IMG/VR virus record: IMGVR_UViG_3300031834_000006
Coordinates: 1 to 58,600 of that record
DNA from: a virus
Taxonomy: Duplodnaviria; Caudoviricetes
Length of the DNA stretch: 58,600 nucleotides
Reading direction: 5' to 3' (one strand)
Positions 1 through 58,600 of this stretch are shown one piece after another. The notes beneath the pieces are model-generated. The model made no database searches and was not told where the DNA came from. It saw only the letters and a program-made list of their open reading frames with translations. The first letter of the stretch is position 1; each line of letters begins with the position of its first letter. The position numbers and the translations under genes are program-made.

Positions 1-37
1 CGAGAGTAGGCATCGTTTTATTAAGTTAAAGGATGGG

Positions 38-72
38 GCTAAGGGGTATCTTGTTTAAGGATACCCCTTAGC
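38..72 (-). terminator. Hairpin downstream of the major capsid gene (likely terminator or processing stem)
   Basis: GCTAAGGGGTATC...GATACCCCTTAGC perfect 13-bp inverted repeat about 10 nt past the capsid stop; the U-tract is weak. Confidence 0.55.
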
Positions 73-81
73 GTTTAGGGT

Positions 82-1356
82 TTAGGCAGCAGGGGTGGTG
101 CTAGTGCGTTGGAACACAACAACGTACCCAAAGTTAGTCTTAATTGGCTTCGAAGCAGAAGCAAGAACTCCACGGAAGAAACCAATAGTACCGTCTGGGT
201 TAAGCAATTCGGATTGGATGTTGGTCCAACGGAAGTCACCGCGATAATTAACGGGATTGAACGTAAGGCCGGAAACACCAGAAATTGGTTCTGGGATCAG
301 GGACTCCATTACTTCTTCGTGTAGCACGTAAGCAGCCTCATATGCAGCCCCATCATAACCTGTATTTGGGATAACAACGTCACTCGCAAGAGTATACGGT
401 GAAATCCGAGTAAATACGCTACTAACCAGTGCAAAGCGTGGAGCCATGTCATCAACCAAGTGGTAGTAACCACGGAACGACTTCTCGATTCCAAGAGGGG
501 CAATTAGCTCGCTAACCTTGGAAGCGTTGTAGCGAACGTCGTCGCGGAATCCAGCTTCGGTTTGCAAAGCGTACGAAGCTTCCGAGCTAAGGACCAGACC
601 AAACACTGGGCGACCGTTTTCACGGCCGTAAGCTTTGGTGCCAGCACCTGCGCGAACCAACTTGAAGTACAAGCCATCAAGAATCTTGTTCGAAACGTTA
701 GCGGTTGGGTAAGTGGCATTCGCAGCAATTTTGGCAGCAGAAGTTTGAGTGCCTGAATTTTTTGAAGTAGTAAGATCCGTTGACGTAGCTGCACAAGTAA
801 TAAGATTAGCGCAAAGAAGATCGTACTCATCACGGTAACGCTCTTCCCACGAGAAACGGGTGGACTCTTTAAGAATATCCATAATAGCACGAAGTTGCTC
901 TTGGCGGTGAGCCGCAAAGCGAAGGTCTTCAATGTTAATACGTGGAGACTCAAGAACAGCACGCTTAAGCGAATAAGCTTTAAGTGAGCGAGTAAAGTCA
1001 ACTAGAGACTTGCCAGTTTGTGGAGCAAGCGTATTTTTCACACCACCGGTTAGGAAGCCAGCAGAAGTGCGGTCTTCAGCGTCTGGACCAAGATTAGTCC
1101 AGCTAACACCAAGAGTACCGTCAGGCGTACCATCAGAGTTAGCGTCCTTAATAGGAAGCGAACGGTCATAGATAATGGTATTAAGCTGATAGCCCATGTC
1201 GCTTGGGAAAGCAGACTTCTTAATGAGGTCGATCCAAGGACTGGTGTGAAGGGTTTGCGCGTAGATGTCAGAACCAATACGGTTCGCTTCTTGCGTAAGA
1301 ATAGTGTTAATGGCAGCGGTTGCGCTGCCCGGATTGAATGTACCAATTGCGGCCAT
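82..1356 (-). CDS. Major capsid protein
   Basis: 424 aa; follows portal and an acidic coiled-coil scaffold; has its own promoter and a downstream hairpin; composition typical of a phage MCP. Confidence 0.8.
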   Translation of the reverse strand: MAAIGTFNPGSATAAINTILTQEANRIGSDIYAQTLHTSPWIDLIKKSAFPSDMGYQLNTIIYDRSLPIKDANSDGTPDGTLGVSWTNLGPDAEDRTSAGFLTGGVKNTLAPQTGKSLVDFTRSLKAYSLKRAVLESPRINIEDLRFAAHRQEQLRAIMDILKESTRFSWEERYRDEYDLLCANLITCAATSTDLTTSKNSGTQTSAAKIAANATYPTANVSNKILDGLYFKLVRAGAGTKAYGRENGRPVFGLVLSSEASYALQTEAGFRDDVRYNASKVSELIAPLGIEKSFRGYYHLVDDMAPRFALVSSVFTRISPYTLASDVVIPNTGYDGAAYEAAYVLHEEVMESLIPEPISGVSGLTFNPVNYRGDFRWTNIQSELLNPDGTIGFFRGVLASASKPIKTNFGYVVVFQRTSTTPAA

Positions 1357-1587
1357 AAAAGTAGTTTAGTAAGGAGTTAAAATTAAAAAGTTGAAACACA
1401 GGGTGCTTTGTACGAAAACCAAATTGCGCATAGGCTTGGAATTCTAAAGCGGTTTTGTTAAACAACTTCCACGGTTTAATTTTCTTACTCCCTTTTTGTA
1501 GCGCAGTATGCTTTTTAAGGCGGGTCCCACTGGCAGGACGGTGAGGAGTGTTTTAGAAATTTGGAACGCGTTTCTTTGTTCGTGGGT

Positions 1588-1617
1588 AATGTAACACCGA
1601 ATGTTGCAATACGTCAA
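1588..1617 (-). promoter_or_regulatory. Sigma70-type promoter for the capsid gene
   Basis: TTGACG-N18-TACATT on the minus strand, giving a ~220-nt 5' UTR. Confidence 0.55.
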
Positions 1618-1618
1618 C

Positions 1619-1659
1619 AAAAAAAATTAACCCCGCCTATTAAAATTAGGCGGGGTTAA
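1619..1659 (-). terminator. Intrinsic terminator after the scaffold gene
   Basis: TTAACCCCGCCTA / TAGGCGGGGTTAA 13-bp stem followed by a T8 run on the minus strand. Confidence 0.8.
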
Positions 1660-1684
1660 CCCAACAACAACCAACAGAAATTAT

Positions 1685-2824
1685 TTAACCGCCCAAGGCT
1701 TGGTTAATCGCATCAACAAACGATCCGGCCACGCGGGTGGCTTGGCCAGTGCTGCTTGCAGAACCGCTTCCGGTTTTTGGGCTAGCCTTTTTAAACGACT
1801 CTAACTCGTCCAAAGCTTCTTCCAGTTCCGAACGCAAGCTAGAAAACTCACGTACGAGTTTTGGAAACACATCCCCGGCAATTTTGGAGTACACTTTGTT
1901 GTGCAAGTCCAATCCGTCGAAGTCGGTATCCCCCGCACGCTTTGCAACGTTGCTAAAGTCCAAGTCCTCAATAGTTTTAAGGAAGGGAACCTTTGAAACC
2001 AACTTGTCGTAAACTTGCTGGGCCGCTTGGTGCCTTTGCTCGTAAGCCTTTGCGGAATCCTGCTTTGCATTTTCAGCATCGATTTGCTCAAGCTCAGCCA
2101 AAGCCGCAGAAGCATTTTCTGAAAGAACTTGTTTGCGAGCAACGATTAAAGGAACTTGTTCGGCCAAAGCGTAAATAGCCAACTTATCGCGCTCCTTAAC
2201 GCCTTCCAACAAGCTCTCCAAAGCTGTGTCTTGTTGGTCCCGGTCCGAGTAACTAAGGGCTTCAATAAGTTCGTCCGAGTCGATTCCGTACTTGCTGGCA
2301 ATTGCGTCAGCCGTTTCAACGATTTGGACCATTGGAGCCTGAACCTCGTTTTGGTAAGCCTTTGTTGACTCCAACTTGGTAATGGCCAAGGCTTGCTCGT
2401 ACTGGGCAATAGTTTGTTCGATTTCTTCTGTTTCCTTGGTTCTGGACTGAAGCTCGTTTACCAATTGCTCGCGCTCTTGCAATTGCTGGCGCAGCTCAAC
2501 AAGATCGGTGTTTGCTTGCTTTAGCTCATTTTTAATTTGCTTAAAGCGTCGGCCAGCCTTGCCCCCAATTCCGTCTTCAGGTTCTTCCAAGCTTTGTTCC
2601 GGCTCGGGATCGTCAATGGGTAGGGTAGGCTCGGGCTCGGTTCCTTCAGTAACTGTAGGAACGTCTTCTACGGTAGAGGACTTTGGATCGTAAGGTTTTT
2701 CCGGAGCAACTTCTTGCGGCTCTGGCTGGCTTGGGTTTTCCGCAGCGTTAAAGGCTGCTTCAATTGAGGAAAAGAAGTCGCCTCCTCCACCCTCTACTGG
2801 TACTACTTCGGTTACTTCACTCAT
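1685..2824 (-). CDS. Capsid scaffolding protein
   Basis: 379 aa; acidic P/E-rich N-terminus and long predicted coiled coil; lies between portal and MCP. Confidence 0.7.
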   Translation of the reverse strand: MSEVTEVVPVEGGGGDFFSSIEAAFNAAENPSQPEPQEVAPEKPYDPKSSTVEDVPTVTEGTEPEPTLPIDDPEPEQSLEEPEDGIGGKAGRRFKQIKNELKQANTDLVELRQQLQEREQLVNELQSRTKETEEIEQTIAQYEQALAITKLESTKAYQNEVQAPMVQIVETADAIASKYGIDSDELIEALSYSDRDQQDTALESLLEGVKERDKLAIYALAEQVPLIVARKQVLSENASAALAELEQIDAENAKQDSAKAYEQRHQAAQQVYDKLVSKVPFLKTIEDLDFSNVAKRAGDTDFDGLDLHNKVYSKIAGDVFPKLVREFSSLRSELEEALDELESFKKASPKTGSGSASSTGQATRVAGSFVDAINQALGG

Positions 2825-3156
2825 AAATTTAGATTATTGTTAGGCTGTACGTAGCTCCACTCGTCTTCCTGCATATTTTCTACAGGCAAAACAGTTAATC
2901 GGTTTAAAGAATCTACAAAGTCACAGTACCCCGCAAGGTACGCGTGGTTAATGGCTAAGGCGTGATCGTCGGAAGAACTTAGGTTAGCTCCGGTAGGCAT
3001 TGCTGAGTTCCGTACAATAGCACAAGCAAGCATAAAAGAAGGATTTGAAAAAACTTTTCGGAGTTCGTCAACGTTTTGTAAGTTCGAGAACCAGTGCTGA
3101 ATTGGAATTGGAACGGCCGCGCCCATTGCAGCGGCACGCTTTTTTGGTAAAGACAT
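2821..3156 (-). CDS. Small head-module protein (between portal and scaffold)
   Basis: 111 aa; translationally coupled; conserved position in podovirus head operons. Confidence 0.6.
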   Translation of the reverse strand: MSLPKKRAAAMGAAVPIPIQHWFSNLQNVDELRKVFSNPSFMLACAIVRNSAMPTGANLSSSDDHALAINHAYLAGYCDFVDSLNRLTVLPVENMQEDEWSYVQPNNNLNL

Positions 3157-3159
3157 AAT

Positions 3160-5406
3160 TTACTTTGAATTTGGACCTTGCAAGCTAGAGGCCATTTTGG
3201 CATCAGCCAAGGCACGCTCTTGCGAAGCCTTTGCAGCTCTAATTTGTAGTTCTAATTCGCCTTTTTTCTTAAGGAAGTCAAGCTTTAATTCTTGCTCCAT
3301 TACTTTTAAGTCGGTTTGGCTTGTGGTTTCCGCGCCGGACTGCGGTTGTTGCTGGCCTTCTTTTTGCTGTTTCTGGGCGGCTCGGGTAGCGTTTAAGATC
3401 TTTTGTCCGGTTTGTTGCAGTACTTCTTGCGCTTGCGCCACAATAACCGAAGCGGTTGGGTCTTGAGCCAGTTGTTGCATGTGCTCGGAAGCGTGGTCGT
3501 TAAGGACTTGCAGTACGGGCAGGGTTTGTACAAGGTCAGCTTCGCCCGAATCAATTGCGGCGGTAAGCTGTACCAGCAATGGAAGGTGCTGGCCCAAGTG
3601 AGTTTCGTGCATTTCGCCGGGCTGTACAGAAACTGGGCGGCCCGTTTGCAACACACTATTTTCCAGCTCGGCAACTTTAAGGTCTTGGGGTGGGCGCGGA
3701 GATTCTGGGCTTTGCACGTAACGGGTTGCGTTTTCGTATCCAACCCGTGCGGCAACTCGGTCGTAAATAACGTTGCGTTTGCCGACCTCGTCCAGCATGG
3801 GCATAAGTTGTTCCAAGTCGCCCAAGGCCGCGCTGCGGCTACTTGCGTTTCCGTAACCCACCGCTTTGGTTGCAATAGTTTTGTTGAAGTCCAAGGTCTT
3901 AATGGCCAAGGCACCAACCCCACGGTTTTCGCAGCGGCGGTAGAAGTCGCGCACGGCCGGATCTGACTTTGGTCCGTTAACCACGCGCCGTACAACTTCG
4001 CGTAATAACCTGCGCCAGCTCGAATAGAACTGGTTAATTTGTGCGGACGTTAAACGGGTTGCTTGTTCTAGCTCGGCCTGTACCTGTTGCTTGCTCCGGT
4101 AAGCTCCACCGCTTTCGGCCGGGGCAGTGGTAAAGAAGTCCAAGTTTTGTTTTAGCTGGCCCTGTAAGTTCTCTAAAGCGGGTCCAACCGTTGTGGCAAT
4201 GTTGGGCACGCCCTTTTCAATTACTTTAAAGTTCGGGGGCAGGACCGAGTAAGGCCCGTAAAAGGTCAAGCTTAAATCGTTTAGGGCCCGGGGAGTTTCG
4301 GGCGCAAGCATAATTGAGCTGGAAAGCATGGCCGAGTCAATAAGCTGGCACTGCAATCGGTTGCTTGTTTGAACGTGGTTGTAGATCCGGTGGCCTAAGC
4401 CACGAATTGAGTGGTACGTTCCGTTAGTTCCAACCCCGTACGTAAACAAAAGGTAGGCTTGTTCTGGATTATCGAATCGGTTTGCGCCTTTGTGCAAAAA
4501 TGCTTTTGGGCTTTGCTCGGCAAAGCTAAAGTTTGAAACGGAACCGTCGAACTCGCGTACCCACAAGTTTACCACGTTTACCACGTTAGCGCGGATTCCG
4601 GTGTAGAGGTCATTGTTTTTTAGCTCGCGCTGTACGTCTTCCCAGTCAGTGTATTGCCGGGCCGAGTTCTGGGTAGTGGCGGTTTTAATTACTCGGCGGA
4701 CCTCTTCTACGTCCCAACCGTTTTGTGCGGCAACTTCTTCGTTTTCAATAAAGCTGTAAAGCTCGTGCACCATGTACGCACGGCGTGCGCAAGCGACCTC
4801 AACCGAGTGCTCGCTGGCTTGTGTTTGGCGCGGAATAAGATAGTCGGCCAAGCCGCAAGCGCGGAACCGAAAATTGAACTCGTCCTCGAAGTACGTAACG
4901 CCTACCCCGTGCATTAGGAACTGGTTTACCAAGCGCAGGTAAGTCCCGTAGAACTCGGGCCAGCTCCTTAAAGTGCGGGTAATTTCTTCAGCAATTACTC
5001 CGTCGTGGTGCATACGTTCGCCGGGCTCGCCCAAGGTTGTTTCGACCTGAACCAAGCTATCAACCGAGTCAATAAGGTCAACGTAACCGCTGGCAGCAAT
5101 ATCCAAAAAGCGACCAGCCTCACCAAAGTTAAGGTTGCAACGGCTTCCTTGGTTTGTAGATTTTAAAACGGCCGGGTCGTAAGGCGGGGCACCATCGAAC
5201 ATGGCTTGGATCCGGCTACGGTTAACGTTTGCTTTTTCGTCGGCACGCAGCAAGGCTTGGAAAATTCCAACCGCAGCGTTAACGTCGGCCAAGCGGCTAC
5301 CCTTTGGGGGCTTTCCGGAATCGTCCAAGTTTAAAAGCTCAATTTCGGTTAGACCGTGCTGAGCCTGAGCTTGCTTGTTTCGTTCGAACGTTGTTGTGGG
5401 CGGCAC
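3160..5406 (-). CDS. Portal protein
   Basis: 748 aa; helical, with a Q-rich coiled-coil C-terminal barrel; first gene of the head operon. Confidence 0.75.
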   Translation of the reverse strand: MPPTTTFERNKQAQAQHGLTEIELLNLDDSGKPPKGSRLADVNAAVGIFQALLRADEKANVNRSRIQAMFDGAPPYDPAVLKSTNQGSRCNLNFGEAGRFLDIAASGYVDLIDSVDSLVQVETTLGEPGERMHHDGVIAEEITRTLRSWPEFYGTYLRLVNQFLMHGVGVTYFEDEFNFRFRACGLADYLIPRQTQASEHSVEVACARRAYMVHELYSFIENEEVAAQNGWDVEEVRRVIKTATTQNSARQYTDWEDVQRELKNNDLYTGIRANVVNVVNLWVREFDGSVSNFSFAEQSPKAFLHKGANRFDNPEQAYLLFTYGVGTNGTYHSIRGLGHRIYNHVQTSNRLQCQLIDSAMLSSSIMLAPETPRALNDLSLTFYGPYSVLPPNFKVIEKGVPNIATTVGPALENLQGQLKQNLDFFTTAPAESGGAYRSKQQVQAELEQATRLTSAQINQFYSSWRRLLREVVRRVVNGPKSDPAVRDFYRRCENRGVGALAIKTLDFNKTIATKAVGYGNASSRSAALGDLEQLMPMLDEVGKRNVIYDRVAARVGYENATRYVQSPESPRPPQDLKVAELENSVLQTGRPVSVQPGEMHETHLGQHLPLLVQLTAAIDSGEADLVQTLPVLQVLNDHASEHMQQLAQDPTASVIVAQAQEVLQQTGQKILNATRAAQKQQKEGQQQPQSGAETTSQTDLKVMEQELKLDFLKKKGELELQIRAAKASQERALADAKMASSLQGPNSK

Positions 5407-5413
5407 AACGCGA

Positions 5414-5443
5414 AAAGTACCTTGAACCTGTACCCAGAGTCAA
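5414..5443 (-). promoter_or_regulatory. Sigma70-type promoter, probably leaderless portal mRNA
   Basis: TTGACT-N18-TACTTT ending 7 nt before the GTG start. Confidence 0.55.
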
Positions 5444-5707
5444 GCTTATTTTTTAAGAATCATGTATACCAATAAAATAATCTTTTACCCAAACAGCCGG
5501 AATCTGCCGACACCTTCCTATGTGCGAACCGAAAAACCAGCCTGAAAATTGCCGGAAGGTGCCGGAATCATTGTAACCGCGTTTGCATAAAGGGGTGCTG
5601 CGGGGCTTTGTATGGTGGTCAACACTAAAATATCTTACTTTTACCCAAAAACGCCGCCAGCACCCCTTAAAAGGCCAAAAAACGGTACGTGAGTCCTGTT
5701 TCGTAAT

Positions 5708-6163
5708 TCAGATTCCGGTTTTCAGGCCAGCTAGCCGGATTAACGATGCACGAGTCAGGGTGCGTCTGCGGCCTTTGCGGTCGTAAAGCACAAACCTTTC
5801 GGCCCGAGCAGATGTATCCAAGTTCAGTTTGTTTAGAATCCCGCTGGGCTTTAAGCAGTACGGCTGGCCTGTAAGGTCAACGAAGTACGTTACAAAGCCG
5901 GGCAAGGGTTCCAAGCCCGGAATAAGTTCTTGGTCGTCTAGGGCGCGAGCAAGAGACCTGCGCAGTACGCTGGTGCGGTGGCCGTTCTGGTCATAGAGCT
6001 TGAAAGCCTCTTCACCGTTTGGGGTAACAAAACGCGAAACGTTAACCGAGCCGGACTTTGGCCCACGCTTGGTTGGGGTCTTGCAGAAGGGTTGCCCGGT
6101 TTGGTCGAACGAGTAGTTTGGGAATCGAGCGAGCTCGTAATTTTTAGTTTGTGTGTTTTGCAT
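5708..6163 (-). CDS. Protein with two NUMOD4-like DNA-binding motifs (possibly a homing endonuclease remnant)
   Basis: Internal duplication: ELARFPNYSFDQTGQPFC / EPLPGFVTYFVDLTGQPYC and LYDQNGHRTSV / LYDRKGRRRTL; no HNH catalytic motif seen. Confidence 0.5.
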   Translation of the reverse strand: MQNTQTKNYELARFPNYSFDQTGQPFCKTPTKRGPKSGSVNVSRFVTPNGEEAFKLYDQNGHRTSVLRRSLARALDDQELIPGLEPLPGFVTYFVDLTGQPYCLKPSGILNKLNLDTSARAERFVLYDRKGRRRTLTRASLIRLAGLKTGI

Positions 6164-6207
6164 AAGTCGCGGAATGCCTTAGCGCGGATTATTTCGCGGG
6201 TCAAGCA

Positions 6208-6425
6208 AAAACTGTCTACCACATACCCTCTTATATATTCTTTTTTCTAGACATGGTCAAAGACCATGCACTGGACAGTTTTGACCTTTATTGTAACAAT
6301 GTAACTTTTGTTGACAAATCAATGAGTTATATAAATAACTGTCTACAACAACTGTCCAGTGCATGGTCAAATCACTTTTATTTTGAAATACTTTTCAAAG
6401 TGGTGGGTGTGGATGTAGACAGTTA
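6208..6425. repeat. 218-bp non-coding palindromic element, copy 1
   Basis: Highly similar to 29731-29948; terminal IR AACTGTCTAC / GTAGACAGTT; internal perfect 19-bp IR at 6262-6280 / 6350-6368. Confidence 0.9.
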
Positions 6426-6475
6426 TAGGTCATTTTAGGTACTCAAATGAACTGTAGTTCCCAATAACTTTTGCG

Positions 6476-6778
6476 TTACTTTTTACTGTCCAGAACCCGC
6501 AACAAGCGGTCCCACGCTGGCCAAAAAATGTTATCCAGCGCACGCACAACCGCCTCGGATTCGTACTTTTCGCTCCAACCAACCCCGCTAATAAGCAGGG
6601 TCGCTTCAATCATTTCGTGCCGCAAAGTCTCGCGCAAGGTAACCGGGTCGCGCAAGAGTTCTATGTCAAGCTCTATCCTCATTTTATCGTAAATGAATTG
6701 CCCGTAAGCGTCGTCAAGTTCTTTAAACTGAATCTTGACTCGCGCACCGCCCACCATAATTGACTTAGGTATTTTCAT
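6476..6778 (-). CDS. Small phage metallopeptidase-like protein (HExxE variant)
   Basis: MKIPKSIMVGG...YGQF...TLRHEMIEA...EAVV; ATGA overlap with the upstream HNH gene. Confidence 0.55.
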   Translation of the reverse strand: MKIPKSIMVGGARVKIQFKELDDAYGQFIYDKMRIELDIELLRDPVTLRETLRHEMIEATLLISGVGWSEKYESEAVVRALDNIFWPAWDRLLRVLDSKK

Positions 6779-7362
6779 TGGAACTTCTTTGATATTGTGT
6801 GAACTCGATCTAGAAAGTCGTGCAGGTTGCTGGTGCCTTTTGCGTAATTGCACGTAACGCAGCACGGAACGCAGTTGTCGTAAGTGTAGCCCACCTTGTT
6901 TTGCAGTCGGTCAATTCCCCAAGTTTTGTTTTCAACTGGTGTTTCGCCGCAGAAAAAGCAAGGTCTTTCAAATAATTCCAGCATTTCGTCCTTGGTTAGC
7001 GTGTGCGCAAGGCCCCGGCTCTTTGCAGAACTTGCGTTCTTTGTGCTCCACGCTTTAAAACGTGCGTCCCGGCTATTGCCCAACGTTCTTTTGTAGTGCT
7101 TTAAAGGCCTATTTACGGCTTTTTTTCTTTGGTTATACCAGTTTACTCTTCCTAACGTGGTGAAAAACATTCCCCCGGCAACGCTTTGACTGTACGCGTA
7201 AAAAACTTTGCTACCAAAAACTTCGTAACGCCTAAACTTTGCTTCTGGATTCAGTTTTATCCACGCACGAAGGGCTTGCCACTCCGCGCCGGACAAAGTT
7301 TTGGTGCTGGGAACTAGGAAGCCAGCACGCCTGTGAGCCTTTATTTTTGCTTCTAAATCCAA
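6775..7362 (-). CDS. HNH endonuclease
   Basis: CFFCG...GIDRLQNKVGYTYDNCVPCCVTCNYAKG zinc-finger HNH signature. Confidence 0.85.
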   Translation of the reverse strand: MDLEAKIKAHRRAGFLVPSTKTLSGAEWQALRAWIKLNPEAKFRRYEVFGSKVFYAYSQSVAGGMFFTTLGRVNWYNQRKKAVNRPLKHYKRTLGNSRDARFKAWSTKNASSAKSRGLAHTLTKDEMLELFERPCFFCGETPVENKTWGIDRLQNKVGYTYDNCVPCCVTCNYAKGTSNLHDFLDRVHTISKKFQ

Positions 7363-7842
7363 TTACTAAGCATTAAAGCATAATTTTGCGCCGTTCCAAA
7401 GAGAATTTTTTTTTGCAGGGGTGTATATATAGTATATAGAGTTGGAAAAAAAAATTGGCCACCCCCCAGTAGCCCCGCCGTGCACGCTGGTGCCCGCCCC
7501 CAGATCCTGCTAGATTTACCCAATTTGGCCCATCTAACAGTGAATCATGCGTCATGTACCGTGATTCATGGTCCATAACTCGTTGATACTGAAGCCTTAG
7601 TACTTTCAACTTGTTACAACGTATATAATACGGAGTCCAGTTTCTGGGTTCTGGATGCTGGGTTCTTGGGTCCGGCTCCGGCGGGGCTGGATGCGTAGGA
7701 CAAGCAACGTCCTATGGTGCTCTGGTATTACCCCGGGCATAGGACATTGCTTGTCCTACCCCGCATCCTGCACCGTGGATCTTGCATCTTGCATCCTGCA
7801 CCGTGTACCTTGGACCGCAGGGTACACTTGCGCGGTGCGGTG

Positions 7843-7935
7843 TACTACAAACCTAGTAACAAGATGCTTGGTGCTTGGTACTACAAACTTAGTACTTGTT
7901 AGTTTAAGCACTACTACAAACCTAGTACTTGTTAG
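7843..7935 (+). repeat. Triple direct repeat TACTACAAAC(C/T)TAGTA
   Basis: Copies start at 7843, 7879 and 7912; the last two match over 24 bp with 1 mismatch. Confidence 0.85.
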
Positions 7936-8067
7936 ACTAATCTAACGGGTGCTTTTCAACCCCCAAACCTTGTTAGTTAGCCTAACACTTTGAAAATAGT
8001 TTCGGCCCTGCAACCCTTGTAAACACTAAGAAAACTACCCGTTTGTGCCTTGGGTAAAAAATAATTG

Positions 8068-8095
8068 TAGACAGTTTCAACGGTAAGTGTAGCTT
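8068..8095 (+). promoter_or_regulatory. Putative early promoter upstream of the ribozyme array
   Basis: TAGACA-N16-TAGCTT preceded by an A-rich UP-like tract; lies ~30 nt before hammerhead 1. Confidence 0.4.
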
Positions 8096-8128
8096 GTGGT
8101 CGTTGCTGACAGCGGCGGCCAAACCAAA

Positions 8129-8182
8129 CCACCTGACGAAGGTCTCCGGCGGGAGACCGAAACCCCCTTGCGGGGGTCGTGG
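8129..8182 (+). ncRNA. Hammerhead ribozyme type I, copy 1 (predicted cleavage after C8178)
   Basis: CCAC CUGACGA A GGUCUCC-GGCG-GGAGACC GAAA CCCCC-UUGC-GGGGG UC^GUGG: complete catalytic core and three stems. Confidence 0.92.
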
Positions 8183-8215
8183 ACGCAAACAAGTCCCACT
8201 TACCAACCAACCACC

Positions 8216-8599
8216 ATGAAACAAGTAGACCTAAATATCGGGTTGGCCATTGGCCAGCAAAACAACGCACTGAGTTTAGCCCGTTGCAATCTCGGGCTGT
8301 CTCGTTTCGGGTTTTTGCCCGTACAACACCGCGTGTACGTTCGCGGGGGTTACGACGTACGGGGTTCCCAAAGCGGCGGCGAGAGCACTTACGCGGTGCG
8401 CTGCGCAGTGCTTGGGTCCCACTACGCAGCGGGGATATCCAACGAAGTGCCTGAGCGCATCCACGCATTGGCCGTTTGGCTGGACCAAGAGTGCATCGCG
8501 GCGGTGCCCCGTTGCGCAACCCCACCGTTCTTGGTGGGTCCAGCGGCTCACAAGTGGGGCGGCTGTTTTGAGGCACAGCTCTGGATCAGCGTAGACTAA
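8216..8599 (+). CDS. Early hypothetical protein (cargo of hammerhead 1)
   Basis: 127 aa, MKQVDLNIGL...; ATG follows an AC-rich leader; stop is 7 nt before hammerhead 2. Confidence 0.75.
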   Translation: MKQVDLNIGLAIGQQNNALSLARCNLGLSRFGFLPVQHRVYVRGGYDVRGSQSGGESTYAVRCAVLGSHYAAGISNEVPERIHALAVWLDQECIAAVPRCATPPFLVGPAAHKWGGCFEAQLWISVD

Positions 8600-8606
8600 C
8601 CTAAAA

Positions 8607-8660
8607 CCACCTGACGAGGCCCCTTGCAAGGGCCGAAACCCCCTGTAAAGGGGGTCGTGG
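8607..8660 (+). ncRNA. Hammerhead ribozyme type I, copy 2 (cleavage after C8656)
   Basis: CCAC CUGACGA GGCCC-CUUGCAA-GGGCC GAAA CCCCC-UGUAAA-GGGGG UC^GUGG: canonical core. Confidence 0.95.
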
Positions 8661-8687
8661 ACGCAAACAATAGTCCCAACCAAACCA

Positions 8688-8915
8688 ATGACAAAATTAA
8701 AAGCAATTCACAAAGTTCGGGGTTTTACTCTCACCCTCTATTATGACGGCACAATCTACTCTGATATCAAAAACGGGGTATACGTTGGGTCACTCTGGGA
8801 AGCTGAGAACGAGGGGTGCCTCTATAACCAATCAGGTACTGCTACTTTGCCAGTGCCAGAATCAGTAGTTGAAAAGTTCTGGGCTTTTGAACAAGCATTT
8901 TCTGATTCCCTGTAA
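8688..8915 (+). CDS. Early hypothetical protein (cargo of hammerhead 2)
   Basis: 75 aa ORF filling the interval between two ribozymes. Confidence 0.75.
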   Translation: MTKLKAIHKVRGFTLTLYYDGTIYSDIKNGVYVGSLWEAENEGCLYNQSGTATLPVPESVVEKFWAFEQAFSDSL

Positions 8916-8947
8916 TTTACCAATCAAGCGACCGAACTGTAAACAAA

Positions 8948-9003
8948 CCACCTGACGAAGGTCTCCGGCGGGAGACCGAAACCCCCTTTACAGGGGGTCG
9001 TGG
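8948..9003 (+). ncRNA. Hammerhead ribozyme type I, copy 3 (cleavage after C8999)
   Basis: CCAC CUGACGA A GGUCUCC-GGCG-GGAGACC GAAA CCCCC-UUUACA-GGGGG UC^GUGG. Confidence 0.92.
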
Positions 9004-9036
9004 ACGCAAACAAGTCCCACTTACCAACCAACCACC

Positions 9037-9693
9037 ATGACCACCACCACCACCATAGCTATTGCCGTACGCGTCAACCAATTCGTCAGCGTACAGGCCA
9101 CTTTGTACGCCCACTTGGGGCCTACTCCGGTAGCCCTGCACCGCACCGTGAACCGCGCTGGCTGGACCGTAACCAGCGTGGTTTGCGGTTTTGCAATGGT
9201 GCACGGCCCAACCCGCAACAAGGCCTTGGCGGAGTACCAAAGGGTCCTAATTGACTTGGGCCCCAGCGCGGTTTTGGCGCGGGTTGCGGCGGAGCCCGTT
9301 GCCCCAAGCCCCGATTCGCTCAAACCAGCCCCAACCAAACGGCCCAAGCCCAAGGCGGCTCCAGCCAACGGCGGCAACGCGGTTGCGGTAGCTTACGCGG
9401 TTGCAGAGCGTGCGGGACTTACGGTTGCGGAGCGGGACGCTGTTCTCCGCGCCTTGTGCAAGAGCGGCCCCAACGCTGGCCGATTACTGGCCCAAGCCCC
9501 AGCGCGGTACAAGGACCCGTTAGGCCAAGCCGCTTGGAACGGCTTGCAGCCCAACCCCTACAAAATCCAGCCAAGCTGCGTACTTTTGGCCGCACCTGCG
9601 GAGCGTGCACTGCTGGACAAGCTGGTGCCCAAGAACTGGCCAGTTTGGTTGGACTCAGACGCACGCGCGCTAGTAGAGCTAGGCGTTTGGTAA
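9037..9693 (+). CDS. Early hypothetical protein (cargo of hammerhead 3)
   Basis: 218 aa; two domains joined by a P/K-rich linker; TAA abuts hammerhead 4. Confidence 0.75.
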   Translation: MTTTTTIAIAVRVNQFVSVQATLYAHLGPTPVALHRTVNRAGWTVTSVVCGFAMVHGPTRNKALAEYQRVLIDLGPSAVLARVAAEPVAPSPDSLKPAPTKRPKPKAAPANGGNAVAVAYAVAERAGLTVAERDAVLRALCKSGPNAGRLLAQAPARYKDPLGQAAWNGLQPNPYKIQPSCVLLAAPAERALLDKLVPKNWPVWLDSDARALVELGVW

Positions 9694-9694
9694 A

Positions 9695-9748
9695 CCACCT
9701 GACGATGGCCCCTTGCAAGGGCCGAAACCCCCCTTGCGGGGGTCGTGG
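9695..9748 (+). ncRNA. Hammerhead ribozyme type I, copy 4 (cleavage after C9744)
   Basis: CCAC CUGACGA U GGCCC-CUUGCAA-GGGCC GAAA CCCCC-CUUGC-GGGGG UC^GUGG. Confidence 0.92.
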
Positions 9749-9776
9749 ACGCAAACAATAGTCCCAACCAACCAAA

Positions 9777-9986
9777 ATGAACAACGATCTATCAGATATA
9801 AAACACTACGAGTCAACATTTGACTCGGTCGCCCACGAACTTATCAGCTTGATTGCTGATAGAGAAAAAGAAGTAAAGGGTAGTATAGATAATACCCAAC
9901 TCATCGATGCGTACTACTCATTCAGAGATATCCTTCAAGCAAAAGCCCAACAGCTATACCCAGATTACGACTTCGAGAACTTCTAA
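9777..9986 (+). CDS. Early hypothetical protein (cargo of hammerhead 4)
   Basis: 69 aa acidic helical ORF. Confidence 0.7.
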   Translation: MNNDLSDIKHYESTFDSVAHELISLIADREKEVKGSIDNTQLIDAYYSFRDILQAKAQQLYPDYDFENF

Positions 9987-9990
9987 CATC

Positions 9991-10284
9991 ATGATTATAC
10001 TCTTAAGACAAAGCAACATTAAATTAGGCACCCCTAACGACCACAGTCTAACGTTGGCTGAAGCAGGATTTATCTGGGTCAAATACCTTGAGGTGTTCGA
10101 CGATAGGATTGAGTTCATGCCTCTTGGTCAGCAAGACTATGAACCCACGGCAATTAAAAAAGTTAATGGTGACTGTTGGTTAGAACCCAACACGGGAATC
10201 ATGTACGAATATTTCTTCGTATACCCTTCGGAGTGGGTTCGATCATTACCCCGTCACCTAGAAATCAAACCTAAAACCACCTGA
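9991..10284 (+). CDS. Early hypothetical protein
   Basis: 97 aa from ATG 9991 (MIILLRQSN...); its TGA stop is part of the CUGACGA core of hammerhead 5. Confidence 0.65.
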   Translation: MIILLRQSNIKLGTPNDHSLTLAEAGFIWVKYLEVFDDRIEFMPLGQQDYEPTAIKKVNGDCWLEPNTGIMYEYFFVYPSEWVRSLPRHLEIKPKTT

Positions 10285-10329
10285 CGAGGCCCCTTGCAAG
10301 GGCCGAAACCCCCCTTGCGGGGGTCGTGG
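10277..10329 (+). ncRNA. Hammerhead ribozyme type I, copy 5 (cleavage after C10325)
   Basis: CCAC CUGACGA GGCCC-CUUGCAA-GGGCC GAAA CCCCC-CUUGC-GGGGG UC^GUGG. Confidence 0.95.
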
Positions 10330-10355
10330 ACGCAACCACAACCAACCAACCAACC

Positions 10356-10529
10356 ATGACCACTGAAACAATAGACTGTACCCCTACTTGGGAGTTCGCC
10401 GCCAACGTTTATATCGAAGTCCTACGGAACCCAGACGCGGGTTTCTACGCGGTGCAAACCGCCAAGGACGAAATCCTGCGCTTGGCCCGCACCGTGGACC
10501 AACTCAACCAAATCAACCAAAAACCATGA
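10356..10529 (+). CDS. Early hypothetical protein (first cargo of hammerhead 5)
   Basis: 57 aa, MTTETIDCTPTW...; follows an ACCAACC-repeat leader. Confidence 0.7.
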   Translation: MTTETIDCTPTWEFAANVYIEVLRNPDAGFYAVQTAKDEILRLARTVDQLNQINQKP

Positions 10530-10891
10530 AAATCGAACAAGAATTACGCGCTAGAAAGCTCATCATTACCGCCGATCCCCAGCAGGTCGCCAAAATTACT
10601 GGGGTCAAAGAGCTCCAGTACGGCCGGACCCATGAGGTCTTTGCTGGTGCTCCGTGCCAGTGGAGCCTCGAACGGGGGGCAACCCATACCCTGTACTGCG
10701 GCGAGGGCATTGGACGCGGTACACGCCCTGCCAAACTGCTTAAAACTCGGCTGTACGCGGGTGTGGACGAGCTTGACGACCAGATCGTTTGGCACAAGTG
10801 GAACATACGAACTCTTTGGGAGTTCCCGCTTACCGAAACCGCGTGCGTGCGCGAAGTAACCGCTGAAGAACTCGAAGAACTCCAACCATGA
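10526..10891 (+). CDS. Early hypothetical protein
   Basis: 121 aa, MKIEQELR...; ATGA overlap with the previous gene. Confidence 0.7.
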   Translation: MKIEQELRARKLIITADPQQVAKITGVKELQYGRTHEVFAGAPCQWSLERGATHTLYCGEGIGRGTRPAKLLKTRLYAGVDELDDQIVWHKWNIRTLWEFPLTETACVREVTAEELEELQP

Positions 10892-11037
10892 ACCTTGACC
10901 TACTAATCATTGTGGGCACCACCTACCTTGGCAACGCGCTAATCTTTGGATGGCTGCAAGCCTTGCCTTATACTATAACCATAGTAGCTGCTTCTGCGGC
11001 CATTTGGTTAGTGTTAGTGTTAGGCTGCATCCTGTAA
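10888..11037 (+). CDS. Small hydrophobic membrane protein (not in the ORF track)
   Basis: 49 aa MNLDLLIIVGTTYLGNALIFGWLQALPYTITIVAASAAIWLVLVLGCIL; ATGA-coupled. Confidence 0.6.
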   Translation: MNLDLLIIVGTTYLGNALIFGWLQALPYTITIVAASAAIWLVLVLGCIL

Positions 11038-11054
11038 CTTGAAACCTGAAAACT

Positions 11055-11417
11055 ATGACCAAACAACTGAACTGGAAACCCGTGGTAAGTAGCCTAATTA
11101 AGCTGCTACAAGCGGAAAAATACCGCGTGCTTTACGTGCACGACGGCCAAGACCACCACTACTACCACGAACTGGATTCGTTAAGAACAACCTGTTTTAA
11201 AGCCAGCAAGGCCATTTGCGCGGTTGACGAAGCCTACTTGGTGGTTGAGGACCTAAGTCAGGGTAGCGGCTACACGCTTACGCTTTTCTTGGTCCTTGGA
11301 AACAGCCCAGAAGAAATTGTAGCTGATTGCAGTTGCAATGCACGCTTGGACGAGGTACTAGAAGCCTTTAGCACATTTTGGCAAGGAGCTCCTTGCCCAA
11401 CCAAAACACAACCATGA
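11055..11417 (+). CDS. Early hypothetical protein
   Basis: 120 aa ORF in a coupled operon. Confidence 0.7.
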   Translation: MTKQLNWKPVVSSLIKLLQAEKYRVLYVHDGQDHHYYHELDSLRTTCFKASKAICAVDEAYLVVEDLSQGSGYTLTLFLVLGNSPEEIVADCSCNARLDEVLEAFSTFWQGAPCPTKTQP

Positions 11418-11575
11418 CCACCATATTAAAATTAAACGTTAGGCTTTTGGTGCAGCACCAAGAGGACTTCGATGCCCAGAAATTCGTGGATGAACTCCGC
11501 TACGATTTCTTTGACCCAGCGATCCAAGAAGTAGAAATTATTGAAATCCTTAGCCAAGAACCCCGTGACCTTTAA
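11414..11575 (+). CDS. Early hypothetical protein
   Basis: 53 aa from ATG 11414; ATGA overlap. Confidence 0.6.
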   Translation: MTTILKLNVRLLVQHQEDFDAQKFVDELRYDFFDPAIQEVEIIEILSQEPRDL

Positions 11576-11798
11576 ACTTACGTGCACCCACAAGTGGGGC
11601 CTAATTCAAGCTGGGGAAAACTACCAAGTCCGGCGTAACCCGTACGGGCTTGCGGTTTTTCAAGAAAATGACTTGCCAGCTTGGACCGCGCACCCAACAG
11701 TGGTGCTGGATCCGGAAGGCAAGTGCCACCCTAACAAGTTCTTTACAAACGCACCACAACCATCCCAGATTACGACTTCGAAAACTTCTAAGCCATGA
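11565..11798 (+). CDS. Early hypothetical protein
   Basis: GTG start; fills the operon gap; start position uncertain. Confidence 0.5.
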   Translation: MTFKLTCTHKWGLIQAGENYQVRRNPYGLAVFQENDLPAWTAHPTVVLDPEGKCHPNKFFTNAPQPSQITTSKTSKP

Positions 11799-12085
11799 AA
11801 CCAACAACAGCCATTAAGAAAGCTGGGTCCTTAGTGGGCCAGCTCCAGCGAACCGGAAACGCTTGGGCGTACCTTTGGTACGACCAGCAATACAACGCCT
11901 ACCGCAGCATTAATTACTGCGACTACTGGCAAGCGTACAGCAAACGCCGCACAAGCCTAATTGAAACGGCTTTGCGGCTTTTATTCCCAGACCAAGACCA
12001 AGAACTCGCCGGACTCCAACCAGAGTACCGCAGCGGCCGTTGGCAAAACTGGGTTTGGCAAATCTACCAACAAAACCAAGCATGA
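11795..12085 (+). CDS. Early hypothetical protein (W/Y-rich)
   Basis: 96 aa; ATGA overlap. Confidence 0.7.
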   Translation: MKPTTAIKKAGSLVGQLQRTGNAWAYLWYDQQYNAYRSINYCDYWQAYSKRRTSLIETALRLLFPDQDQELAGLQPEYRSGRWQNWVWQIYQQNQA

Positions 12086-12387
12086 AAACAAAAGAACAAA
12101 TAGAACAGCAAAATAACGCAATCCACGTAGCCCTGCTTTTGGGTGCGCACTACTCCACGCAAGCGGAACAACACAAACTGCGTTTGCCTTGCGGCATTGA
12201 GCTCCTGCTTTGGTGGGACCTTAACAACCAAGTGCATGTGCAGTGCGTTCAGGGCCGTGGATACCACCGCTGTCAACACCCGTTTGAAAGCTCGCGCACT
12301 TTAGCCCGCCGTTGCCAAAGCTACGTTTGGGTTATTACCAAAGACTGGGACCAAGAAAACTACCCAAATAAAAGCACCAATGTTTGA
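12082..12387 (+). CDS. Early hypothetical protein
   Basis: 101 aa from ATG 12082; ATGA overlap. Confidence 0.65.
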   Translation: MKTKEQIEQQNNAIHVALLLGAHYSTQAEQHKLRLPCGIELLLWWDLNNQVHVQCVQGRGYHRCQHPFESSRTLARRCQSYVWVITKDWDQENYPNKSTNV

Positions 12388-12613
12388 CTCCTTAACAACA
12401 ACCGAAAGCGGGGACCTGCGCCAATGCGTTAGCGAAGCGCACGCCACTAACTGCGGGCCTGAACGTTTGTTCAGGGACCACAACGATATTTACGTAGACA
12501 GAAACGCACGTTTCAATTACACTGCGGACCAAATCTGGCGCGGGGGAACAATTCCCAAGCGCAGAGACACAAAAACAAACCAAGAACCCAATATAGATTA
12601 TGCACGGTATTAA
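12380..12613 (+). CDS. Early hypothetical protein
   Basis: 77 aa ORF overlapping both neighbours. Confidence 0.55.
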   Translation: MFDSLTTTESGDLRQCVSEAHATNCGPERLFRDHNDIYVDRNARFNYTADQIWRGGTIPKRRDTKTNQEPNIDYARY

Positions 12614-13034
12614 CGAAATCAAAAAGCAAAACGCACAAGCAAAAGCAAACTACGACAACAGCCGCCAAGGCACTTTCGTAGTACTCCAAAACGGCAACGT
12701 ACTGTTGCGTTTGGGGGCCCACTCAAAGACCATTGAAAGCCGCGACGAAGCCGCCGAGTTCTTGGACCAAGTCCGTGGACGAACCAGCGGTTACGTTCGA
12801 GGCGTGGTGCAGGGGTATTTCACCCAGCCGGACTTCGAACAGGATTTTGAAGACAGCCGCAACGGCACGTACAGCGTGCTGGATAGCGGAGGCATTCTAA
12901 TCCGGAACGGCCTAAGCAGCAAAACTATTGACGAGCCACAGGACATTGTAGAGTTCTTGGGCAAGGTGGTGGACCGCGAAACCGAACTCGTTCGCAACGC
13001 GGTGAAGTCTTACTTTGCTCCGGCCTTGGCATGA
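12600..13034 (+). CDS. Early hypothetical protein with an internal domain duplication
   Basis: YDNSRQGTFVVLQNGNVLLR..SKTIE..EFL repeated as FEDSRNGTYSVLDSGGILIR..SKTID..EFL. Confidence 0.75.
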   Translation: MHGINEIKKQNAQAKANYDNSRQGTFVVLQNGNVLLRLGAHSKTIESRDEAAEFLDQVRGRTSGYVRGVVQGYFTQPDFEQDFEDSRNGTYSVLDSGGILIRNGLSSKTIDEPQDIVEFLGKVVDRETELVRNAVKSYFAPALA

Positions 13035-13111
13035 CCCTGTTCCTATTCTGGATGTTTCTAGTTTGCTCGGTAATGGGCATTGCGGCTTCCATCCTTAACA
13101 TAGCCCTATAA
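13031..13111 (+). CDS. Putative 26-aa membrane peptide
   Basis: MTLFLFWMFLVCSVMGIAASILNIAL; ATGA-coupled; ends just before the terminator. Confidence 0.45.
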   Translation: MTLFLFWMFLVCSVMGIAASILNIAL

Positions 13112-13115
13112 AACC

Positions 13116-13155
13116 AAAGCCCCAAGGTCTAATGAACCTTGGGGCTTTTTTGTTT
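13116..13155. terminator. Bidirectional intrinsic terminator between the convergent early and virion operons
   Basis: AAAGCCCCAAGGT...ACCTTGGGGCTTT stem with a T-run on the plus strand and an A-rich flank. Confidence 0.85.
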
Positions 13156-16100
13156 TACGGGTTTACGGGTATGAACCTTGGCCGCTTTTGTATGGCTTGT
13201 TTTAAGTAGTCAACCCGAGCTTGGCCGTTAGATTCACCGCCGCGCTCAAGCATTTCGCTAAACATATCTTTTTCAAACACAACCCGATCCACCACGTTGC
13301 GTTTTATAATTTGGTTGTAGCGGTCCTTACTAATTCCAACGTCATTTGCTTGGCGTTTAAGTTCCTGCTCGCTTACGCCTAGCTTCTGGAAACCGCTTAC
13401 TATTTTCTGCAACTTACGGGCCGCGAACAAACGTGCGTCTTCCAAGCTAACGTAAACGTCTTCCACCTGTTGCGAGCTCAGGGGTGCCTCTGTTTTAAAC
13501 TTACCCCGCTCGGCCGTAACCGCATCTTGGTCCCTTTTAATTTTACCAAACGCTTGGTGCGCTAGCTTAACCAAGTCGTACCTACGGGTTTGGAAAGGAC
13601 TAAACTCGTTTGCCACTAGCTCCGAAGCCGTGGCCAGCCTTGCGTCTTGGTCGTAAATACTATTGTTAGTGTACGCTTCAAACGCTTGCAAGAACTTCTG
13701 CGGGGACTTCAAACGGTACGCTGAGTTGGCTAAGTACTTAACAACTTTAAACGCGGCTTCCGGCGTGCTATCATTTTCGTACCAAATTTTTCCGCCTTGG
13801 TCGTTTGTATTGTTCCGCGCCTTGGCAATAGCTTCAACGGCAATTTGGGGCGAGAAAAACGCGTGCGCAACGGCCCCAAAAAGAACCGCTGGAGCTTCGT
13901 CTGCGCGTCCGTTTAGCATTAAGTGCGCGGACCTCATAAACGGATCCGTTATAAGCGAAAACGGGTGCACGTACGTAAGGTTCCACATTTTAATTTTGCT
14001 TGGGTCCTGCTGGTCCTTTGCAAAGTAGTAGTTAACGTCCTTTGCCCAAGCCGGAAGGCTATTCCGAATCGACTCTTCTTGGTCGTCTTCAAAACCACCT
14101 ACGGCTTTAAGAATTTCTGGAACCGCGCTGCTTGCAAGCACCAAGCCAAGTCCGGCTAGTCTTTTAATACCCCGAGCCCGTAAAACTGGGTTGCCGGAGT
14201 TAAATTCTTTAAAGCCAACCGAAGTAATGGCAAAGGGTAACCGAACAGTTTCTGCGGTGAACCGGAAATAGCTGTTCATTAGGGTAGCCAACGGGCTGGC
14301 TTGGAAAGCCTTGGCCACGGCCACAACCTCGGACCTACCCTGCGTTGTTTTGCGTACAGTTCGCGCAGCCAATTGTTTAATTTGAGTTTCAGTCCACTTG
14401 GTGGTATTGTACGCGTTAGCCTCGGTTAAAACCTTAACTTCGTGCGAGTAGTACGCGAACTTGTACATCAAATCAATTGCTTCTGCGGCTGAAGCCAGCG
14501 AATCAAAGGCCGAACTAACAGCTTGGTAAGGAGCCTTAACAGCGGTTAGCGTGGCCGAGGCTACCTTGCCCTTGTTTCGAATTGTTTCTTCCAACTTTGC
14601 TAGAAAGTTAACTGGGTCCCCGCTCATTCCGTTTAGCAGGTCCTTTAAAACCCCACCGTTTATGGAGTCCTTTAGACCCAAAGCAATAAGGTCCGAGCCT
14701 AACGGGCCCAGCTCGCTTAGGCTAAACTTTTCGTCGGGTCTAGCAAACTCCGGCAATATTTGCGCGGCGCGGTTTAAGAAGTTCGTACCGTAAATTTCGT
14801 TTAGACCTTTAATAGAGTCGGCAATGTTTGCGGGGCTGGCAATGAAACCATTTGCACCCATGTACAACACGTTGCTAACCATGTTACGGGTATAGAATCC
14901 GGCCGAGCCAAGCGTAAGCATACCCAAGGATTTTCCAATAGCCTTTGCGGTTAGCAGTTCGATTTGGTAAATGAACTGAGCGGCATCACTTTTCGGGGCT
15001 TTGCGGTCCGGGGAGAACGATACTTTAAATGCTTCCTTTACTTCCGGCGGTGCGTAGTAATTTGACAAAGGCTCGCCGCCCAAGGTCTTGGTTGAGTTAA
15101 GCAAGGGCTCGTACAGCCTGTACTTTTCTGGGTCCTTGGCCTTTTCGTCGGCGGTAACTAGGAACCCGTTGTCCAAGCCACCTTGGGCGAACTGGTTAAG
15201 CAGCCTTTGCGTTCCTAAAAAGGTAGACAAGTTCGAGTACGTACGCATGGCGTTTTCAACTGGGTTCTGTATTTCCCCCAGAATTGCAACCAGCTCACGC
15301 GGCACTTCACCCTTTTCCATGAACCGTGTAAGGTCAGTTTTATTAAGAATCTTTCCCGGGATTTCTGGAGTTTCGCCGTGCTGTTCAATGAAGTTATCCA
15401 GCTCAATTGAACCAATGCTTTGGGCACGCGCTTCGGCTTCAACCAAGGCTCTAACTTCCGCGTCCGAATACACCGCGTACAAGTCATTTGAACGCCAGCT
15501 TTTAAAGGTGCGGTTTACCCAAGCCTTTTCAAAGAAGTCCCTTGCTTCTTGCCTTGCTTGCGCAAAGGTTGGATCGTTTTTAATTTTCTCAACGTAGCCT
15601 TCGTCGTGGTGGATTTGGTAGGTGCGGGTAAGGTACACGCCCAAGTTCTCGGTAACCACCGCACGCATTGGATCGTTTGGCCCAAGCGACTCAACCAATT
15701 GCTGGCTTAGCGAATCAATTGCGATACGGAACTCGGTTACCACGTTGGCCACGCGGGGGTTGTTTTGCTCTAGCCGGAACAACGCTTGTTGCTGGGCAAC
15801 CATTGCTGTTTTAACGCCCTTGGCTCGGGCGGCTTGGATTTCCAAAGCGTACGCGGAGTTGGCCGCTGTAATGGCGGCGGTTCGCGTTTGCTTTTCCGGT
15901 GAGTTAGCGAGCTCGGCTTGCAACGTAGTAACCTCGCGCTGGTAAAGTTTTACGTCTTGGTGCGTGGCGTAGTCAGCGCGTGCCTTTATGGTGCCTTGCT
16001 GGTACCTTGCGTACGCTTGGTCAGTTTGTTTGTACTGAGCGTTTAGGGCTTCCAGCTCCGCGTCCCGCGTTGCTTTGGCGGCGGCGCGGTCAGCCGTTGA

Positions 16101-19100
16101 AACGGTTGGGGCCGTGGTGCCCAACGCAACGTTAACATCGTCCAAGTCTACGGTAGGTTCTTTCTTTAACGCGCCCAAGAAAGTCTTGGTTAGTCCGGCC
16201 ACGCGTTGGTTGGCCAAGCTCATTGCACGTTCTTGGTACTGCTTGGCTTCGTACATACGTGGATCCAAGTTTCCGGATGCACGCAACAAGCGGGTTAGCT
16301 TGTTACCAAAGTTGTACTCGCCCGTTACCTCGTTAATTGCTAGGTCATCCAGCGATACTCGGTAAGCTGACTCAATGTCCGGCGAGGTTACCGCAGTAAG
16401 TGCTCGGCTTAACAGAATTTTTGGTTCTTTAGGCTTTGGGTTTAGCGCAAGCGAGCGGTCGCTATCGGGGACCTTGGTTACCTTGTGCTGGCCAAACAAG
16501 ACCCCAGCCGTGTGAGTTTTAGAAACGTATCCAGCAAAACCTTTGTCCTTAATTGCTTTTTCGTACAAAGTAGTGGCGGCGCGGTCATCAAAACGGGCGT
16601 ACCCCAACGCAACACGTTCGTCTCGGCTTGGGAACAGGTCCAAGGGGTCAGCATCGTAGTCGTACAAACTGTCTCCTGCCACCTTAATTTGGTAACGGAA
16701 CTGCCCAATAATGTGTTCGCGCACGTAACTGCTATAACCAAAATACGTTCTTGGTTGGTAAATCTTTTTGTAGTCCCGCTTGCGGTCCTTCTCAGATCCA
16801 ATTCCGCCAGTGCCGTGCATATTAGGGTCTGTGTTTTCTAGTTCCGAGTCAAAGGACCAGTGAGTAAGCTGAACTTCTTTGCCTCGGAACCTTGCTGGTG
16901 CAGCGGACTTGCTGTACCGAATGTCGTTGCTTTGTATATCAAAGCGTTGATCAAGCGGAACTCCCGTGAATGCTTCTGCGGATTTGATTTGCTCGGGATT
17001 AAGTATTATTGTTTCAGAGGAATCTGAATGAGCAGTTCCTGCAAAACGAACTGAATCATATCCATTCTTTAGTAGGTAAGCCCTTGTGTTTTCACCAATT
17101 TTATCCTTACCTGTGATATTTATACCAAGGTGATTCACCAATAAAGATTCAAGCTGATCTTGCCCTTGAGAAACAAGGAATGGTTTGTCTGACTTTACAA
17201 ACAACGATAAAACTTCACCTGTTTGTTTTATGGTTTGATGTGGGTAATCCCCTTCAAAATAACGGCCAACGTATTGCGCTGAATCGGCAATATCTTTTCT
17301 TCCAGAAACAAAAAAACCAATCTTGCTTCCGATTGTCCGAGTATTCTTACCAAGTAACTCGGTAAGAAATTGAGTAACTCCACGAGTTTTTGTTCCGTGA
17401 TATACTCTCTCGTCATACCCCGATGATCGTGCACGTTTTTCAACAAGCTTTTTCGCTTCAGCCGTCTCCTCTGGTGTGATCGTTCCGTCGTTATACTTAG
17501 CTTCAAGCTCAGCGTGGCGAACAAGGTAGTCGGCATCCATTTGTGGCGTTGCAGCGCGGCTGTACCGCAAGTCAATTTGTCCGGTTGGCTCTGCCGCCAA
17601 GTTAACTCGAGGCTGCTGGTAACGCGGCTTTGAGTCGTACGTGGGGTTCTTCATAAAAACCCTTGACCCAACTATAATTGCATCGTCAAAAGTAAGAACG
17701 GGTAGCTTGGTGCGTACGTCAACAAACTCGCTCGACCGTGCTGGGTTGTACGCAATTTCGGCCCATACTTCTGGGTCGTTAATGTCGGCTGGCAATCGGT
17801 CGATCTTAACGTTCTCGCCCCGCACCGTGGCAAGCGGGAACTTGCCGCCGCCCTGCGCAATGGAAATTGGGCTACCCTTTTCAGCTCGGGTAATTACTTG
17901 GCCGTTCTTAACTCTGGCAATGGTTGTATAGCCAAGCACAGTGCTTGCTCTTGCTGTACCTCCCGGCTTGTGCGCGGTAATTGCGTACGTTACTTCTCCG
18001 GCTTCCAACGAACGATTGTAGGTGGGAATGTCGATACGCCAGTCAACTAGCTGGCCCTCGGGAATACCCAAGTCCGCCATTACCTTGCCAATCTTTTCTT
18101 CCTCGTCAGCGGATAATACCTTACCGTCACGGCGAGCAACAATGTATTGCTTAACTTGATCCACGGGCGGAATGGCTTGCGCACCCTTAACTACCCAAGG
18201 ATCTAGTACTTCAACCAAGTCAGCAAAGGTTGCGTTATCAATTTGACCTTCGGCCAAACGAACGGCGGCAACGGCCAGCTCGCCAGAACGTTTGTTCTTG
18301 GTTGCGCTAGCAAAAGCCTTGCTTTCTTGTTCCGTGGTTGGAGCCAAAGCTGCACGGCTAAACTGAATTGTTGGAGCGTTATCGTCCACGGTTAAAGAAT
18401 CACGGGTCCAAGCAACGGACTCAGCAATGGTTCCGTCCGCATTAAGAATAACAAGGCCATCGTAGCCTTGCTTTTCACCCAAGCTCTTAAAGTGTTTTCC
18501 AATGTTACCGTATTCTTCAAACAAGTGCTCGGCCTTAGCGGCTGCCTTTTCTTCGGTTAAGCCCAACGCTTTAAAAACCAAAGCTGGACCCCTTGCTTTG
18601 TCCGATACCTTAACAACCAAGGGCTTCATAAACAATACGTCAAACGTAGTTACTTCTGCTTGGCCCTTTTCTTTTCTAGCTTCTTTGGCGTAGTCTACAG
18701 AACGTGCAGCGTCTGGGGTAGTGTAGTACCCGTAACCGTAAACGCCTTCCGCGCTAGCCTTCATTGGGGTGCGCCCGTCAAACGTTCCGCCGTGGTAACC
18801 CGTAACGTAAAGCGGCTTGCCGTTCGGCGGGTTAACAGCTACCTTGGGTATGCTAAGCTGGTTAAGTATACCTTCTTTTGTAGTGGCGCGGCTGTACCGA
18901 ATGTCCGGTGCAGCTTCGTTGAACCGCTCGCTTAACGGGATTACTCTATCCTTGTTGCGGGTAACGGGGTCTGCGGACTTGATTTGCTCAGGTGAAAAAA
19001 CAACAATAAATTCAGGTCCGTCAACCGCTCCGTCAAAGCCGCGATCAATTATGTCTCCGGTAACATCACCGTTTTCTTTTAGGTAACCAATAGTAACGGG

Positions 19101-19922
19101 CTCACCCTCTTCGTCTTCTGCCAAAGTACCGTCTTCGTAGCGGTAGCCCTCGCCTTGGAAATCATATGGGTTTTCTAATTGCAAGTATACCGAGTAAGCG
19201 TAGTCACCGTATTCTGGCATTGGCTCTTTTGAAAAATAGTTCTCGCCCTCTTCAAACTCTGTAAAAGGACCGTCCTTATCAAAATTCTCACTGGGGGTTG
19301 TGTGGTATGCTTTTACGTTATACCCCGCAGCCTTTGCCGCTGCATCCACCATGCGCTGCGCCGTAGCTGTGTCGTTAGCGGCTACCGCTGCAAGGTAGTC
19401 GGCATCCATTTGTGGCGTTACCGCAGCGCGGCTCCGTTGAATTGTAGGGGCTGCTTGCTCCAAAGGTACTTCTCCGGCTTGGCCCTTGCGCAGCTCAACT
19501 TGTGCCCAGCTCGGGAAACCAAGGCTCTTAGCCAAGTCTTCGGTATTTGCAAAAGCTTCGTTAATGTCCTTGCCCGTGGCCAGTTGGTATACAGCGGCCC
19601 GTGCGTCTTCAATTGTAAACTTCTTGTCCTTTTCGTACCGAGCCCAAACCGCACGCACCGCGTCCACGTTCTTCTTGTTTGACTTCCACTTGGCTGTAAA
19701 CAGCAAGCGCACAGCTTCCCAAGTAATGGATTGAATTTCGCGGGGCAACAAGCCAAAGGTCTTGGCGGCAGCGCGGTACGCTTCGGCGTTGGCCGCGTAC
19801 AAGCCGTTAACACCCAAAATAGAATTGTTAGTAACGTTGCTTGAACCAAAGTTCTGGCTAACCTCAAAGCTGTTTCCGCTTAGGGCTTGCCAGTACAACG
19901 CGGCAACCGCGTGGGTGTCCAT
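13155..19922 (-). CDS. Giant polyvalent internal virion/ejection protein, C-terminal part (several ADP-ribosyltransferase-like modules)
   Basis: 2255 aa; repeated YHG/YHT...G.Y/F...GYDG...PEQIKSA modules; helical C-terminal region; in frame with the upstream 2465-aa ORF across one TAG. Confidence 0.75.
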   Translation of the reverse strand: MDTHAVAALYWQALSGNSFEVSQNFGSSNVTNNSILGVNGLYAANAEAYRAAAKTFGLLPREIQSITWEAVRLLFTAKWKSNKKNVDAVRAVWARYEKDKKFTIEDARAAVYQLATGKDINEAFANTEDLAKSLGFPSWAQVELRKGQAGEVPLEQAAPTIQRSRAAVTPQMDADYLAAVAANDTATAQRMVDAAAKAAGYNVKAYHTTPSENFDKDGPFTEFEEGENYFSKEPMPEYGDYAYSVYLQLENPYDFQGEGYRYEDGTLAEDEEGEPVTIGYLKENGDVTGDIIDRGFDGAVDGPEFIVVFSPEQIKSADPVTRNKDRVIPLSERFNEAAPDIRYSRATTKEGILNQLSIPKVAVNPPNGKPLYVTGYHGGTFDGRTPMKASAEGVYGYGYYTTPDAARSVDYAKEARKEKGQAEVTTFDVLFMKPLVVKVSDKARGPALVFKALGLTEEKAAAKAEHLFEEYGNIGKHFKSLGEKQGYDGLVILNADGTIAESVAWTRDSLTVDDNAPTIQFSRAALAPTTEQESKAFASATKNKRSGELAVAAVRLAEGQIDNATFADLVEVLDPWVVKGAQAIPPVDQVKQYIVARRDGKVLSADEEEKIGKVMADLGIPEGQLVDWRIDIPTYNRSLEAGEVTYAITAHKPGGTARASTVLGYTTIARVKNGQVITRAEKGSPISIAQGGGKFPLATVRGENVKIDRLPADINDPEVWAEIAYNPARSSEFVDVRTKLPVLTFDDAIIVGSRVFMKNPTYDSKPRYQQPRVNLAAEPTGQIDLRYSRAATPQMDADYLVRHAELEAKYNDGTITPEETAEAKKLVEKRARSSGYDERVYHGTKTRGVTQFLTELLGKNTRTIGSKIGFFVSGRKDIADSAQYVGRYFEGDYPHQTIKQTGEVLSLFVKSDKPFLVSQGQDQLESLLVNHLGINITGKDKIGENTRAYLLKNGYDSVRFAGTAHSDSSETIILNPEQIKSAEAFTGVPLDQRFDIQSNDIRYSKSAAPARFRGKEVQLTHWSFDSELENTDPNMHGTGGIGSEKDRKRDYKKIYQPRTYFGYSSYVREHIIGQFRYQIKVAGDSLYDYDADPLDLFPSRDERVALGYARFDDRAATTLYEKAIKDKGFAGYVSKTHTAGVLFGQHKVTKVPDSDRSLALNPKPKEPKILLSRALTAVTSPDIESAYRVSLDDLAINEVTGEYNFGNKLTRLLRASGNLDPRMYEAKQYQERAMSLANQRVAGLTKTFLGALKKEPTVDLDDVNVALGTTAPTVSTADRAAAKATRDAELEALNAQYKQTDQAYARYQQGTIKARADYATHQDVKLYQREVTTLQAELANSPEKQTRTAAITAANSAYALEIQAARAKGVKTAMVAQQQALFRLEQNNPRVANVVTEFRIAIDSLSQQLVESLGPNDPMRAVVTENLGVYLTRTYQIHHDEGYVEKIKNDPTFAQARQEARDFFEKAWVNRTFKSWRSNDLYAVYSDAEVRALVEAEARAQSIGSIELDNFIEQHGETPEIPGKILNKTDLTRFMEKGEVPRELVAILGEIQNPVENAMRTYSNLSTFLGTQRLLNQFAQGGLDNGFLVTADEKAKDPEKYRLYEPLLNSTKTLGGEPLSNYYAPPEVKEAFKVSFSPDRKAPKSDAAQFIYQIELLTAKAIGKSLGMLTLGSAGFYTRNMVSNVLYMGANGFIASPANIADSIKGLNEIYGTNFLNRAAQILPEFARPDEKFSLSELGPLGSDLIALGLKDSINGGVLKDLLNGMSGDPVNFLAKLEETIRNKGKVASATLTAVKAPYQAVSSAFDSLASAAEAIDLMYKFAYYSHEVKVLTEANAYNTTKWTETQIKQLAARTVRKTTQGRSEVVAVAKAFQASPLATLMNSYFRFTAETVRLPFAITSVGFKEFNSGNPVLRARGIKRLAGLGLVLASSAVPEILKAVGGFEDDQEESIRNSLPAWAKDVNYYFAKDQQDPSKIKMWNLTYVHPFSLITDPFMRSAHLMLNGRADEAPAVLFGAVAHAFFSPQIAVEAIAKARNNTNDQGGKIWYENDSTPEAAFKVVKYLANSAYRLKSPQKFLQAFEAYTNNSIYDQDARLATASELVANEFSPFQTRRYDLVKLAHQAFGKIKRDQDAVTAERGKFKTEAPLSSQQVEDVYVSLEDARLFAARKLQKIVSGFQKLGVSEQELKRQANDVGISKDRYNQIIKRNVVDRVVFEKDMFSEMLERGGESNGQARVDYLKQAIQKRPRFIPVNP

Positions 19923-19937
19923 TGTTACGTGGCCGTC

Positions 19938-22900
19938 CTAGTTGTTAGGATCCACAATGTTATTGTAGAAGCTACGCACCTTGTGCATATTACCTAGCTC
20001 TTTGCTAACCACCTTGAGCTTGTTTGCTTTGTCCGAGCTCATAATACGAATAGCCTTTTGCACGGTGCTATAGCTACCCCAAGCAAGCCTTGTTTCTTTG
20101 CCGCTAGTTTCGCTGCGCGAAGCTTCTTGCGTGTTGGTTCCGTCCGGCGCGTACTTCATAAACGCTGGCGCGTCGTTTACTTCCGAGTACATGCGAATAA
20201 ACCTTGCTTGGTTTTCAATTGCCAAGTCCTTAAGCGCACGCCCTTCTAATTGCTTTAGAATTTCACGGGCCTTGTTTCGGCCAGCCTCGGCGTTTGCGCT
20301 GGACCATCCGGTAAACATTGGGTTGCCCTGCTCATCAAAAACGTGCTCGCCGTTAGAATCGTACACGGCTTTAACCTTACCCTTTTCGTAAATGGGTAAG
20401 CTGCTGTCGGTAGCCTCGGTAGTAATTTGAGGCTCGCCCCCGCGCTTAAGCCACTGCGCAGTCATTTCTGGGCCCCAAACAATTGCGTTTGGATTGCCCA
20501 AAATTACTTGTTGGTGCCAGATTTTCATGGTGCGCTCGGCCAGCGCAATGTTCATAAACCAATCCTTCTGCGGACTAAACACAGCCAACACACCGCTGGC
20601 TTGCTCAACGTCCTGCGCGTACGCCACGCCAAACTCGTTTGCAATTTTGTTTGCACCGTCGTACCAAAGCTTGGCCACGTTGCGCAAGTTCTTTGGGAAC
20701 AAGTTAATTAACGCTTCCAAGTTGGACTGCGTGTTTTGAATTACAACGTTGTAAATCTGCGGGGCAAGCGTGGCAATTGGGTGTTCTGGGTCCGTGGCAA
20801 AACCCGCCAATGTTTTGGTCATTTCGGACTTCTGCTTAGTTTTTAAAGCTTTAAGTTCTTTTGACTTAGTCAAACATTTTTCCAAGCTAGCTTGTTTCTT
20901 TGCAAAGTCATTGCCAGCTTGTCCGGTAAGTCCACCTTTTTTCAGCAACAACGCGTCTTGAAATTGTGAGTCGGTTGCCTTTACCTTTTCCACGGTTAGC
21001 AAGTCCTTTAAAGCTTTCTTGTAACGCTTAATTTGGTCGGCGTTAACACGAATTTTACTGCCAGTTTTTTCGTGTTCGGTACGCAAGCCGCGAACTAATT
21101 TTGCAAGCTTGGGAAATTCCCGCGCCACAATTGGATACTCGGTTAGGTACAGCGCGTTGGTTCGGTAACCCTTTGGATCCCGCGCCATTACGTCCAAGCC
21201 AATTAAGGACATTGGGTCTAGCCCAGACTCGGTTGCGCTTTTGCCAGTTGGGTTTCGCGTACCCAAGGCTTGGCCCGGCTTAAGATCTTGCGCGTTAAAG
21301 CCAGTGTAAGCTTTGGAGAAGTAGTTTGTTGGCACAACCGGACGCAAACGTTCCGCAATTGCAAGGTCCGTATCAGAATTGGTACTCGAGAAGCTCTGGG
21401 CATCTTGCGGAATGTCTTCGCCTTTGCGTTGCAGGTAACGGAACAAGTCGCCCAAACGGTTTTGGGTTACGGCCAACCTTTCGTTCTGGCCGTCGTTGCG
21501 CAAACCAATTTCTGCAAACGTTGCGGCCACGTAGTCGGTTGCCCGTTCCCCAAGCCCAAGCAAGTCTTGTAAGTCAGAAGCGGTAAGATCATTGCTTGTA
21601 GCACGCTCAATAACTTGTGCGGCGTTAAGTCCGGAATCTTCAAACGCAACTCGGGTTTCTTCCCCGACCCTTTGCATAGCTAGCTCGTGCGCAACGGCAA
21701 CCGTAAGGTCCCGTTCGACCAAGCTACTTTGTTCTTCAAAGGCATAGGCTCCGTAAACCGCGTTAACCAAGTCCTCGTTAACCACCAAGGTATTACCGTC
21801 CAACACAAAGGGCTTGCTGGTATCCTTTGAAATTACTGTGGCAAATTCCTTTTGGCTTTGAACTTGTTTTACAATTAGGTTCTCCGAACCTGTATCTGTA
21901 GCAAGGTCCTTTGAATAACGCAAGCCGGAATCCACTTTATCGTCCTTGTACATAACGCGGACCGTAATAATTTTGCCTTCGGTTGTACGTACATTTGTAA
22001 AGTAATTGTCGTCCGAAGCTTCGTCCGCTGGAATGTCTAACTCTTCCCCATCTCGGGGCTGGTACATACCGTCTTGGTAAAACAAACCGTTATCGGTCGC
22101 CATGCTTTCTTGGCCGAACTCGTTGGCAAAGTCCACTGCATCTTGATCCGTGAATCCGTCAACTAAGAAACTGTTTTCACCGTTTCCGTAACGACCCACA
22201 ACTATGTCGGCCACGTAGCCGCGTTGTGCTAGCCACTGCTTGGCCTGTTCATTAAACGCTGCGTTGGCTTCTTCGGTTGGTACAGTTACGTCTGGGTTCT
22301 CGGCCGTAAACGCGCCGAACTTTCCAGTTTTAATAAGGGCGCGAAGCTGAGCTTCCGAGAAAATACCGTCTTGTAACGAATCGGTTTGGTGGTTAATCCA
22401 GTCAAAAGAATCTCGCGGGTGTGGGTTAGGCACGCCAAACATTGGGCCAAAGCCGTCTTGCCGCGCAACCGCTGCCCTGCTAGCCAAAATCTGTTGTACC
22501 GAACGCGCTGGCAAGCCATTGCCCTCGGCCACTGCTTTTGTAAGGTCCAGCATTGCTTCGGCCAAGGCACGGCTTTCTGGGTCCGCCAAGCGTTTACCGC
22601 TAAAGAAGCTAGCCAAAACGTCCAAGAACTTTTGGTACAAGCTGCGCTCGCCCTTTTCGGCCAAGCCGTCTAATTGTAGCCGGAAAGTCCGGGAAGCAAA
22701 GTAGTGTGCAACGAACTCGTTAACCGCATAGTCTTCGTTAAAAGTTTCGTTTTCGTTCATGCGGCCTTCTACAGCGTAACGCAAGTTTTCGGGTATAGCG
22801 TTGCCGTACCGCTCTTCGATTTTAGTTTGGGCTTCCGCACGTAGGGCCAGCAACCTTGCCCGAACTTGGCGTTCAAAATCATTCTTTGGATTGCTAATAA

Positions 22901-25900
22901 CTTCTGCGGTTGCAAAGTGGGTTAGCTCGTGCAGCAAAGCGTCCACAATACCTCCACCGTTATCCGACGCGGCGTTTAGCGTAACAATTTTGCTTGCGCC
23001 CAAGTAGCCTCCGGTGGTGCCCACATCGTTCGGAGCGTTGTACACAAAAACGGGGCACTGTTCCACGCCCACGCTTAGCAAGAACTTTGCGGTTTCTCGG
23101 TGCATTTTGCTTTTGCCGGAACGAACAACGCTTTGCAGCACGGACTTAACATCCATTTGGCCCTCCTTAATTCCGTGCTTGGCAAATTGAACGCGGTGTT
23201 TGGCCCGTAGCTTGGCAAAGTGATTTGCTTGGGTGGCGCGGTCCGCCGGAGATATTGCTTCTTGCTGGACTAGGAAGTCCAGCAAGGTATTGGTGCGGCC
23301 TTGCTGGACGTTCCGAACCGCTGCATTAAGCTGGGCTTGAGTAAAGGTTCCTAAGTCCAATCCAGCGGCCAGCTCGGGCCCCACAATACGGAAAAGTTCT
23401 TCGGTTGTGGCAAACGTATCTGGGTCCAAACCAAGCTGAGTAGCAACCGAGCGTAGTTCTTCAACTAGCTTTGGGTTAACGTTACGGCCCGTAATAAGGC
23501 TTAGCGCGTAGTTGGCTTGGGCCTCAACAGCGGCTTGGCCTTGGCTAGACACAAGCGGGGCCCCGTTCTTGGCACGCTTGTTCTTGCGGCGTTGGGTTGA
23601 CTGATTTTGTTTAGCGTTAGCTGCGGCTTGGTTACGCTGAACGTCCGCAGACTTTGAACTTGCAACTGCGTTGGCAAAAGCGTCTGCGGATTCTTGGCCT
23701 CGCCCCTCGTAAACTTGACGGAGCTTTTGTGCGTTTTCCCCAGTAACGTAAGCATAAACGGCCTTGCCGTTTTTGTTCTGCACCAACACGTACATTGAAT
23801 CAATGTCGCCGTTGTCCGCAACCTTTACGTTAACCAAGCTCGGGTTTGTCGGCGCGTCGTAACGGGTCTTGCCATAAACAATTTGGCCGGAGTCCGAAAC
23901 GGTAAGAGCAACGCGGCGTACGTCGCGGCGAGGGCTAACCAAGCTGGGTTCGGCAACGGCTCCTTCAAAGCCCTCGAACTCCACGGCAAGCATATCCGCG
24001 TTTGGAGTAACTTCAATTGGCGGCTCGTTTGTTTCTGGGTCCAGTAATACCCCGTCCTCCTCAACTCGAATGCGTCCGCGTGTTCCGTTAATAACAACTA
24101 ACTGGCCTTTAAGGTCTTTAAAGGTACGGGTTTCGTCCACGGTTGGGCTTTCACCCGCGCCTTCGCTTACAAACTTAACTCCGTTTCGGGTAAGGTAAGC
24201 TTCAACTTGTGCTTGGTTGTCCCAGTCAATGTTGCTGTCCTGCGCTAGTTGGGCGGCGCGTTGCGCAACGTACGTTTGTACGTCGTTTGGCGTAATGGTG
24301 GTTTTGTTTTGTTTGTTTACCTTGCCCGAACCTTGAATCGATTTTAGTTCTTGGGTGGTAACGCCGAGCTCGGCGGCTTTCTTTGCAGCCAAGGCGGTGG
24401 CCACAGAACCGCTTGGGGCGGAACCAAAGGCTCGGGGGCTAAACACTATTGGCTGTTCCGGAACTTGGTCCAAAGCGGTAACCACGTTCGAAGCCGCACG
24501 GACTGGAATCCTTTCGCTTACAGGTTGAAAGTTGCGGTTTGCAAGTTTCAAGCGGTTCTTTAAAGCCGCAACAGTTTCGGGGCTTTGCCCGTCACTTTCA
24601 AGCTTAGTAATTACGTTGCTTAAGAAAGTACCTTCAACCGATTGTGCTACGCCTTGCTGGCGATCTTCGGCTTGGTTTATTCTGCGTGCGTTGTTTATGG
24701 CAGGTACAGCGGTACCGTAACCAAAACCAATAACACCGCTTTGGAACGCGTCCTTTAAAGCGTCTGCTAAATTAAGCTCTTTGTTATCCAACATGGAGTT
24801 GGCCACAGCTTGAGCCAAGGTGTCTGTAAATTCTTCTAGAAATTCACCAGTGCCCTCTTTAACAATACCATAACCGGATTCCTTAGCCGCTTCTTTAACA
24901 ACCGCTTTAATGGCCCCAAGAACTTCTTGTCCGCCCAAGCTACTACGCTCCAACGCGCTGCTTACACGGCTTGTGTAGAACTTAAGTTGGCGTAGGTTTA
25001 CGTGGCCATAGCTTACTAGGTCAGCACCTTGGCCAAAAACTTTAGTAGAAGCTTGTTCTACTAGCGCGGTAATTGATCCGGCAACTAACGAGTGCGTAAG
25101 AGCGGACTTATGAATTTGTTCGTCGGTAAACTTGCGCGATCCGTCTGCGTTTAGCTCGGAACGCATGGCCATTGTTGTGTCCACGTACTGGCTTTCAGCG
25201 GAACGAGCAAAGCTAGTTGCGCGTTGGGTTACCGTACCTACAGCAATTGGAATTGCACGGTTAGCAAGATCGGCTTTAATACCCCGAAAGACTTTGTTTA
25301 CCAAGGCTGAGTCTGCTTTAACCGCCGCTGCGCCAACCTCACCGAACTGGCGGATATAACTTTGGCCAAAAAGGGCGCGGGTTTCTGGGCTTAAAGCTTT
25401 TGCAATAAAATTCTTTCCAATGTTTCCAGCAAACTCGTTTAGGGAAGTTGGAATTACGTTTTGAACAGCCTTACCAGCAAAGCCCCTTACAGAAGCTGGA
25501 ATTAAGTCCCGCGTAAGTGCGGTTGCTCCGGCCTCGGCTCCAGCCTCCAAAGTTTCTTTTAAAGCTGTGCGTGCAAAGCCTTTTGCGAAACTACTAGCTC
25601 CACCTGTAATTGCAATGTCCGCAACTATTGGGGCGGCTTGCGCTAAAAACTGATAGCCTGTTCCTAATTCGGAACCGTAAAGATTCGCGTACTTAGCACG
25701 CCGAGCTTCAAGCTCCGCATCCGCAATTGCCATGTCCAAGAAAAAGTCTTTCCCTTTTTCAAATCCAACTAGGTTGCTAACGCCCCCACCAATTGCAAAC
25801 ACAATTGGATTAAACGACTTAGCAGCCGAGCCAAGAATACCCGTTGTTTTAACGGCCAAAACATTCCAGTCTTTACGCTTAGAAGCTTCAGCTATATAGT

Positions 25901-27335
25901 CTTCAAGCAAGTCGGTTTTGCTAGAGCTTTGCGCGGGGGTCCTGCTATCCAACCACTCCATTCGAAACTTGTTGTAACGCTCTTCGTCAAACTCTTCAAA
26001 AGCGTCTTCAATAGCGTCCGCACCTTGGGCTAAATAACCTTTGCGCGTAATTTCAGCAGCAGCCTTTGCTCGGTCGTCCAAGCCAAGCTTGTTCATAGCT
26101 TCAACAAACTTCTCTTTTGAAAGCATGGAGGAAGACTCAAGCGGGGTATACGTACCGTTGCTTAACTTTACAAAGTTTTTTGTTGGGTCTTCGTTGTTAA
26201 TCGGAACCTGCAAGCTTTGCTTTACCAAGTCCCCAGCAGCATTAACAAATTGCTGCTTGGTGTACTGCGCAAAAATTTCGTTGTCTGGCTCAGCTTCCTT
26301 TAGCCTGTCGTAAAGACTGCTTAGTTTGGCCTCGGCAATTTTGCCTGTGTTTACAGTTTTAGCTGTACTAACAAGAAAGCTTCGGGAACCAACCGATTCG
26401 TACACGGATGGTTGTGTTGCCGTTACTTCTTTACGGGAAGCCTCGTCAATACTTGCGCCTTGCCCGTATGCTTCTTGTTGAAATTCGGTTGCCGCTTTAA
26501 GCGCATCTAACATTTCTAGAGCCGGACCACTTACGCTTAGGTCGGTGGATTCTGCACGCGCATTTGCCCCAGTAATAAATTGTTGGAGCTCGGCGTGTTG
26601 GGTATCCTCGTAAGGACTTGTATCTCGGCCGGGATTTTTCTGAACTTGCTTCTGCGCAAACTTTAAGGTAACTGGACTGTTTAAACCGTCCGAACGTTCG
26701 TACGAATCCAAAATAGAATTTGCGTCTTTTGGCACTGCGGGGTCTGGGTTAATCCAAACTCCTCGGTCGCCTTTATCGTTGGCCACGTACTCAACGTAGC
26801 TTAAGCCCTTTTCCTTTGCAGCCAGAATCCGTGCGTCCCGAACCTGATCCGGATTAGCAAACTGCGATTTAAGTTCATTAAACTTAACTTCTTCCTCGGG
26901 AGATTGCAAAACCGTTTGGTTTGCAAGTTTGGCTTGATTGGCTTGCTCGTAATAACTTTGAAAAGCTCGGGAAGCTTCTGGGTTGGTTCTGCTTAAAGAA
27001 CTTGCCAAAACGCCGTAGTCCGGCGAAGTACTTTGGGTAACTTGATCCGAGAAAGTGCGGAAAGATTCGTTAAGCTTTGTATCTGCTTCTGGGTCGTCTT
27101 GCTCGGGGGCTTGTACAAAGCCACGTTCCACGGCTGTACGGAAAAGATTCTGGCTTAACCTACCGTACGCTTCGTCTGGGTCTTTGCCGGCCTTGGTAAA
27201 CGCGCCAACCGCGTAATTCAAAAAGCTAGCTAAGTCTTCGTTGCTTTGAGCTGGCTGTCCTCGCTTGGTTTCCCAATCAGAAAGACTATCAATTGTGTAC
27301 TCAACCCCGTTTTGATCTTTTGTAATTACCGACAT
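19938..27335 (-). CDS. Giant polyvalent internal virion/ejection protein, N-terminal part (zincin HExxH domain)
   Basis: 2465 aa; G/A-rich membrane-like segments; LLHELTH...NEFVA metallopeptidase motif; FTAENP...ENSFLV...FGQES domain. Confidence 0.75.
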   Translation of the reverse strand: MSVITKDQNGVEYTIDSLSDWETKRGQPAQSNEDLASFLNYAVGAFTKAGKDPDEAYGRLSQNLFRTAVERGFVQAPEQDDPEADTKLNESFRTFSDQVTQSTSPDYGVLASSLSRTNPEASRAFQSYYEQANQAKLANQTVLQSPEEEVKFNELKSQFANPDQVRDARILAAKEKGLSYVEYVANDKGDRGVWINPDPAVPKDANSILDSYERSDGLNSPVTLKFAQKQVQKNPGRDTSPYEDTQHAELQQFITGANARAESTDLSVSGPALEMLDALKAATEFQQEAYGQGASIDEASRKEVTATQPSVYESVGSRSFLVSTAKTVNTGKIAEAKLSSLYDRLKEAEPDNEIFAQYTKQQFVNAAGDLVKQSLQVPINNEDPTKNFVKLSNGTYTPLESSSMLSKEKFVEAMNKLGLDDRAKAAAEITRKGYLAQGADAIEDAFEEFDEERYNKFRMEWLDSRTPAQSSSKTDLLEDYIAEASKRKDWNVLAVKTTGILGSAAKSFNPIVFAIGGGVSNLVGFEKGKDFFLDMAIADAELEARRAKYANLYGSELGTGYQFLAQAAPIVADIAITGGASSFAKGFARTALKETLEAGAEAGATALTRDLIPASVRGFAGKAVQNVIPTSLNEFAGNIGKNFIAKALSPETRALFGQSYIRQFGEVGAAAVKADSALVNKVFRGIKADLANRAIPIAVGTVTQRATSFARSAESQYVDTTMAMRSELNADGSRKFTDEQIHKSALTHSLVAGSITALVEQASTKVFGQGADLVSYGHVNLRQLKFYTSRVSSALERSSLGGQEVLGAIKAVVKEAAKESGYGIVKEGTGEFLEEFTDTLAQAVANSMLDNKELNLADALKDAFQSGVIGFGYGTAVPAINNARRINQAEDRQQGVAQSVEGTFLSNVITKLESDGQSPETVAALKNRLKLANRNFQPVSERIPVRAASNVVTALDQVPEQPIVFSPRAFGSAPSGSVATALAAKKAAELGVTTQELKSIQGSGKVNKQNKTTITPNDVQTYVAQRAAQLAQDSNIDWDNQAQVEAYLTRNGVKFVSEGAGESPTVDETRTFKDLKGQLVVINGTRGRIRVEEDGVLLDPETNEPPIEVTPNADMLAVEFEGFEGAVAEPSLVSPRRDVRRVALTVSDSGQIVYGKTRYDAPTNPSLVNVKVADNGDIDSMYVLVQNKNGKAVYAYVTGENAQKLRQVYEGRGQESADAFANAVASSKSADVQRNQAAANAKQNQSTQRRKNKRAKNGAPLVSSQGQAAVEAQANYALSLITGRNVNPKLVEELRSVATQLGLDPDTFATTEELFRIVGPELAAGLDLGTFTQAQLNAAVRNVQQGRTNTLLDFLVQQEAISPADRATQANHFAKLRAKHRVQFAKHGIKEGQMDVKSVLQSVVRSGKSKMHRETAKFLLSVGVEQCPVFVYNAPNDVGTTGGYLGASKIVTLNAASDNGGGIVDALLHELTHFATAEVISNPKNDFERQVRARLLALRAEAQTKIEERYGNAIPENLRYAVEGRMNENETFNEDYAVNEFVAHYFASRTFRLQLDGLAEKGERSLYQKFLDVLASFFSGKRLADPESRALAEAMLDLTKAVAEGNGLPARSVQQILASRAAVARQDGFGPMFGVPNPHPRDSFDWINHQTDSLQDGIFSEAQLRALIKTGKFGAFTAENPDVTVPTEEANAAFNEQAKQWLAQRGYVADIVVGRYGNGENSFLVDGFTDQDAVDFANEFGQESMATDNGLFYQDGMYQPRDGEELDIPADEASDDNYFTNVRTTEGKIITVRVMYKDDKVDSGLRYSKDLATDTGSENLIVKQVQSQKEFATVISKDTSKPFVLDGNTLVVNEDLVNAVYGAYAFEEQSSLVERDLTVAVAHELAMQRVGEETRVAFEDSGLNAAQVIERATSNDLTASDLQDLLGLGERATDYVAATFAEIGLRNDGQNERLAVTQNRLGDLFRYLQRKGEDIPQDAQSFSSTNSDTDLAIAERLRPVVPTNYFSKAYTGFNAQDLKPGQALGTRNPTGKSATESGLDPMSLIGLDVMARDPKGYRTNALYLTEYPIVAREFPKLAKLVRGLRTEHEKTGSKIRVNADQIKRYKKALKDLLTVEKVKATDSQFQDALLLKKGGLTGQAGNDFAKKQASLEKCLTKSKELKALKTKQKSEMTKTLAGFATDPEHPIATLAPQIYNVVIQNTQSNLEALINLFPKNLRNVAKLWYDGANKIANEFGVAYAQDVEQASGVLAVFSPQKDWFMNIALAERTMKIWHQQVILGNPNAIVWGPEMTAQWLKRGGEPQITTEATDSSLPIYEKGKVKAVYDSNGEHVFDEQGNPMFTGWSSANAEAGRNKAREILKQLEGRALKDLAIENQARFIRMYSEVNDAPAFMKYAPDGTNTQEASRSETSGKETRLAWGSYSTVQKAIRIMSSDKANKLKVVSKELGNMHKVRSFYNNIVDPNN

Positions 27336-27348
27336 AGCGTATGCCGTA

Positions 27349-27378
27349 AACGTACGCTAAAAACGATTCAGGAGTCAA
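27349..27378 (-). promoter_or_regulatory. Sigma70-type promoter for the giant virion gene
   Basis: TTGACT-N18-TACGTT, 13 nt before ATG. Confidence 0.5.
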
Positions 27379-27386
27379 GTAAATTC

Positions 27387-28361
27387 TTAGCGTGCGGGCG
27401 GCACAGCGGCCTCATATTCATCTTGCGCGGGCGGGGCCGGAGCTGTAGACTCTACTGGCTGCGCCGCGATTAACTCAGCACCTTTTCTAGCGGCTTTGGC
27501 CTTAGCTCTTCTGCTTAGTTCTTTAAGCAAAGCAATTTGTTCTGTTTGATTTACCTTGTTGGGTCCAGAGTACTTTCCAGTTTTTTCTTCGGCGGGAACT
27601 TCGGCGGTTTCTAAAGCGTAGATTCCTTGTTCACGAAGTCTGGGTCTAAGATCCGCGTCAACGTAACCCGCTTTGTCTAGATCTTTCAACTGTGCGTCAA
27701 TTTCATCAAAGTTATTGGCAAAATCAAAGTCATCAGAATCAAGAATTTCTACCAAGCCCTTGGCCGCAGCAGTTGCGCCAGCGGCAATTGCCGAGTCAAC
27801 TTGAAATTTCTTTTTAGCTTCTGCGTTTTGTTGTCTTTGAGCCTGTGCTTCGCGGGCGGCTTCGTACGCGTTAGATCGTCGGGCACCTTCAAAAGCATTA
27901 TTGAAAAGATCTATTTTAGCCTTGGCCGCCGGAACCGCAGCAATTACGTCTGAGTACTGGCTACCGAGTAAGTTAACGCGGCTCCTAGCTTCTTCAGCAC
28001 CCAAGCCCGGCAACTCGTAGTTTTGGAAGTCTTCCAAGGCCGTGTTGAACTCCTGAGATTTTGCGGTTGCTTCTTGTTGTTGTCGGACTCGGTCTCTGGC
28101 CAAGCCTAACTCCATTCGGCTGTTATCCAGTTGGGCCCTGCGCAGTTCCAAGGACAAGGTGCGTTCTTCTTCTTCTTGGGCCCTGGCCCTTTGAATGTCT
28201 CGGGCTTGTTGGATCCCGCCAAAGGTAGCCCGAACTTTATCGTAGAGCTGGGTGCGGAGCTTTGGGTCGCTTACGTTCTGGGTTACGGATTCGAAGTAAC
28301 GTCCTTGCAAGGGCGTAATATCCGAGTCAACTGCAAATGGAGTTGGGGCGGGTTGAGCCAT
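27387..28361 (-). CDS. Probable internal virion/ejection protein
   Basis: 324 aa A/Q/E-rich coiled coil, upstream of the giant protein. Confidence 0.55.
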   Translation of the reverse strand: MAQPAPTPFAVDSDITPLQGRYFESVTQNVSDPKLRTQLYDKVRATFGGIQQARDIQRARAQEEEERTLSLELRRAQLDNSRMELGLARDRVRQQQEATAKSQEFNTALEDFQNYELPGLGAEEARSRVNLLGSQYSDVIAAVPAAKAKIDLFNNAFEGARRSNAYEAAREAQAQRQQNAEAKKKFQVDSAIAAGATAAAKGLVEILDSDDFDFANNFDEIDAQLKDLDKAGYVDADLRPRLREQGIYALETAEVPAEEKTGKYSGPNKVNQTEQIALLKELSRRAKAKAARKGAELIAAQPVESTAPAPPAQDEYEAAVPPAR

Positions 28362-29242
28362 TACTTACTTTGTCGGGCTTTGCGGCTTTCTTCTATGGTT
28401 GCTGGGCGGCGAGAAACAACACGGCGGGTAGTTCCCTTAGCAACTTTTCGGGCTTGCAGTAGGGCTTGTAATAGACCTGAGTCCCTTTGCGCTAACGGTG
28501 CGGCCCGTCTAAGTGTACTAGCAGTTATGCCAGCTTGACCTAAACTGTTGGCGTTTTGGTATATAGCGTTTGGATTATTTTTCTTTTCATTAAAAGAAAC
28601 GTCGCTGTCTTCAGAACCAAAACTAGCTTGAAAAGCTTTTTGGGCATCTTGATAACTTTTAACGGAATCGGTAGCCGAGCTAAGCCGAGCTAAAGCATTT
28701 GCCCTTGCGCGTTCTGGGGCGTACGCCCCCGCAGCTTGTGGGTTAAAGTAACTAGCTGCTGGCTTTACGGGGGCCATTGCAGCAGCAGCAGCAGCAGCCT
28801 TGGGAGCCTCGCGTGCTTGGTACGCGGCGCGTTGTTCCTCCGTTGTTTCGGCCGAACGGATCGGGCCTTGGACCTCTTTCTCTAGGGGAGTGTCAGCGGG
28901 TCGAGCTTTTCCGTAAAGGCTTTCAGCGGTTGCGTAAATGGGAACCCCGTTACGCATACCAATTAGCTCGCCGCGTTCGGCCGAGCTTCCTTGCAAAGCC
29001 GCGCCTTTGGGTCCGCGAGTTTGTGCTCCAGAAGTTAGTTCCGTGCCAAGCGTTTTTTGAACCGATTCTTTTGTTGCCTTTTGGTCTTCCGTTGCTGCAA
29101 GATCCCTTCTGCGTGCATTATCGGCATCCCTAAGTGCTTGGGCTTGGAGTTCATCCTTAGTTTTTTTAGTTTTGGTATTCGAGTCGGGCACCACCACTGG
29201 TGGTGCTGCTGATGATGCTGCTGGTGGTGGTGTTGTTGCCAT
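28361..29242 (-). CDS. Probable internal virion/ejection protein
   Basis: 293 aa, Ala-rich and low complexity. Confidence 0.5.
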   Translation of the reverse strand: MATTPPPAASSAAPPVVVPDSNTKTKKTKDELQAQALRDADNARRRDLAATEDQKATKESVQKTLGTELTSGAQTRGPKGAALQGSSAERGELIGMRNGVPIYATAESLYGKARPADTPLEKEVQGPIRSAETTEEQRAAYQAREAPKAAAAAAAMAPVKPAASYFNPQAAGAYAPERARANALARLSSATDSVKSYQDAQKAFQASFGSEDSDVSFNEKKNNPNAIYQNANSLGQAGITASTLRRAAPLAQRDSGLLQALLQARKVAKGTTRRVVSRRPATIEESRKARQSK

Positions 29243-29246
29243 TTTA

Positions 29247-29675
29247 TTAAAGTGGTTTTGGGGTGGTGCCGTAGCTTATGCCTTTGCGCTTAAAAAAACC
29301 TGCAAGTTGTGCATGGCTAACCCCAAACTTAGGAGCTTCGGCTAAAGTCTTTTCGTAAAGGTTTTCGCCGGACGTAGGTTCCTTTGAACGTTCCAAAATG
29401 CTTTGGGCAAAACCAATTCGGCCTTCAAGCACGGCCTTTTGGTCTCTTCCTTCTTGAGCCATTTGCGAGCCTTGTAGGTCAGACTCAAGCTGTCTGGCGT
29501 ACAACCTATCCTTGGAATAACCAATGCTAGGCTCTTTGAGCTTTTGTTCTGCGCTGGCCCCAGCAAGGGCTCCGGCGGCTTGTGTAAATCCGCCGCGCTG
29601 CATCCGCCGTGCTTCACGCAACAAGCGTCTTGACTCGGGGGCAATGGGGCCCGTTGACTGACTCATTAAACTCAT
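29247..29675 (-). CDS. Probable small internal virion protein
   Basis: 142 aa from ATG 29675, 7 nt after the -10 box of TTGCTT-N17-TACATT (29683-29711). Confidence 0.55.
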   Translation of the reverse strand: MSLMSQSTGPIAPESRRLLREARRMQRGGFTQAAGALAGASAEQKLKEPSIGYSKDRLYARQLESDLQGSQMAQEGRDQKAVLEGRIGFAQSILERSKEPTSGENLYEKTLAEAPKFGVSHAQLAGFFKRKGISYGTTPKPL

Positions 29676-29730
29676 GCAGGTGAATGTACGGTTATGCGCG
29701 TATAAAAGCAAGCAAATTCTTTAAAGGTTT

Positions 29731-29948
29731 AAAACTGTCCACCACATACCCTCTTATATATTCTTTTTTCTAATTAACCCCAAAGACCATGCACTGGACA
29801 GTTTTGACCTTTATTGTAACAATATAACTTTTGTTGGTAAAACAATGAGTTATATAAATAACTGTCTACAACAACTGTCCATTACATTCCTTTTTTCTTT
29901 TTCATTTGAAATACTTTTCAAAGTGGTAGGTGTGTGTGTAGACAGTTA
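29731..29948. repeat. 218-bp non-coding palindromic element, copy 2
   Basis: Same orientation as and high identity to 6208-6425; its end overlaps the terminase stop codon. Confidence 0.9.
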
Positions 29949-31721
29949 CTCTAAATAAATAAGGTCCGAGTGTGCGGTTCGCTCTTGAATTTGTAGGTCT
30001 TGCATTGACATTTGTCTGCGCGGTCCTTGCCCCGGCTCCGCGTCTTTTAAAGGCTCTAACGCAATTAAACCGTGTCGGTTCCGCGCCAAGTCAATTAACA
30101 AAAAAGCTGCGTCTGCTCCGTCCGGTGAGTAGCCCGTTCGCTTTTTAAAGTCCGGTTTTGACTCAACCTTCATGCGCAAGCCTTCGCCGCCCTTAATAGT
30201 TTCGTATTGCCGGGCCGTCATTTCCCGCGCAAGTTCTTGGTCCACGCCTCTGAGCTGGCCGCACCGAATTAATTCTTTTCCCGCAAACCAAATTTCGCTT
30301 ACTCGGTTCGCGTACAAGTTGTGGCAAGGCGTTTGGTTATTCATGCTTACCCTGCGTTCAGTTGCTTTACCCGCAAAAATTACCCGCAAAATTTCTGGGC
30401 TCCAGTCCTGCGCCACAACGTCACAAAAAGGAGCTCCGGCCCCGGTCGCATCAATTGCCACGTTTTCTGCTTTAACCCCGCGCTTTTGGCACTCGGCCTT
30501 TAACTGCTGCACAATTTGAAAGGTTCTGGGCACGGCCTTATTTGTTTCGTCCTCGTAAAGCAAAATGGATTCTTTAAACTGCAAAACGTACTGGCCTCGG
30601 TCATCGTAACCAACCTCGCCAAACCTTAGCATTGTTCGGTCCCCGCCGTTTGTAAATGCAGGATCCAGCGCGGCCATTTTAGTAGTGTCCCGCAACACGA
30701 CGTTCTGTAGGGCCCCGCCACGCATTAACTCGTTTTCTCCGTACACGCCTTCGGCCTCGTCCGAGTCAAAGAAAACGGCGCGGTACATACGCATATAGCC
30801 ACGGCTTGTTTCGCCCAAGTTTTGTTTGGCTTCGTCAATTCGTTTTTTGGTAGGTAACCAAGGGTACGGGTTGTCGTCGGTAAAAAGGTTCGGGCTTTGC
30901 TCCGCATCAAAACGCAAGTACAAACCGTTGTACTTGGTTCGCCAGTGCATATCGCGGTCCGTAACAATTGAGTCCCAACCATTTTTGGGTTCGCTCCAGT
31001 CCCCAAAAGCATCGAATCTACTGCAAGGGTTACTCATGGCAACCACGCGCAGGTTTTGGTTAGAGCTTAAGTTACTTAAAGCCGTTTGCATAATTGAGTG
31101 GCTAAGCTCGCTAAGCTCGTCCGCCACCAGTATTACGCGTTCTTGCTTAATACCAATAAGTTTGCCGCTAGCTTCGCGGGTCTTACTTTTTTCAGCAGCA
31201 ATTAAGCTCAAACCCGCTCGGTCAAAAATAACGCCGTTGTTGTCCACGTAGTTTGCGGATCCAATTGAATCTCGTATCTTGATTGGTAAGCCGGGAACAG
31301 AAGTTAGCAAGGTAATAACCGCGCCCCAAATACGCTTTCGCGCTTCGCGCAACGTGGTTGACGTTACAAGAATCAAGGTTCGGTCCGGCGCGGCTAGCCA
31401 GTTTACCACGGCCCAACCAGCCATAACGTAGCTCTTTCCGCTACTTGCCGCTCCACCAATTGCCAAGTACTTTTCCTTTGCAGCCGCGCTAATCATTTGC
31501 TCGGCCCAAGGGTGTCGTTCGAACAAGGGGTTGGGCCTTTCCGGTCCGTTCCAAAGAACGTCCGCAATGCACCAAAACAAGTACGATCTGGCCGAAGGAA
31601 TTGTGTGTTCGGCAAAAGCGTACAGCATTGCGCTAAGCTCGTTGCACGGTTCGGTTACCAAAATTCCGCCAACGTCCCATTGCCCGTTTGCTAGCAAAAT
31701 AGGGTCATATTTATTTTTCAC
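29946..31721 (-). CDS. terL: Terminase large subunit
   Basis: Walker A GGAASSGKS, Walker B ILVADE, coupling motif MSNP, nuclease motifs ALDPA...GGD and SPDGADA. Confidence 0.92.
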   Translation of the reverse strand: MKNKYDPILLANGQWDVGGILVTEPCNELSAMLYAFAEHTIPSARSYLFWCIADVLWNGPERPNPLFERHPWAEQMISAAAKEKYLAIGGAASSGKSYVMAGWAVVNWLAAPDRTLILVTSTTLREARKRIWGAVITLLTSVPGLPIKIRDSIGSANYVDNNGVIFDRAGLSLIAAEKSKTREASGKLIGIKQERVILVADELSELSHSIMQTALSNLSSNQNLRVVAMSNPCSRFDAFGDWSEPKNGWDSIVTDRDMHWRTKYNGLYLRFDAEQSPNLFTDDNPYPWLPTKKRIDEAKQNLGETSRGYMRMYRAVFFDSDEAEGVYGENELMRGGALQNVVLRDTTKMAALDPAFTNGGDRTMLRFGEVGYDDRGQYVLQFKESILLYEDETNKAVPRTFQIVQQLKAECQKRGVKAENVAIDATGAGAPFCDVVAQDWSPEILRVIFAGKATERRVSMNNQTPCHNLYANRVSEIWFAGKELIRCGQLRGVDQELAREMTARQYETIKGGEGLRMKVESKPDFKKRTGYSPDGADAAFLLIDLARNRHGLIALEPLKDAEPGQGPRRQMSMQDLQIQERTAHSDLIYLE

Positions 31722-31784
31722 TTGCGGAGCAAAACATTTTTTGCTTGCAAAAGCAAGCCTGTTTTGCTTTTAATGTAGCAGCTA

Positions 31785-31988
31785 ATGGAAACAAGGTTCA
31801 TAGAACATTTAGTTACATACCGTTCAGAATACGATGAGTTGCGGGAATACGTGCGCGAGCTGGGTCACACCAGAAAGCTCGAAAAGCTTTTTGATGCTTT
31901 GGTTGAAAGAACCTCGTTGCCCGATTATTTAGACGAGCTTGCTTACGCATACGTTTTTAGCGGGTATGACCCCTTACCAGAAAATTAA
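31785..31988 (+). CDS. Hypothetical protein
   Basis: 67 aa; divergent from terL. Confidence 0.6.
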   Translation: METRFIEHLVTYRSEYDELREYVRELGHTRKLEKLFDALVERTSLPDYLDELAYAYVFSGYDPLPEN

Positions 31989-32584
31989 TGACCACCACAA
32001 AATCTAAAACTGGGCGGATCCAGCCAGCCATTGTGCGCAAACGTTCGGTTGACCTTTACGCGCAAGGCCACGCCATTCCTGACATTGCTCGTTCAATTGG
32101 CGTTAACTCTAGCACGGTTCGGCGTTGGTGCCGTGCAACCGGAACCGTACACGGCGGGGCCTTAACTTCCGCGCTGCCAGCGGGAAGCCCAGAAGAAATC
32201 CTTAATCCGGCCGTGGTTACGGTGGCCGTTGCGGAACCGCACATAAACGGGGACTTGGAACCGAGTCCGGTTCAAAGGCTTTTAAATGCCGAGCAAGTTA
32301 TGGGGGCCATTGAAGACGCAATGTCCCGGCCCGGAGACACGGTTGACAAGTACCAAGCCATTATTGTTGCTTTGGGACTTAATATGCTTAAGGGCGTTGC
32401 GGCAATGCCTCCGGCCATAAAAACCGTGCGGGACCTTGCAACCTTAAACGACATGATTCGACAGAACTTGGGTTTAAACACCAAGGGCAGCGGCGGTGGT
32501 GCTTTGGCTATTAACTTAAACGTCCTAACTAAAGGATCGCCAAAGACTTCTGGAGTTACGGTTGACGCTGAATTTGTAGATTAA
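31988..32584 (+). CDS. HTH DNA-binding protein, candidate terminase small subunit
   Basis: N-terminal HTH (AIPDIARSIGVNSSTVRRW), helical oligomerisation region, C-terminal INLNVL...VTVDAEFVD tail typical of TerS; near terL. Confidence 0.6.
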   Translation: MTTTKSKTGRIQPAIVRKRSVDLYAQGHAIPDIARSIGVNSSTVRRWCRATGTVHGGALTSALPAGSPEEILNPAVVTVAVAEPHINGDLEPSPVQRLLNAEQVMGAIEDAMSRPGDTVDKYQAIIVALGLNMLKGVAAMPPAIKTVRDLATLNDMIRQNLGLNTKGSGGGALAINLNVLTKGSPKTSGVTVDAEFVD

Positions 32585-32639
32585 AAATTTATTAACTTTT
32601 TTCTTGCTTTCCAAGTTCGGTTCAACTATGAGTCTGAAC

Positions 32640-32852
32640 ATGAGTTTTGGAAGTGGAGCAGGAAAAGGAAGTTTGCCCCGCGCCGTAAAGGGCGCGGCGT
32701 TTAGGGCGGCGTATGATTCAATTACGAAACCCGAATCGTTGGACGCGCTTCTGGCGAAATACCACCAGTCGGTTACAAAAGGTAACCAAGTGGAAAGCGA
32801 ACGACTGTACGCACAAATTGAACAACACCCCTACTACAGAGGAAAGCCATGA
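32640..32852 (+). CDS. Hypothetical protein
   Basis: MSFGSGAGKGSLPRAV...; ATG is 7 nt after the -10 of TTGCTT-N17-TATGAG (32604-32632). Confidence 0.65.
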   Translation: MSFGSGAGKGSLPRAVKGAAFRAAYDSITKPESLDALLAKYHQSVTKGNQVESERLYAQIEQHPYYRGKP

Positions 32853-33154
32853 AGACCCACCACAAAGAGTTTTTGCTTAACGCAATACAACGCCAGTATC
32901 CGCGCTGGCCCACCACTTTTTCACCTTGCATCACTGAAGGGTGCGCCGAGTTCAGCAGGGGCGGTTTGGAATGCCCAAAGTGTCTGGAGAAAGAACTGGC
33001 TTTCGGCACTGACGCAGCCACCGCTAAGAAGTACATGGAGCTGGTTGCCGAGCTGCGGCACTTAGAAATACACATTCTTTTTGATAAAAAACAAACAGCG
33101 ATGGACTTGATCGAAGTCGGCCCGACCGATAAACGGGTAGACGCGGGTAGATAA
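32849..33154 (+). CDS. Hypothetical zinc-finger protein
   Basis: CxxxxC...CPKC; ATGA overlap. Confidence 0.6.
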   Translation: MKTHHKEFLLNAIQRQYPRWPTTFSPCITEGCAEFSRGGLECPKCLEKELAFGTDAATAKKYMELVAELRHLEIHILFDKKQTAMDLIEVGPTDKRVDAGR

Positions 33155-33330
33155 CCCCGCTCGCTGACCACTTTTATGAGAGAACAATACTGGTACTATG
33201 ACGAAAACGGACGGCTCCGTTTAAGCCGCTAAACAAAAACACTAAAAACTACGTTTTCACGGAACGGTGAAAACGTCCAATACAGTTAAAACATCCATAT
33301 TGGATGTTTTAGCACTAAAACAAAAACACT

Positions 33331-33444
33331 ATGAATGAAATACTAATCTTTGCGCTCCTTTGGAGCTTGGGCGTTGTGGGCGTGGTCTACCTATGGGACG
33401 CGGCCATTAGACGTAACAACGACGACGACTTGCCAAAGCCGTGA
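33331..33444 (+). CDS. Small single-pass membrane peptide (not in the ORF track)
   Basis: 37 aa MNEILIFALLWSLGVVGVVYLWDAAIRRNNDDDLPKP. Confidence 0.5.
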   Translation: MNEILIFALLWSLGVVGVVYLWDAAIRRNNDDDLPKP

Positions 33445-33542
33445 AACTAGTGACCGTCCCGATGAAATCTTCACTGACCACAAACTTTTACAAAAGCATC
33501 GTGGACTTACTGACGAGCAAGTACAGCAAACCATAACTATTT

Positions 33543-34391
33543 ATGAACACGAATCCAAATGATCCTAAAGGCGCGGCTGGCGCACTGAAAACACCGTTAG
33601 GCTTAATCCCACCGTATGCAATGGAGCAGACCGCGTGGGTACACAAGTTAGGTTCCGATAAGTACGGCCCCTACAACTGGCGCAAAACTGGTGTGTGCGC
33701 TTCGACGTATGTCAACGCTATCCTGCGTCATTTAAACGCGTGGCGAGACGGTGAAAACTTGGACCCTGAATCTGGTATTTCGCATCTGGCACACGTTGCC
33801 TGTAGCTGCAACATCCTACTGGATGCAGACTACTGCGGCACGTTACAGGATGACCGTAATGTAACGCCGCCTAATACGCCAGTTAGCAAAATGGATAAGC
33901 CTGCGCCTATTAAGTACACAGTCCAGCGCACAGAGTATAGGGTTCTTGAATTAGGGGAGCCTATTGAAGCTGGTGATGAGTTTTATGCTGAATCAGTAGA
34001 TATGTGGATTCCTACAAATATCGGACATTTGTCGCTCCACAATACTGAAGCGGCAAAGTACCGCCGAAAAGTAGAACCCGTTGAAATTCCTGCTAAAGAT
34101 TCAAAACAACCTGTTAAAGCAGAGTACCGCTTTCATAGAGAACCTGTTGAAACAGAGTACCGCTTTCTTAAAGAAGGAGAAGTAATACAGGAAGGGGATG
34201 AGTATTACGGTGGTAATAGGTGGTATACCACAAACTATAACCCAGTTTGGGGGTGTACAGCATCAGCATCAAATGTTTACCGTCGCAAAGATGAACGTAA
34301 GCAAGAATGCACTTGTGGCAGAATTAAAATCAATCACCATACATTGGGCTGGATCTGCGAAGGCTGCGAGTGGCACGGTGAACCTTATTAA
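33543..34391 (+). CDS. dATP/dGTP diphosphohydrolase-domain (DUF5664-type) protein with a repeated C-terminal domain
   Basis: KTPLGLIPP...GSDKYGPYNWR...YVNAILRHLNAW.DGENLDPESGISHLAHVACSCNILLD. Confidence 0.85.
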   Translation: MNTNPNDPKGAAGALKTPLGLIPPYAMEQTAWVHKLGSDKYGPYNWRKTGVCASTYVNAILRHLNAWRDGENLDPESGISHLAHVACSCNILLDADYCGTLQDDRNVTPPNTPVSKMDKPAPIKYTVQRTEYRVLELGEPIEAGDEFYAESVDMWIPTNIGHLSLHNTEAAKYRRKVEPVEIPAKDSKQPVKAEYRFHREPVETEYRFLKEGEVIQEGDEYYGGNRWYTTNYNPVWGCTASASNVYRRKDERKQECTCGRIKINHHTLGWICEGCEWHGEPY

Positions 34392-34401
34392 ATAAAACAA
34401 T

Positions 34402-34746
34402 ATGAACAAAGAAAACGCACACTTATTCCTACCACTCATCCAAGCACTAATTGATGGTAAGCAACTACAATATAAATACAATCGCCTAAGTTGGGAGGAC
34501 TTTGAAAAGGACGAGGAGATAGGGTTCAACGACGACTTAGAAAATTACCGCATCAAGCCCGAACCTAGAACATGGGATGTAGTTCCAACAGAGTTTGCTG
34601 AACAATTAGAACGCGAACTAACCGCCGTCACCGAGCAACGGGACAGGCTAGCGGAGGCACTGGAGTACATTCTAGGTATCGGTCTAACGCAGAAAACCAA
34701 AGTAAAAGCTGAGGAGGCACTCCAATCCACAAACGCAAATGACTAA
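34402..34746 (+). CDS. Hypothetical protein
   Basis: 114 aa ORF in a coupled cluster. Confidence 0.7.
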   Translation: MNKENAHLFLPLIQALIDGKQLQYKYNRLSWEDFEKDEEIGFNDDLENYRIKPEPRTWDVVPTEFAEQLERELTAVTEQRDRLAEALEYILGIGLTQKTKVKAEEALQSTNAND

Positions 34747-35128
34747 CACACCAGAAACAGACGAATGGTATGTCACCGAAAATCATTACGGTGCAGGAGG
34801 TGTTACAATGACTGACACACCAGAAACAGACCAATGCGTAAAAGAAAACAGGCACATAAGATTCCTAGAGGACGATTATTGGTCTTTGAATAGTAAGGCT
34901 ACATATACGAGTGCAGTAGTTTGCTTGTGTAGGAAGCTAGAACGCCAACGCGACGAGGCCATCCGTAGCTGCCACATCTGGCAAAAGGGACACGCTGAGT
35001 TAGTTTTGGAGCGGGATTATTTATTAAACCTGTTACAGCTTAACCAGCCCGAACGAAAACATATAGGCCGCTGGGGTCACAACCGACAAGAATTCACATC
35101 ACCGTACATAAACCAAGCCAATGAGTAA
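34739..35128 (+). CDS. Hypothetical protein
   Basis: 129 aa; duplicated MTxTPETD start (alternative start 34808). Confidence 0.6.
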   Translation: MTNTPETDEWYVTENHYGAGGVTMTDTPETDQCVKENRHIRFLEDDYWSLNSKATYTSAVVCLCRKLERQRDEAIRSCHIWQKGHAELVLERDYLLNLLQLNQPERKHIGRWGHNRQEFTSPYINQANE

Positions 35129-35348
35129 ATACATAACAAGCATCATAAGCACTGTCGTACACATGGATGACCGAAACCCTGTATTTGGCGACGAAATTAT
35201 CACAATCACCATCGACGATGAAGCTGCTGGGGGATTCATCGTACTTACTCAAAACGAGCAAACTATAAAAATAGATCCTGACGAGCTACAATTGATTACA
35301 AAAACTGCAATGAAAATGCTAGCCAATTACAAAAAGCATGAGAAGTAA
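35121..35348 (+). CDS. Hypothetical protein
   Basis: 75 aa containing ITIDDEAAGGFIVL. Confidence 0.7.
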   Translation: MSKYITSIISTVVHMDDRNPVFGDEIITITIDDEAAGGFIVLTQNEQTIKIDPDELQLITKTAMKMLANYKKHEK

Positions 35349-35622
35349 AACCGAAACAATTATTGGCGCGTTACGCGTACTAGCTAACGACATTCAAAGC
35401 GGAGATGGCTTAGCCAACGCTGCCATTGCGGAGGCAGCAGACCGAATAGAGGAGCTATGCAGCGAATTGCTATTTCAGAAACGGCTAGCTGAAAAGTATG
35501 TGGGAGCAGGTAAAATCTGCGCTAAAATATACATAGCTAGAAACATAAGCCTTTCAGAAAAAGATGTGGTTTCAGCATTAGCTGAACTCGACAAACTTTA
35601 CCGCGATGAAAACCATAACTAA
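35338..35622 (+). CDS. Hypothetical protein
   Basis: 94 aa containing ANAAIAEAADRIEEL. Confidence 0.7.
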   Translation: MRSKTETIIGALRVLANDIQSGDGLANAAIAEAADRIEELCSELLFQKRLAEKYVGAGKICAKIYIARNISLSEKDVVSALAELDKLYRDENHN

Positions 35623-35839
35623 ACCGTTACAAATTGTCACACGTTCAAATATTATGAAACCAAACATATACAACATATTAAGAGATGCCGTTGAAGCTGG
35701 AACCATAAAAGGAATCCGAAGAGCGCACAAACACGAAGATGATCCTACACACGACGCTATTGAGTCCGAAGTTGTAGCCGCCATTCTGTTGGAATTTGAT
35801 CATTATTTTACCTTTGACATACCAGCACTAGACCGATGA
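35606..35839 (+). CDS. Hypothetical protein
   Basis: 77 aa (may start at the internal MKPNIY). Confidence 0.65.
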   Translation: MKTITKPLQIVTRSNIMKPNIYNILRDAVEAGTIKGIRRAHKHEDDPTHDAIESEVVAAILLEFDHYFTFDIPALDR

Positions 35840-36054
35840 GAACAACAAAAGAAGTAGAGTTGCAGGAGCGCGTAGACGAGCTTACTGCGGAACGAGATCT
35901 ATGGGCGCAAGAAGCTACCCGCTGGCGGGATATGTACATGGAGTACGACGAAATGTTGGAGGAACAAGTGCAAACCGCAGCGGATCGTTTGGATAAAGTC
36001 TGGGAAGACTTGGACAAACTAAAGAAACAAATACAAGACGAGCTGTTTGAATAG
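35836..36054 (+). CDS. Hypothetical coiled-coil protein
   Basis: 72 aa; ATGA overlap. Confidence 0.65.
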   Translation: MRTTKEVELQERVDELTAERDLWAQEATRWRDMYMEYDEMLEEQVQTAADRLDKVWEDLDKLKKQIQDELFE

Positions 36055-36058
36055 CGTA

Positions 36059-36087
36059 TTGACTTTAGCAAGCAAATACGTTATTAC
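36059..36087 (+). promoter_or_regulatory. Sigma70-type promoter, leaderless resolvase mRNA
   Basis: TTGACT-N17-TATTAC, 6 nt before ATG 36094. Confidence 0.5.
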
Positions 36088-36093
36088 CTTTGG

Positions 36094-36645
36094 ATGCAAA
36101 TTATTATTGGCATCGACAATGGTCTTAACGGAGGCTTGTGCGCCTTGAACCGTGAATCTTTGGAAATTGTTGGGCTGGCCCCAATGCCTTGTAAGCCATT
36201 TGGATTTAAAAACGAAATTGACGTACAAGCAGTTTTAAGTTGGGCCCAACAATTTCCAAACGCAACCGTTGCAATTGAAGAGCCCTTGCACTTTGCCGCG
36301 ACCTTGGCATCAATGCGGAGCATGATGTTAAGTTTTGGCAAAATTGTAGGTGCGTGCACCGTTTTACAAGTACCGTGTATTCGGGTTCAGGTAAAGGACT
36401 GGCAAGACGCAATGTTGGGTGTAAGAAAAACAAAAGGGTTGACAAAAATAATCGCTTTGGATAAAGCAAGCAAGCGTTGGCCGAAACAGAAGTGGAACGT
36501 TGGACGCGGAAAAGTACCGCACGATGGAATAATTGACGCATCCTTAATTGCAATTTACGCAAATGAAAATATCATATTTGAACCAAGAAGACCTGCCCGT
36601 AGAAATAGAAATACTAGGGCCCGGAAAGTGGCTGGTAAGCCTTAA
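36094..36645 (+). CDS. RuvC-like Holliday junction resolvase
   Basis: IIGIDNGLNGGL, VAIEE, SFG, WQ and HDGIIDASLIA RuvC motifs. Confidence 0.85.
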   Translation: MQIIIGIDNGLNGGLCALNRESLEIVGLAPMPCKPFGFKNEIDVQAVLSWAQQFPNATVAIEEPLHFAATLASMRSMMLSFGKIVGACTVLQVPCIRVQVKDWQDAMLGVRKTKGLTKIIALDKASKRWPKQKWNVGRGKVPHDGIIDASLIAIYANENIIFEPRRPARRNRNTRARKVAGKP

Positions 36646-36808
36646 CGTGGACGAAACAGCTTCGACCGAGTTCTTGGTAGGAACTTCCTTGAACCAATAC
36701 AATCCCGGCCTACCCAACCACATAATTAAAGCCGTACGACAAGAACCGTACGCCGTGGACCCAAGCGGGTACGAGTACTTTGGCTGGATTATTTATACTG
36801 CTTTATGA
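36563..36808 (+). CDS. Hypothetical protein
   Basis: MKISYLNQ...; overlaps the resolvase tail and is ATGA-coupled to the helicase. Confidence 0.5.
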   Translation: MKISYLNQEDLPVEIEILGPGKWLVSLNVDETASTEFLVGTSLNQYNPGLPNHIIKAVRQEPYAVDPSGYEYFGWIIYTAL

Positions 36809-38112
36809 AAACTTTATACCCCGCGCAACAAACGGCCTTAGAATTTTTTGTGCAAGCCCAAAACAAAGGCCAAGGTACCTTGGATAGCAGCGTTGTTGGA
36901 ACTGGCAAGACCGTAGTTTCGGCTCACCTGATCCAAAGTTTGGGTCAACCGTTTGCCGTGGTTTGCCCAAAAGCGGTTATTACAAGCTGGAAACGTGAGC
37001 TAGCCCTGCACGGAGTAGAACCTTTGTTCGTACTAAACTACGAGCAAATACGAAACGGAAAAACTGAATTTTTAAAGAAGGCCGGAAAAAAGATTATGCG
37101 GTGGCGGTTGCCGCCCAACACCCTATTAATTTTTGACGAAGTGCAAAAGTGCAAAAGCCCGTTTACGCAAAACGCCCAGCTTTTAATTTCGGCTAAGCAG
37201 CAAGGCATTAGGGTCCACCTGCTAAGCGCAACAGCCTGTGAAGACCCAACCGAAATGCGCTCAATTGGTTTTGCTTTGGGCCTACACAACTTAAATAACA
37301 GCAACGGCAAATTAAAGAGTTGGCAGAGCTGGATGTACACGGTTGGTTGCAAGCCAGATATTTGGGGCGCGTGGTGCTTAATTAACCAAAAAAAGCTTAA
37401 GGACGTAAAGGACCAGATTTACAAAATAAACAAAAACGGATTTCGTTTAACCGTTGCGGATTTTCCGGATTCTTTTAAAGACAACCGAGTTCAAATTTTG
37501 CCAGTAAATTGTTTAAAGTCTGTTGGCGCGGCGTACACCAAAAACAAATTAAGCGAAAAGGCTTTGCTAAGCTATATTGAAGACGCTGTAATTTTAGAGG
37601 ACGGAGCTGAAGAGGAGATCTTTATTGTGCGGCTATTACGGGCCCGACAAGAAGCCGAGCTGGGCAAGGTTCCCGAGCTAGTTGCGTTGGCTGAAGACTA
37701 CGTAGAACAAGGCTTGGCCGTTGTGTTGTTTATAAATTTTAGGCAAACAGCCGCAGACTTGGTTGAACACTTAAATTGCCGCGTTATTCAGGGCGGCCAA
37801 ACGGCAGAGGTCCGTCAACAAGCAATAGACCGATTTCAAAAAGACCAAGACAAAGTTTTGGTTGTTAATATTGAAGCTGGCGGGACCGGACTTTCCTTGC
37901 ACGACGTAAACGGAGTAAGGCCGCGAGTAAGTTTAATTAGCCCAACTTTTAATGCTAAGTCACACTTGCAGGTTCTGGGCCGTATACACCGGAACGGAGC
38001 GAAGTCCGACGCTTTGCAACAAATTGTTGTTGCTGCCGATACAGTTGAAGAGGCCGTTGTACAAGCGGTTGTACGCAAGTGCAAAAACATTAAAGAACTG
38101 CACGGAGAATAA
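36805..38112 (+). CDS. SF2 (SNF2-like) helicase
   Basis: GTGKT, FDEVQ, LSAT, AGGTGLSL and QVLGRIHRNG motifs. Confidence 0.92.
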   Translation: MKTLYPAQQTALEFFVQAQNKGQGTLDSSVVGTGKTVVSAHLIQSLGQPFAVVCPKAVITSWKRELALHGVEPLFVLNYEQIRNGKTEFLKKAGKKIMRWRLPPNTLLIFDEVQKCKSPFTQNAQLLISAKQQGIRVHLLSATACEDPTEMRSIGFALGLHNLNNSNGKLKSWQSWMYTVGCKPDIWGAWCLINQKKLKDVKDQIYKINKNGFRLTVADFPDSFKDNRVQILPVNCLKSVGAAYTKNKLSEKALLSYIEDAVILEDGAEEEIFIVRLLRARQEAELGKVPELVALAEDYVEQGLAVVLFINFRQTAADLVEHLNCRVIQGGQTAEVRQQAIDRFQKDQDKVLVVNIEAGGTGLSLHDVNGVRPRVSLISPTFNAKSHLQVLGRIHRNGAKSDALQQIVVAADTVEEAVVQAVVRKCKNIKELHGE

Positions 38113-38168
38113 TTTTAGTTGACCGAAACAAAATTGTAGAATAAGAAGCGTTTTCACACACACAAAAA

Positions 38169-39308
38169 ATGAGCAATACACCAGACCATTCAGAAAGAGC
38201 CCACGCCGAGTTCGGCCCAAGCAGCCTAAAGTACGTCCACGCTTGCGCGGGTTGGGAAAGCCAAGGAGGCACAAACCCGGCAGCCGAAATGGGCACGCGG
38301 ATCCACGAAGCGGTTGAAGTCCTAGACCCTAGCGCGTTGCACAACGAGCAAGAAGTAGAAATCTACCGCAAGCTAATTGAGGACATGGAAGGTGCCTTGC
38401 AGTACCTACACGACAAGGCTGGGGTCCAGCCAACCGTGCACCAAGAAATTCGTTTGGAAATGCAATTAAACGGGTGCGAAACTTTTGGCACCGCAGACAT
38501 TGTGGCGGTTGCCGGAACTTACGCGGTTCTACACGACCACAAAACTGGAATTGGTCGGGTAGATGCGCCGCCTAAAAACTGGCAAAGTAAGGCATACGCC
38601 GTTGGCGTATTTCAACAATTCCCAGAAGTCCAAACTATTTTTGCGAGCTTCAGTTTGCCCCAGCGCGGCGAGCTTTTAATTGGCGAGTACACGCGGGACC
38701 AGTTACCGGAGTACGTGGAAGAAATTTCTTTGGTAATTCAAGCGGGGCAAAGAGTCCGGCCGTTGTGGACCGGAAAAACTATTCCAGAAGTAGATGACTT
38801 GGATATTAACAGCGGGTGCCAGTACTGCTTGCACCGAGACCGTTGCCCCGCTCTTGGCCACACAGCCATTGAGATTGTTAAAAGATCCAAACCGGATGTT
38901 TTACCGGAAGGAACTTTAATTACTGAAGAAATCGAGGACCTAGAAGTCTTGGCCAAACTCTATGTTATTGCTTCAATTATTGAAAAATGGGCGGAAGGAA
39001 TCCGCGCTAAAGCAGTAGCGAAAGCCAAGGAAGGCTTTGAATTGCCGGGCTTGCGCTTAAAAAGTATGGGTGCAACAAAAGTAATTGTTGACAAGCAAGC
39101 ATTCTTTGATTATGTAAACGAGCTCGGAATTGACCAGAACTCAATACTGGACTTAGTTCAAATCCCAGTTGCCAAAGTTCGCGACCTGTACGCGTCTAGA
39201 GCACCAAAGGGAAAGAAAACTGAATGGAGTCGCAAGTTTGAGTTGGAACTCGAAGCTGAAGAAATTTTGGAAAAAGGAACCGAACGGTTTACCTTGGCCC
39301 AAGACTAA
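38169..39308 (+). CDS. PD-(D/E)XK Cas4-like exonuclease (DUF2800-type)
   Basis: HAEFGPSSL...C...GTRIHE...FGTAD...DHKTG...CQYC..CP. Confidence 0.85.
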   Translation: MSNTPDHSERAHAEFGPSSLKYVHACAGWESQGGTNPAAEMGTRIHEAVEVLDPSALHNEQEVEIYRKLIEDMEGALQYLHDKAGVQPTVHQEIRLEMQLNGCETFGTADIVAVAGTYAVLHDHKTGIGRVDAPPKNWQSKAYAVGVFQQFPEVQTIFASFSLPQRGELLIGEYTRDQLPEYVEEISLVIQAGQRVRPLWTGKTIPEVDDLDINSGCQYCLHRDRCPALGHTAIEIVKRSKPDVLPEGTLITEEIEDLEVLAKLYVIASIIEKWAEGIRAKAVAKAKEGFELPGLRLKSMGATKVIVDKQAFFDYVNELGIDQNSILDLVQIPVAKVRDLYASRAPKGKKTEWSRKFELELEAEEILEKGTERFTLAQD

Positions 39309-39366
39309 GGCCAAACGTGGAACGCCAGCCTAAAATAAATTGGATTGCCACAACGAAAATAGAAAA

Positions 39367-40062
39367 GTGAAAACACTAAATAAAGAAACAGAAGTAGTTA
39401 CAGCCGAACTGGTTGTACCCGCCACAGCAGAACTAGCTACAGCCCCGAACTACAATTCGGGCTTTAACTCGGAGGATTTCCATATCCCCCGCTTGAACTG
39501 CATTCAAAAAATGAGCGAAATCGAAGGCCACCCCGGAGATATTGTTTTGGACCGCCGAGCCGCAATCCTTAAGCCCGGAAACAAATTGCCAGTAACGGTT
39601 GTTTCTATTAGCAAAAGCTGGACCGAAAAGGTTCCGTTTGAAGGTGAGCACAAAGCAAAGTATGCAAATACTCCAGAACAAGCTGCGGAGCTAAAACGTG
39701 AAAGCAACTTCCCAATTATTCCTGTTGCGGATATTGTTTTGTTGGTTCCTTATGACCCAAGCGTTAGCTCAATTGACGAAGAAGAGGCCGCTGAGTTGTT
39801 CCCATTTTTGGTAGGCGATACCGCTTATCAATTGGCAAAGCTCACGGTTCAAAGCTTTGCTTATGACCACACGTTTAAAATTGTAAATAGCTTCCACACC
39901 GGAAATCCAAACCTAACCTTAACTGGTCAGAGCTGGAACCTCGGCTCGCTTCTTTTGGAGCGCGGACGCTATAGTTGGTACGTGCCAGTTCTTGGCCGTA
40001 GTAATCGTACGCAAGACCCAGCGGTATTTACATTTATTAACCGTTTAGTAATTGGACAATGA
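39367..40062 (+). CDS. Putative ssDNA-binding/annealing protein
   Basis: Lies between the nuclease and polymerase; DFHIPRLNCIQKMS motif; aromatic C-terminal YSWYVP. Confidence 0.5.
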   Translation: MKTLNKETEVVTAELVVPATAELATAPNYNSGFNSEDFHIPRLNCIQKMSEIEGHPGDIVLDRRAAILKPGNKLPVTVVSISKSWTEKVPFEGEHKAKYANTPEQAAELKRESNFPIIPVADIVLLVPYDPSVSSIDEEEAAELFPFLVGDTAYQLAKLTVQSFAYDHTFKIVNSFHTGNPNLTLTGQSWNLGSLLLERGRYSWYVPVLGRSNRTQDPAVFTFINRLVIGQ

Positions 40063-40271
40063 GCCTACAAATAGCAGAACATCCGAACCCGTTGCCGATC
40101 CTTAAGAAGGAGCGCGAAAGCATTAACGGGGTATGTGAAGAGCTTGAAGACAACGTCAGCAAGCTTATTACACAATTGCACGGCCTTTGCGCTGTGCGCA
40201 ACGCGCTTGACAACGAAATTACAAAGCTTAGCGGCCAGTCGCAACAGCTTGAGTTTGAAATTGTTGAGTAA
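40059..40271 (+). CDS. Hypothetical coiled-coil protein
   Basis: 70 aa; ATGA overlap. Confidence 0.6.
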   Translation: MSLQIAEHPNPLPILKKERESINGVCEELEDNVSKLITQLHGLCAVRNALDNEITKLSGQSQQLEFEIVE

Positions 40272-40288
40272 AAATAAAACCTAAAAAC

Positions 40289-40327
40289 AAAGGTGCCTAT
40301 TGCCTTGGTTGCGGTAGGCACCTTTTT
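40289..40327 (+). terminator. Intrinsic terminator before the polymerase gene
   Basis: AAAGGTGCCTA...TAGGCACCTTTTT stem followed by a U-run. Confidence 0.7.
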
Positions 40328-40340
40328 AACGCACAAAATT

Positions 40341-42083
40341 ATGATTACATACGCTGTTGACTTTGAATCGTACTACGACAAAGACTGTTCCATTTCTGTT
40401 TACGGCCCTCGCGGGTACTTTGCTCACCCTAAATTTAACGCTTACATGGTTTCCGTGGTTGGCTGCGACGGTTACGAGTGGTGCGGAGACCCAACCAAAT
40501 TTAACTGGCAATTGCTGGAAGGTCATTTGGTTCTAAGTCACAACGCGTCTTTTGATGAGAGCTTGTATTTGTACGGGGTCGAGCAAGGCTGGTGGGCTTC
40601 TGTTAATTATGCGGAATGGCATTGCACGGCGGACCTTGCGGCCTTTCTAGGAAAGCCTCGGGCCCTAAAAAACGCTGTTAAAGAAGTCTTTGGAGTTGAG
40701 CTAAGCAAAGAAACTCGGGACAACATGAAGGGCCTGAACTGGGAAATAATGGAGCCCGATTTCAAAGCAGAGGTTACAGCTTACGCTTTGGACGATAGCC
40801 GCTGGTGCTTAAGGCTCTGGCAAGAACTGGGTAGTCAGTGGCCAGAATACGAGCGGTACTACAGCGCACACACCCGCAAAATCTGCCGCAGAGGAATTCC
40901 TGTGGACGAAATGCTAATTGAAAAAAACGCTGGCACTTTGCGCGTGGCACTTTTTGAGGCCCAGCAAGCTATTCCTTGGCGAGACTCAGGGGCTTTGCTA
41001 AGCCGAACCGAAGCAAACAAGGCTTGCCGCGCAGCCGGAATTATACCGCCAAAGAGCTGGGCAATGGGAGACGAAGAGTGCGAGGCTTGGCTAGACCAGC
41101 ACGCCGAGACTTTTCCTTGGGTTTACGCGGTGCGTAGCTACCGCCGGATTAATGCGTTGCTAAAGAAGGTTGAGTCCTTTGAAAAAGGAACTTTTAACAA
41201 CCGGTACTACGGCGGCCTAATGTACTGCGGAGCCCACACCAAACGCTTTAGTGGAAGCGGCGGCAACTTAAACTTACAAAACTTGCCACGCAAAGAAATG
41301 TTCGGGGTGGACTTGCGTGCGCAAATTGTAGCTCCGGAAGGATCCAGCTTTGTAGTTGTTGACCTTAGCCAAATCGAAGTTCGTACTTTGTGCTGGCTGG
41401 CCAAGGACTGGGATACCCTAAAAGAAATTCGCGGCACGGACGATATGTACGAAGCGTTTGCAATTCGTTTTGGGCTTTGGAGCAAGGGACAAGGCTCAAT
41501 GAAAGCCTCGAATCCCGCGTTGCGTCAAACGGTAAAGGGCATGGTTTTGGGTTGCGGGTACGGGGCCTCGGCAAAGAAGTACGCAATGATTATGAAGTGC
41601 AGCTTGGAAGAAGCCACAAAAAGTATAAGGCTTTACCAAACCAAAATGAACAAGGTTGTGGAGCTCTGGCGCAAGTTTGAACGCGAAATTAAAATGTCGT
41701 CCAAGTCCGGTGAGTACCGCGTTGAGCTGCCCAGCGGAAACGCCATGCACTACAAAAGCGTTAGCAAAACCGCAGACGCTTTGGTTTGCACAATGGTGCG
41801 AAATGGACGGCCTGTTCTGGTACGGCCTTGGCACGGAATGCTTACCGAGAACTGTAGCCAGAGCTTGGCCAGAGATATTTTTTGCTACCACCTACGCCAA
41901 ATCGAGGAGGCCGGACACAAAATCATTTTGCACGTACACGACGAAGTGGTAATTGAGTGCGCGGACGCGGACGCACAAAGCACTTTAACCAACGTGGTTG
42001 CGCTTATGCGCACGCCACCGCCTTGGGTCCCAGACATACCCTTGGACGCGGAAGGGCACACCGTTAAAGTTTATTCAAAATAA
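40341..42083 (+). CDS. polA: DNA polymerase family A with a 3'-5' exonuclease domain
   Basis: Exo I VDFESY, Exo II HNASFD, motif A VDLSQIEVR, motif B RQTVKGMVLGCGYG, motif C HVHDEV. Confidence 0.95.
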   Translation: MITYAVDFESYYDKDCSISVYGPRGYFAHPKFNAYMVSVVGCDGYEWCGDPTKFNWQLLEGHLVLSHNASFDESLYLYGVEQGWWASVNYAEWHCTADLAAFLGKPRALKNAVKEVFGVELSKETRDNMKGLNWEIMEPDFKAEVTAYALDDSRWCLRLWQELGSQWPEYERYYSAHTRKICRRGIPVDEMLIEKNAGTLRVALFEAQQAIPWRDSGALLSRTEANKACRAAGIIPPKSWAMGDEECEAWLDQHAETFPWVYAVRSYRRINALLKKVESFEKGTFNNRYYGGLMYCGAHTKRFSGSGGNLNLQNLPRKEMFGVDLRAQIVAPEGSSFVVVDLSQIEVRTLCWLAKDWDTLKEIRGTDDMYEAFAIRFGLWSKGQGSMKASNPALRQTVKGMVLGCGYGASAKKYAMIMKCSLEEATKSIRLYQTKMNKVVELWRKFEREIKMSSKSGEYRVELPSGNAMHYKSVSKTADALVCTMVRNGRPVLVRPWHGMLTENCSQSLARDIFCYHLRQIEEAGHKIILHVHDEVVIECADADAQSTLTNVVALMRTPPPWVPDIPLDAEGHTVKVYSK

Positions 42084-42128
42084 TTTCTTGACCAAACACC
42101 AAACACCAAATAACAACAAACCAACTCC

Positions 42129-44267
42129 ATGAAATACTACCTAATACCAAACCTTCGTTCCGATGCAGCAAGCCCTTTTGACCCAAACGTGTGGGTTTGC
42201 AATTATCCAGACCTTAAAAGCAAATCAGCTTTCCGAGCTTGGTGCGCTAGCGTGGATACCAAGCACGCCTTTATTTCAGGCGTGGAGGGCCTTAACCCAA
42301 ACGAGCGCGTGGGCGTTCAAAACCCACCTTGCAAGCTGCACGCGTTTGTTGTGGACTACGACGTACCCGTTGATTGGGCCACGCTTAAAGAAACTGTAAA
42401 CAAGAAGCGTGGTTCAGGTCCAATGCCAACGTGGGCCATTAAAACGTGGAGCGGTCACCTACGCTTGGTTTGGGAGCTGGCCGAGCCTTTAATGGTTACC
42501 GAAGACACAGCCGAATTGGTTTTGGAGCAGCTTAGCAAAATTGTAAATGCGCAAAAGCTATACGCTGGTTACGACTCAACAAGCACCAAGCCCAGCCAGT
42601 ACTTCGAAGCCGGAACCAACTGGCAAAACTTTGGTGGCCAGATTTCTGCGGGGGACGGGCTTACCGCGTTATTTAAGGTTGGCACAGGCAAAAAGATTGT
42701 TACGGACGTATCGGTTCCCTTGGACGTAGTAGCCGCTGAAGTTGCGGAGCGTTGGCCAAACCGTTGGAAAGGCGAGTTCGTGGAAGGTTCCAGAGGCCCT
42801 TTGTTTTGGATTGAAGACGGAGTTGAGCGGGACGGAGCAATGGTAAAGGCCGAAGGAATGATCTGTTACAGCGACCGAGCCGGAGCACCTTTTGTTAGCT
42901 GGCGTGAAATCTTGGGCAACACGTTTGTTCAGAAATTTGAAACAAAAAGATTGGTCGAGGGCGTAAGCGATATTTGGTACGACGGCCGAGACTTTTGGAT
43001 TACAGGTCCGCTAGGACCAATTCGCAATATCCGAGACAACGTAATTCTGCACTTAAAAATGGCCGGGTTTAGCCAAGAGAAAAAGAAGGGCCAGAAAGTA
43101 ACGGAAATCGAAGCGGCTTTGCACCACATTATTACGCACAACCGCGTTGACGGGGCCGCTCCTTTTGTGTTCCGCGAAGAACGATTAATTATTGAGTCGG
43201 ACGGAAGACGCTTGGTAAACACCAGCCGTTGCAAGGCTTTGGTTCCTGCGGTAACTGGCGAGCCTTCAGACTGGCCTTGGCTGCACAGCTTCTTCCAAAG
43301 GTTCTTTGACCCAATTGCAGACGAGCTAGGATGCACTCCCTTGGAATTTTGGTACGCGTGGCTTAGCCGGGCTTACCAAGCATCGTACTACAAGCGTCAG
43401 CTTAGCGGTCACGCCGTAATTATTGCTGGGCCTCCTCGGCGCGGTAAGACCTTGCTTAGCCAGTTTATTGTGGGCAACTTGTTGGGGGGTCACGCCGACG
43501 CAAGCGAGTACCTAAGCGCAAAAACCACGTTTAACAAAGCCTTAAGCGAGGTTCCGGTTTGGACCGTGGACGACTCTGTTTCCGCAACCAACTTTGCGGA
43601 CCACCGCAAGTTTGTGGAAATGCTTAAAAAGCTAGTGGCTAACCCGCGCATTCAAGTCGAAGCAAAGTACGCGGACCGCACCGACATTAATTGGTACGGC
43701 CGCGCTATTATTACTTTAAACGAAGACGCAAACAGCCTAAGCATGATTCCAACCTTGGAAAGTTCGAACCGAGACAAGCTTATGGCTTTCCGTATTGCGC
43801 AAAACTCGTGCCGCGAGTTCTTGCCAAACGAACAGCAAGAGGCTTTAATCCGGCGCGAGCTGCCGTTCTTTGCGCGTTGGCTTTTGGACTACGAGCCGAA
43901 CCAAGCGGTTTTGGGTAGCGCACGTTACGGCATCCGCAGCTACTTCCACCCAATGGTTGAGAATTCTGCAAGGGATTCTAGCACTAGGCAGGGATCCACG
44001 GAGCTCCTAGACATTTTCCTTAAGTACTACTCGGACGCTAACCCGAACCACGAAGTGTGGACGGGCACCACAACCCAGCTAATTGTTGAAATTAACCGTA
44101 TTGACGAGCTCCGAGGTTTCCCAGTGGTGCGCGAACCAATGCGCTTGCAGCGAGACCTTAGCAGCGCGGAAGAGTACTCAGCAAGTAACGCTTTGGCGCG
44201 GAAGATTAATAGTATGTCAACTGGAAGCGGACGGATTTGGACAATTCAAATTAACAGGGCCGAATGA
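42129..44267 (+). CDS. Primase-helicase
   Basis: N-terminal VVDYD and KTWSGH primase-like motifs; C-terminal Walker A GPPRRGKT, VDD and ITLN (SF3-like); promoter-like TTGACC-N17-TAACAA at 42088-42116. Confidence 0.8.
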   Translation: MKYYLIPNLRSDAASPFDPNVWVCNYPDLKSKSAFRAWCASVDTKHAFISGVEGLNPNERVGVQNPPCKLHAFVVDYDVPVDWATLKETVNKKRGSGPMPTWAIKTWSGHLRLVWELAEPLMVTEDTAELVLEQLSKIVNAQKLYAGYDSTSTKPSQYFEAGTNWQNFGGQISAGDGLTALFKVGTGKKIVTDVSVPLDVVAAEVAERWPNRWKGEFVEGSRGPLFWIEDGVERDGAMVKAEGMICYSDRAGAPFVSWREILGNTFVQKFETKRLVEGVSDIWYDGRDFWITGPLGPIRNIRDNVILHLKMAGFSQEKKKGQKVTEIEAALHHIITHNRVDGAAPFVFREERLIIESDGRRLVNTSRCKALVPAVTGEPSDWPWLHSFFQRFFDPIADELGCTPLEFWYAWLSRAYQASYYKRQLSGHAVIIAGPPRRGKTLLSQFIVGNLLGGHADASEYLSAKTTFNKALSEVPVWTVDDSVSATNFADHRKFVEMLKKLVANPRIQVEAKYADRTDINWYGRAIITLNEDANSLSMIPTLESSNRDKLMAFRIAQNSCREFLPNEQQEALIRRELPFFARWLLDYEPNQAVLGSARYGIRSYFHPMVENSARDSSTRQGSTELLDIFLKYYSDANPNHEVWTGTTTQLIVEINRIDELRGFPVVREPMRLQRDLSSAEEYSASNALARKINSMSTGSGRIWTIQINRAE

Positions 44268-44545
44268 AACTTAGAAACTCTTGCTCAATTATGGACAATA
44301 AATTATCGTTTGCTTTGTACGGGAAAAACTGGCAATTAGGTTTTCAGTGCATTATAAGCCCGGACGAAGAAGACCTAGACATAGACATGGACTGCGTTGG
44401 GCGTGTACCTTCCGAAGAACAAGAATACGCTTTTATTTGGATGGACTCGTGCGCGGACGTAGTTGTAGAAAACGGGGGTTACGTTACCGAAATGGACATA
44501 CACGCCGTGTTTAGGGAAATGTTAACCGAAGGGCTAAACCTTTAG
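44264..44545 (+). CDS. Hypothetical acidic protein
   Basis: 93 aa; ATGA overlap; convergent with the next gene. Confidence 0.55.
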   Translation: MKLRNSCSIMDNKLSFALYGKNWQLGFQCIISPDEEDLDIDMDCVGRVPSEEQEYAFIWMDSCADVVVENGGYVTEMDIHAVFREMLTEGLNL

Positions 44546-45504
44546 TACTGGTTCCGCGTGGCGTAAATACCTTCTCCGTAAAGTTGAAGGTCTAGGCTTG
44601 GACGGGCAGGGCCTCGGTACTGATCGAGCTGCTCGTCCAAGTACTGGCGGCACTTGCCCCAATGGATTTCCGAGCGTTCCAAGTCAGCGTTATCCTCGGC
44701 TAGAATAGCAAGCATTGCGTGCTTAAGAATAGAAATCTGCGAAATGTAAACAACGTCGTTGTCGTCATAAACAGGCACAAAGCGTCTTTTGCACAATACG
44801 TGCACAAAGGATCCGGAGCTTGCTTGCGGTACGCGGTACCTGCGGAAACGGGTAACTCCGTCTCCGGGGCCAACCGTGGCAAAGATCTTACCGCTAGTTC
44901 CGGTGTACCCAGTCATGTTTAAGCGCAAGTCGTATCGGTTTAAAAGACTCGAAAACTGAATTGACTGAATTCCGTTAACCGTTGCGCCAAGATCAAAGTT
45001 CCCGTCGGTAGCATTATTTGTGGCTACTTGGAGCGCACTGTTCGGTGAACTATAACTGGTTACAGTAATACTTTCGCCGTTGTTAAAACTAATTCCAGTT
45101 GTATTTGTTGAGTCCTCGGCGGGCGTAACGTAAATAACACCAGCGTTTGTAAGTAAAGAATCAAGGTCCAAGATTTCATTTAAAACTGGGCGGTACCCGT
45201 CGTCCACCAAACCGAAGTTTAGGGTGGAGTCGTAATTGGCCCCCACTGCGCGGTAGTCGTGCCAAAGGCTGTGCACGCGGCTTGGCTGGTTATCCACCGA
45301 AGCAAACAGAACTGTGTCGGCTTGGTCCGGCAAGGTAAAGTAACCATTACTGCAATCAAAAGTTCCTTGAACGGTAAGGTCCCGCCAAATACCCATTCCG
45401 TAAATTACTTCCAACGCCTGATTAAGAACTGGTGCAAAGCTTTGGCCCGGCCCGGTATACGTTGAAAGTGATTGGCTTAACTGTCCTAAAGTGGTTGCGT
45501 GCAT
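44542..45504 (-). CDS. Probable head-tail adaptor (tail tubular protein A-like)
   Basis: 320 aa; helical N- and C-termini, YFTLP motif, beta-rich insert; located at the end of the tail operon. Confidence 0.55.
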   Translation of the reverse strand: MHATTLGQLSQSLSTYTGPGQSFAPVLNQALEVIYGMGIWRDLTVQGTFDCSNGYFTLPDQADTVLFASVDNQPSRVHSLWHDYRAVGANYDSTLNFGLVDDGYRPVLNEILDLDSLLTNAGVIYVTPAEDSTNTTGISFNNGESITVTSYSSPNSALQVATNNATDGNFDLGATVNGIQSIQFSSLLNRYDLRLNMTGYTGTSGKIFATVGPGDGVTRFRRYRVPQASSGSFVHVLCKRRFVPVYDDNDVVYISQISILKHAMLAILAEDNADLERSEIHWGKCRQYLDEQLDQYRGPARPSLDLQLYGEGIYATRNQY

Positions 45505-45635
45505 GGTTTTGTTTTACTTGGCTTTTGTTTCCATTTTCTTACGCAACGTAGACTTCTGATTAGAGTTTATGTTGGTACCCGAGTTCAAAAGATACTGAAC
45601 TTTTTTTTGAACTTTAGAGCTTAGCTCGGCTAATT

Positions 45636-46247
45636 TCATTTTGAATTAAACGCTTGGTTAAATTTATATTCAACGGCATTTTGAAAGGTCTTTGGCTTTT
45701 CACTTTTAATAATAGCAGCGGCGGCTTCCATGCGCGGAGCAACTCCATTCTTTTTTGCTTTGGCTTTGCGGTACTCGTCGTTGTCCAAGTACTCTTTAGC
45801 GGCTTGTTCAAACTGTTGATTTTTCAGAAACTGAATTGCTTTTGGGGAACCCGTAATATCTCCTCGGTAAGCCCCAGAAACCAAGTGAGCTTGTAGATTT
45901 GGCGAAAACTCATTGAACGTAGACTCGCCAACCAAGACCTTAATAAGGTTTATTTTCTCAGTAATTTTGGTTTGGGCCAAGGACTTAGCTGTAGTCTCAT
46001 TAATAGTCTTTTTGTAGTATGGACTAGACTTAAGGTCGGAGTCCGAGCCTTTTCCAATTAATGTTCCAACCCCAATTGTCCACTTGCCGTTTGAGTCTTG
46101 GTACGCCGCAGGTTTATAACCTTCGTAACCCCTAATTAAATTATAAGCGTTTTCGGGCAAGTTTGCAGGAACAACCCCGCGCTCGATTTGGGCTCGGCGT
46201 AAGGATTCTTGCGGCGTTATTTTTGGCTTTACAAGGATTGGTTCCAC
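45636..46247 (-). CDS. Lysozyme (GH24 muramidase)
   Basis: YEGYKPAAYQDSNGKWTIGVG carries the E-x8-D-x5-T catalytic triad. Confidence 0.88.
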   Translation of the reverse strand: MEPILVKPKITPQESLRRAQIERGVVPANLPENAYNLIRGYEGYKPAAYQDSNGKWTIGVGTLIGKGSDSDLKSSPYYKKTINETTAKSLAQTKITEKINLIKVLVGESTFNEFSPNLQAHLVSGAYRGDITGSPKAIQFLKNQQFEQAAKEYLDNDEYRKAKAKKNGVAPRMEAAAAIIKSEKPKTFQNAVEYKFNQAFNSK

Positions 46248-46379
46248 TTACTTGGCGTTTGGTTTAACTTTTACGGTGCCGCTATGAAGTTCGCGCTTGA
46301 GCTTGCCTTGTCCTTTGCCAGTTAAAGGACTTACCTTGCTAAGAAGATAAGCAACTTGTTTCTGCGTTTTGGTTTTCAC
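46248..46379 (-). CDS. Small basic protein (not in the ORF track)
   Basis: 43 aa MKTKTQKQVAYLLSKVSPLTGKGQGKLKRELHSGTVKVKPNAK; GTG is 6 nt after the -10 of TTGACT-N17-TAGCAT. Confidence 0.65.
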   Translation of the reverse strand: MKTKTQKQVAYLLSKVSPLTGKGQGKLKRELHSGTVKVKPNAK

Positions 46380-46410
46380 GCGCTAATGCTACTTTGAATT
46401 ATGCCCTAAG

Positions 46411-46653
46411 TCAAGAACCAGATTTGGAGCCTTTACAGTTCCACTTCTTGCGGCTTAGGTTGTTGGGCGAGTTCGGGTCGTCACGCCAGTCGCCTTTAAT
46501 AGCATTGGATCGGGCGCAGTAAGCATCAGCTTTGGCGGTGTTGGGTCGGATGCGATCACCCCCATCCGCTGCGTTTCCTGCTTGCCCAAACTTCACCGTG
46601 CGTGTGCGACCAGTTTTGGCGTTTGTAATTGTTTTTGAGAATCGTTTTTCCAT
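46411..46653 (-). CDS. Small basic conserved phage protein
   Basis: 80 aa with VKFGQAG...YCARS...SPN...SRKKWNC, a motif common in aquatic phages. Confidence 0.75.
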   Translation of the reverse strand: MEKRFSKTITNAKTGRTRTVKFGQAGNAADGGDRIRPNTAKADAYCARSNAIKGDWRDDPNSPNNLSRKKWNCKGSKSGS

Positions 46654-46697
46654 AAGTGTTAAGGGTAAAAGGTAAATAGATGATATGTCAAGAACGG

Positions 46698-47351
46698 TTA
46701 ATAAAACGTGTCTTTAATTGTGTACGTAAGGGTTCTTGTAGAAGTAGTACTTTCCTGTGTAAATACTATTTGACTTTTACTAAGTGTCACGCTTTGTACG
46801 GATAAGCTGGCGTTTTGGGTTGTTTTAATTGTTTTGTGCTTGTGATACCACTGTTCGTTGTACCCACACCAAAAATCAAGTATTTCAATTAAAAGACCAC
46901 TTGCACGGACTCCCATAAGGGGAATACTCGCTTGATCAAGATCGTACCAAACGGGTTTTAAAACACCCTGTGATGTATTAAATAAAAGAACACCCTCACC
47001 CACCTCTGATGAAATCCCCACCACATCGATTGGCGTAAATACTGTATAAAAACCATCTTCATCCACTGTATTTAATACCCTTGTACACGTTCTCGTTCCG
47101 CTCGTCGGGTCTCCTGCTGTCGGGATCAGTGTTACTGGAGGGGCAGCTTTTGTCACCCAAGACACCATTACCTCTACTTCTTTTGCATTACACACCCACT
47201 CTGCCACTACGTCAAAGGTGGTCGGTGTTGAGGAGAACTCGTTTGGTGAATCGACCTCACCTATTTCAACTACTTCGTTCGCTACCTGACTTAACTCTTT
47301 ATCCTTTACGAAGAATAGGTTTAGCCTGTCGCCGTCGATTAGTCCCGCCAT
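46698..47351 (-). CDS. Tail/virion structural protein (hypothetical)
   Basis: 217 aa, beta- and Thr-rich, in the tail operon. Confidence 0.55.
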   Translation of the reverse strand: MAGLIDGDRLNLFFVKDKELSQVANEVVEIGEVDSPNEFSSTPTTFDVVAEWVCNAKEVEVMVSWVTKAAPPVTLIPTAGDPTSGTRTCTRVLNTVDEDGFYTVFTPIDVVGISSEVGEGVLLFNTSQGVLKPVWYDLDQASIPLMGVRASGLLIEILDFWCGYNEQWYHKHKTIKTTQNASLSVQSVTLSKSQIVFTQESTTSTRTLTYTIKDTFY

Positions 47352-47365
47352 AATGATTATTATTA

Positions 47366-47785
47366 TTATTCAAGTTCAGTAAAGTCTTCTGATACCTGTA
47401 TTTTAATCTTACCAGCAACGCCAGCTTTCCAGCAATAGAATTCTTTTTCAACACCACCAACGCCACCACCACCGCTAACTATATTAGGGGAGCCTTTAGC
47501 ACTAGGTTGTACCTTATCAAACTTCATGGGTATGTCAGTACCGTCTCTAGTGGTAACCGTTTCTTCGGGTGTCTTTAGGTTAACGGGTCTAGATAGTTTA
47601 CCTATCTCCTTAGATATCATTTCACCCAAATCATTTTTAGCGTCGGTCGCTTCTACGATTTGTTCTTTGAGTTCTCTAGTAGACAGACCTTTTATATCAA
47701 CACCAAGATCAAGTGCTTGTTTCTGAACACTCTTTCTGTTTGTGTTGACCTCAGATAGAGGAACGGCTTTTGCGTATTCACCCAT
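47366..47785 (-). CDS. Hypothetical virion protein
   Basis: 139 aa in the tail operon. Confidence 0.55.
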   Translation of the reverse strand: MGEYAKAVPLSEVNTNRKSVQKQALDLGVDIKGLSTRELKEQIVEATDAKNDLGEMISKEIGKLSRPVNLKTPEETVTTRDGTDIPMKFDKVQPSAKGSPNIVSGGGGVGGVEKEFYCWKAGVAGKIKIQVSEDFTELE

Positions 47786-47789
47786 ATAG

Positions 47790-49685
47790 TTATGCGAGGT
47801 TTGAAGCGTCTAGTACTACGGCTGTGCATTTAGCCCACCCCCACTTGTACGGCTCCACACTGGTACGTATGACATACAGCCCAGAGGTGGGAACGGCAGG
47901 TGGGGATGTTGCAGGCAACACCGTAGGGGATACACTTCCCCGCGCAACAGCAGCCCCATTGTTCTCTACGTCAAAGTTTAAAGGGGCAAAGTAAAAACCG
48001 TTTTCGCTAAACCCAGTTTTGACTTTAACGGACACAGTTTGTTCTTTTGTAGTACCCCCACCGATAGAAATCGTGGGGTGTAGTGTTGCGGGTATTGTTA
48101 GTGCTTGTACTGAAAGAGATCCGTCTCTTTCTGAACTCACCCTTTTTGATTTATCATACGACGAGTTCTCCGCCGAAAAAGACGCTGCCACAGTAGCACC
48201 AGCACTTACCGATACCCCTACTTTAGCTCCCGTCAAAACAATAGTATGCGAAACGGGCTTAAACAAGGGCCACGGTAAGTTCGGACCTATAATACTTGTT
48301 AGCCTTTGTCTTAGTGAGGATTCAGTAACAGACCCATTTACAGTCTGTATGAAGAACGCGATCACACGAACGGGGATATCGGAACCCCACGATTTTTGAA
48401 TATCAATTTTTAATTCAGGCTTTACGGTAGCTGTTGCTGATGCAGTGTCTGTTTCGTTTCCAGAAACGCTGCCCGATGTCCCAACAGCGTTGCCTACCCA
48501 CTCAGAGTCGCTGTAACCTGAACCACCATCCTGCGACCAAATAACCTCAATCGATTTTAAAGTGTCTGGCACTTGGATATCCATCCGACTGGGGAAGGAT
48601 ATAGAGTAGGTGTCTAGTGACGCAGAGGGAGTTGTCTGTACTGTCTTTAAAGTACGGTCTTCGTTGACCGCTTTGTAAGATGTATTAGCCAGACTAGTAT
48701 CCACCAAAGAAGGCGGAACAAACTGTTCGGTTGTAATGATCTGGGTATTGAGAGTATCGTCCCACTCACTGGAAACAAGCGTGGGCCAAGCATCTACGCT
48801 AACCGTTTCCTTAACGGAGCTACCGTCGCCCGTTGGCGTAACAACTGATTGTGCAACTAAGAAACCAGAATCAGGAGTCAGGATGCCCGATGAGTACGTC
48901 TCAACCGTGTTCGCTTTGGTGGACTCAACGTAGTTACGCTTGCCCAAAAGAACTACGTCGGTTGTAGGCTTTGGTTGGATTACGCTCTTTACAAGCTTTA
49001 CGTTAGGGTTGAGCTGGTCTTGAGACGCTTGAAGTTCGTTTGCCGCTAGTGTTGGGCTAACCGCTATGCCTTCTACTATTTCCTCTGTGGTAGTTCTTGG
49101 TAGTGACGAACGGTACTTATCAGGAACCAGATCGGGTACTTGGGTTAGGTACGAAAGCTTGTAGTCTAAGAAAGCTGTCTCAACATACGTATGCGTTTCC
49201 TGTACGTACAAAGAATCAAGTTCGGGTTGTTCAATTTTCTTCTGCTGCTTGTCAAAGAACACGTACTCCACACCGTCAAATGTATCTTGCGGTACGTCTG
49301 GCATTGCGGAGCCAAACTCTGGCGTTGCGGGATCGAAGTCTGCTCGCGGAGTTATGTACTCTCTAAGCACCACCCGAAACTCTCGTCCGCCGACATTGCC
49401 GATGATGTTACGAAAGCCCGAAGCAAAGTTATACAGGTCTTGGTTCTCACGATCCGCTGCGTAGAAGAACTCAAAGATTTCGTTGCGCTCGATGTCAACG
49501 GGCTTGATGTAAATCAGCTTGTGGTGGGGCCACTTTGTTTCGTTAGGATGCGGCGTACCGTACTCAGGAAACGCGTTGCGGTTGCAGTCTCGGATTTCGC
49601 TGAACAAGACATCCGTAACAAGCGGAGTCGGAAAGATTTTCCTGTCCTGCCTATACGGTGCTTGGGGTAAGGCTGAAATTGGCAT
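47790..49685 (-). CDS. Tail structural protein (hypothetical)
   Basis: 631 aa, S/T/V-rich, coupled to the fibre-like gene. Confidence 0.6.
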   Translation of the reverse strand: MPISALPQAPYRQDRKIFPTPLVTDVLFSEIRDCNRNAFPEYGTPHPNETKWPHHKLIYIKPVDIERNEIFEFFYAADRENQDLYNFASGFRNIIGNVGGREFRVVLREYITPRADFDPATPEFGSAMPDVPQDTFDGVEYVFFDKQQKKIEQPELDSLYVQETHTYVETAFLDYKLSYLTQVPDLVPDKYRSSLPRTTTEEIVEGIAVSPTLAANELQASQDQLNPNVKLVKSVIQPKPTTDVVLLGKRNYVESTKANTVETYSSGILTPDSGFLVAQSVVTPTGDGSSVKETVSVDAWPTLVSSEWDDTLNTQIITTEQFVPPSLVDTSLANTSYKAVNEDRTLKTVQTTPSASLDTYSISFPSRMDIQVPDTLKSIEVIWSQDGGSGYSDSEWVGNAVGTSGSVSGNETDTASATATVKPELKIDIQKSWGSDIPVRVIAFFIQTVNGSVTESSLRQRLTSIIGPNLPWPLFKPVSHTIVLTGAKVGVSVSAGATVAASFSAENSSYDKSKRVSSERDGSLSVQALTIPATLHPTISIGGGTTKEQTVSVKVKTGFSENGFYFAPLNFDVENNGAAVARGSVSPTVLPATSPPAVPTSGLYVIRTSVEPYKWGWAKCTAVVLDASNLA

Positions 49686-50761
49686 TAAAGAATGGCTAAG
49701 TAATTATAAGTTTTACCTGCTGTAATACTACTACTAGCATTAACTGTAAAACCACCGCTAGCTGCTAGAGGCATAAGTACGTGAGCTTCTATTCCTGTAC
49801 TCCCGTACTGTTGTGTGAATACTTTAGAAGTAGCTGTCATACCAGTTACGGGAACAGAAACCTGAGTTGATCCTGTTGTAGCCCATGAAAAAGAACCAGC
49901 AACAATACCTACTCCAGCCAACGGCAAACCCGTACAATTAGTAAGGGTTCCTGCTGATGGGATTCCCAAGTTCGGCGTTGTTAGGGTTGGAGAGGTTGAA
50001 TATGCTGGGGCCGCACCCACACCAGAAGACGTAAGCACGCTACCAACTGTTGCTGATGCGGCAAGTTTGCCCAAGACATTTGTTGCGCTAGCGTATAGGA
50101 TATCTCCAGTAGTATATGAAGTTATTCCTGTACCCCCACTAGCTACAGTATTAGTGGGGTTTGTAACCCAAGTTGGTGCTGCCGCCCCACTGCTTTGGAG
50201 TATTTGACCAACAGCACCGACGGGTATGTATCCTGTAGCGGAAGAGGCAGTTTGGTAAGGTATTGTAAAAGCAGTTGCTCCTGATAAATTTGTAGCGGTT
50301 GTAGCGGTTGCAGCATTTCCAGTGCATGTTGATGCAGTACCAACCGTAATCCCAGTAGGCAGTGCGCCTGTTGCCAACTTGCTTAAAGCGATAGCAGCAC
50401 CTGCTGCGATATTGCCATCAGTAATAGTTGTAGCTGCAATCTTTGCGCTGGTTACAGCACCGTCTGCGATCTTAGCGGTTGTAACGCCAGTGCCCGCTGT
50501 GCTGTAGTCCGCAAGCTTCGCTGTAGTTACAGCACCTACTGCGATCTTATCCGTGGTTACGCTAAGGGTTAAAATCTTAGCTGTGGTTACAGCGTCGTCT
50601 GCGATCTTAGCGGTTGTAACGCCAGTACCCGCTGCGGTATAGTTTTCGAGCTTAGCTGTGGTTACCGCTAAGTTTGCAATCTTACCAGTAGTTACAGAAA
50701 GATCTGCTGGAGTACTAACGCCAGCATCTGCAATAACAAGGGTATAAGTATCAGAAGGCAT
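49685..50761 (-). CDS. Tail fibre-like protein with VTTAKIAD repeats
   Basis: About 8 decapeptide-spaced VT(T/S)xK(I/L) repeats plus GQILQSSGAAAPTW fibre knuckles. Confidence 0.75.
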   Translation of the reverse strand: MPSDTYTLVIADAGVSTPADLSVTTGKIANLAVTTAKLENYTAAGTGVTTAKIADDAVTTAKILTLSVTTDKIAVGAVTTAKLADYSTAGTGVTTAKIADGAVTSAKIAATTITDGNIAAGAAIALSKLATGALPTGITVGTASTCTGNAATATTATNLSGATAFTIPYQTASSATGYIPVGAVGQILQSSGAAAPTWVTNPTNTVASGGTGITSYTTGDILYASATNVLGKLAASATVGSVLTSSGVGAAPAYSTSPTLTTPNLGIPSAGTLTNCTGLPLAGVGIVAGSFSWATTGSTQVSVPVTGMTATSKVFTQQYGSTGIEAHVLMPLAASGGFTVNASSSITAGKTYNYLAIL

Positions 50762-50766
50762 AATAG

Positions 50767-51120
50767 TTAAGCGTCGTTAGTGGTTTGTGCGCGAGCGGTA
50801 AGTGAGCCGTAAAGGAGTCTGGTGCGTACTACAGGCGAGCCGCGATCCATAAAGAGATCCCACTCATAGATACCACTACCCGCCCGTAGGGTTTTGGTTT
50901 GAGCTTTGGTAATTGTAATAAGAACTTGTCCGTTAGTCGCAGTGCCTAAGACAGTAGGCGTAAGATCAAGCACTTCCTTTTTTGAAGCAACTTCCCGAAC
51001 GTCAGCAATAAAGGTGGTGCTAGTTAAATCAACAGCAGCACCAGCCTGATTCTGAATCGTAAGCACGAAGCTGTAATCCGCTCCGCGATCTAAGGTAATG
51101 TTGTAGTTGGCTGCTAGCAT
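50767..51120 (-). CDS. Fibre adaptor / baseplate-upper-like Ig-fold protein (paralog of 55230-55574)
   Basis: AANYNITLDRGADYSFVL...ADVRE...TKTL...YEWDLF...RLLYG. Confidence 0.65.
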   Translation of the reverse strand: MLAANYNITLDRGADYSFVLTIQNQAGAAVDLTSTTFIADVREVASKKEVLDLTPTVLGTATNGQVLITITKAQTKTLRAGSGIYEWDLFMDRGSPVVRTRLLYGSLTARAQTTNDA

Positions 51121-51148
51121 TTAGTCGAGTTGTCTGATTTGGAATGCG

Positions 51149-51766
51149 TTAAAAAGTACCAGTTGGAGTACCATTAACAACTGCATGAGAGAAATATTGA
51201 GAAAGATTTGTCGAGTAATTTGAACCATTATCTGAACTCCATTTGAAAGTTAAGTTATCTCCTCCAGCACCCTCTTCATGCACTATACGGATAGGATATT
51301 GAGTGCCAGTTGTTAGGGGAACAGCCGCAGATGTTGCATCTGTGGCTCCCTGTCCATTCCCACCAAGGCCATTGTTTACAGTTGCATTGGAGGCATTTCT
51401 TGTTTGCCCTTCTAGAGCTAAATTCCCAACCCATACGCCAGAACTATCATCTGAATTTGTCCTAAAATAATAATCGCCAGAAGTTGGCGGGGTAAAGTAG
51501 CCGATAGCAATGAACCCGTAAGAATCACCAAGAGTAGTATACTCAATATTTTGTCTAACGTGTCTTCCCGAACCTCCATCTATTATAGTTGAATCACTTG
51601 TTGCCGATAAGGGCAGAGGATAACCATTAATGTCCCCACTCGGAATAGTCGCTCTAAAACTTCCACTAAAGAATTTTGCAACAAGACCAGCTGCGTAAGT
51701 TGACGCGGACGGGTTGTCGCCCACCTTGTTGGTAATAGCAAGAGTATTTCCTAGACCTAAACGCAT
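51149..51766 (-). CDS. PA14-domain (carbohydrate-binding) virion protein
   Basis: GLVAKFF...GYFTPPTSGDYYFRTNSDDSSGVWV...YPIRIVHEEGAGGDNLTFKW; start MRLGLG at 51766. Confidence 0.8.
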   Translation of the reverse strand: MRLGLGNTLAITNKVGDNPSASTYAAGLVAKFFSGSFRATIPSGDINGYPLPLSATSDSTIIDGGSGRHVRQNIEYTTLGDSYGFIAIGYFTPPTSGDYYFRTNSDDSSGVWVGNLALEGQTRNASNATVNNGLGGNGQGATDATSAAVPLTTGTQYPIRIVHEEGAGGDNLTFKWSSDNGSNYSTNLSQYFSHAVVNGTPTGTF

Positions 51767-51771
51767 TAAAG

Positions 51772-52038
51772 TTAAAGTGCTTTGTAAAATATAGCAGTTC
51801 CAGTAATGGCTCCAGTTGAGCCACTTACAATAACAATTGGAGTGAACAAGACGAAACCAGCAGGATACGTAATTCCAGTTTGGGTTCCCAAAAGAAGTGG
51901 AGTGGTTAGCGCAATAGTAATCGTTACGGCAGTTACGCATTGCATAGCACAGTACTCACCAATAGGAATAGTTGCTGTAGTAACGATCTGTGCGCCGCCT
52001 TCTCCGAAGGACTGTTTATCGATTGGTGTCATTGGCAT
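51772..52038 (-). CDS. Small virion (decoration-like) protein
   Basis: 88 aa, beta-rich; own promoter TTGCTT-N17-TAATAT (52048-52076). Confidence 0.6.
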   Translation of the reverse strand: MPMTPIDKQSFGEGGAQIVTTATIPIGEYCAMQCVTAVTITIALTTPLLLGTQTGITYPAGFVLFTPIVIVSGSTGAITGTAIFYKAL

Positions 52039-52083
52039 AAGGTGTGTATATTACTGGAGGTAGCTTAAAAAAGCAAGCCTTCA

Positions 52084-52233
52084 TTATTTTGGTTTCTTCG
52101 CTGTCTTAGCTGCGTCCTTGAAGTTCTTTGCCGTTGGTGCTGCTTTGCTGCCGACTTTGTTCATCTTCTCGCCGCTGCCACCTTTAATGCGGTCTTGTTT
52201 GGCTTTGATATTACTGTATAGTCCTTGTTTCAT
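52084..52233 (-). CDS. Small basic conserved phage protein (not in the ORF track)
   Basis: 49 aa MKQGLYSNIKAKQDRIKGGSGEKMNKVGSKAAPTAKNFKDAAKTAKKPK. Confidence 0.7.
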   Translation of the reverse strand: MKQGLYSNIKAKQDRIKGGSGEKMNKVGSKAAPTAKNFKDAAKTAKKPK

Positions 52234-52255
52234 AGTGTTGTGTGGTTGAACGCCT

Positions 52256-52573
52256 TCATTTAGGCGTTGAGATAGTGGTGCGAATGATTTTGCTAATACG
52301 AAATCCTTTTGGTATAGTCGGTGCAGGTGGAACGACTAGCGTTGCAGACGGCTCGCTTTCACCTGCGATGTTGCTGCCTGTCACGTTAGCGTTGGTTCTG
52401 CCGTCAGGAATCTGTACGGTTACCTCGGTGTTGCTAGTGCTGGCTACGGGAACGCCGTTAATGTATAGCGTGTATGAGTCCGCATCCGCCGTAGCGTCCC
52501 ATGCAAAGGTCACTGTGCGGTCGGCTAGTGCAGAGGTAGCTAGCATCAGCATGACCAGCAACACTCTCATCAT
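52256..52573 (-). CDS. Secreted fibronectin type III-like protein
   Basis: Signal peptide ending SALA-D; VTFAWDA...YTLY...VTGSNIAGESEPS FN3 signature. Confidence 0.7.
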   Translation of the reverse strand: MMRVLLVMLMLATSALADRTVTFAWDATADADSYTLYINGVPVASTSNTEVTVQIPDGRTNANVTGSNIAGESEPSATLVVPPAPTIPKGFRISKIIRTTISTPK

Positions 52574-52953
52574 GGCTCTCGTGCAGGTGGTGGTTCTGGT
52601 GCAGGCGGTGCGATGATATAAGCCAATAACGCCCTTGCTTCAATTAGGGCTTCTTCTGCGGCAGCAATATTGGCTTCTGCTGCTTCTTTCTTTCTTTGTA
52701 CGTCAGGCTTGAGGACTTCATTGGCAATGGTTTTCATTGCAACAATATCATTAGCAACTACAGCAGCCGAAACATCTATAAGTATGTTGTCTACTTTAGT
52801 TTTTAGTTCTGCGTATTGAGCAACAAGTGACAGATTTACTTCAGAAATATCTTCGGAAGTAATAGGTGCTATTTGACCGCTCCAATCAGTGGCGGATGCC
52901 CCACGGAATGATCCGTCTTGGTTGAATGTGATGATAATGCGTTCGGTAATCAT
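52570..52953 (-). CDS. Hypothetical protein (possible fibre chaperone)
   Basis: 127 aa directly after tail fibre 1. Confidence 0.55.
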   Translation of the reverse strand: MITERIIITFNQDGSFRGASATDWSGQIAPITSEDISEVNLSLVAQYAELKTKVDNILIDVSAAVVANDIVAMKTIANEVLKPDVQRKKEAAEANIAAAEEALIEARALLAYIIAPPAPEPPPAREP

Positions 52954-52965
52954 TTGTTTTTTAAT

Positions 52966-55230
52966 TTATTGTGCTGTCCAGTTAGTCCCATTATAAAATA
53001 CTCTAGTAACCACTGCACCGCCGCCTACAATTACGCTCATAAACGTGGGGGCCGAAGCGTCAGTTACATAAGCGCAATCCCCTTGAATCGGGTTTGCTGG
53101 CAACGTAGCAACGGTGTACGATTTAAGGCGCATCGTGCTTTGATGGATGACTGGATCAGCAAAAGTAAAGCTAGACCCAGTTCCCGTAGCATCAAATGTA
53201 ACACCTCCAGTTGCACTTACCGTAGTTTTGTAGTAGTTGGAAGCATCGTAACCAATGCGTTGCTGCTCTATTGTGGCTACAATGCTTAGTTTTGCGGATT
53301 GAGTAGTAGTGCCAATAGACACCGTTTGGGCAACGTAATCCATTGTCATTACGGTAGATGCATCAACCGTGGCTGTATTTACGACAACCGCTGGGCCGCT
53401 CAGCGATCCGTGTACACTCTCATCAGAAGCAACTGTGTTAAGGCAGAAGCGTAGTTGTCCACGCGCATAACCATTACTATTTTCTGTCGTCTTGAAAATA
53501 ATACCACCTTTTATATAACCTTTAGTGTTAGCGGCTGCGACCTGAAAACAAATACCAGAAAAAGGTGTGACTCCGTTACCACCGCCAAACCCACTTGTGT
53601 TAGTTATTTTAGCAAAACAATCTACAGCATTGCCGACAACAAGAGGTAGGTCGGCTAATGTTGCTCCGATTGCCACGCCACCACCATTCGGATTAAGTAG
53701 TACGTTGGAATTCGCATTATTTTGAATATCTCTAGCTTGTATAAATGCCTGTCCAGCCGAAAAGTTTGTTGTATTGTCGATTCCGAAGAAAAGTCTGGAT
53801 TTATATTGATTTTGCTTCTGCGGAGTTCCAATGGCAAATATACCTGAAGCCGCTAGACGTGAATCAGATGCCGCACCCTCAACGTGAAGTGTTTTTTCTG
53901 GCGCAATTAGACCAATGCCGACGCTGCCTTGTTTTAAATACAACGTGTTTACTGTTGCGCCAGTGTTCTCGCTGGTGATTGCCGCCACGTTGTTCTGAGT
54001 GATTGTAAAATTTGCGCTGGGGTTTATGTTGGCAATTACGGGGCTTGTTAATGTTTTATTGGTAAGCGTTGCAACGCCATCAATTGGCGAGTATCCACCT
54101 GCCGAATTGTTAGCAACACCTAGTGATGTTGCTACGCCAGTTCCAAGTCCCGTTATGTTTGCAACTGTGACGCTAGCAGTAGATCCGCTTGCCGCAGCGG
54201 TGATGCGTCCTTGAGCATCCACAGTGATGTCGGCGATGGTATAGGACCCCGCCGTCACTGTTGTGTTCGCCAGCGCAATCGTACCAGATGTTGTAATAGT
54301 CCCGCCACTAAGCCCATTGCCAGCGATGATGCTGGTCACGCCAGCAGCAGTTGGGTCTGCCCATGTTGCTGCACCGTCTGTCCCGCTTGAGGTCAAGACT
54401 TTGCCACTTGCTGCTGCACCATTGTAAACAGGCACAGTGCCAGTTGCGTTCGGCAGAGTAATCGTTTTGTTATTTGTTTGCGCGGTCTGAACAATCAATG
54501 TCCGTTTTTCAGTGCCTGTGGTCAGGTCTTGGCGACCTAAGATTAGCGTGTTGCCTATGAGTCTGGTTTGAGTGTTTGGTGAATTACCCCCTCGACCAAT
54601 TACCGTCGTGCTGCTGCCATCACCCCCCGCACCAATAGCGATTGACGATTCGTCGTTAGCACTTAGTGGGTTGCCTCCAATGCAAATATTATTAGAACCA
54701 GTTGTTATGTTAGAAGCAACGCCAGTACCGATGGCAATATTGCTTATCCCCGTAGTAAGATTATAAAGCGTATTTACACCGAAACCAAAATTTTCAGAAC
54801 CAGTGGTGACGCTTACAAGGGTTGATGTGCCGATTGCTACGTTTTTGCTACCAGTTGTAAGCAGTGACAGGTTTCCAGTTCCGACAGATGTATTGTATTG
54901 TCCAGTAGTCAATGCCGCAAATGGCAAAGTGGGATTGCCACCACCAATCGCTACGTTTTGGGAAACCGTAGGGTCAGACATTATAACGCTACCGCCACCT
55001 ACTTTTAGCACGCCAGTATTGCCCGTGCCTGTGTAGACTAGACCGCTGTTTGCTGCAAGCGCAGTGCCATCGCTAAATTGTACCGATCCAGCGTTTCCTG
55101 CTGGTGTGGCTCCGCCTGTTCCTGCTGGCCCTGCTGGCCCTGCTGGACCTGCTGGACCTGCTGGACCGCTTAACGAAATGGTTAAGGCTGTGCCATCAAC
55201 TACGGTAAGATTGTATTCAGAGTTAGCCAT
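52966..55230 (-). CDS. Tail fibre / receptor-binding protein 1
   Basis: Collagen-like (GPA)n; 14-residue TTGxxNxAIG beta-helix repeats; C-terminal YTVATLP...AYVTDA...YNGTNW. Confidence 0.85.
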   Translation of the reverse strand: MANSEYNLTVVDGTALTISLSGPAGPAGPAGPAGPAGTGGATPAGNAGSVQFSDGTALAANSGLVYTGTGNTGVLKVGGGSVIMSDPTVSQNVAIGGGNPTLPFAALTTGQYNTSVGTGNLSLLTTGSKNVAIGTSTLVSVTTGSENFGFGVNTLYNLTTGISNIAIGTGVASNITTGSNNICIGGNPLSANDESSIAIGAGGDGSSTTVIGRGGNSPNTQTRLIGNTLILGRQDLTTGTEKRTLIVQTAQTNNKTITLPNATGTVPVYNGAAASGKVLTSSGTDGAATWADPTAAGVTSIIAGNGLSGGTITTSGTIALANTTVTAGSYTIADITVDAQGRITAAASGSTASVTVANITGLGTGVATSLGVANNSAGGYSPIDGVATLTNKTLTSPVIANINPSANFTITQNNVAAITSENTGATVNTLYLKQGSVGIGLIAPEKTLHVEGAASDSRLAASGIFAIGTPQKQNQYKSRLFFGIDNTTNFSAGQAFIQARDIQNNANSNVLLNPNGGGVAIGATLADLPLVVGNAVDCFAKITNTSGFGGGNGVTPFSGICFQVAAANTKGYIKGGIIFKTTENSNGYARGQLRFCLNTVASDESVHGSLSGPAVVVNTATVDASTVMTMDYVAQTVSIGTTTQSAKLSIVATIEQQRIGYDASNYYKTTVSATGGVTFDATGTGSSFTFADPVIHQSTMRLKSYTVATLPANPIQGDCAYVTDASAPTFMSVIVGGGAVVTRVFYNGTNWTAQ

Positions 55231-55574
55231 TAAGTTAAGTGTGAAATATTAGCATCTACTTTAACGTCTCCGTAAAGTAACTTAAGTCGGTTACCAGCGG
55301 CATCAAACCAGAAGAAGTCCCACTTATAACGCTTGTTTGCGTCTAGTGTAAGCGTCTGCGTATCGGTTAACGCGAACTTTAAAGTGCCGTCGCCCAAAGA
55401 GGTGATCGTAAAAGCCGCAGCTAAAGGCTTGCGGTCAGCTTCGCGTATTTCTGCTTTGCCAAATGGCGCGGCAGCTGCAAGAGTGGCAGGAGCTTCCAAC
55501 GAGTCCAGAATTCGTAGCGTGAAGTTATAGTCTTCACCCTTTGGAATTGTTAAATCGTATTTGGCAGCGGACAT
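55230..55574 (-). CDS. Fibre adaptor / baseplate-upper-like protein (paralog of 50767-51120)
   Basis: AAKYDLTIPKGEDYNFTL...AEIRE...TLTL...YKWDFF...KLLYG. Confidence 0.65.
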   Translation of the reverse strand: MSAAKYDLTIPKGEDYNFTLRILDSLEAPATLAAAAPFGKAEIREADRKPLAAAFTITSLGDGTLKFALTDTQTLTLDANKRYKWDFFWFDAAGNRLKLLYGDVKVDANISHLT

Positions 55575-55622
55575 TATGGCGAGTACAATGGGTTTTTAGG
55601 GGTGTTAAGTCAAGCTTATAAG

Positions 55623-55982
55623 TTATACTTCTGGCTCTGGCTCTGGCGGCGCGACATATACAAATGCCGCGCCGTCGAACACAATGTCCGACCTGCCAGC
55701 GGTTACAGGCGCACGGGTGGAAAAACGCGAAACGGCAAGCGCGTCGAGGCTGGCGTTGACCTGCAAGCCTAACGCGGTGTTGGCTTCAAAGGTAGCGAGC
55801 GTAGCCGGAATGTCGGCGTTTAGCACAGCCAGCAAGCGGTCAGTTGGAAGGCTCCAGAACTGCGCGTTGGTGGTGGCTAGCGTCGAAGCAAGGTGGTGCG
55901 TTGCTTCGCCTGCTTGCAGGACGAGTTGTTCTTTTGCCTGCAAGTCGGCTTCGGCTTCGGTGAGTTGACGGATGATGGACAT
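55623..55982 (-). CDS. Hypothetical protein (possible fibre chaperone)
   Basis: 119 aa directly after tail fibre 2; PEPEPE tail like that of 52570-52953. Confidence 0.55.
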   Translation of the reverse strand: MSIIRQLTEAEADLQAKEQLVLQAGEATHHLASTLATTNAQFWSLPTDRLLAVLNADIPATLATFEANTALGLQVNASLDALAVSRFSTRAPVTAGRSDIVFDGAAFVYVAPPEPEPEV

Positions 55983-55988
55983 AGGGAA

Positions 55989-57074
55989 TTAACTGAGTTT
56001 GGTCGCGGTGATGTATGCTCTTTTTCTGGTGAGTGAAGCACTCGCATCTGTTACGCCTTGACAATACTCGATTGAAAGTTCTGTGCTAGCAGTGGCGATC
56101 TCGATAATTCCGGTTACCCGCCTGCTGAATGTACCGCCTGAAGTTGCCGATCTTTGTGAAGCCCCAGCGAAATTATCGGTTGCAATCGCGCTGCTTACAT
56201 GGGACGTATTGTCGTTGCCATAATTTTCAAAAGCCGTGATCTTAGCGGTTTGGCTTGTTCTCAACCCAATCGTGCATAATCCAACCGTGCCGTGGACAGA
56301 TGCGACAAAAGAATCAATTTGATAAACACCGATAGGCAGAATCACAGAGGCTACCTTTATCGGTGTATTATTAGTGGAAGAGACTTGAGGGATTGAAACA
56401 CCATTATAGAACGCTCCGTATCTGGAGTCCCCGTCTGCCAATGTGATTAGCTCCGTTGTATTGGCAGGAGTGAGTGCCGCGCTTGACCGTGGTCGTGTGC
56501 TGGACTGCTGTAGTCCGGTAAACGTCTGCGCTGAATTAACCAGCGCGACCGTGCCGCTTCCATCTGGCAGCGTGTAGGTTCTGTCCGCCGTTATCGTGTC
56601 TGGTGGGTGGATGCGTCCTGTAAAGCTGCCTCTAATCCAGCCGAACGCGCCTTTAACGCGGGCAACGAAAGATTGGTTAATGTCCGTGTCCCCAAACTTA
56701 GCGTGGTAAGTGCCTGATACGGTGGAAGCGTTTGTCCCCATTCCGCTTTCACTTTCAGCATAGAGAGCGGTACTGCTGAAACTGCTTGCAACTACGCCAG
56801 AGCCAGTTTCGGAATACGCGTATATAGCGTCAGTAGCGGCTGTAGTTGTACTACAAACCACTGCTCCCGTAAACGATGGGCTAGCAAGCGGAGCTTTAAG
56901 CGCAAGCGCATCAAACACGGCGTTGCCTGATACAGCGTTTGTACTACCGTCGGTAATGGCTTCATCTACAGTACCACCCCCACCGCCAGCACCCGCTGGC
57001 CCTACTGGACCACTTAACGAAATGGTTAAGGCTGTGCCATTAACTACGGTAAGATTGTATTCAGAGTTAGCCAT
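55989..57074 (-). CDS. Tail fibre / receptor-binding protein 2
   Basis: Shares the N-terminal MANSEYNLTVVxGTALTISLSGP with fibre 1; KAPLASPSFTG fibre motif; promoter TTGACT-N17-TACATT at 57090-57118. Confidence 0.8.
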   Translation of the reverse strand: MANSEYNLTVVNGTALTISLSGPVGPAGAGGGGGTVDEAITDGSTNAVSGNAVFDALALKAPLASPSFTGAVVCSTTTAATDAIYAYSETGSGVVASSFSSTALYAESESGMGTNASTVSGTYHAKFGDTDINQSFVARVKGAFGWIRGSFTGRIHPPDTITADRTYTLPDGSGTVALVNSAQTFTGLQQSSTRPRSSAALTPANTTELITLADGDSRYGAFYNGVSIPQVSSTNNTPIKVASVILPIGVYQIDSFVASVHGTVGLCTIGLRTSQTAKITAFENYGNDNTSHVSSAIATDNFAGASQRSATSGGTFSRRVTGIIEIATASTELSIEYCQGVTDASASLTRKRAYITATKLS

Positions 57075-57141
57075 TTAAATTAAAGTTGTAATGTACGTTT
57101 AACCAGCCAAAAAGTCAAGTTATTGTATAGCGTTTAACACA

Positions 57142-57702
57142 TTACGCTAACCAGTTAAGGATTCCTTCAGCGTATGCTTTGGCTAGTTCCTCTCTGTGTG
57201 CGCTAAAGAAATCAGAGTCTTTCCTGTTGCTGCCGAAGAACGGTTCGCAAATAACAGCAGGGCAGTGGGTCTTTAGAACAAACGTACCGCCTCGGTCGTT
57301 TTTGTTTAAAGCCTTTAAGCCTCTGTTCTTCTGTTCGGGAAACGCTTTGGCAAAACTTGCGCTGAGTTTGGATGCCAGCGTTAATCCTTTTGGGCTAACG
57401 CCGCAGTACAAGAACTCATAGCCTGTAGCCATAGAACCAGCTGAGTTGAAATGCAGCTCGACGGCTGCGTCTGCTTTGATTTCTTTAAGGTGTTCAGCTA
57501 ACCAACGCATTGCGCTGCCGTAACTTGGGCCTTCGTACAGGTCTACCAAAATAGCGTTGTGTCCCATTTGCGCCACAAGCTCGCAAACTCGTTTGGCTAA
57601 AGGCTGGTTAAACGCCCACTCCGTAACGCCGTCCACGTTCTCAGCTCCGTCATCGTTGCTGCGGCTATGTCCTACACAAATGGCTACGGTTTTTTTGTTC
57701 AC
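57142..57702 (-). CDS. N-acetylmuramoyl-L-alanine amidase (Amidase_3) endolysin
   Basis: ICVGH...E...ELHFNS...PAVICEPFFGSN zinc-amidase motifs. Confidence 0.92.
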   Translation of the reverse strand: MNKKTVAICVGHSRSNDDGAENVDGVTEWAFNQPLAKRVCELVAQMGHNAILVDLYEGPSYGSAMRWLAEHLKEIKADAAVELHFNSAGSMATGYEFLYCGVSPKGLTLASKLSASFAKAFPEQKNRGLKALNKNDRGGTFVLKTHCPAVICEPFFGSNRKDSDFFSAHREELAKAYAEGILNWLA

Positions 57703-58600
57703 GACATTCTTTGGTTTACCGCGTCTTCAAAAGACTTTGGTTCTTCGTTTTTAACTAAGGCTGGAATTAGTTTTGAAACTGTTTCAAGATACTTGTCGGC
57801 TTCTGATTTTGAATTTTCACGATCCTTAAACTGAAAGCGCATATGGTTAATTACTCTTCGACCTTCTGGCGTAAGATAGTCCGGAGTCTTTCCACTCTGA
57901 ATTAGTTTTTTGAATCCTTCTGAGTCATAACGCTTACCAGTTGCTTTAAAAGTCTCGCGCTGGAGCCTACCCAAAGAGTTTACCACTTCATCTGGCTTAG
58001 CTATATGCGTTTGCTTAATAAGATATTGTTCGCCCACTTCGCCCCCAAACTTACCACCAATTTTATTTTTTAACTCGGGCGATGGCTTAGCGTAATGATG
58101 CCCAAACTCATGTTCTGCCGTTCCAGATGTATCCGCGTAATCTTCTGTACTACCGTAGGCGTTGCCCTCAATATTCTCTTTAGCGGCTCTATACTCCTCA
58201 GAATCTTTCGGCATATTTAACCACTTTTCAAGTATAGGTGCATTTTCTTTTCTTACAGCCTGTCCTTCAGGGCCAGTAAGTGTTACCGAAGGCACTTTTA
58301 CACTTTTTTGAATGGGTGTGTAGTAGGCACTGGACCTGCTTTTTTTTTCATACGGAATTTCTTCAAACAAAGCTGGATAGCTTTCGTTAGTAAGCACTTT
58401 AAGTTTAGTGTTTTCAAACTTAGCTTTTTTTACTTCGTTGTTAAATTGTTCTCCGTAGTACGGGCTAATAAAAGAAGCTGGCGTTGCTTTACCTACGGAA
58501 TCAGCGGGGGCATTTATTTCAGCCGGAGTTTTGGTTTTAAGTTCTGGCGGAATGTCGTAAACTTTTCGTTTGGCTATTAAACGATCAATTACTCTTTGTG
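57699..58600 (-). CDS. Zincin-like (HExxH) protein, open at the window edge; continues in frame to an ATG at position 13 if circular
   Basis: Frame stays open to 58600 (QRVIDRLIAKRK...); AEHEFGHHY...PDEVVNSL motif; joining the ends gives MPTLAQRVIDR. Confidence 0.7.
   Translation of the reverse strand, partial: QRVIDRLIAKRKVYDIPPELKTKTPAEINAPADSVGKATPASFISPYYGEQFNNEVKKAKFENTKLKVLTNESYPALFEEIPYEKKSRSSAYYTPIQKSVKVPSVTLTGPEGQAVRKENAPILEKWLNMPKDSEEYRAAKENIEGNAYGSTEDYADTSGTAEHEFGHHYAKPSPELKNKIGGKFGGEVGEQYLIKQTHIAKPDEVVNSLGRLQRETFKATGKRYDSEGFKKLIQSGKTPDYLTPEGRRVINHMRFQFKDRENSKSEADKYLETVSKLIPALVKNEEPKSFEDAVNQRMS

Follow-up and report, generated by a model that had tools for sequence, protein, structure and literature searches.

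Layout of the locus

The window, that is, the whole stretch of 58,600 nucleotides analyzed here, is the 58.6-kb genome of a lytic tailed phage (designated W). Five hammerhead-type modules are located within positions 8129-10355, all on the + strand and each 5′ of one or more small genes. The modules are direct repeats of ∼85-100 nt, which are 80-100% identical, and are composed, in this order, of a type-I hammerhead, a short 5′ hairpin (GGAC..GUCC), a CA-rich leader, and the ATG. The leader is unstructured and without a Shine-Dalgarno motif. The five copies delimit orfA, orfB, orfC, orfD plus orfE, and orfF onward, and the array opens a ∼5-kb block of small genes, all on this strand (∼8.1-13.1 kb). 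The ribozymes occupy gene starts, where viable indels end anyway. The features are as follows:

8129-8182, + strand: hammerhead copy 1, subtype A; predicted cleavage 8178/8179; leader 8183-8215, up to the ATG of orfA; 66.3 bits (covariance model)
8216-8599, + strand: orfA, 127 aa, GC 0.59; phrog_11722 (function not known)
8607-8660, + strand: hammerhead copy 2, subtype B, loop III TGTAAA; predicted cleavage 8656/8657; leader 8661-8687
8688-8915, + strand: orfB, 75 aa, GC 0.425
8948-9003, + strand: hammerhead copy 3, subtype A, loop III TTTACA; predicted cleavage 8999/9000; leader 9004-9036
9037-9693, + strand: orfC, 218 aa, GC 0.63, GC3 0.69
9695-9748, + strand: hammerhead copy 4, subtype B; predicted cleavage 9744/9745; leader 9749-9776; moves together with orfD
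9777-9986, + strand: orfD, 69 aa, GC 0.395
9991-10284, + strand: orfE, 97 aa, GC 0.42; absent from the relatives L004 and L006
10277-10329, + strand: hammerhead copy 5, subtype B; predicted cleavage 10325/10326; leader 10330-10355
10356-10529 and 10526-10891, + strand: orfF and orfG, 3′ of copy 5
10888-11037, 11055-11417, 11414-11575, 11795-12085, 12082-12387, 12380-12613, and 12600-13034, + strand: small genes without a ribozyme in front
11751-11791, + strand: deletion scar; 13 leader-like nt, then the 28-nt 3′ end of orfD (27 of these 28 nt match 9959-9986)
13116-13148, no strand: strong, bidirectional terminator-like hairpin, closing the + strand block

The stop codon of orfE (TGA, 10282-10284) is at the same time the TGA of the copy 5 core. 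The leader of this copy shows a (CAAC)n length polymorphism, with an extra CAAC after 10338 in a contig of run X2. The visible difference in composition between cargo genes, to which the earlier note had drawn attention, was borne out: GC of the cargo ranges from 0.40 to 0.63, compared with 0.485 for the genome. When GC3 was computed per cassette, the outliers from the average of 29 long ORFs (0.46 ± 0.075) were the GC-rich cargo genes orfC, orfA (0.65), and orfF (0.64); orfB (0.41), orfD (0.46), and orfE (0.475) were close to it. None of the cargo proteins belongs to a recognized family, for the products of the remaining block genes none was found, and the ESM Atlas returned no usable match for orfC; the early host-takeover or anti-defense role proposed in the earlier note is a putative one. 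Homologues of orfB (91-92% identity) are present in other metagenome contigs, and those of orfE found elsewhere are 68-71% identical; no IMG/VR contig was found in the alignments of either set of relatives. Promoter-like sites within the block numbered five versus 3.3 expected, with none inside the repeats. Neither promoter-like nor terminator-like sites exceeded the shuffles inside the block, and no terminator-like site was found at any repeat. From this arrangement, we infer that the block is one polycistronic transcript.

Structure and covariation of the repeats

The motif pattern matched the window five times, whereas 0.00 matches were expected (100 shuffles), and at E ≤ 1 a covariance model built here recovered exactly these five copies from the genome of 58.6 kb. 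All five copies have the canonical core (CUGANGA..GAAA..UC), as do all 29 distinct cores that the relatives contributed (derived from 41 copies). Every position of the core, C3 U4 G5 A6 N7 G8 A9, G12 A13 A14, A15.1-U16.1, and H17, is as it should be, with C or U at N7 and C at H17. RNAalifold on a plain MAFFT alignment returned a wrong structure, in which helices II and III were misaligned, and a model-based alignment was used instead. In this alignment of 34 distinct copies, 93.3% of the cells pair, as opposed to 40-54% in slid controls. Nine of 16 helix pairs change on both sides (one in helix I, five in helix II, three in helix III), and the observed values were reached in none of 500 shuffles. 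The repeats thus have the three helices of a hammerhead, with helix I open, helices II and III capped, and compensatory changes present.

The minimum-energy fold of copies 1-3 is the three-way junction, that of copies 4 and 5 a competing long hairpin. Between A9 and helix II, one additional nucleotide is found in copies 1, 3, and 4 and none in copies 2 and 5; the strict filter of Perreault et al. 2011 (PMC3088659), as given in the available part of that report, allows no unpaired insertion beside the hammerhead core. Searching the whole window against Rfam at the gathering score did not return a hammerhead, and relaxing the search to E ≤ 10 for positions 7000-13000 returned only chance microRNA-like matches on a hairpin at 7679-7780. 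When an 81-nt stretch was submitted, copy 2 matched Hammerhead_1 (RF00163) in the same register with 16.1 bits, below the threshold of 34, which is an operational database criterion and not a biochemical definition; copy 1, also as a short stretch, was without such a match. With their canonical core and covarying helices, the repeats are best modeled as type-I hammerhead ribozymes, for which self-cleavage is predicted. A 5′-terminal hairpin formed after the predicted cleavage is suggested by folding (−4.9 to −6.4 kcal/mol, a stability that shuffles attain as well; z −1.0 to −1.4), and its stem does not vary among the copies.

The subdivision of the repeats made in the earlier note was reproduced. 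In copies 1 and 3, helix II is GGTCTCC-GGCG-GGAGACC and the leader is the same, whereas copies 2, 4, and 5 have GGCCC-CTTGCAA-GGGCC; copies 1 and 3 are the same from 8125 to 8219 and from 8944 to 9040, respectively, through ATGA, save for loop III (TTGC versus TTTACA). Loop III assorts independently of subtype, being TTGC or TTTACA in subtype A and TGTAAA, CTTGC, and CTTGC in subtype B. The loops of copies 2 (TGTAAA) and 3 (TTTACA) are exact reverse complements on identical stems, and copy 2 reads CTTGC instead of TGTAAA in contigs of runs X2 and X14. The relatives add two further same-stem inverted loop pairs, GCAA/TTGC and CGCC/GGCG, so that three of 10 same-stem, same-length loop pairs are inverted, compared with a shuffle mean of 0.42 (P ∼0.002). 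The perfect hairpins of helices II and III probably also undergo inversion of their loops at the DNA level. Minute inversions of this kind are a feature of non-coding DNA such as chloroplast spacers, where the loop of a perfect inverted repeat is converted to its reverse complement. The flipping of the loop is common to both; here, in contrast, it is found inside ribozyme helices II and III, and in the RNA, GNRA-type loops are converted to their complements (GUAA to UUAC, GCAA to UUGC).

Rearranged arrays in related phages

Relatives were collected by sequence pattern, and every genome compared (L-numbers denote loci) is, like W, a metagenome assembly. A loose hammerhead pattern occurred in at least 120 IMG/VR stretches, mostly from unrelated phages; by descriptor count among 119 loci, nine had three or more copies on one strand, 83 had one, and 16 had none. 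The leader pattern was found in 23 metagenome loci, of which 11 without a blastn match to the window were set aside (L132-L136, L138, L142, L143, L148, L150, and L152). L144 and L145 are duplicates of L146, and L149 was left out as a likely duplicate of L131 (same matched stretches, same identity); the pair counts do not include L139 and L140, each nearly identical to another locus (L141 and L146, respectively). Blastn of positions 7000-13200 against 50,697 deposited phage records yielded no match. A scan of genome contigs gave 13 matches, all in high-GC genomes, which were taken as chance and thus provide no clue to the host: within 60 nt upstream, 12 had neither CUGANGA nor GAAA, and L166 had CUGANGA but no GAAA. 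In metagenome assemblies, cassette order could be mis-joined across identical stretches of ∼50 nt.

According to the earlier note, recombination between the repeats adds, deletes, and moves cassettes, a reading against which identical arrays in relatives would have spoken. Array order and content are not shared. L004 has six ribozyme copies, L006 three, L146 seven, and L141 at least four, and cargo order differs in each of them. In the closest pair, W and L004, whose flanks are 90-96% identical, orfB is missing from L004, and an unrelated 68-aa gene occupies its slot between the same two ribozymes, exactly from module 2 to the start of copy 3. The segment of W comprising ribozyme 4, orfD, orfE, and ribozyme 5 corresponds to one single ribozyme in L004, whose orfD, together with its ribozyme, is located ∼1.9 kb farther in the 3′ direction; at that place, W keeps the scar at 11751-11791. 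L004 has one more ribozyme, 3′ of G′; in W, the last ∼15 codons of orfG (10840-10883) stand at this position and resemble the 3′ end of the L004 cargo gene Y. The orfA product is just 52-53% identical to its counterparts in two relatives despite flanks of ∼90% nucleotide identity, and orfC is found in most relatives, with or without a ribozyme 5′ of the gene. The second clade shows the same two-versus-one signature: in L146, an insertion of 1.2 kb (f19, ribozyme, f3, ribozyme, f20, and one flanking ribozyme) occupies the place where L137 and L131 have one ribozyme, which corresponds to the L146 copies at 7075 and 8350. In addition, a block of f20 between two ribozymes is placed differently in L146 and L153.

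Thirteen rearrangement events were curated by hand. At least one edge falls at a ribozyme module in 12 of them, and both edges do so in five, so that the proposed role of the repeats as joints is backed by the comparison, with breaks mostly coinciding with repeats. Among 14 hand-classified junctions between W and L004, synteny was broken at 7/7 with a ribozyme in either genome versus 2/7 without (Fisher P = 0.010; P = 0.027 without the two junctions whose ribozyme is L004-only, and P = 0.063 on the basis of the W ribozymes alone). Seven events occurred within 4.3 kb of the W/L004 array, compared with ∼4 breaks in ∼15.5 kb of flanks.

An alternative is that the ribozymes serve RNA processing only and sit coincidentally at the borders of segments exchanged by illegitimate recombination, with selection for ends at gene borders. 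Consistent with this, eight of the 13 events have at most one repeat edge, one of these being the indel of gene Z (L004; W position 12373), neither edge of which is in a repeat. The deletion behind the scar ended inside orfD and is not a product of repeat-to-repeat recombination. Contigs of near-identical strains also differ outside the ribozymes: those of X5 and X14 diverge directly after the orfD stop (9986), that of X14 also before 9783, 6 nt past the orfD ATG, and the neighbors of orfD differ. The junction statistic limited to W ribozymes points in the same direction. Against such coincidence stand the two-versus-one signature, found in both clades, the breaks at all ribozyme-containing but few ribozyme-free junctions, and the cores themselves. 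Identity between ribozyme cores of the same genome is 0.844 (65 pairs; seven identical, all preceding unrelated cargo), whereas it is 0.784 for cores of different genomes preceding the same cargo (37 pairs, none identical) and 0.781 for the background (528 pairs). As two cores from one genome resemble each other more closely than cores that precede the same gene in different genomes, and as orthologous positions differ, copies must exchange with each other, which indicates that exchange is ongoing. We consider purely coincidental placement of the ribozymes unlikely.

The same comparison qualifies the idea that each cassette arrives with its own processing and translation signal. It applies to orfD, with which ribozyme and leader travel (copy 4 of W and the L004 copy at 8593, 0.96 identity). 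In general it does not: cores are homogenized within genomes and are no more alike before the same gene than in the background, and there are genes that a ribozyme precedes in one genome but not in another. Nor does the joint property belong to hammerheads as such; in unrelated phages with one or two of them (L046/L070/L067, L038/L027, and L084/L062), the ribozymes lie inside collinear blocks, which assigns it to arrays of near-identical copies.

Could the apparent shuffling be an artefact, with co-occurring strains joined, or segments mis-ordered, at repeated ribozymes during metagenome assembly? Every record is a contig assembled from a metagenome, two stretches (44 and 48 nt) are identical in copies 1 and 3, and Logan contigs of four runs break inside every ribozyme and can thus not confirm the order in W. 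In an 831-nt contig of run X2, position 8943 is connected back to 8125, the link being 45 nt that both sites have in common; this back-joint may stem from a circle, a second copy in tandem, a different order of the genes, or an artefact of the assembly graph. A deletion between copies was not found among the run contigs, which, besides breaking in each ribozyme, leave some bins uncovered (e.g., X8 at 8570-9105 and 9776-10043, with no contig joining across). However, independent assemblies from different samples agree across two to three ribozymes (L146/L140, 99.97% over 3.1 kb; L141/L139, 99.9% over 2.6 kb), and reads are usually longer than the identical stretches. Mis-ordering can also not create unique sequence (orfB versus Y; X, Z, and orfE), and the 41-nt scar of a lost cassette is no assembly product. 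An artefact of this kind is, therefore, quite improbable.

The cassettes could also move as RNA in the manner of retrozymes, that is, cleaved units would be ligated or circularized, copied back into DNA, and reinserted. Cores that follow the same upstream gene resemble each other somewhat more (0.818, 32 pairs, versus 0.779), and leaders that precede the same downstream gene are likewise more similar (0.807 versus 0.734), as expected of a unit bounded by cleavage sites. However, the most conserved stretch surrounds the cleavage site, where homologous crossovers would cluster anyway, and the orfD cassette and its L004 counterpart have in common an additional T close to the core's 5′ boundary, which places the start of the unit upstream of the cleavage site. 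No reverse transcriptase was found in the genome, estimated to be 97% complete. We regard movement via RNA as extremely improbable. Recombination enzymes are encoded (a Holliday-junction resolvase, a PD-(D/E)XK exonuclease, and an endonuclease-VII-like protein); a single-strand-annealing recombinase was not recognized in the genome, an integrase is absent, and PF00589 (tyrosine recombinase) had no match in it but matched 14 of 14 control genomes.

Proposed function and relation to known systems

Probably, the modules both split a polycistronic transcript into separately translated mRNAs and act as joints for homologous recombination. The ribozyme would cut itself after C17 and provide the downstream cistron with a fixed 5′-OH leader, which would no longer depend on the sequence upstream, and the upstream cistron would be left ending in helix III. 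On the DNA level, the ∼85-100-nt repeats would be preferred sites at which homologous recombination, within one genome or between co-infecting relatives, replaces, inserts, deletes, or moves genes, and gene conversion would homogenize the repeats within a genome. A more far-reaching and doubtful possibility is that recombination from copy to copy excises units as small DNA circles or tandem copies, which re-enter at any other ribozyme copy, be it in the phage of origin or in one co-infecting with it. An example may be the 819-nt unit of orfA and orfB, with the back-joint from 8943 to 8125 in one contig. Each unit would then be expressed correctly wherever it is inserted, because the ribozyme cut frees it from its context.

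Integrons also consist of promoterless small genes parted by structured repeats and exchanged as units, in their case via attC sites and the IntI integrase. In contrast, no tyrosine recombinase was found here, exchange would be homologous rather than site-specific, and the repeat precedes its gene. The present array further resembles the PeSL (promoter-early stem-loop) cassettes of T4-type phages, in which, according to the accessible parts of the reports, a hyperplastic region holds orphan genes flanked by regulatory repeats of ∼100 nt (PMC2839356, PMC4122927). There too, the repeats are where close relatives show indels and replacements, with a gene between two repeats in one genome set against a single repeat in the other, and the repeat gives expression signals to whatever gene is joined to it (Arbiol et al. 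2010; Comeau et al. 2014). As described there, however, the PeSL repeat is a sigma-70 promoter plus terminator stem-loop, whereas the module here is a ribozyme plus translation leader, which would act on RNA; lineage and genome size differ as well, and excised mini-circles with one chimeric repeat are a feature of PeSL.

In prophages and phages, clusters of same-strand hammerheads around individual genes or short blocks, whose identities vary, were described by Perreault et al. 2011 (PMC3088659), who, in the text available to us, proposed that long phage transcripts are processed into gene-length mRNAs. The five same-strand copies with cargo differing among relatives correspond to that description. 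The available portions of that report contain neither a breakpoint comparison among relatives nor a proposal of recombination joints; compared with them, the conserved hairpin predicted after cleavage, the CA-rich leader, and the homogenization within genomes are described here. No paper linking hammerheads to recombination of phage cassettes was found in the open-access literature or on bioRxiv. The layout of hammerhead and short hairpin upstream of a coding sequence, by which the leader is made independent of the context 5′ of it, is, in the part of the report at hand, that of the engineered insulator RiboJ (PMC6206723); here it occurs naturally, five times, and may likewise be insulating.

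Hammerhead clusters of phages have been known since 2011, by the accounts available without a settled function, and the present data tie them to an evolutionary role. Repeats that coincide with mosaic joints and are homogenized within genomes lead to a testable model of how small accessory genes are exchanged without wrecking their expression, and the model offers a natural precedent for synthetic ribozyme insulators. The combination of ribozyme and leader can also be searched for to locate hypervariable islands of accessory genes in uncultured phages; if counter-defense genes turn out to make up the cargo, the arrays would be a quick route to find them. Should units indeed circulate as DNA circles, the system would be a ribozyme-based, integrase-free counterpart of integron and PeSL cassettes, and the ribozyme might be kept partly for evolvability.

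Predicted hammerhead repeats and their leaders

The core sequences of the five repeats lie at the following positions.

8129-8182, plus strand, hammerhead copy 1
8607-8660, plus strand, hammerhead copy 2
8948-9003, plus strand, hammerhead copy 3
9695-9748, plus strand, hammerhead copy 4
10277-10329, plus strand, hammerhead copy 5

All copies read CCAC-CUGACGA-(helix II)-GAAA-(helix III)-UC|GUGG (the bar marks the predicted cut), which is the layout of a predicted type I hammerhead core with helix I open. For copies 1 to 5, the predicted cuts fall at 8178/8179, 8656/8657, 8999/9000, 9744/9745 and 10325/10326. The observations from which the earlier note had argued for recombination joints between exchangeable gene cassettes were confirmed on the sequence: the copies fall into two subtypes (A, copies 1 and 3; B, copies 2, 4 and 5), copies 1 and 3 differ in loop III only, copy 2 and copy 3 have reverse-complement loops, and the cargo genes contrast in composition.

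At its own thresholds, Rfam did not report the repeats as hammerheads. Searched as an 81-nt stretch, copy 2 matched Hammerhead_1 in the expected register with 16.1 bits, below the threshold of 34; copy 1, with one additional A following A9, gave no Hammerhead_1 match in the short-stretch search. Despite this shortfall, the structural evidence for the predicted hammerhead is strong. The core is kept in all 41 copies (29 distinct cores) of this phage and its relatives, and a covariance model built from these copies matched exactly five sites in the window, six in its closest relative (contig L004), three in a more distant one (L006), and seven and four in contigs L146 and L141 of a second clade. 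In the model-based alignment, both partners vary in 9 of 16 helix pairs, for example in helix I, where 12 rows have A-U and 21 have G-C; the observed pairing values were reached by none of 500 shuffles, and slid controls pair only 40-54%. Copies 1-3 are predicted to fold into a three-way junction. For copies 4 and 5 (9692-9751 and 10274-10332), the lowest-energy prediction is instead a long hairpin in which helix II pairs with helix III sequence; this could mean slower or conditional cleavage.

Immediately 3′ of the predicted cut, every copy carries ACGCAA..AGUCCCA, for which a small 5′-terminal GGAC/GUCC hairpin is predicted, without statistical support; a CA-rich stretch follows up to the ATG (ribozyme, hairpin, leader and ATG are termed the module). 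Because none of the 29 long ORFs of the window genome is preceded by a Shine-Dalgarno-like motif, their leaders being A/C-rich, the CA-rich leader is probably a translation signal, and the same absence suggests a host with Shine-Dalgarno-independent initiation. The leader of copy 5 (10330-10355) is a (CAAC)n-like tract, and an extra CAAC after 10338 in one contig of sequencing run X2 indicates slippage-type length variation. Two upstream genes, orfE of the window (10282-10284) and G' of L004 (about 7600), stop inside the ribozyme that follows them (copy 5 in the case of orfE) by using the TGA of the CUGAYGA core, which thus doubles as a terminator of translation.

The phage genome and its small-gene block

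The window is an entire virus record (58,600 bases; completeness estimate 97%) encoding tailed-phage functions (terminase, tail fibre, DNA polymerase, helicase, PD-(D/E)XK exonuclease, Holliday-junction resolvase, endonuclease-VII-like protein). Neither an integrase nor a reverse transcriptase was found in this genome, 97% complete by estimate. About 15 small ORFs form a plus-strand block, flanked on one side by leftward genes that end at 7362 and on the other by a giant leftward gene that starts at 13155.

13116-13148, bidirectional terminator-like hairpin closing the plus-strand block
13155-19922, minus strand, giant ORF of 2255 aa with almost no family matches
19938-27335, minus strand, adjoining giant ORF of 2465 aa, also with almost no family matches

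Within the block, promoter-like and terminator-like sites occur no more often than in shuffled sequence. Of 14 cargo proteins, none matched Pfam above threshold, and only one, orfA, matched a PHROG, itself of unknown function. Just upstream of the block (7829-7940), a ~24-30-nt motif is present in three direct copies, which contain the inverted repeat GTACTA..TAGTAC and resemble regulator-binding operator sites. The divergent intergenic region holds a long, nearly perfect hairpin of ~100 nt (7679-7780), whose microRNA-like Rfam matches were dismissed as chance. Elsewhere, a ~218-nt segment with a small ORF occurs twice (6253-6438 and 29731-29948; 77% aa identity), the first site being conserved in relatives, and the 2255-aa ORF contains a stretch near 16922-17536 that is variable compared with the closest relative.

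Cassette order and breakpoints among relatives

Relatives were collected by two routes, a pattern specific to the leader and a protein encoded in the flank. Every genome compared is a metagenome assembly; independent assemblies agree to at least 99.9% across 2-3 ribozymes in two pairs. The IMG/VR contigs L004 and L006 are ~90-96% and ~75% identical to the window in the flanks, respectively. The second clade comprises metagenome contigs, namely L146 (seven copies), L141 (four, at the contig end) and the fragments L131, L137, L147, L151 and L153, plus near-duplicates. Cargo gene order is unlike in every genome compared.

Order of cargo genes (Rz, ribozyme copy; A, orfA, and so on; primes, L004 counterparts; X and Y, L004 genes; f-numbers and u, gene families)
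Window: Rz-A, Rz-B, Rz-C, Rz-D-E, Rz-F-G-f11-H-I...
L004: X, Rz-A', Rz-Y, Rz-C', Rz-F'-G', Rz-f11-H-I, Rz-D'-J...
L006: Rz-A, Rz-F, C, H, u, Rz-f4...
L146: Rz-f19, Rz-H, Rz-f20, Rz-A, Rz-f10-u, Rz-C, Rz-f4-f5

Events separating the window from L004
1: gene X only in L004; right edge at copy 1
2: 52% identity between orfA and A', which lie between ribozymes 1 and 2; flanks ~90%
3: orfB in place of the unrelated Y, with edges exactly at the end of module 2 (8688) and at the start of copy 3 (8942)
4: a single L004 ribozyme where the window has ribozyme4-D-E-ribozyme5
5: 44 nt in the window (10840-10883), similar to the 3′ end of L004 gene Y, replace the L004 ribozyme after G'
6: ribozyme-D' of L004 absent at the matching window site
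7: indel of L004 gene Z, both edges without a ribozyme

At the site of event 6, the window keeps a remnant (11751-11791) that consists of 13 leader-like nt and the last 28 nt of orfD. When the 14 gene-start junctions of the two genomes were classified by hand, synteny was broken at all seven that have a ribozyme in either genome, compared with two of the seven without (P=0.010); stricter counts gave P=0.027 (two L004-only ribozyme junctions left out) and P=0.063 (window ribozymes only). Collinearity is nearly complete in the flanks (about 4 breaks in ~15.5 kb), compared with seven events in 4.3 kb of the array.

In the second clade, a 1.2-kb insertion shared by L146 and L140 comprises f19, ribozyme, H, ribozyme and f20, plus one flanking ribozyme; L137 and L131 have one ribozyme only at this site. 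The ribozyme-f20-ribozyme block differs in position between L146 and L153, and in four more events one of the edges lies at a module. Across both clades, according to event lists made by hand from BLAST tables, 12 of 13 events touch a module, and for five of them both edges lie in modules.

Exchange between copies and its wider setting

Pairwise identity of ribozyme cores
Same genome: 65 pairs, mean 0.844, 7 identical pairs, all before unrelated genes
Different genomes, same downstream gene: 37 pairs, mean 0.784, 0 identical
Background: 528 pairs, mean 0.781, 6 identical

As judged from their sequences, the ribozyme copies show concerted evolution, which requires recombination between copies. 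Copy 3 of the window, matching copy 1 in all but loop III, is only 0.74 identical to the L004 copy before orfC', a gene 94% identical to its window counterpart. Cores behind the same upstream gene are slightly more alike (0.818; 32 pairs), and leaders before the same downstream gene reach 0.807 versus 0.734. This pattern of core and leader identity places the joints often near the most conserved stretch, around the predicted cleavage site. For the orfD cassette, the whole ribozyme moved along with the gene. Loop inversions on identical stems were also found in helix III (GCAA versus TTGC, L004) and helix II (CGCC versus GGCG, L131); including copies 2 and 3, inverted loops account for 3 of 10 comparable pairs versus 0.42 expected (P about 0.002), which fits flipping of perfect hairpins at the DNA level.

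Near-identical strains were represented by contigs from 4 of 24 listed sequencing runs. The loop of copy 2 is CTTGC, not TGTAAA, in contigs of runs X2 and X14; other sequence directly follows the orfD stop in X5 and X14, and in X14 the sequence before orfD diverges from the window leader. In one X2 contig, 8943 is linked back to 8125 via 45 shared nt (orfB, ribozyme, orfA). This may reflect a circle or tandem copy, a different gene order, or an artefact of the graph at the identical repeat. As run contigs end inside every ribozyme, they neither confirm nor contradict the cassette order of the window.

Clustered hammerheads flanking variable genes in prophages were already reported by Perreault et al, 2011 (PMC3088659), who proposed that they serve to process long phage transcripts into mRNAs of gene length. 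The logic of a recombination joint and the kind of evidence are shared with the PeSL cassettes of T4-type phages, as described in PMC2839356 and PMC4122927; the PeSL repeat, however, is a promoter plus terminator, whereas the window repeat is a predicted ribozyme plus leader. A literature search of open-access papers and bioRxiv found no paper that connects hammerheads with the exchange of phage cassettes.

Where unrelated phages have only one or two hammerheads, these are located within collinear blocks; joint behaviour is therefore a property of arrays of near-identical copies. Unrelated IMG/VR phage contigs (L083, at 6067-7400; L079/L080; L012; L038; L048; L049; L052; L107) also carry arrays, with 3-5 hammerheads on one strand at spacings of a few hundred nt, and could be used to test the joint idea more widely.

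What the first reader, a model, noticed from the sequence alone, without database searches (positions are those of the whole stretch)
8129..10329. Array of five hammerhead ribozymes punctuating the phage early operon: a self-processing polycistronic mRNA
Seen: five ~54-nt repeats at 8129, 8607, 8948, 9695 and 10277. Each has the full hammerhead core CUGACGA...GAAA...UC^, with stem I (CCAC/GUGG), stem II and stem III all able to pair. The core is invariant while stem II switches between two different but fully paired sequences (GGUCUCC/GGAGACC vs GGCCC/GGGCC) and loop III varies, as expected if structure rather than sequence is under selection. All are on the coding strand, 30-37 nt upstream of an ATG, and copies 2-5 lie at or within ~30 nt of the previous stop. 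Established: this is the type I hammerhead consensus with the preferred GUC cleavage triplet. Inference: the early transcript cuts itself at 8178, 8656, 8999, 9744 and 10325 into gene-sized RNAs of 478, 343, 745 and 581 nt plus a 3' polycistronic remainder. This would be a protein-free analogue of RNase III processing of T7 early mRNA. Isolated hammerheads are known in phages, but I do not know of a described ribozyme-per-cassette expression system.
Basis: partly seen in the sequence, partly recalled or inferred. Interest (0 to 1): 0.97.

Follow-up and report, generated by a model that had tools for sequence, protein, structure and literature searches.

The report
Hammerhead ribozyme array in phage operon
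Five well-formed self-cleaving hammerhead RNA motifs sit between the first genes of a phage operon and probably cut its long transcript into single-gene messages, an arrangement first described for prophages in 2011 and common in uncultured phages.

Summary
Five repeats at 8129-8182, 8607-8660, 8948-9003, 9695-9748 and 10277-10329 (+) all fit a type I hammerhead (5 matches against 0.02 expected).

The fold is supported by covariation. In 55 and 85 distinct relatives from viral contigs, 97% and 95% of helix cells pair, and 13 and 14 of 17 pairs show changes on both sides. A pseudoknot between loop II and the tail after stem I also covaries.
- stem I is only 4 bp;
- three copies carry an extra base between A9 and G10.1;
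- Rfam does not call these copies.

Across the family the ribozyme lies between the stop of one gene and the start of the next, about 31-33 nt downstream. Arrays of up to 8 copies occur elsewhere.

Self-processing of a polycistronic mRNA is the best reading, but it is inferred. The idea is not new: Perreault et al. 2011 described and tested clustered hammerheads flanking prophage genes. This is a new member of a known kind, of moderate interest.

The parts
7363..8128 (+). Divergent non-coding control region upstream of the operon. It holds repeated motifs, and a conserved block ends near 8079. The promoter presumably lies here but was not identified.
   Evidence: The window stretch 7300-7784 is 89% identical over 492 aligned positions, and 7878-8077 is 83% identical, to relative G002. 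7300-8127 is 67% identical to G001. Repeat families D2 and D4 lie here. No sigma-70-like site was found on the + strand upstream of copy 1.
8129..8182 (+). Hammerhead 1, type I. Stem I is CCAC/GUGG, with an extra A after A9. Stem II is 7 bp with loop GGCG, stem III 5 bp plus A15.1-U16.1. Predicted cut after C8178.
   Evidence: Model R1 scores 87.4 bits. The hammerhead fold is the minimum-energy fold of the isolated motif and of the nascent RNA.
8179..8215 (+). Leader 1. It holds the tail ACGCAA (the pseudoknot partner of loop II), the hairpin GUGGAC..GUCCCAC, and a C/A-rich stretch without a Shine-Dalgarno sequence.
8216..8599 (+). Gene 1, 127 aa, GC 0.59.
   Evidence: Matches phrog_11722 (unknown function, 3.1e-8). 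Homologues in G001 and G002.
8607..8660 (+). Hammerhead 2. Stem II is GGCCC/GGGCC with loop CUUGCAA. Cut after C8656.
   Evidence: R1 scores 74.2 bits. This is the only copy seen by RF00163, at 16.1 bits.
8688..8915 (+). Gene 2, 75 aa, GC 0.43. No homologue in the two relatives.
8948..9003 (+). Hammerhead 3, a near copy of hammerhead 1 including its leader. Cut after C8999.
   Evidence: R1 scores 83.7 bits.
9037..9693 (+). Gene 3, 218 aa, GC 0.63.
   Evidence: 94% identical to its G002 homologue and 60% to the G001 homologue.
9695..9748 (+). Hammerhead 4, with an extra U after A9. Cut after C9744.
   Evidence: R1 scores 74.9 bits. An alternative hairpin is 5.6 kcal/mol more stable in the nascent RNA.
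9777..10284 (+). Genes 4 (9777-9986, 69 aa) and 5 (9991-10284, 97 aa), both low in GC (0.40 and 0.42). Hammerhead 4 plus gene 4 form a unit that sits elsewhere in G002.
   Evidence: Window 9692-9986 is 89% identical over 295 aligned positions to G002 joined positions 3535-3826.
10277..10329 (+). Hammerhead 5. Cut after C10325. The stop codon of gene 5 is the UGA of its CUGA box.
   Evidence: R1 scores 72.3 bits.
10356..13034 (+). Rest of the operon: about ten small genes without hammerheads, several with overlapping stop and start codons (ATGA).
   Evidence: No further R1 match at E<=10.
11745..11791 (+). Remnant of the 3' end of a gene 4-like cassette, at the place where G002 carries hammerhead plus gene 4.
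   Evidence: Window 9940-9986 and window 11746-11791 are 85% identical over 47 aligned positions (E 1e-9). G002 matches the window on both sides of its cassette at 93-94%. The likeness to a hammerhead leader is weak.
13116..13148 (.). Bidirectional intrinsic terminator closing the operon.
   Evidence: A stem of 13-14 pairs followed by T runs on both strands.

Best explanation
The five repeats are genuine type I hammerhead ribozymes of a large phage-borne subfamily. The subfamily has a 4-bp stem I, a GUC cut site, and a pseudoknot between loop II and the tail that follows stem I.

Inferred mechanism:
1. The operon, from about 8.08 to 13.15 kb, is transcribed as one RNA.
2. Each hammerhead folds as soon as its stem I 3' strand is made, and cuts after C17.
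3. The upstream piece ends in two G+C-rich hairpins and a 2',3'-cyclic phosphate.
4. The downstream piece starts with a 5'-hydroxyl. Its first bases refold into a small hairpin (GGAC/GUCC or GUGG/CCAC). A standard unstructured C/A-rich leader of 30-37 nt then runs to the ATG.

The result would be gene-length mRNAs whose stability and translation no longer depend on their neighbours.

What is shown is the motif, the covariation, the position between genes, and folding energies consistent with a fold-cleave-refold order. Transcription as one unit, cleavage itself, and its effects on stability and translation are inferred. The effects of 5'-OH ends and terminal hairpins on RNase attack are recalled general knowledge.

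The roughly 85-nt unit of hammerhead plus leader also travels with its downstream gene between related phages. It therefore doubles as a portable expression module.
For: Motif:
- 5 matches against 0.02 expected.
- Model R1 finds exactly these 5 copies in 58.6 kb, at 72-87 bits.

Covariation in relatives:
- Tail-forced set: 55 distinct copies, 97.3% of cells paired against 71.4% in shuffles, 13 of 17 pairs with changes on both sides, slid controls 29-56%.
- Tail-unbiased set: 85 distinct copies, 95.5% against 66.6%, 14 of 17 pairs, slid controls 31-43%.
- The CUGANGA box is kept in 53 of 55 and 80 of 85 distinct copies, and GUC in 49 of 55 and 76 of 85.

Pseudoknot:
- Loop II has 4 or more complementary bases in its own tail in 14 of 58 loop/tail combinations, against 4.8 +/- 2.0 when tails are dealt anew (0 of 1000 reach 14).
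- The window copies can form 3 bp (GCG with CGC) or 4 bp (UUGC with GCAA).

Position:
- 46 of 56 distinct copies have an ATG-ORF of at least 40 aa starting 15-45 nt after the cut, against 483 of 2800 random positions.
- The upstream frame often ends in the UAA that abuts stem I (27 of 56 copies) or in the UGA of the core box (17 of 56).

Folding:
- For copies 1-3 the hammerhead is the minimum-energy fold of the nascent RNA. It is overtaken by the downstream hairpin once 45 more bases exist (1.1-3.4 kcal/mol).

One transcription unit:
- There are no terminator-like sites at the repeats, and a strong terminator lies at 13116-13148.

Precedent:
- Three prophage arrays cleaved during in vitro transcription and one cleaved in E. 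coli (PMC3088659, passages read).

Module mobility.
Against:
- Rfam's curated hammerhead models do not accept these copies.
- For copies 4 and 5 an alternative long hairpin is 5.6 and 4.4 kcal/mol more stable than the hammerhead in the nascent RNA, and 8.3-8.4 kcal/mol more stable in context. They may cleave poorly unless folding is kinetic or the pseudoknot helps.
- None of the five minimum-energy folds with flanks forms stem I.
- Three copies carry an extra base in the core region.
- The 5' hairpin of the product occurs in only 18 of 38 family representatives. It does not significantly follow stem I identity (swap control 13.1 +/- 2.9; 147 of 2000 reach 18).
- The promoter was not found, so a single transcript is assumed.
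- The alignments used for pair counts were fitted to the model, which favours the structure.
Confidence: 0.72

Rival explanations
1. The hammerheads are active but serve regulated or partial cleavage, tuning decay or the timing of particular genes, rather than constitutive separation of all cistrons. The competing downstream hairpin, or the misfold of copies 4 and 5, would act as the switch.
For: Alternative folds compete with stem I in all five copies. Copies 4 and 5 are thermodynamically disfavoured. Perreault 2011 raises regulated cleavage for phage hammerheads.
Against: No ligand-binding or sensor element is evident. The nascent-RNA fold of copies 1-3 is the active one. The family-wide fixed position between stop and start fits a constitutive punctuation role.
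Confidence: 0.12
2. After double cleavage the gene-length pieces are rejoined, by hammerhead reversal or by an RtcB-type ligase, into circular or shuffled RNAs. All five copies share the same stem I and tail, so the two ends of a piece rebuild a complete hammerhead.
For: Stem I (CCAC/GUGG) and the tail ACGCAA are identical in all five copies. Each excised piece would carry a 5'-OH and a 2',3'-cyclic phosphate. That hammerhead cleavage gives these ends is stated in the abstract of PMC8782182, seen in the search listing.
Against: Perreault 2011 looked for spliced or circular products in prophage arrays and found none. The 5' hairpin of the product would withdraw the strand needed for rejoining. 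Identical stems are equally explained by recent duplication.
Confidence: 0.06
3. The repeats matter mainly as DNA, as shared homology for recombination that shuffles gene cassettes, and RNA catalysis is vestigial.
For: Gene order differs among the three related phages. The hammerhead 4 plus gene 4 unit sits at another place in G002, and a remnant is left in the window. Hammerheads upstream of a 94%-identical gene have unrelated stem II sequences.
Against: Unpaired core bases are kept, while paired positions change in a compensating way, across more than 100 distinct copies. This is selection on the RNA. The pseudoknot covaries.
Confidence: 0.05
4. The paired G+C-rich hairpins are terminators, attenuators or sites for a host RNase or protein, and the hammerhead likeness is incidental.
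For: There are two stable hairpins per repeat.
Against: No T run follows the hairpins, and no terminator-like site was called at the repeats. The full hammerhead core, the three-way junction and stem I covariation are not needed for any of these roles.
Confidence: 0.02

Closest known systems
Clustered hammerhead ribozymes flanking genes in prophages (Perreault et al. 2011, PMC3088659)
   Same: Several hammerheads lie in the gene orientation between single genes or short blocks of phage genes. The same hypothesis is proposed, that long phage transcripts are cut to gene-length mRNAs. Pseudoknots stabilise the active fold. (Passages read.)
   Different: The arrangements named in the passages read are triple or tandem, and mix hammerhead types. 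Here there are five copies of one type I subfamily, each with a standard leader, and relatives carry up to 8 per fetched locus. The paper's figures and its supplementary alignment could not be seen, so this subfamily may already be in its data.
Rfam Hammerhead_1 (RF00163), type I
   Same: Open stem I, the CUGANGA / GAAA / UH core, and hairpin-closed stems II and III.
   Different: It scores 16.1 bits against a cut-off of 34, and for one copy only. The window copies have long stems II and III, a 4-bp stem I and a tail pseudoknot.
RNase III processing of T7 early mRNA
   Same: By analogy, a polycistronic early transcript is cut between cistrons, leaving hairpins at the 3' ends. This comparison is recalled, not tested.
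   Different: That processing uses a host protein enzyme acting on double-stranded sites. Here the RNA itself is inferred to do the cutting, and the ends would be 5'-OH and cyclic phosphate.
RiboJ synthetic insulator (hammerhead plus 23-nt hairpin; PMC7536230, passages read)
   Same: A hammerhead followed by a hairpin placed ahead of the translation start, which gives every mRNA the same 5' end whatever lies upstream.
   Different: RiboJ is an engineered part built from a plant satellite RNA ribozyme (origin recalled). Here the arrangement is natural, repeated five times, and lacks a Shine-Dalgarno site.
PeSL promoter/stem-loop cassettes of T4-type phages (PMC2839356, PMC4122927; titles and abstract starts seen)
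   Same: Short repeated regulatory units between small variable genes that go with the shuffling of gene cassettes.
   Different: PeSLs are promoter-terminator motifs acting in transcription. These units are ribozymes acting after transcription.

Membership tests
Hammerhead ribozyme (core consensus as used by Perreault 2011) | C3 U4 G5 A6 N7 G8 A9, G12 A13 A14, A15.1-U16.1, H17 | tested here: met
   All 5 copies read CUGACGA ... GAAA ... UC.
Hammerhead ribozyme (core consensus as used by Perreault 2011) | Three helices, with intact pairs next to the core (10.1-11.1, 1.1-2.1, 15.1-16.1) and no extra core bases | tested here: inconclusive
   The pairs are intact in 5 of 5 copies. Copies 1, 3 and 4 have one extra base between A9 and G10.1. 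The same insertion recurs in 19 of 55 and 9 of 85 distinct relatives, and a base there is a conserved trait of Penelope-element hammerheads (PMC4209133).
Hammerhead ribozyme (core consensus as used by Perreault 2011) | Helices kept by compensating changes in relatives | tested here: met
   13 of 17 and 14 of 17 pairs change on both sides; 97.3% and 95.5% of cells are paired.
Hammerhead ribozyme (core consensus as used by Perreault 2011) | Tertiary contact between the stem I and stem II regions | tested here: met
   Loop II is complementary to the tail after stem I beyond permutation controls. The window copies can form 3-4 bp.
Hammerhead ribozyme (core consensus as used by Perreault 2011) | Self-cleavage at C17 | not testable with these tools
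Rfam Hammerhead_1 / Hammerhead_3 | Score at or above the curated gathering threshold | tested here: not met
   0 matches at gathering score. RF00163 gives 16.1 of 34 bits for 1 of 5 copies. RF00008 gives none.
Type I topology | Both ends of the motif lie in stem I; stems II and III are closed by loops | tested here: met
Clustered phage hammerheads between genes | Several copies, on the gene strand, between the stop of one gene and the start of the next | tested here: met
   5 copies on the + strand. Gaps to the previous stops are 7, 32, 1 and -8 nt, and leaders are 30-37 nt.
Intrinsic terminator | G+C-rich hairpin followed by a T run | tested here: not met
   No terminator-like site was called at any repeat.

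The most novel reading that the evidence does not exclude
The gene-length RNAs released between neighbouring hammerheads are rejoined end to end. All copies share one stem I and one tail, so each piece can rebuild a complete hammerhead from its own ends. This would give circular, exonuclease-proof phage mRNAs, or shuffled joins between cassettes.
Probability: 0.06. Interest if true: 0.85.

Novelty: new member of a known kind. Interest (0 to 1): 0.5.

Why it matters
The biological role of bacterial and phage hammerheads is still called largely elusive (review PMC6765202).

This window and its relatives show a very regular design: stop codon, ribozyme, short standard leader, start codon. The design is repeated up to eight times in a row, and it occurs in a phage whose genes lack Shine-Dalgarno sites (2 of 44). 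That makes the processing hypothesis easy to test with one 2.7-kb construct.

The current Rfam type I model also appears to miss a large set of phage hammerheads. In addition, hammerhead-plus-leader units travel with genes between phages, which suggests a natural counterpart of synthetic ribozyme insulators.

Tried and rejected
- Rfam gave nothing usable, at gathering score and at E<=10 and with single families RF00163 and RF00008.
- Nucleotide search of cultured phages with 7000-13000 found no match. The DNA polymerase is at most 27% identical among the listed cultured phages, so the host stays unknown.
- The pattern hit L006 has no helices and was dropped as chance.
- My descriptor also reported three weak long hits (L049, L078, L091; 3-4-bp stems). 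R1 did not confirm them at E<=0.001.
- The bacterial-genome scan returned mostly chance matches. 1 of 80 fetched loci holds an R1 match (L118, a Lysinibacter MAG).
- A 5'-terminal hairpin in the cleavage product is enriched over composition: 18 of 38 representatives against 4.6 +/- 1.8. It does not significantly follow stem I identity (swap control 13.1 +/- 2.9), so I do not claim covariation for it.
- A possible scar of a hammerhead leader at 11749-11761 rests on 12 matched bases in 13 aligned positions and is not claimed.
- The terminator and promoter scan shows no terminator at the repeats and no sigma-70-like promoter ahead of copy 1.
- A Bacteroidota-type promoter reading of 8043-8075 is recalled pattern-matching only and was not tested.
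- PHROGs and Pfam give no function for the operon genes.
- The supplementary files of Perreault 2011 (alignments, Figures S1-S8) were not opened. They may already contain this subfamily or larger arrays.
Full report
**What is there**

The window is a whole viral record of 58.6 kb, estimated 97% complete. It is a tailed dsDNA phage with terminase, DNA polymerase, helicase and primase, and it is far from cultured phages.

On the + strand an operon of about 15 small genes runs from 8216 to 13034. It follows a conserved divergent control region and ends at a strong bidirectional terminator at 13116-13148. Five 85-nt repeats precede the first cistrons. Each contains CCAC-CUGACGA-stem II-GAAA-stem III-UC-GUGG. 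A gapped pattern for this arrangement matches 5 times against 0.02 expected.

**Is it a hammerhead?**

The curated Rfam models say no. There were 0 matches at gathering score and no hammerhead at E<=10. RF00163 gives 16.1 bits against a threshold of 34, for copy 2 only. RF00008 gives nothing.

The definition by core and helices says yes, and comparative data settle it.
- Pattern scans of viral contigs found close relatives with 3 and 6 copies and a large wider family.
- A covariance model built from 25 copies finds exactly the five window copies, at 72-87 bits, and nothing else at E<=10.
- It finds 61 copies in 87 sources and 104 copies in 67 further loci.
- On 55 distinct sequences, 97.3% of cells pair (shuffles 71.4%, slid partners 29-56%), and 13 of 17 pairs change on both sides.
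- On 85 distinct sequences from a scan that did not fix the tail, the figures are 95.5% (shuffles 66.6%, slid partners 31-43%) and 14 of 17.
- Stem I itself switches among CCAC/GUGG, CCGC/GCGG, CCCG/CGGG, CCCA/UGGG and others, while G10.1-C11.1 and A15.1-U16.1 stay fixed.
- The core box is kept in 53 of 55 and 80 of 85 distinct copies. The remainder are copies with an inserted base in stem I that my parser misread, or truncated copies.

Two caveats apply. These alignments were fitted to the model. The scan patterns also fixed the core in one copy per locus.

- *Short stem I and a pseudoknot.* Stem I has only 4 bp, which alone would suggest a slow minimal ribozyme. However, the bases after stem I (ACGCAA in the window) are complementary to loop II. 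In the tail-unbiased set, 14 of 58 distinct loop/tail combinations have 4 or more complementary bases, against 4.8 +/- 2.0 when tails are dealt anew (0 of 1000 reach 14). The changes match each other: GGCA with AUGC, GGGG with ACCC, UGAC with GUCA, GGAUA with UAUCC. The window copies can form GCG with CGC (copies 1 and 3) or UUGC with GCAA (copies 2, 4 and 5). Pseudoknots of this kind were shown to be critical for fast cleavage in a tested type II hammerhead and are predicted in all three types (Perreault 2011).
- *An extra core-region base.* Copies 1, 3 and 4 carry an extra base between A9 and G10.1. This recurs in the family (19 of 55 and 9 of 85 distinct copies). A base at that place is known in other natural hammerheads.
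- *A competing hairpin.* The strand GUGG can also pair downstream (GGAC/GUCC or GUGG/CCAC).

**Folding order**

For copies 1-3 the hammerhead is the minimum-energy fold of the motif alone, and of the nascent RNA that ends at stem I. Once 45 more bases exist, the downstream hairpin wins by 1.1-3.4 kcal/mol. This fits a sequence of fold, cleave and refold. The refolding would hide the new 5' end and hinder religation.

For copies 4 and 5 a long alternative hairpin is already 5.6 and 4.4 kcal/mol better in the nascent RNA. That counts against efficient cleavage unless folding is kinetic. The product hairpin is frequent in the family (18 of 38 representatives against 4.6 +/- 1.8 in shuffles). It is not universal and does not significantly follow stem I.

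**Position**

Across the family the ribozyme sits between cistrons.
- 46 of 56 distinct copies have an ATG-ORF of at least 40 aa starting 15-45 nt after the cut, with a median of 32 nt. Random positions give 17%.
- In the second set, 63 of 85 do, with a median of 33 nt.
- The upstream frame commonly ends in the UAA that abuts stem I (27 of 56 copies) or in the UGA of the core box (17 of 56).
- Arrays are common. Counts per fetched locus are 8 in L235; 7, 7 and 6 in L225, L252 and L274; 5 in L023; and 4 in L259.
- In the window the later genes have no ribozyme. Several of them overlap stop and start instead.
- The phage has almost no Shine-Dalgarno-like words, 2 of 44 genes, and its leaders are A/C-rich.

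**Modules**

Gene order differs among the window, G001 and G002. Hammerhead 4 plus gene 4 (window 9692-9986) is 89% identical over 295 aligned positions to a unit that lies elsewhere in G002. At that place the window keeps only the last 47 nt of the gene. Genes 2, 4 and 5 have GC of 0.40-0.43, against 0.59-0.63 for genes 1 and 3. Gene 3 is 94% identical between the window and G002, yet its upstream hammerhead has an unrelated stem II. So the units are exchanged. This resembles the PeSL cassettes of T4-type phages (listing only).

**What is known**

- Perreault et al. 2011 reported multiple hammerheads flanking single genes or short gene blocks in prophages. They proposed processing into gene-length mRNAs and saw the expected products from three arrangements in vitro and from one in E. 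coli. They looked without success for spliced or circular products.
- A 2019 review repeats the processing idea and calls the functions largely elusive.
- A 2026 paper notes type I hammerheads with a long helix III in phage DNA.
- My searches for more specific descriptions found none in the held library.
- RiboJ, a hammerhead plus a hairpin, is the engineered counterpart.

**Verdict**

Self-processing of the operon transcript is the best-supported reading (about 0.7) but was not tested here. The novelty claim fails. This is a new member of a known kind, with some family-level regularities that may be under-described.

Noticed in passing
window 7363-8128: The long non-coding divergent region is unusually conserved: 83-89% identical to G002 over the two aligned stretches, and 67% to G001 over about 830 nt. 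It holds an A/T-rich palindromic block around 7410-7440, inverted repeats at about 7695-7762, and tandem copies of TACTACAAACCTAGTACTTGTTAG (7879, 7912). It could be an origin or a promoter and operator cluster.
   Followed up: partly
window, all genes: Only 2 of 44 gene starts have a Shine-Dalgarno-like word at -20..-4. Upstream regions are A/C-rich and G-poor, which points to a host that starts translation without Shine-Dalgarno pairing. The host was not identified.
   Followed up: partly
window 11745-11791: The last 47 nt of a gene 4-like cassette are fused to the end of the upstream ORF (11541-11798), at the spot where the relative G002 carries a hammerhead plus gene 4. This is a fossil of cassette loss or transfer.
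   Followed up: partly
L240 4939-5074: Two hammerheads of the family lie directly head to tail (4939-5008 and 5009-5074) with no gene between them.
   Followed up: no
L235 1334-6904; L225 5676-10577: Other viral contigs carry 8 and 7 copies within about 5.6 and 4.9 kb, spaced mostly 280-700 nt apart. These arrays are larger than the one in the window.
   Followed up: partly
window 13155-27335 (-): Two very large ORFs of 2255 and 2465 aa lie in a row on the minus strand. They were not examined.
   Followed up: no
window 6775-7362 (-): This ORF matches endonuclease VII and HNH endonuclease families (phrog_1035, 2.9e-19). It lies next to the control region.
   Followed up: no
A4 rows such as L235, L221, L215: One branch of the family has loop II UGAGAUU and tails such as UAAACA, with little complementarity between them. 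It probably uses a different tertiary contact.
   Followed up: no

Follow-up and report, generated by a model that had tools for sequence, protein, structure and literature searches.

Hammerhead ribozymes of types II and III release a 3' product that starts with a closed stem I hairpin at base +1 (Hertel numbering). Stem-loops at the 5' terminus stabilise bacterial mRNA, as in the leaders of E. coli ompA and of B. subtilis ermC and aprE. The ribozyme used in RiboJ is a type III satellite-virus hammerhead, and its body stays on the message. RiboJ as a whole is a synthetic insulator made of this hammerhead and a 23-nt hairpin, and cleaved messages were reported to be longer-lived (PMC7536230). 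In prophages, clustered hammerheads flank single genes or short gene blocks, and it was proposed that a long transcript is processed into single-gene messages (Perreault et al. 2011, PMC3088659). According to a 2019 review, the purpose of bacterial and phage hammerheads needs more work to define (PMC6765202). Type I hammerheads were also described in the 5' UTR of RNA mycoviruses, where self-cleavage is needed for translation initiation (PMC13725137). In Bacteroidia, initiation is independent of the Shine-Dalgarno (SD) sequence (PMC6847099, PMC7797042, PMC9976891). It was reported to need low mRNA structure, with A at position -3 as a positive determinant (PMC6847099).

We analysed a stretch of DNA of 58,600 nucleotides (the window), which is a nearly complete genome of an uncultured phage. 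A DNA similarity search against cultured phages gave no match, the phage DNA polymerase gave matches at 27% identity or less, and a 631-aa phage protein gave no match. No tRNAs were found in the window. A motif scan of the window detected five type-I hammerhead motifs on the + strand between 8129 and 10325, within the first 2.3 kb of the rightward gene block (Table 1). The expected number on this strand was 0.43, and none of 100 shuffles reached five. In a scan of 7400-13200 for promoters and terminators, the counts were not above those of shuffles, and no promoter could be assigned to the block. None of the sequencing runs on record as RNA contains the region.

Table 1. Positions of the hammerhead motifs, 5'-terminal hairpins, leaders and cargo genes in the window.
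Feature	Position	Strand	Description
Hammerhead 1, type I	8129-8178	+	cut after 8178, directly 5' of 8179
Hammerhead 1, stem I and core	8129-8132; 8133-8139; 8140	+	CCAC; CUGACGA; extra A
Hammerhead 1, stem II	8141-8158	+	loop GGCG 8148-8151; then GAA 8159-8161
Hammerhead 1, stem III	8162-8177	+	C17 at 8178
Product 1 hairpin	8179-8199	+	GUGGAC-GCAAACAA-GUCCCAC; one bulged C; loop GCAAACAA
Leader 1	8200-8215	+	G-free CUUACCAACCAACCACC to AUG 8216; A at -3
Cargo ORF 1	8216-8599	+	127 aa; matches phrog_11722, function unknown
Hammerhead 2	8607-8656	+	stem II GGCCC/GGGCC, loop CUUGCAA; cut after 8656, directly 5' of 8657
Product 2 hairpin	8657-8677	+	GUGGAC-GCAAACAAUA-GUCCC; GGAC/GUCC plus G1-C21; 10-nt loop
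Leader 2	8678-8687	+	G-free, to AUG 8688
Cargo ORF 2	8688-8915	+	75 aa; no family match
Hammerhead 3	8948-8999	+	stem II same as copy 1; cut after 8999, directly 5' of 9000
Product 3 hairpin	9000-9020	+	GUGGAC-GCAAACAA-GUCCCAC, identical to that of product 1
Leader 3	9021-9036	+	G-free, to AUG 9037
Cargo ORF 3	9037-9693	+	218 aa; no family match; stop codon 1 nt before hammerhead 4
Hammerhead 4	9695-9744	+	extra U following A9; cut after 9744, directly 5' of 9745
Product 4 hairpin	9745-9765	+	GUGGAC-GCAAACAAUA-GUCCC; GGAC/GUCC form
Leader 4	9766-9776	+	G-free, to AUG 9777
Cargo block 4	9777-10284	+	ORFs 9777-9986 (69 aa) and 9991-10284 (97 aa)
Hammerhead 5	10277-10325	+	cut after 10325, directly 5' of 10326
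Product 5 hairpin	10326-10339	+	GUGG-ACGCAA-CCAC, 4 bp
Leader 5	10340-10355	+	G-free AACC-repeat, to AUG 10356
Cargo ORF 5	10356-10529	+	57 aa; same N-terminus after hammerheads in L039, L353, L356

The type-I consensus consists of C3 U4 G5 A6 N7 G8 A9, then G12 A13 A14, the pair A15.1-U16.1 and H17 (Methods of Perreault et al. 2011, PMC3088659). We found all of these core positions in 5/5 copies (CUGACGA ... GAAA ... U-C), with the cut following GUC. Stem I is an open helix of 4 bp (CCAC/GUGG), and stems II (5 or 7 bp) and III (6-7 bp) are both closed by loops. One extra base lies between A9 and stem II in copies 1, 3 and 4, as it does in 46 of the 118 cluster representatives described below. 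An Rfam scan of the window at the gathering score gave 0 matches, and no hammerhead match was obtained in 7000-13000 at E up to 10. The best score against RF00163 (Hammerhead_1) was 16.1 bits, copy 2 alone being detected, and the gathering cut-off is 34 bits. Since no copy reaches this cut-off, membership was judged from the defining features. The low score reflects coverage of the model, not behaviour of the RNA.

The subfamily comprises 42 sequences: the five of the window and 37 unique relatives (46 were found), collected with a search pattern in which GGACGCAA was fixed. Across the 41 distinct sequences of the subfamily, pairing held in 92.6% of cells, and changes on both sides were observed in 10 of the 16 stem pairs. 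None of 500 shuffles was as high, and slid controls gave 35-56% paired. The motif and the compensatory changes in its stems are established. On these features the five motifs are predicted self-cleaving type-I hammerheads, which are presumably cleaved in vivo. The subfamily pattern also gave six matches in prokaryote genomes. They had no stem I complement or hammerhead stems; we took them as chance matches, and they offered no clue to the host.

All of the predicted 3' products are able to form a hairpin at the 5' terminus. The original prediction described a one-bulge hairpin GUGGAC/GUCCCAC at the start of the product in copies 1 and 3, and a retained GGAC...GUCC in copies 2 and 4, and both were observed. 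Copy 5 was said to have lost the hairpin. It does lack GUCC, but it keeps a 4-bp GUGG/CCAC hairpin at the 5' terminus, which was missed earlier. The proposed competition between hairpin and stem I for GUGG also held: these four bases form the 3' strand in stem I and serve as the 5' arm in the hairpin. Either pairing excludes the other, which can be read directly from the sequence. RNAfold gave -6.4 kcal/mol for copies 1 and 3, -4.9 for copies 2 and 4 and -5.0 for copy 5. Against dinucleotide shuffles the z-scores were -1.4 to -2.4, with 7-20 of 200 shuffles folding as well. In single-sequence folding, then, the hairpins are not clearly beyond chance, and their support comes from comparison across sequences. 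This evidence consists of motif counts and class-level tests; the MAFFT alignment misaligns the 3' arm, the loop lengths being variable.

In the subfamily, the 5'-terminal hairpin was present in 42/42 sequences (-4.8 to -6.4 kcal/mol) with loops of 6-13 nt. It started at base +1 or +3 in all 42, and so had the geometry of a 5'-terminal stem-loop, which lies no more than a few bases from the 5' end. Three alternative pairings were observed: GGAC/GUCC (31 sequences), bases 1-4 with their own reverse complement (9) and both (2). Conservation of GGAC/GUCC in homologs, which had been proposed as a check, was thus found in 33/42, and in the remaining 9 the hairpin matches stem I instead. Different pairings precede the same gene start, namely GUGG/CCAC in window copy 5 and L356 and GGAC/GUCC in L039 and L353. 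Conservation of the hairpin and its stem-I-matched variation are established. Within the subfamily, where the pattern fixed GGACGCAA, the GGAC/GUCC stem showed no compensatory change in the 33 sequences.

For the class as a whole, three viral scans gave 228 type-I hammerheads, which formed 118 clusters at 80% identity. We defined a strict hairpin as 4 bp of Watson-Crick pairs from base +1 with a loop of 3-14 nt. It was present in 58/118 clusters, which are not independent lineages, and its loop was most often 4 nt. The controls gave 12.7 +/- 2.8 for swaps (maximum 23 in 1000) and 10.0 +/- 2.8 for shuffles (maximum 20), the shuffle counts not being probabilities. In the same 58 clusters the downstream arm is a copy of the stem I 5' strand, paired with bases +1 to +4. 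The hairpin start peaked at base +1: hairpins started at offset 0 in 58 clusters, at offset 1 in 29, at offset 2 in 12 and at offsets 3-15 in 2-9. Stem I strand and downstream arm occurred in nine distinct combinations. Tails with GTGG carried CCAC in 34/63 and CCGC in 4/63, and tails with GCGG carried CCGC in 9/13 and CCAC in 2/13. Across the class, the downstream arm varies together with stem I. The strict hairpin was absent in 60/118 clusters and rare in those from scans 2 and 3 (6/29). An ORF starts at most 150 nt from the cut in 108/118 clusters (median 37 nt).

The bases that follow GUGG are also complementary to loop II. In copies 1 and 3 the loop is GGCG, and its GCG can pair with CGC (C8184-C8186 in copy 1), and in copies 2, 4 and 5 the loop is CUUGCAA, and its UUGC can pair with GCAA of the tail. 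Complementarity of at least 3 bp between loop II and tail bases 5-12 was present in 105/118 clusters vs 43.1 expected (maximum 64), and of at least 4 bp in 48 clusters vs 10.6 expected (maximum 23). There was one covarying case, loop GGCA with tail AUGC (L279, L330). In 5/37 relatives loop II was not complementary to ACGCAA. Pseudoknots between stems I and II were reported in about 40% of hammerheads, type I included, and by the base-pairing criterion of that work the pairing seen here counts as a candidate pseudoknot (Perreault et al. 2011, PMC3088659). A crystal structure of a pseudoknot hammerhead (PMC11300833) was considered as the closest form and rejected, as there the pseudoknot replaces helix II.

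In the nearest-neighbour model, which leaves the pseudoknot uncounted, folding into the hairpin was favoured by 1.5-4.0 kcal/mol over the secondary structure of the hammerhead in 5/5 copies. For copies 4 and 5 a third competing fold was predicted, in which stem II pairs with stem III sequences. Cleavage is predicted to make the start region more accessible in 5/5 copies: the probability of being unpaired at positions -15 to +5 rose from 0.38-0.89 in the precursor to 0.74-0.97 in the product.

The leader tracts of all five copies consist of A and C with few U, and contain no G and no SD motif. An SD-like 4-mer was present in only 3 of 67 crude ORFs of the phage, and for 40 longer genes the G content of the 20 upstream bases was 11%, vs 25% in coding sequence. 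The lack of SD sequences is thus genome-wide, and the SD-less, G-poor leader is the ordinary start context of this phage, not a product of the ribozyme. The leaders of relatives are U-rich and G-free in place of ACC repeats. We found A at -3 in 31/33 subfamily leaders. Among other phage hammerhead leaders, 87/108 have an ordinary SD-like motif. Of the SD-less, AC-rich entry site proposed earlier, the absence of G and of SD remains, but the site is neither special nor ribozyme-made. The uniform 5' ends that had been expected are not strictly uniform, as leader length is 27-42 nt in relatives. The copy 5 leader carried an extra CAAC unit in DNA contigs from two runs and in L356; the examined runs consist of contigs, probably derived from DNA throughout, in which the ends of RNA are not visible. 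The statement that a 5'-OH is a poor substrate for RNase E/J is contradicted in its RNase J part for B. subtilis, where the glmS ribozyme yields a 5'-OH product that is degraded by RNase J1 (PMC11780869, citing Collins 2007).

Among the small cargo proteins, 1/8 matched a PHROG, whose function is unknown. The stop codon UGA of ORF 9991-10284 falls inside the CUGA core of hammerhead 5.

We propose the following course of events. Each ribozyme would cut after GUC. Its body would remain attached to the upstream RNA, at the 3' end, and GUGG, the 3' strand of stem I, would become the start of the downstream message and carry its 5'-OH. Before the cut, GUGG would be held by the 4-bp stem I and ACGCAA by the loop II pseudoknot. 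In the alternative fold, GUCC(CAC) or CCAC downstream would pair from base +1, and the pseudoknot element would end up in the hairpin loop; stem I with the pseudoknot and the hairpin would be two mutually exclusive states. After the cut, the 3' product would snap into the hairpin, which would take the product off the ribozyme, make the cut irreversible and leave a base-paired 5'-OH end. Next would come an unstructured, G-free leader of 10-16 nt with A at -3, the normal Shine-Dalgarno-independent start context of the phage. The processed message would thus carry a 5' hairpin, a short open leader, the ORF, and two GC-rich ribozyme stems with a 2',3'-cyclic phosphate at the 3' end. Copy 1 could only trim a leader, because there is no gene upstream of it, and this fits the comparison with the RiboJ insulator.

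The best explanation, to which we give a probability of roughly 0.55, is that the ribozyme cuts and the hairpin then captures the 5' end of the 3' product. We infer that cleavage takes place in vivo, that the product refolds after the cut, and that stability, release and translation are affected. The competition of the hairpin with stem I and the loop II pseudoknot would fit product release and capping of the 5' end. The interpretation given in the original prediction is partly supported as a whole; stabilisation of the message, product release and prevention of re-ligation would be putative effects. With 4-6 bp and about -5 kcal/mol, the hairpin may not be strong enough to stop an exonuclease. 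Since it is predicted to be more stable before the cut, it could equally inhibit cleavage. More tentatively, and with slightly more doubt than belief, we suggest that a switch between two states is inherent in phage type-I hammerheads in general. The 5' strand of stem I would have a spare duplicate a few bases beyond the cut, which after cleavage would capture the 5'-OH end and the pseudoknot strand, giving a one-way cut and a base-paired 5' message end; the product would be a hairpin-capped message with a defined leader.

Inhibition before the cut is the core of one alternative, in which the hairpin is an OFF state that slows or gates cleavage in response to temperature, Mg2+, transcription speed or an approaching ribosome, so that processing is partial or delayed. 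The preference of the nearest-neighbour model for the hairpin in all five precursors would agree with this, as would the position of the arm only 6-13 nt behind GUGG, where it would be transcribed long before a typical cut; regulated cleavage was also suggested for phage hammerheads by Perreault et al. (PMC3088659). We nevertheless consider a gating role unlikely. In 55/58 clusters the length of the alternative helix does not exceed that of stem I, as if selection kept it from out-competing the active fold; the pseudoknot missing from the energy model adds 3-4 bp to the active fold in 105/118 clusters, and no ligand-binding or sensor element is visible. Another possibility is that the tail serves the ribozyme only, as a pseudoknot or tertiary partner of loop II, and that the hairpin is a by-product or GUCC is kept for another reason, e.g. 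as a protein site. The strong pseudoknot signal across the class, the complementarity of ACGCAA to both kinds of loop II in the window, the absence of compensatory change in GGAC/GUCC and the documented frequency of I-II pseudoknots (PMC3088659) speak for it. We regard it as very unlikely, as the arm follows the identity of stem I in nine combinations, which is irrelevant to a pseudoknot. Tails like GAGCCAaCCAC retain a pseudoknot element as well as a CCAC arm, and the two do not coincide. Moreover, the pairing potential of GUCC is kept over loops of 6-11 nt, and where it is absent there is a CCGC or CCAC arm (9/9).

The full model of the original prediction held that the ribozyme makes a dedicated SD-less, AC-rich entry site, and that the 5'-OH and hairpin mainly protect against decay by RNase E/J that depends on a 5'-monophosphate. 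The leaders are indeed G-free and predicted to be open, and the hairpin starts at base +1, a geometry that reportedly protects 5' ends (Emory, Bouvet and Belasco in 1992). The A at -3 is likewise a positive determinant in SD-less Bacteroidetes (PMC6847099). This model appears quite unlikely in view of the upstream regions of the whole genome, the U-rich leaders of relatives and the SD-like motifs in other phage hammerhead leaders given above, and of the degradation of the glmS product by RNase J1 (PMC11780869). Finally, the ribozyme-plus-leader units of ~85 nt could act at the level of DNA, as recombination points at which gene cassettes are shuffled, duplicated or deleted, the RNA features being secondary. 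DNA contigs of other runs join hammerhead copies (8943 to 8125, 8986 to 10319, 9702 to 10312), relatives hold 3-7 units with partly different cargo, and the flanked genes are not constant according to Perreault et al. (PMC3088659). However, such joints at repeats in metagenome contigs, here matched at 85% likeness, are often assembly artefacts, and the compensatory changes in stems and hairpin arm show selection on RNA pairing. A role in recombination is also compatible with an RNA function and need not replace it, and as the main explanation we find it improbable.

Conserved structure on the bases that the cut frees points to a role for these ribozymes: they would give the following message a defined, capped 5' end, and perhaps render cleavage irreversible. 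Many other phage hammerheads share this build with a hairpin at the start of the product, which hints at the purpose of the ribozyme. The arrangement would also be a compact natural design for ribozyme insulators, with only about 30 nt left on the message. In addition, phage hammerheads whose stem I is short form a large group that escapes the type-I model of Rfam.

The locus resembles the prophage clusters of Perreault et al. in its tandem hammerheads of the same polarity between small phage genes of unknown function, and in the putative contacts of an I-II pseudoknot. Unlike in those clusters, the first ribozyme here has no upstream gene, and the copies lie below the Rfam cut-off. Term searches of the main text of PMC3088659 found neither a second stem I 5' strand downstream of the cut nor a 5' hairpin of the 3' product, although Dataset S1 or Figures S4-S5 might show them. 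Our literature searches and term searches of the review PMC6765202 likewise gave no description of a stem-I-matched hairpin. Tandem phage hammerheads are already known, and the stem-I-matched hairpin was not found in print. Like the mycovirus hammerheads described in PMC13725137, these are type I and lie just upstream of an ORF, and in mycoviruses cleavage is tied to downstream expression. That system, however, concerns eukaryotic cap-independent translation in RNA viruses, whereas here we deal with a DNA phage of a bacterial host, in which an effect on translation would be putative. Initiation in Bacteroidia, as described in the reports cited above, is matched in the phage by leaders free of G, by the A at -3 (31/33) and by the absence of SD throughout the genome; the likeness is one of start-site style only.

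As in the ompA, ermC and aprE leaders, the hairpin has no or almost no unpaired bases on its 5' side. The ends of those leaders carry a tri- or monophosphate from transcription starts, whereas here a 5'-OH made by a ribozyme is predicted, with a hairpin of 4-6 bp and ~-5 kcal/mol. The spare arm would give type I products the same kind of end as types II and III have. Compared with RiboJ, the body of the ribozyme would stay on the upstream RNA, and only four stem I bases would remain on the message, where the hairpin re-uses them. In RiboJ as described in PMC7536230, the added hairpin is separate from stem I, and the leader here is without SD. In both, self-cutting would remove variable upstream RNA and the coding part would receive a defined end and a hairpin. 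RiboJ-like insulation is therefore meant as an analogy with a synthetic part rather than as membership, and the architecture of the locus would fit it.

We searched the window with a hammerhead descriptor (CUGANGA ... GAAA ... GUC) and obtained five matches, all on the + strand (8133-10325). The expected number was 0.43, and none of 100 shuffles reached five. Copies 1-5 share one layout: CCAC, CUGACGA, an optional extra base, stem II, GAAA, stem III, UC and GUGG. Since stem I is open, they are type-I hammerheads. The Rfam scan of the whole window at gathering score gave no match, and no hammerhead was found in 7000-13000 at E up to 10; RF00163 scored copy 2 only (16.1 bits against a cut-off of 34). 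All core positions of the consensus in the Methods of Perreault et al. (PMC3088659) were present in all five copies. As predicted ribozymes, they qualify as hammerheads by their defining features, despite Rfam scores below the cut-off.

The stems covary. Stem II is compensatory (GGUCUCC/GGAGACC in copies 1 and 3, GGCCC/GGGCC in copies 2, 4 and 5). Aligned with 37 unique relatives, the five copies gave 41 distinct rows, in which 92.6% of cells were paired and 10 of 16 pairs had changed on both sides; none of 500 shuffles was as high, and slid partners were 35-56% paired. One extra base follows A9 in copies 1, 3 and 4. Among the phage type-I hammerheads listed, 46 of 118 cluster representatives have it too, and it is therefore a common variant of the group. 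The stop codon of the ORF ending at 10284 (UGA, 10282-10284) lies within the CUGA core of hammerhead 5, and that of the ORF ending at 9693 (9691-9693) is 1 nt ahead of hammerhead 4. Therefore, terminating ribosomes would occupy the ribozyme.

Predicted cut sites and neighbouring features of the window
Feature	Position	Strand	Basis or description
Cut site, copy 1	after C8178	+	motif alignment
Cut site, copy 2	after C8656	+	motif alignment
Cut site, copy 3	after C8999	+	motif alignment
Cut site, copy 4	after C9744	+	motif alignment
Cut site, copy 5	after C10325	+	motif alignment
Rightward gene block	~8.1 kb to 13.03 kb	rightward	ORF calls; end marked by the terminator-like hairpin
Two-way terminator-like hairpin	13116-13148	both	perfect 13-14 bp, T-runs on both strands, between converging gene blocks
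Giant ORF 1	13155-19922	-	2255 aa; ADP-ribosyltransferase domain of polyvalent proteins PF18760, E 9e-19
Giant ORF 2	19938-27335	-	2465 aa; matches PHROGs of unknown function only

The original prediction was that the cuts leave 3' products opening with a hairpin. Products of copies 1 and 3 start GUGGAC-GCAAACAA-GUCCCAC and those of copies 2 and 4 keep GGAC ... GUCC, as had been described. Copy 5 was thought to have lost the hairpin; GUCC is indeed absent, but GUGG-ACGCAA-CCAC forms a 4-bp hairpin (-5.0 kcal/mol). The observation was thus confirmed with this one correction. Energies in copies 1-5 ranged from -4.9 to -6.4 kcal/mol. On single sequences the hairpins prove little, because their z-scores against shuffles were weak (-1.4 to -2.4).

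Relatives of the window copies were collected with the pattern hammerhead + GUCG(Y)GGACGCAA, which matched 7 stretches of viral contigs and 17 of metagenome contigs. The descriptor recognised 46 hammerheads in these stretches, 37 of them unique, and several contigs carry 3-7 units. The hairpin was conserved: it opens the 3' product in 42 of 42 sequences (5 from the window, 37 relatives; -4.8 to -6.4 kcal/mol), in a set of mutually related sequences where the pattern fixed GGACGCAA. GGAC/GUCC was the pairing used in 31 of the 42, with loops of 6-11 nt differing in sequence. Nine have no GUCC, and in these an exact reverse complement of bases 1-4 serves as the partner (GCGG ... CCGC or GUGG ... 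CCAC); both pairings occur in two, namely window copies 1 and 3. We observed no compensatory change within the GGAC/GUCC stem in the subfamily. Orthologous leaders differ, as the N-terminus of ORF 5 follows GUGG/CCAC in the window and in contig locus L356, and GGAC/GUCC in loci L039 and L353. Six contigs with relatives of the unit (L364, L363, L370, L353, L358, L359) come from freshwater and marine metagenomes and carry 3-7 per contig, always before small ORFs. With this pattern no relative was found in 185,579 representative prokaryote genomes, where its 6 matches were put down to chance.

A wider set was obtained from three viral scans, whose listed matches sample the class and do not amount to a census. 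Scan 1 fixed CCAC ... GUCGUGG, scan 2 fixed GUCGNGGAC and scan 3 fixed ACGC at bases +5 to +8; sequence further downstream was left free in all. On all fetched loci we ran a wider descriptor (core, folded stems II and III, stem I of at least 4 bp). This gave at least 228 type-I hammerheads among the matches listed, some of them at other places on the contigs and with a different stem I. At 80% identity they form 118 clusters, which are not independent lineages. In 58 of the 118 clusters listed (57 of 116 minus the window), bases +1 to +4 of the 3' product form Watson-Crick pairs with a 4-mer that lies 3-14 nt further on, and the commonest loop was 4 nt. The number was 12.7 ± 2.8 (maximum 23 in 1000) when the first four bases were taken from a cluster with a different stem I, and 10.0 ± 2.8 (maximum 20) when tails were shuffled, vs 58. 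Hairpins started at offset 0 in 58 clusters listed, at 1 in 29, at 2 in 12 and at 3-15 in 2-9. The effect depends on starting at the first base of the 3' product.

Among the 58 clusters listed, the downstream arm changes with stem I, and nine combinations occur: GUGG/CCAC (34), GCGG/CCGC (12), GUAG/CUAC (3), CGGG/CCCG (3), ACGG/CCGU (2), and one each of GCAG/CUGC, UUGG/CCAA, GUGA/UCAC and GGGG/CCCC. In a first set of 89 clusters listed, GUGG tails had CCAC in 34/63 and CCGC in 4/63, while GCGG tails had CCGC in 9/13 and CCAC in 2/13. In 55 of the 58, the alternative helix did not exceed stem I in length. The strict hairpin was absent in 60 of 118 clusters listed and present in only 6 of 29 from scans 2 and 3 among the matches listed; in these, the pairing is often shifted to base +3 or closes a longer loop. 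The 5' hairpin is real, conserved and of broader significance than was known from the window, and its function is a predicted one. One viral contig of 6.6 kb (L179) carries at least 10 tandem type-I hammerheads spaced about 300-500 nt apart; most tails have an inner hairpin, and after each hammerhead come AGAAGGAG and a start codon. Read from sequence, it is an extreme case of the putative ribozyme-hairpin-gene cassette design.

Loop II was complementary to the bases just after stem I by at least 3 bp in 105 of the 118 clusters listed, vs 43.1 (maximum 64) with loops from other clusters. At least 4 bp were found in 48 of 118, vs 10.6 (maximum 23). The triplets of loop II and tail covary (e.g. 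GGU-ACC, GGC-GCC, GAC-GUC, GGA-UCC, GGG-CCC), and loop GGCA goes with tail AUGC, and GGCG with ACGC in others. This pairing is the pseudoknot contact of Perreault et al., whose article reports it for about 40% of hammerheads, across all three types, and shows by mutation that fast cleavage needs it (PMC3088659). ACGCAA fits both loop types of the window: its CGC pairs with GCG of GGCG (copies 1, 3), and its GCAA with UUGC of CUUGCAA (copies 2, 4, 5). Loop II did not fit in 5 of the 37 relatives.

The proposed competition between hairpin and stem I was borne out and extends to the pseudoknot. The pseudoknot element falls within the hairpin, in its loop and inner stem, so that hairpin formation is incompatible with either of the contacts keeping the 3' product bound to the ribozyme. 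The predicted minimum-energy fold had the hairpin, not stem I, in all five precursors. Forcing stem I cost 1.5-4.0 kcal/mol with the pseudoknot left out of the count, so the two states are close in energy. The hairpin may gate cleavage beforehand. In copies 4 and 5 (9706-9744, 10288-10325), UUGC occurs in both loop II and loop III and the two stems resemble each other, so RNAfold preferred one long stem II-III hairpin over the hammerhead fold; such a structure could be a misfold or a third, regulatory state.

Most likely, by our model, folding, cutting, refolding and release follow in this order. The ribozyme would fold, with stem I and the pseudoknot holding it together, and the RNA would be cut. 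The 3' product would then refold into the hairpin, freeing it and making the cut one-way. The message would keep a base-paired 5'-OH end and an open leader, and the upstream message would retain two GC-rich ribozyme stems and a 3' cyclic phosphate. Hammerheads of types II and III have a closed stem I, whose hairpin occupies the 3' product from base +1 (Hertel numbering). This topology supports the fold-cut-refold-release order, because the spare arm gives type I products a like end. The hairpin may serve release and irreversibility or 5'-end protection, which look alike by computation. The claim that 5'-OH RNA is a poor substrate of RNase J does not hold generally, as RNase J1 degrades the 5'-OH product of the glmS ribozyme (Collins 2007, as cited in PMC11780869). 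Therefore a paired 5' end would be, if anything, more useful in hosts with RNase J. Overall, the original interpretation was partly supported.

The tracts from hairpin to AUG are G-free and lack an SD motif in all five copies, as had been noted. The view that they form a special entry site did not stand, as such tracts are ordinary for this phage: an SD-like 4-mer precedes only 3 of 67 crudely called ORFs in the whole window. The share of G is 11% at positions -20 to -1 vs 25% in coding sequence (40 ATG-start ORFs of at least 100 aa, from the 67), and equally AC-rich leaders precede several ribozyme-less genes, e.g. at 42129. The near-absence of SD motifs and the depletion of G suggest a host without Shine-Dalgarno pairing. 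In the subfamily, G is 1% of the last 12 bases before AUG, 31 of 33 unique leaders have A at -3, length is 27-42 nt (mode 30), and many relatives have U-rich G-free leaders instead of ACC repeats. These leaders match the style of Bacteroidetes starts, described in PMC6847099 as lacking SD, tuned by mRNA structure and with A at -3 as a positive determinant. In the wider class, a start codon lies within 150 nt of the cut in 108 of the 118 clusters listed (median 37 nt), and 87 of these 108 leaders have an ordinary SD-like motif. The common design is ribozyme, hairpin and the host's own start signal. Mean unpaired probability of the AUG region (-15 to +5) was 0.74-0.97 in the product vs 0.38-0.89 with 200 nt of upstream RNA, a predicted rise after cleavage in all five copies.

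A look-up of sequencing runs listed as RNA gave none containing the region. We compared DNA contigs of four runs. The stem III loop was changed in copies 1 and 2. Two runs had an extra CAAC at 10338, in the AACC-repeat leader of copy 5, and the L356 leader likewise has one more repeat; therefore leader length varies between strains by one unit. Contigs of other runs also joined hammerhead to hammerhead (8943 back to 8125, 8986 to 10319, 9702 to 10312), which may reflect cassette rearrangement (duplication or deletion at repeats) or assembly artefacts.

The window is a whole IMG/VR virus record (58,600 bases, linear class, ~97% complete) and had no DNA match among 50,697 phage records. Its DNA polymerase has distant protein matches only (≤27% identity), a 631-aa protein has none, and no tRNA genes were found in it. 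A long inverted repeat (7695-7759; 22-nt arms, 95% complementary, 21 nt apart) sits in the non-coding stretch that separates the leftward from the rightward gene block; the Rfam matches there were microRNAs at chance level only. A direct repeat GCATCCTGCACCGTG lies at 7763-7812. Just 5' of hammerhead 1 (7843-7940) are three close copies of TACTACAAAC(C/T)TAGTA, with arms TACTA...TAGTA that make each one a small inverted repeat. The repeats at 7763-7812 and 7843-7940 may be promoter or operator boxes of the rightward block; a sigma-70 scan gave nothing beyond chance.

The purpose of hammerheads was still called undefined in a 2019 review (PMC6765202). Tandem hammerheads flanking phage genes, proposed to cut long transcripts into single-gene messages, and stem I/II pseudoknots are known from PMC3088659. 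We found no description of a stem-I-matched downstream arm in the literature searched, nor by term search of the main text of that article, and the arm seems new. Copy 1 can only trim the primary leader, since no ORF lies upstream, and it is the closest parallel to RiboJ, described in PMC7536230 as a synthetic hammerhead with a 23-nt hairpin.
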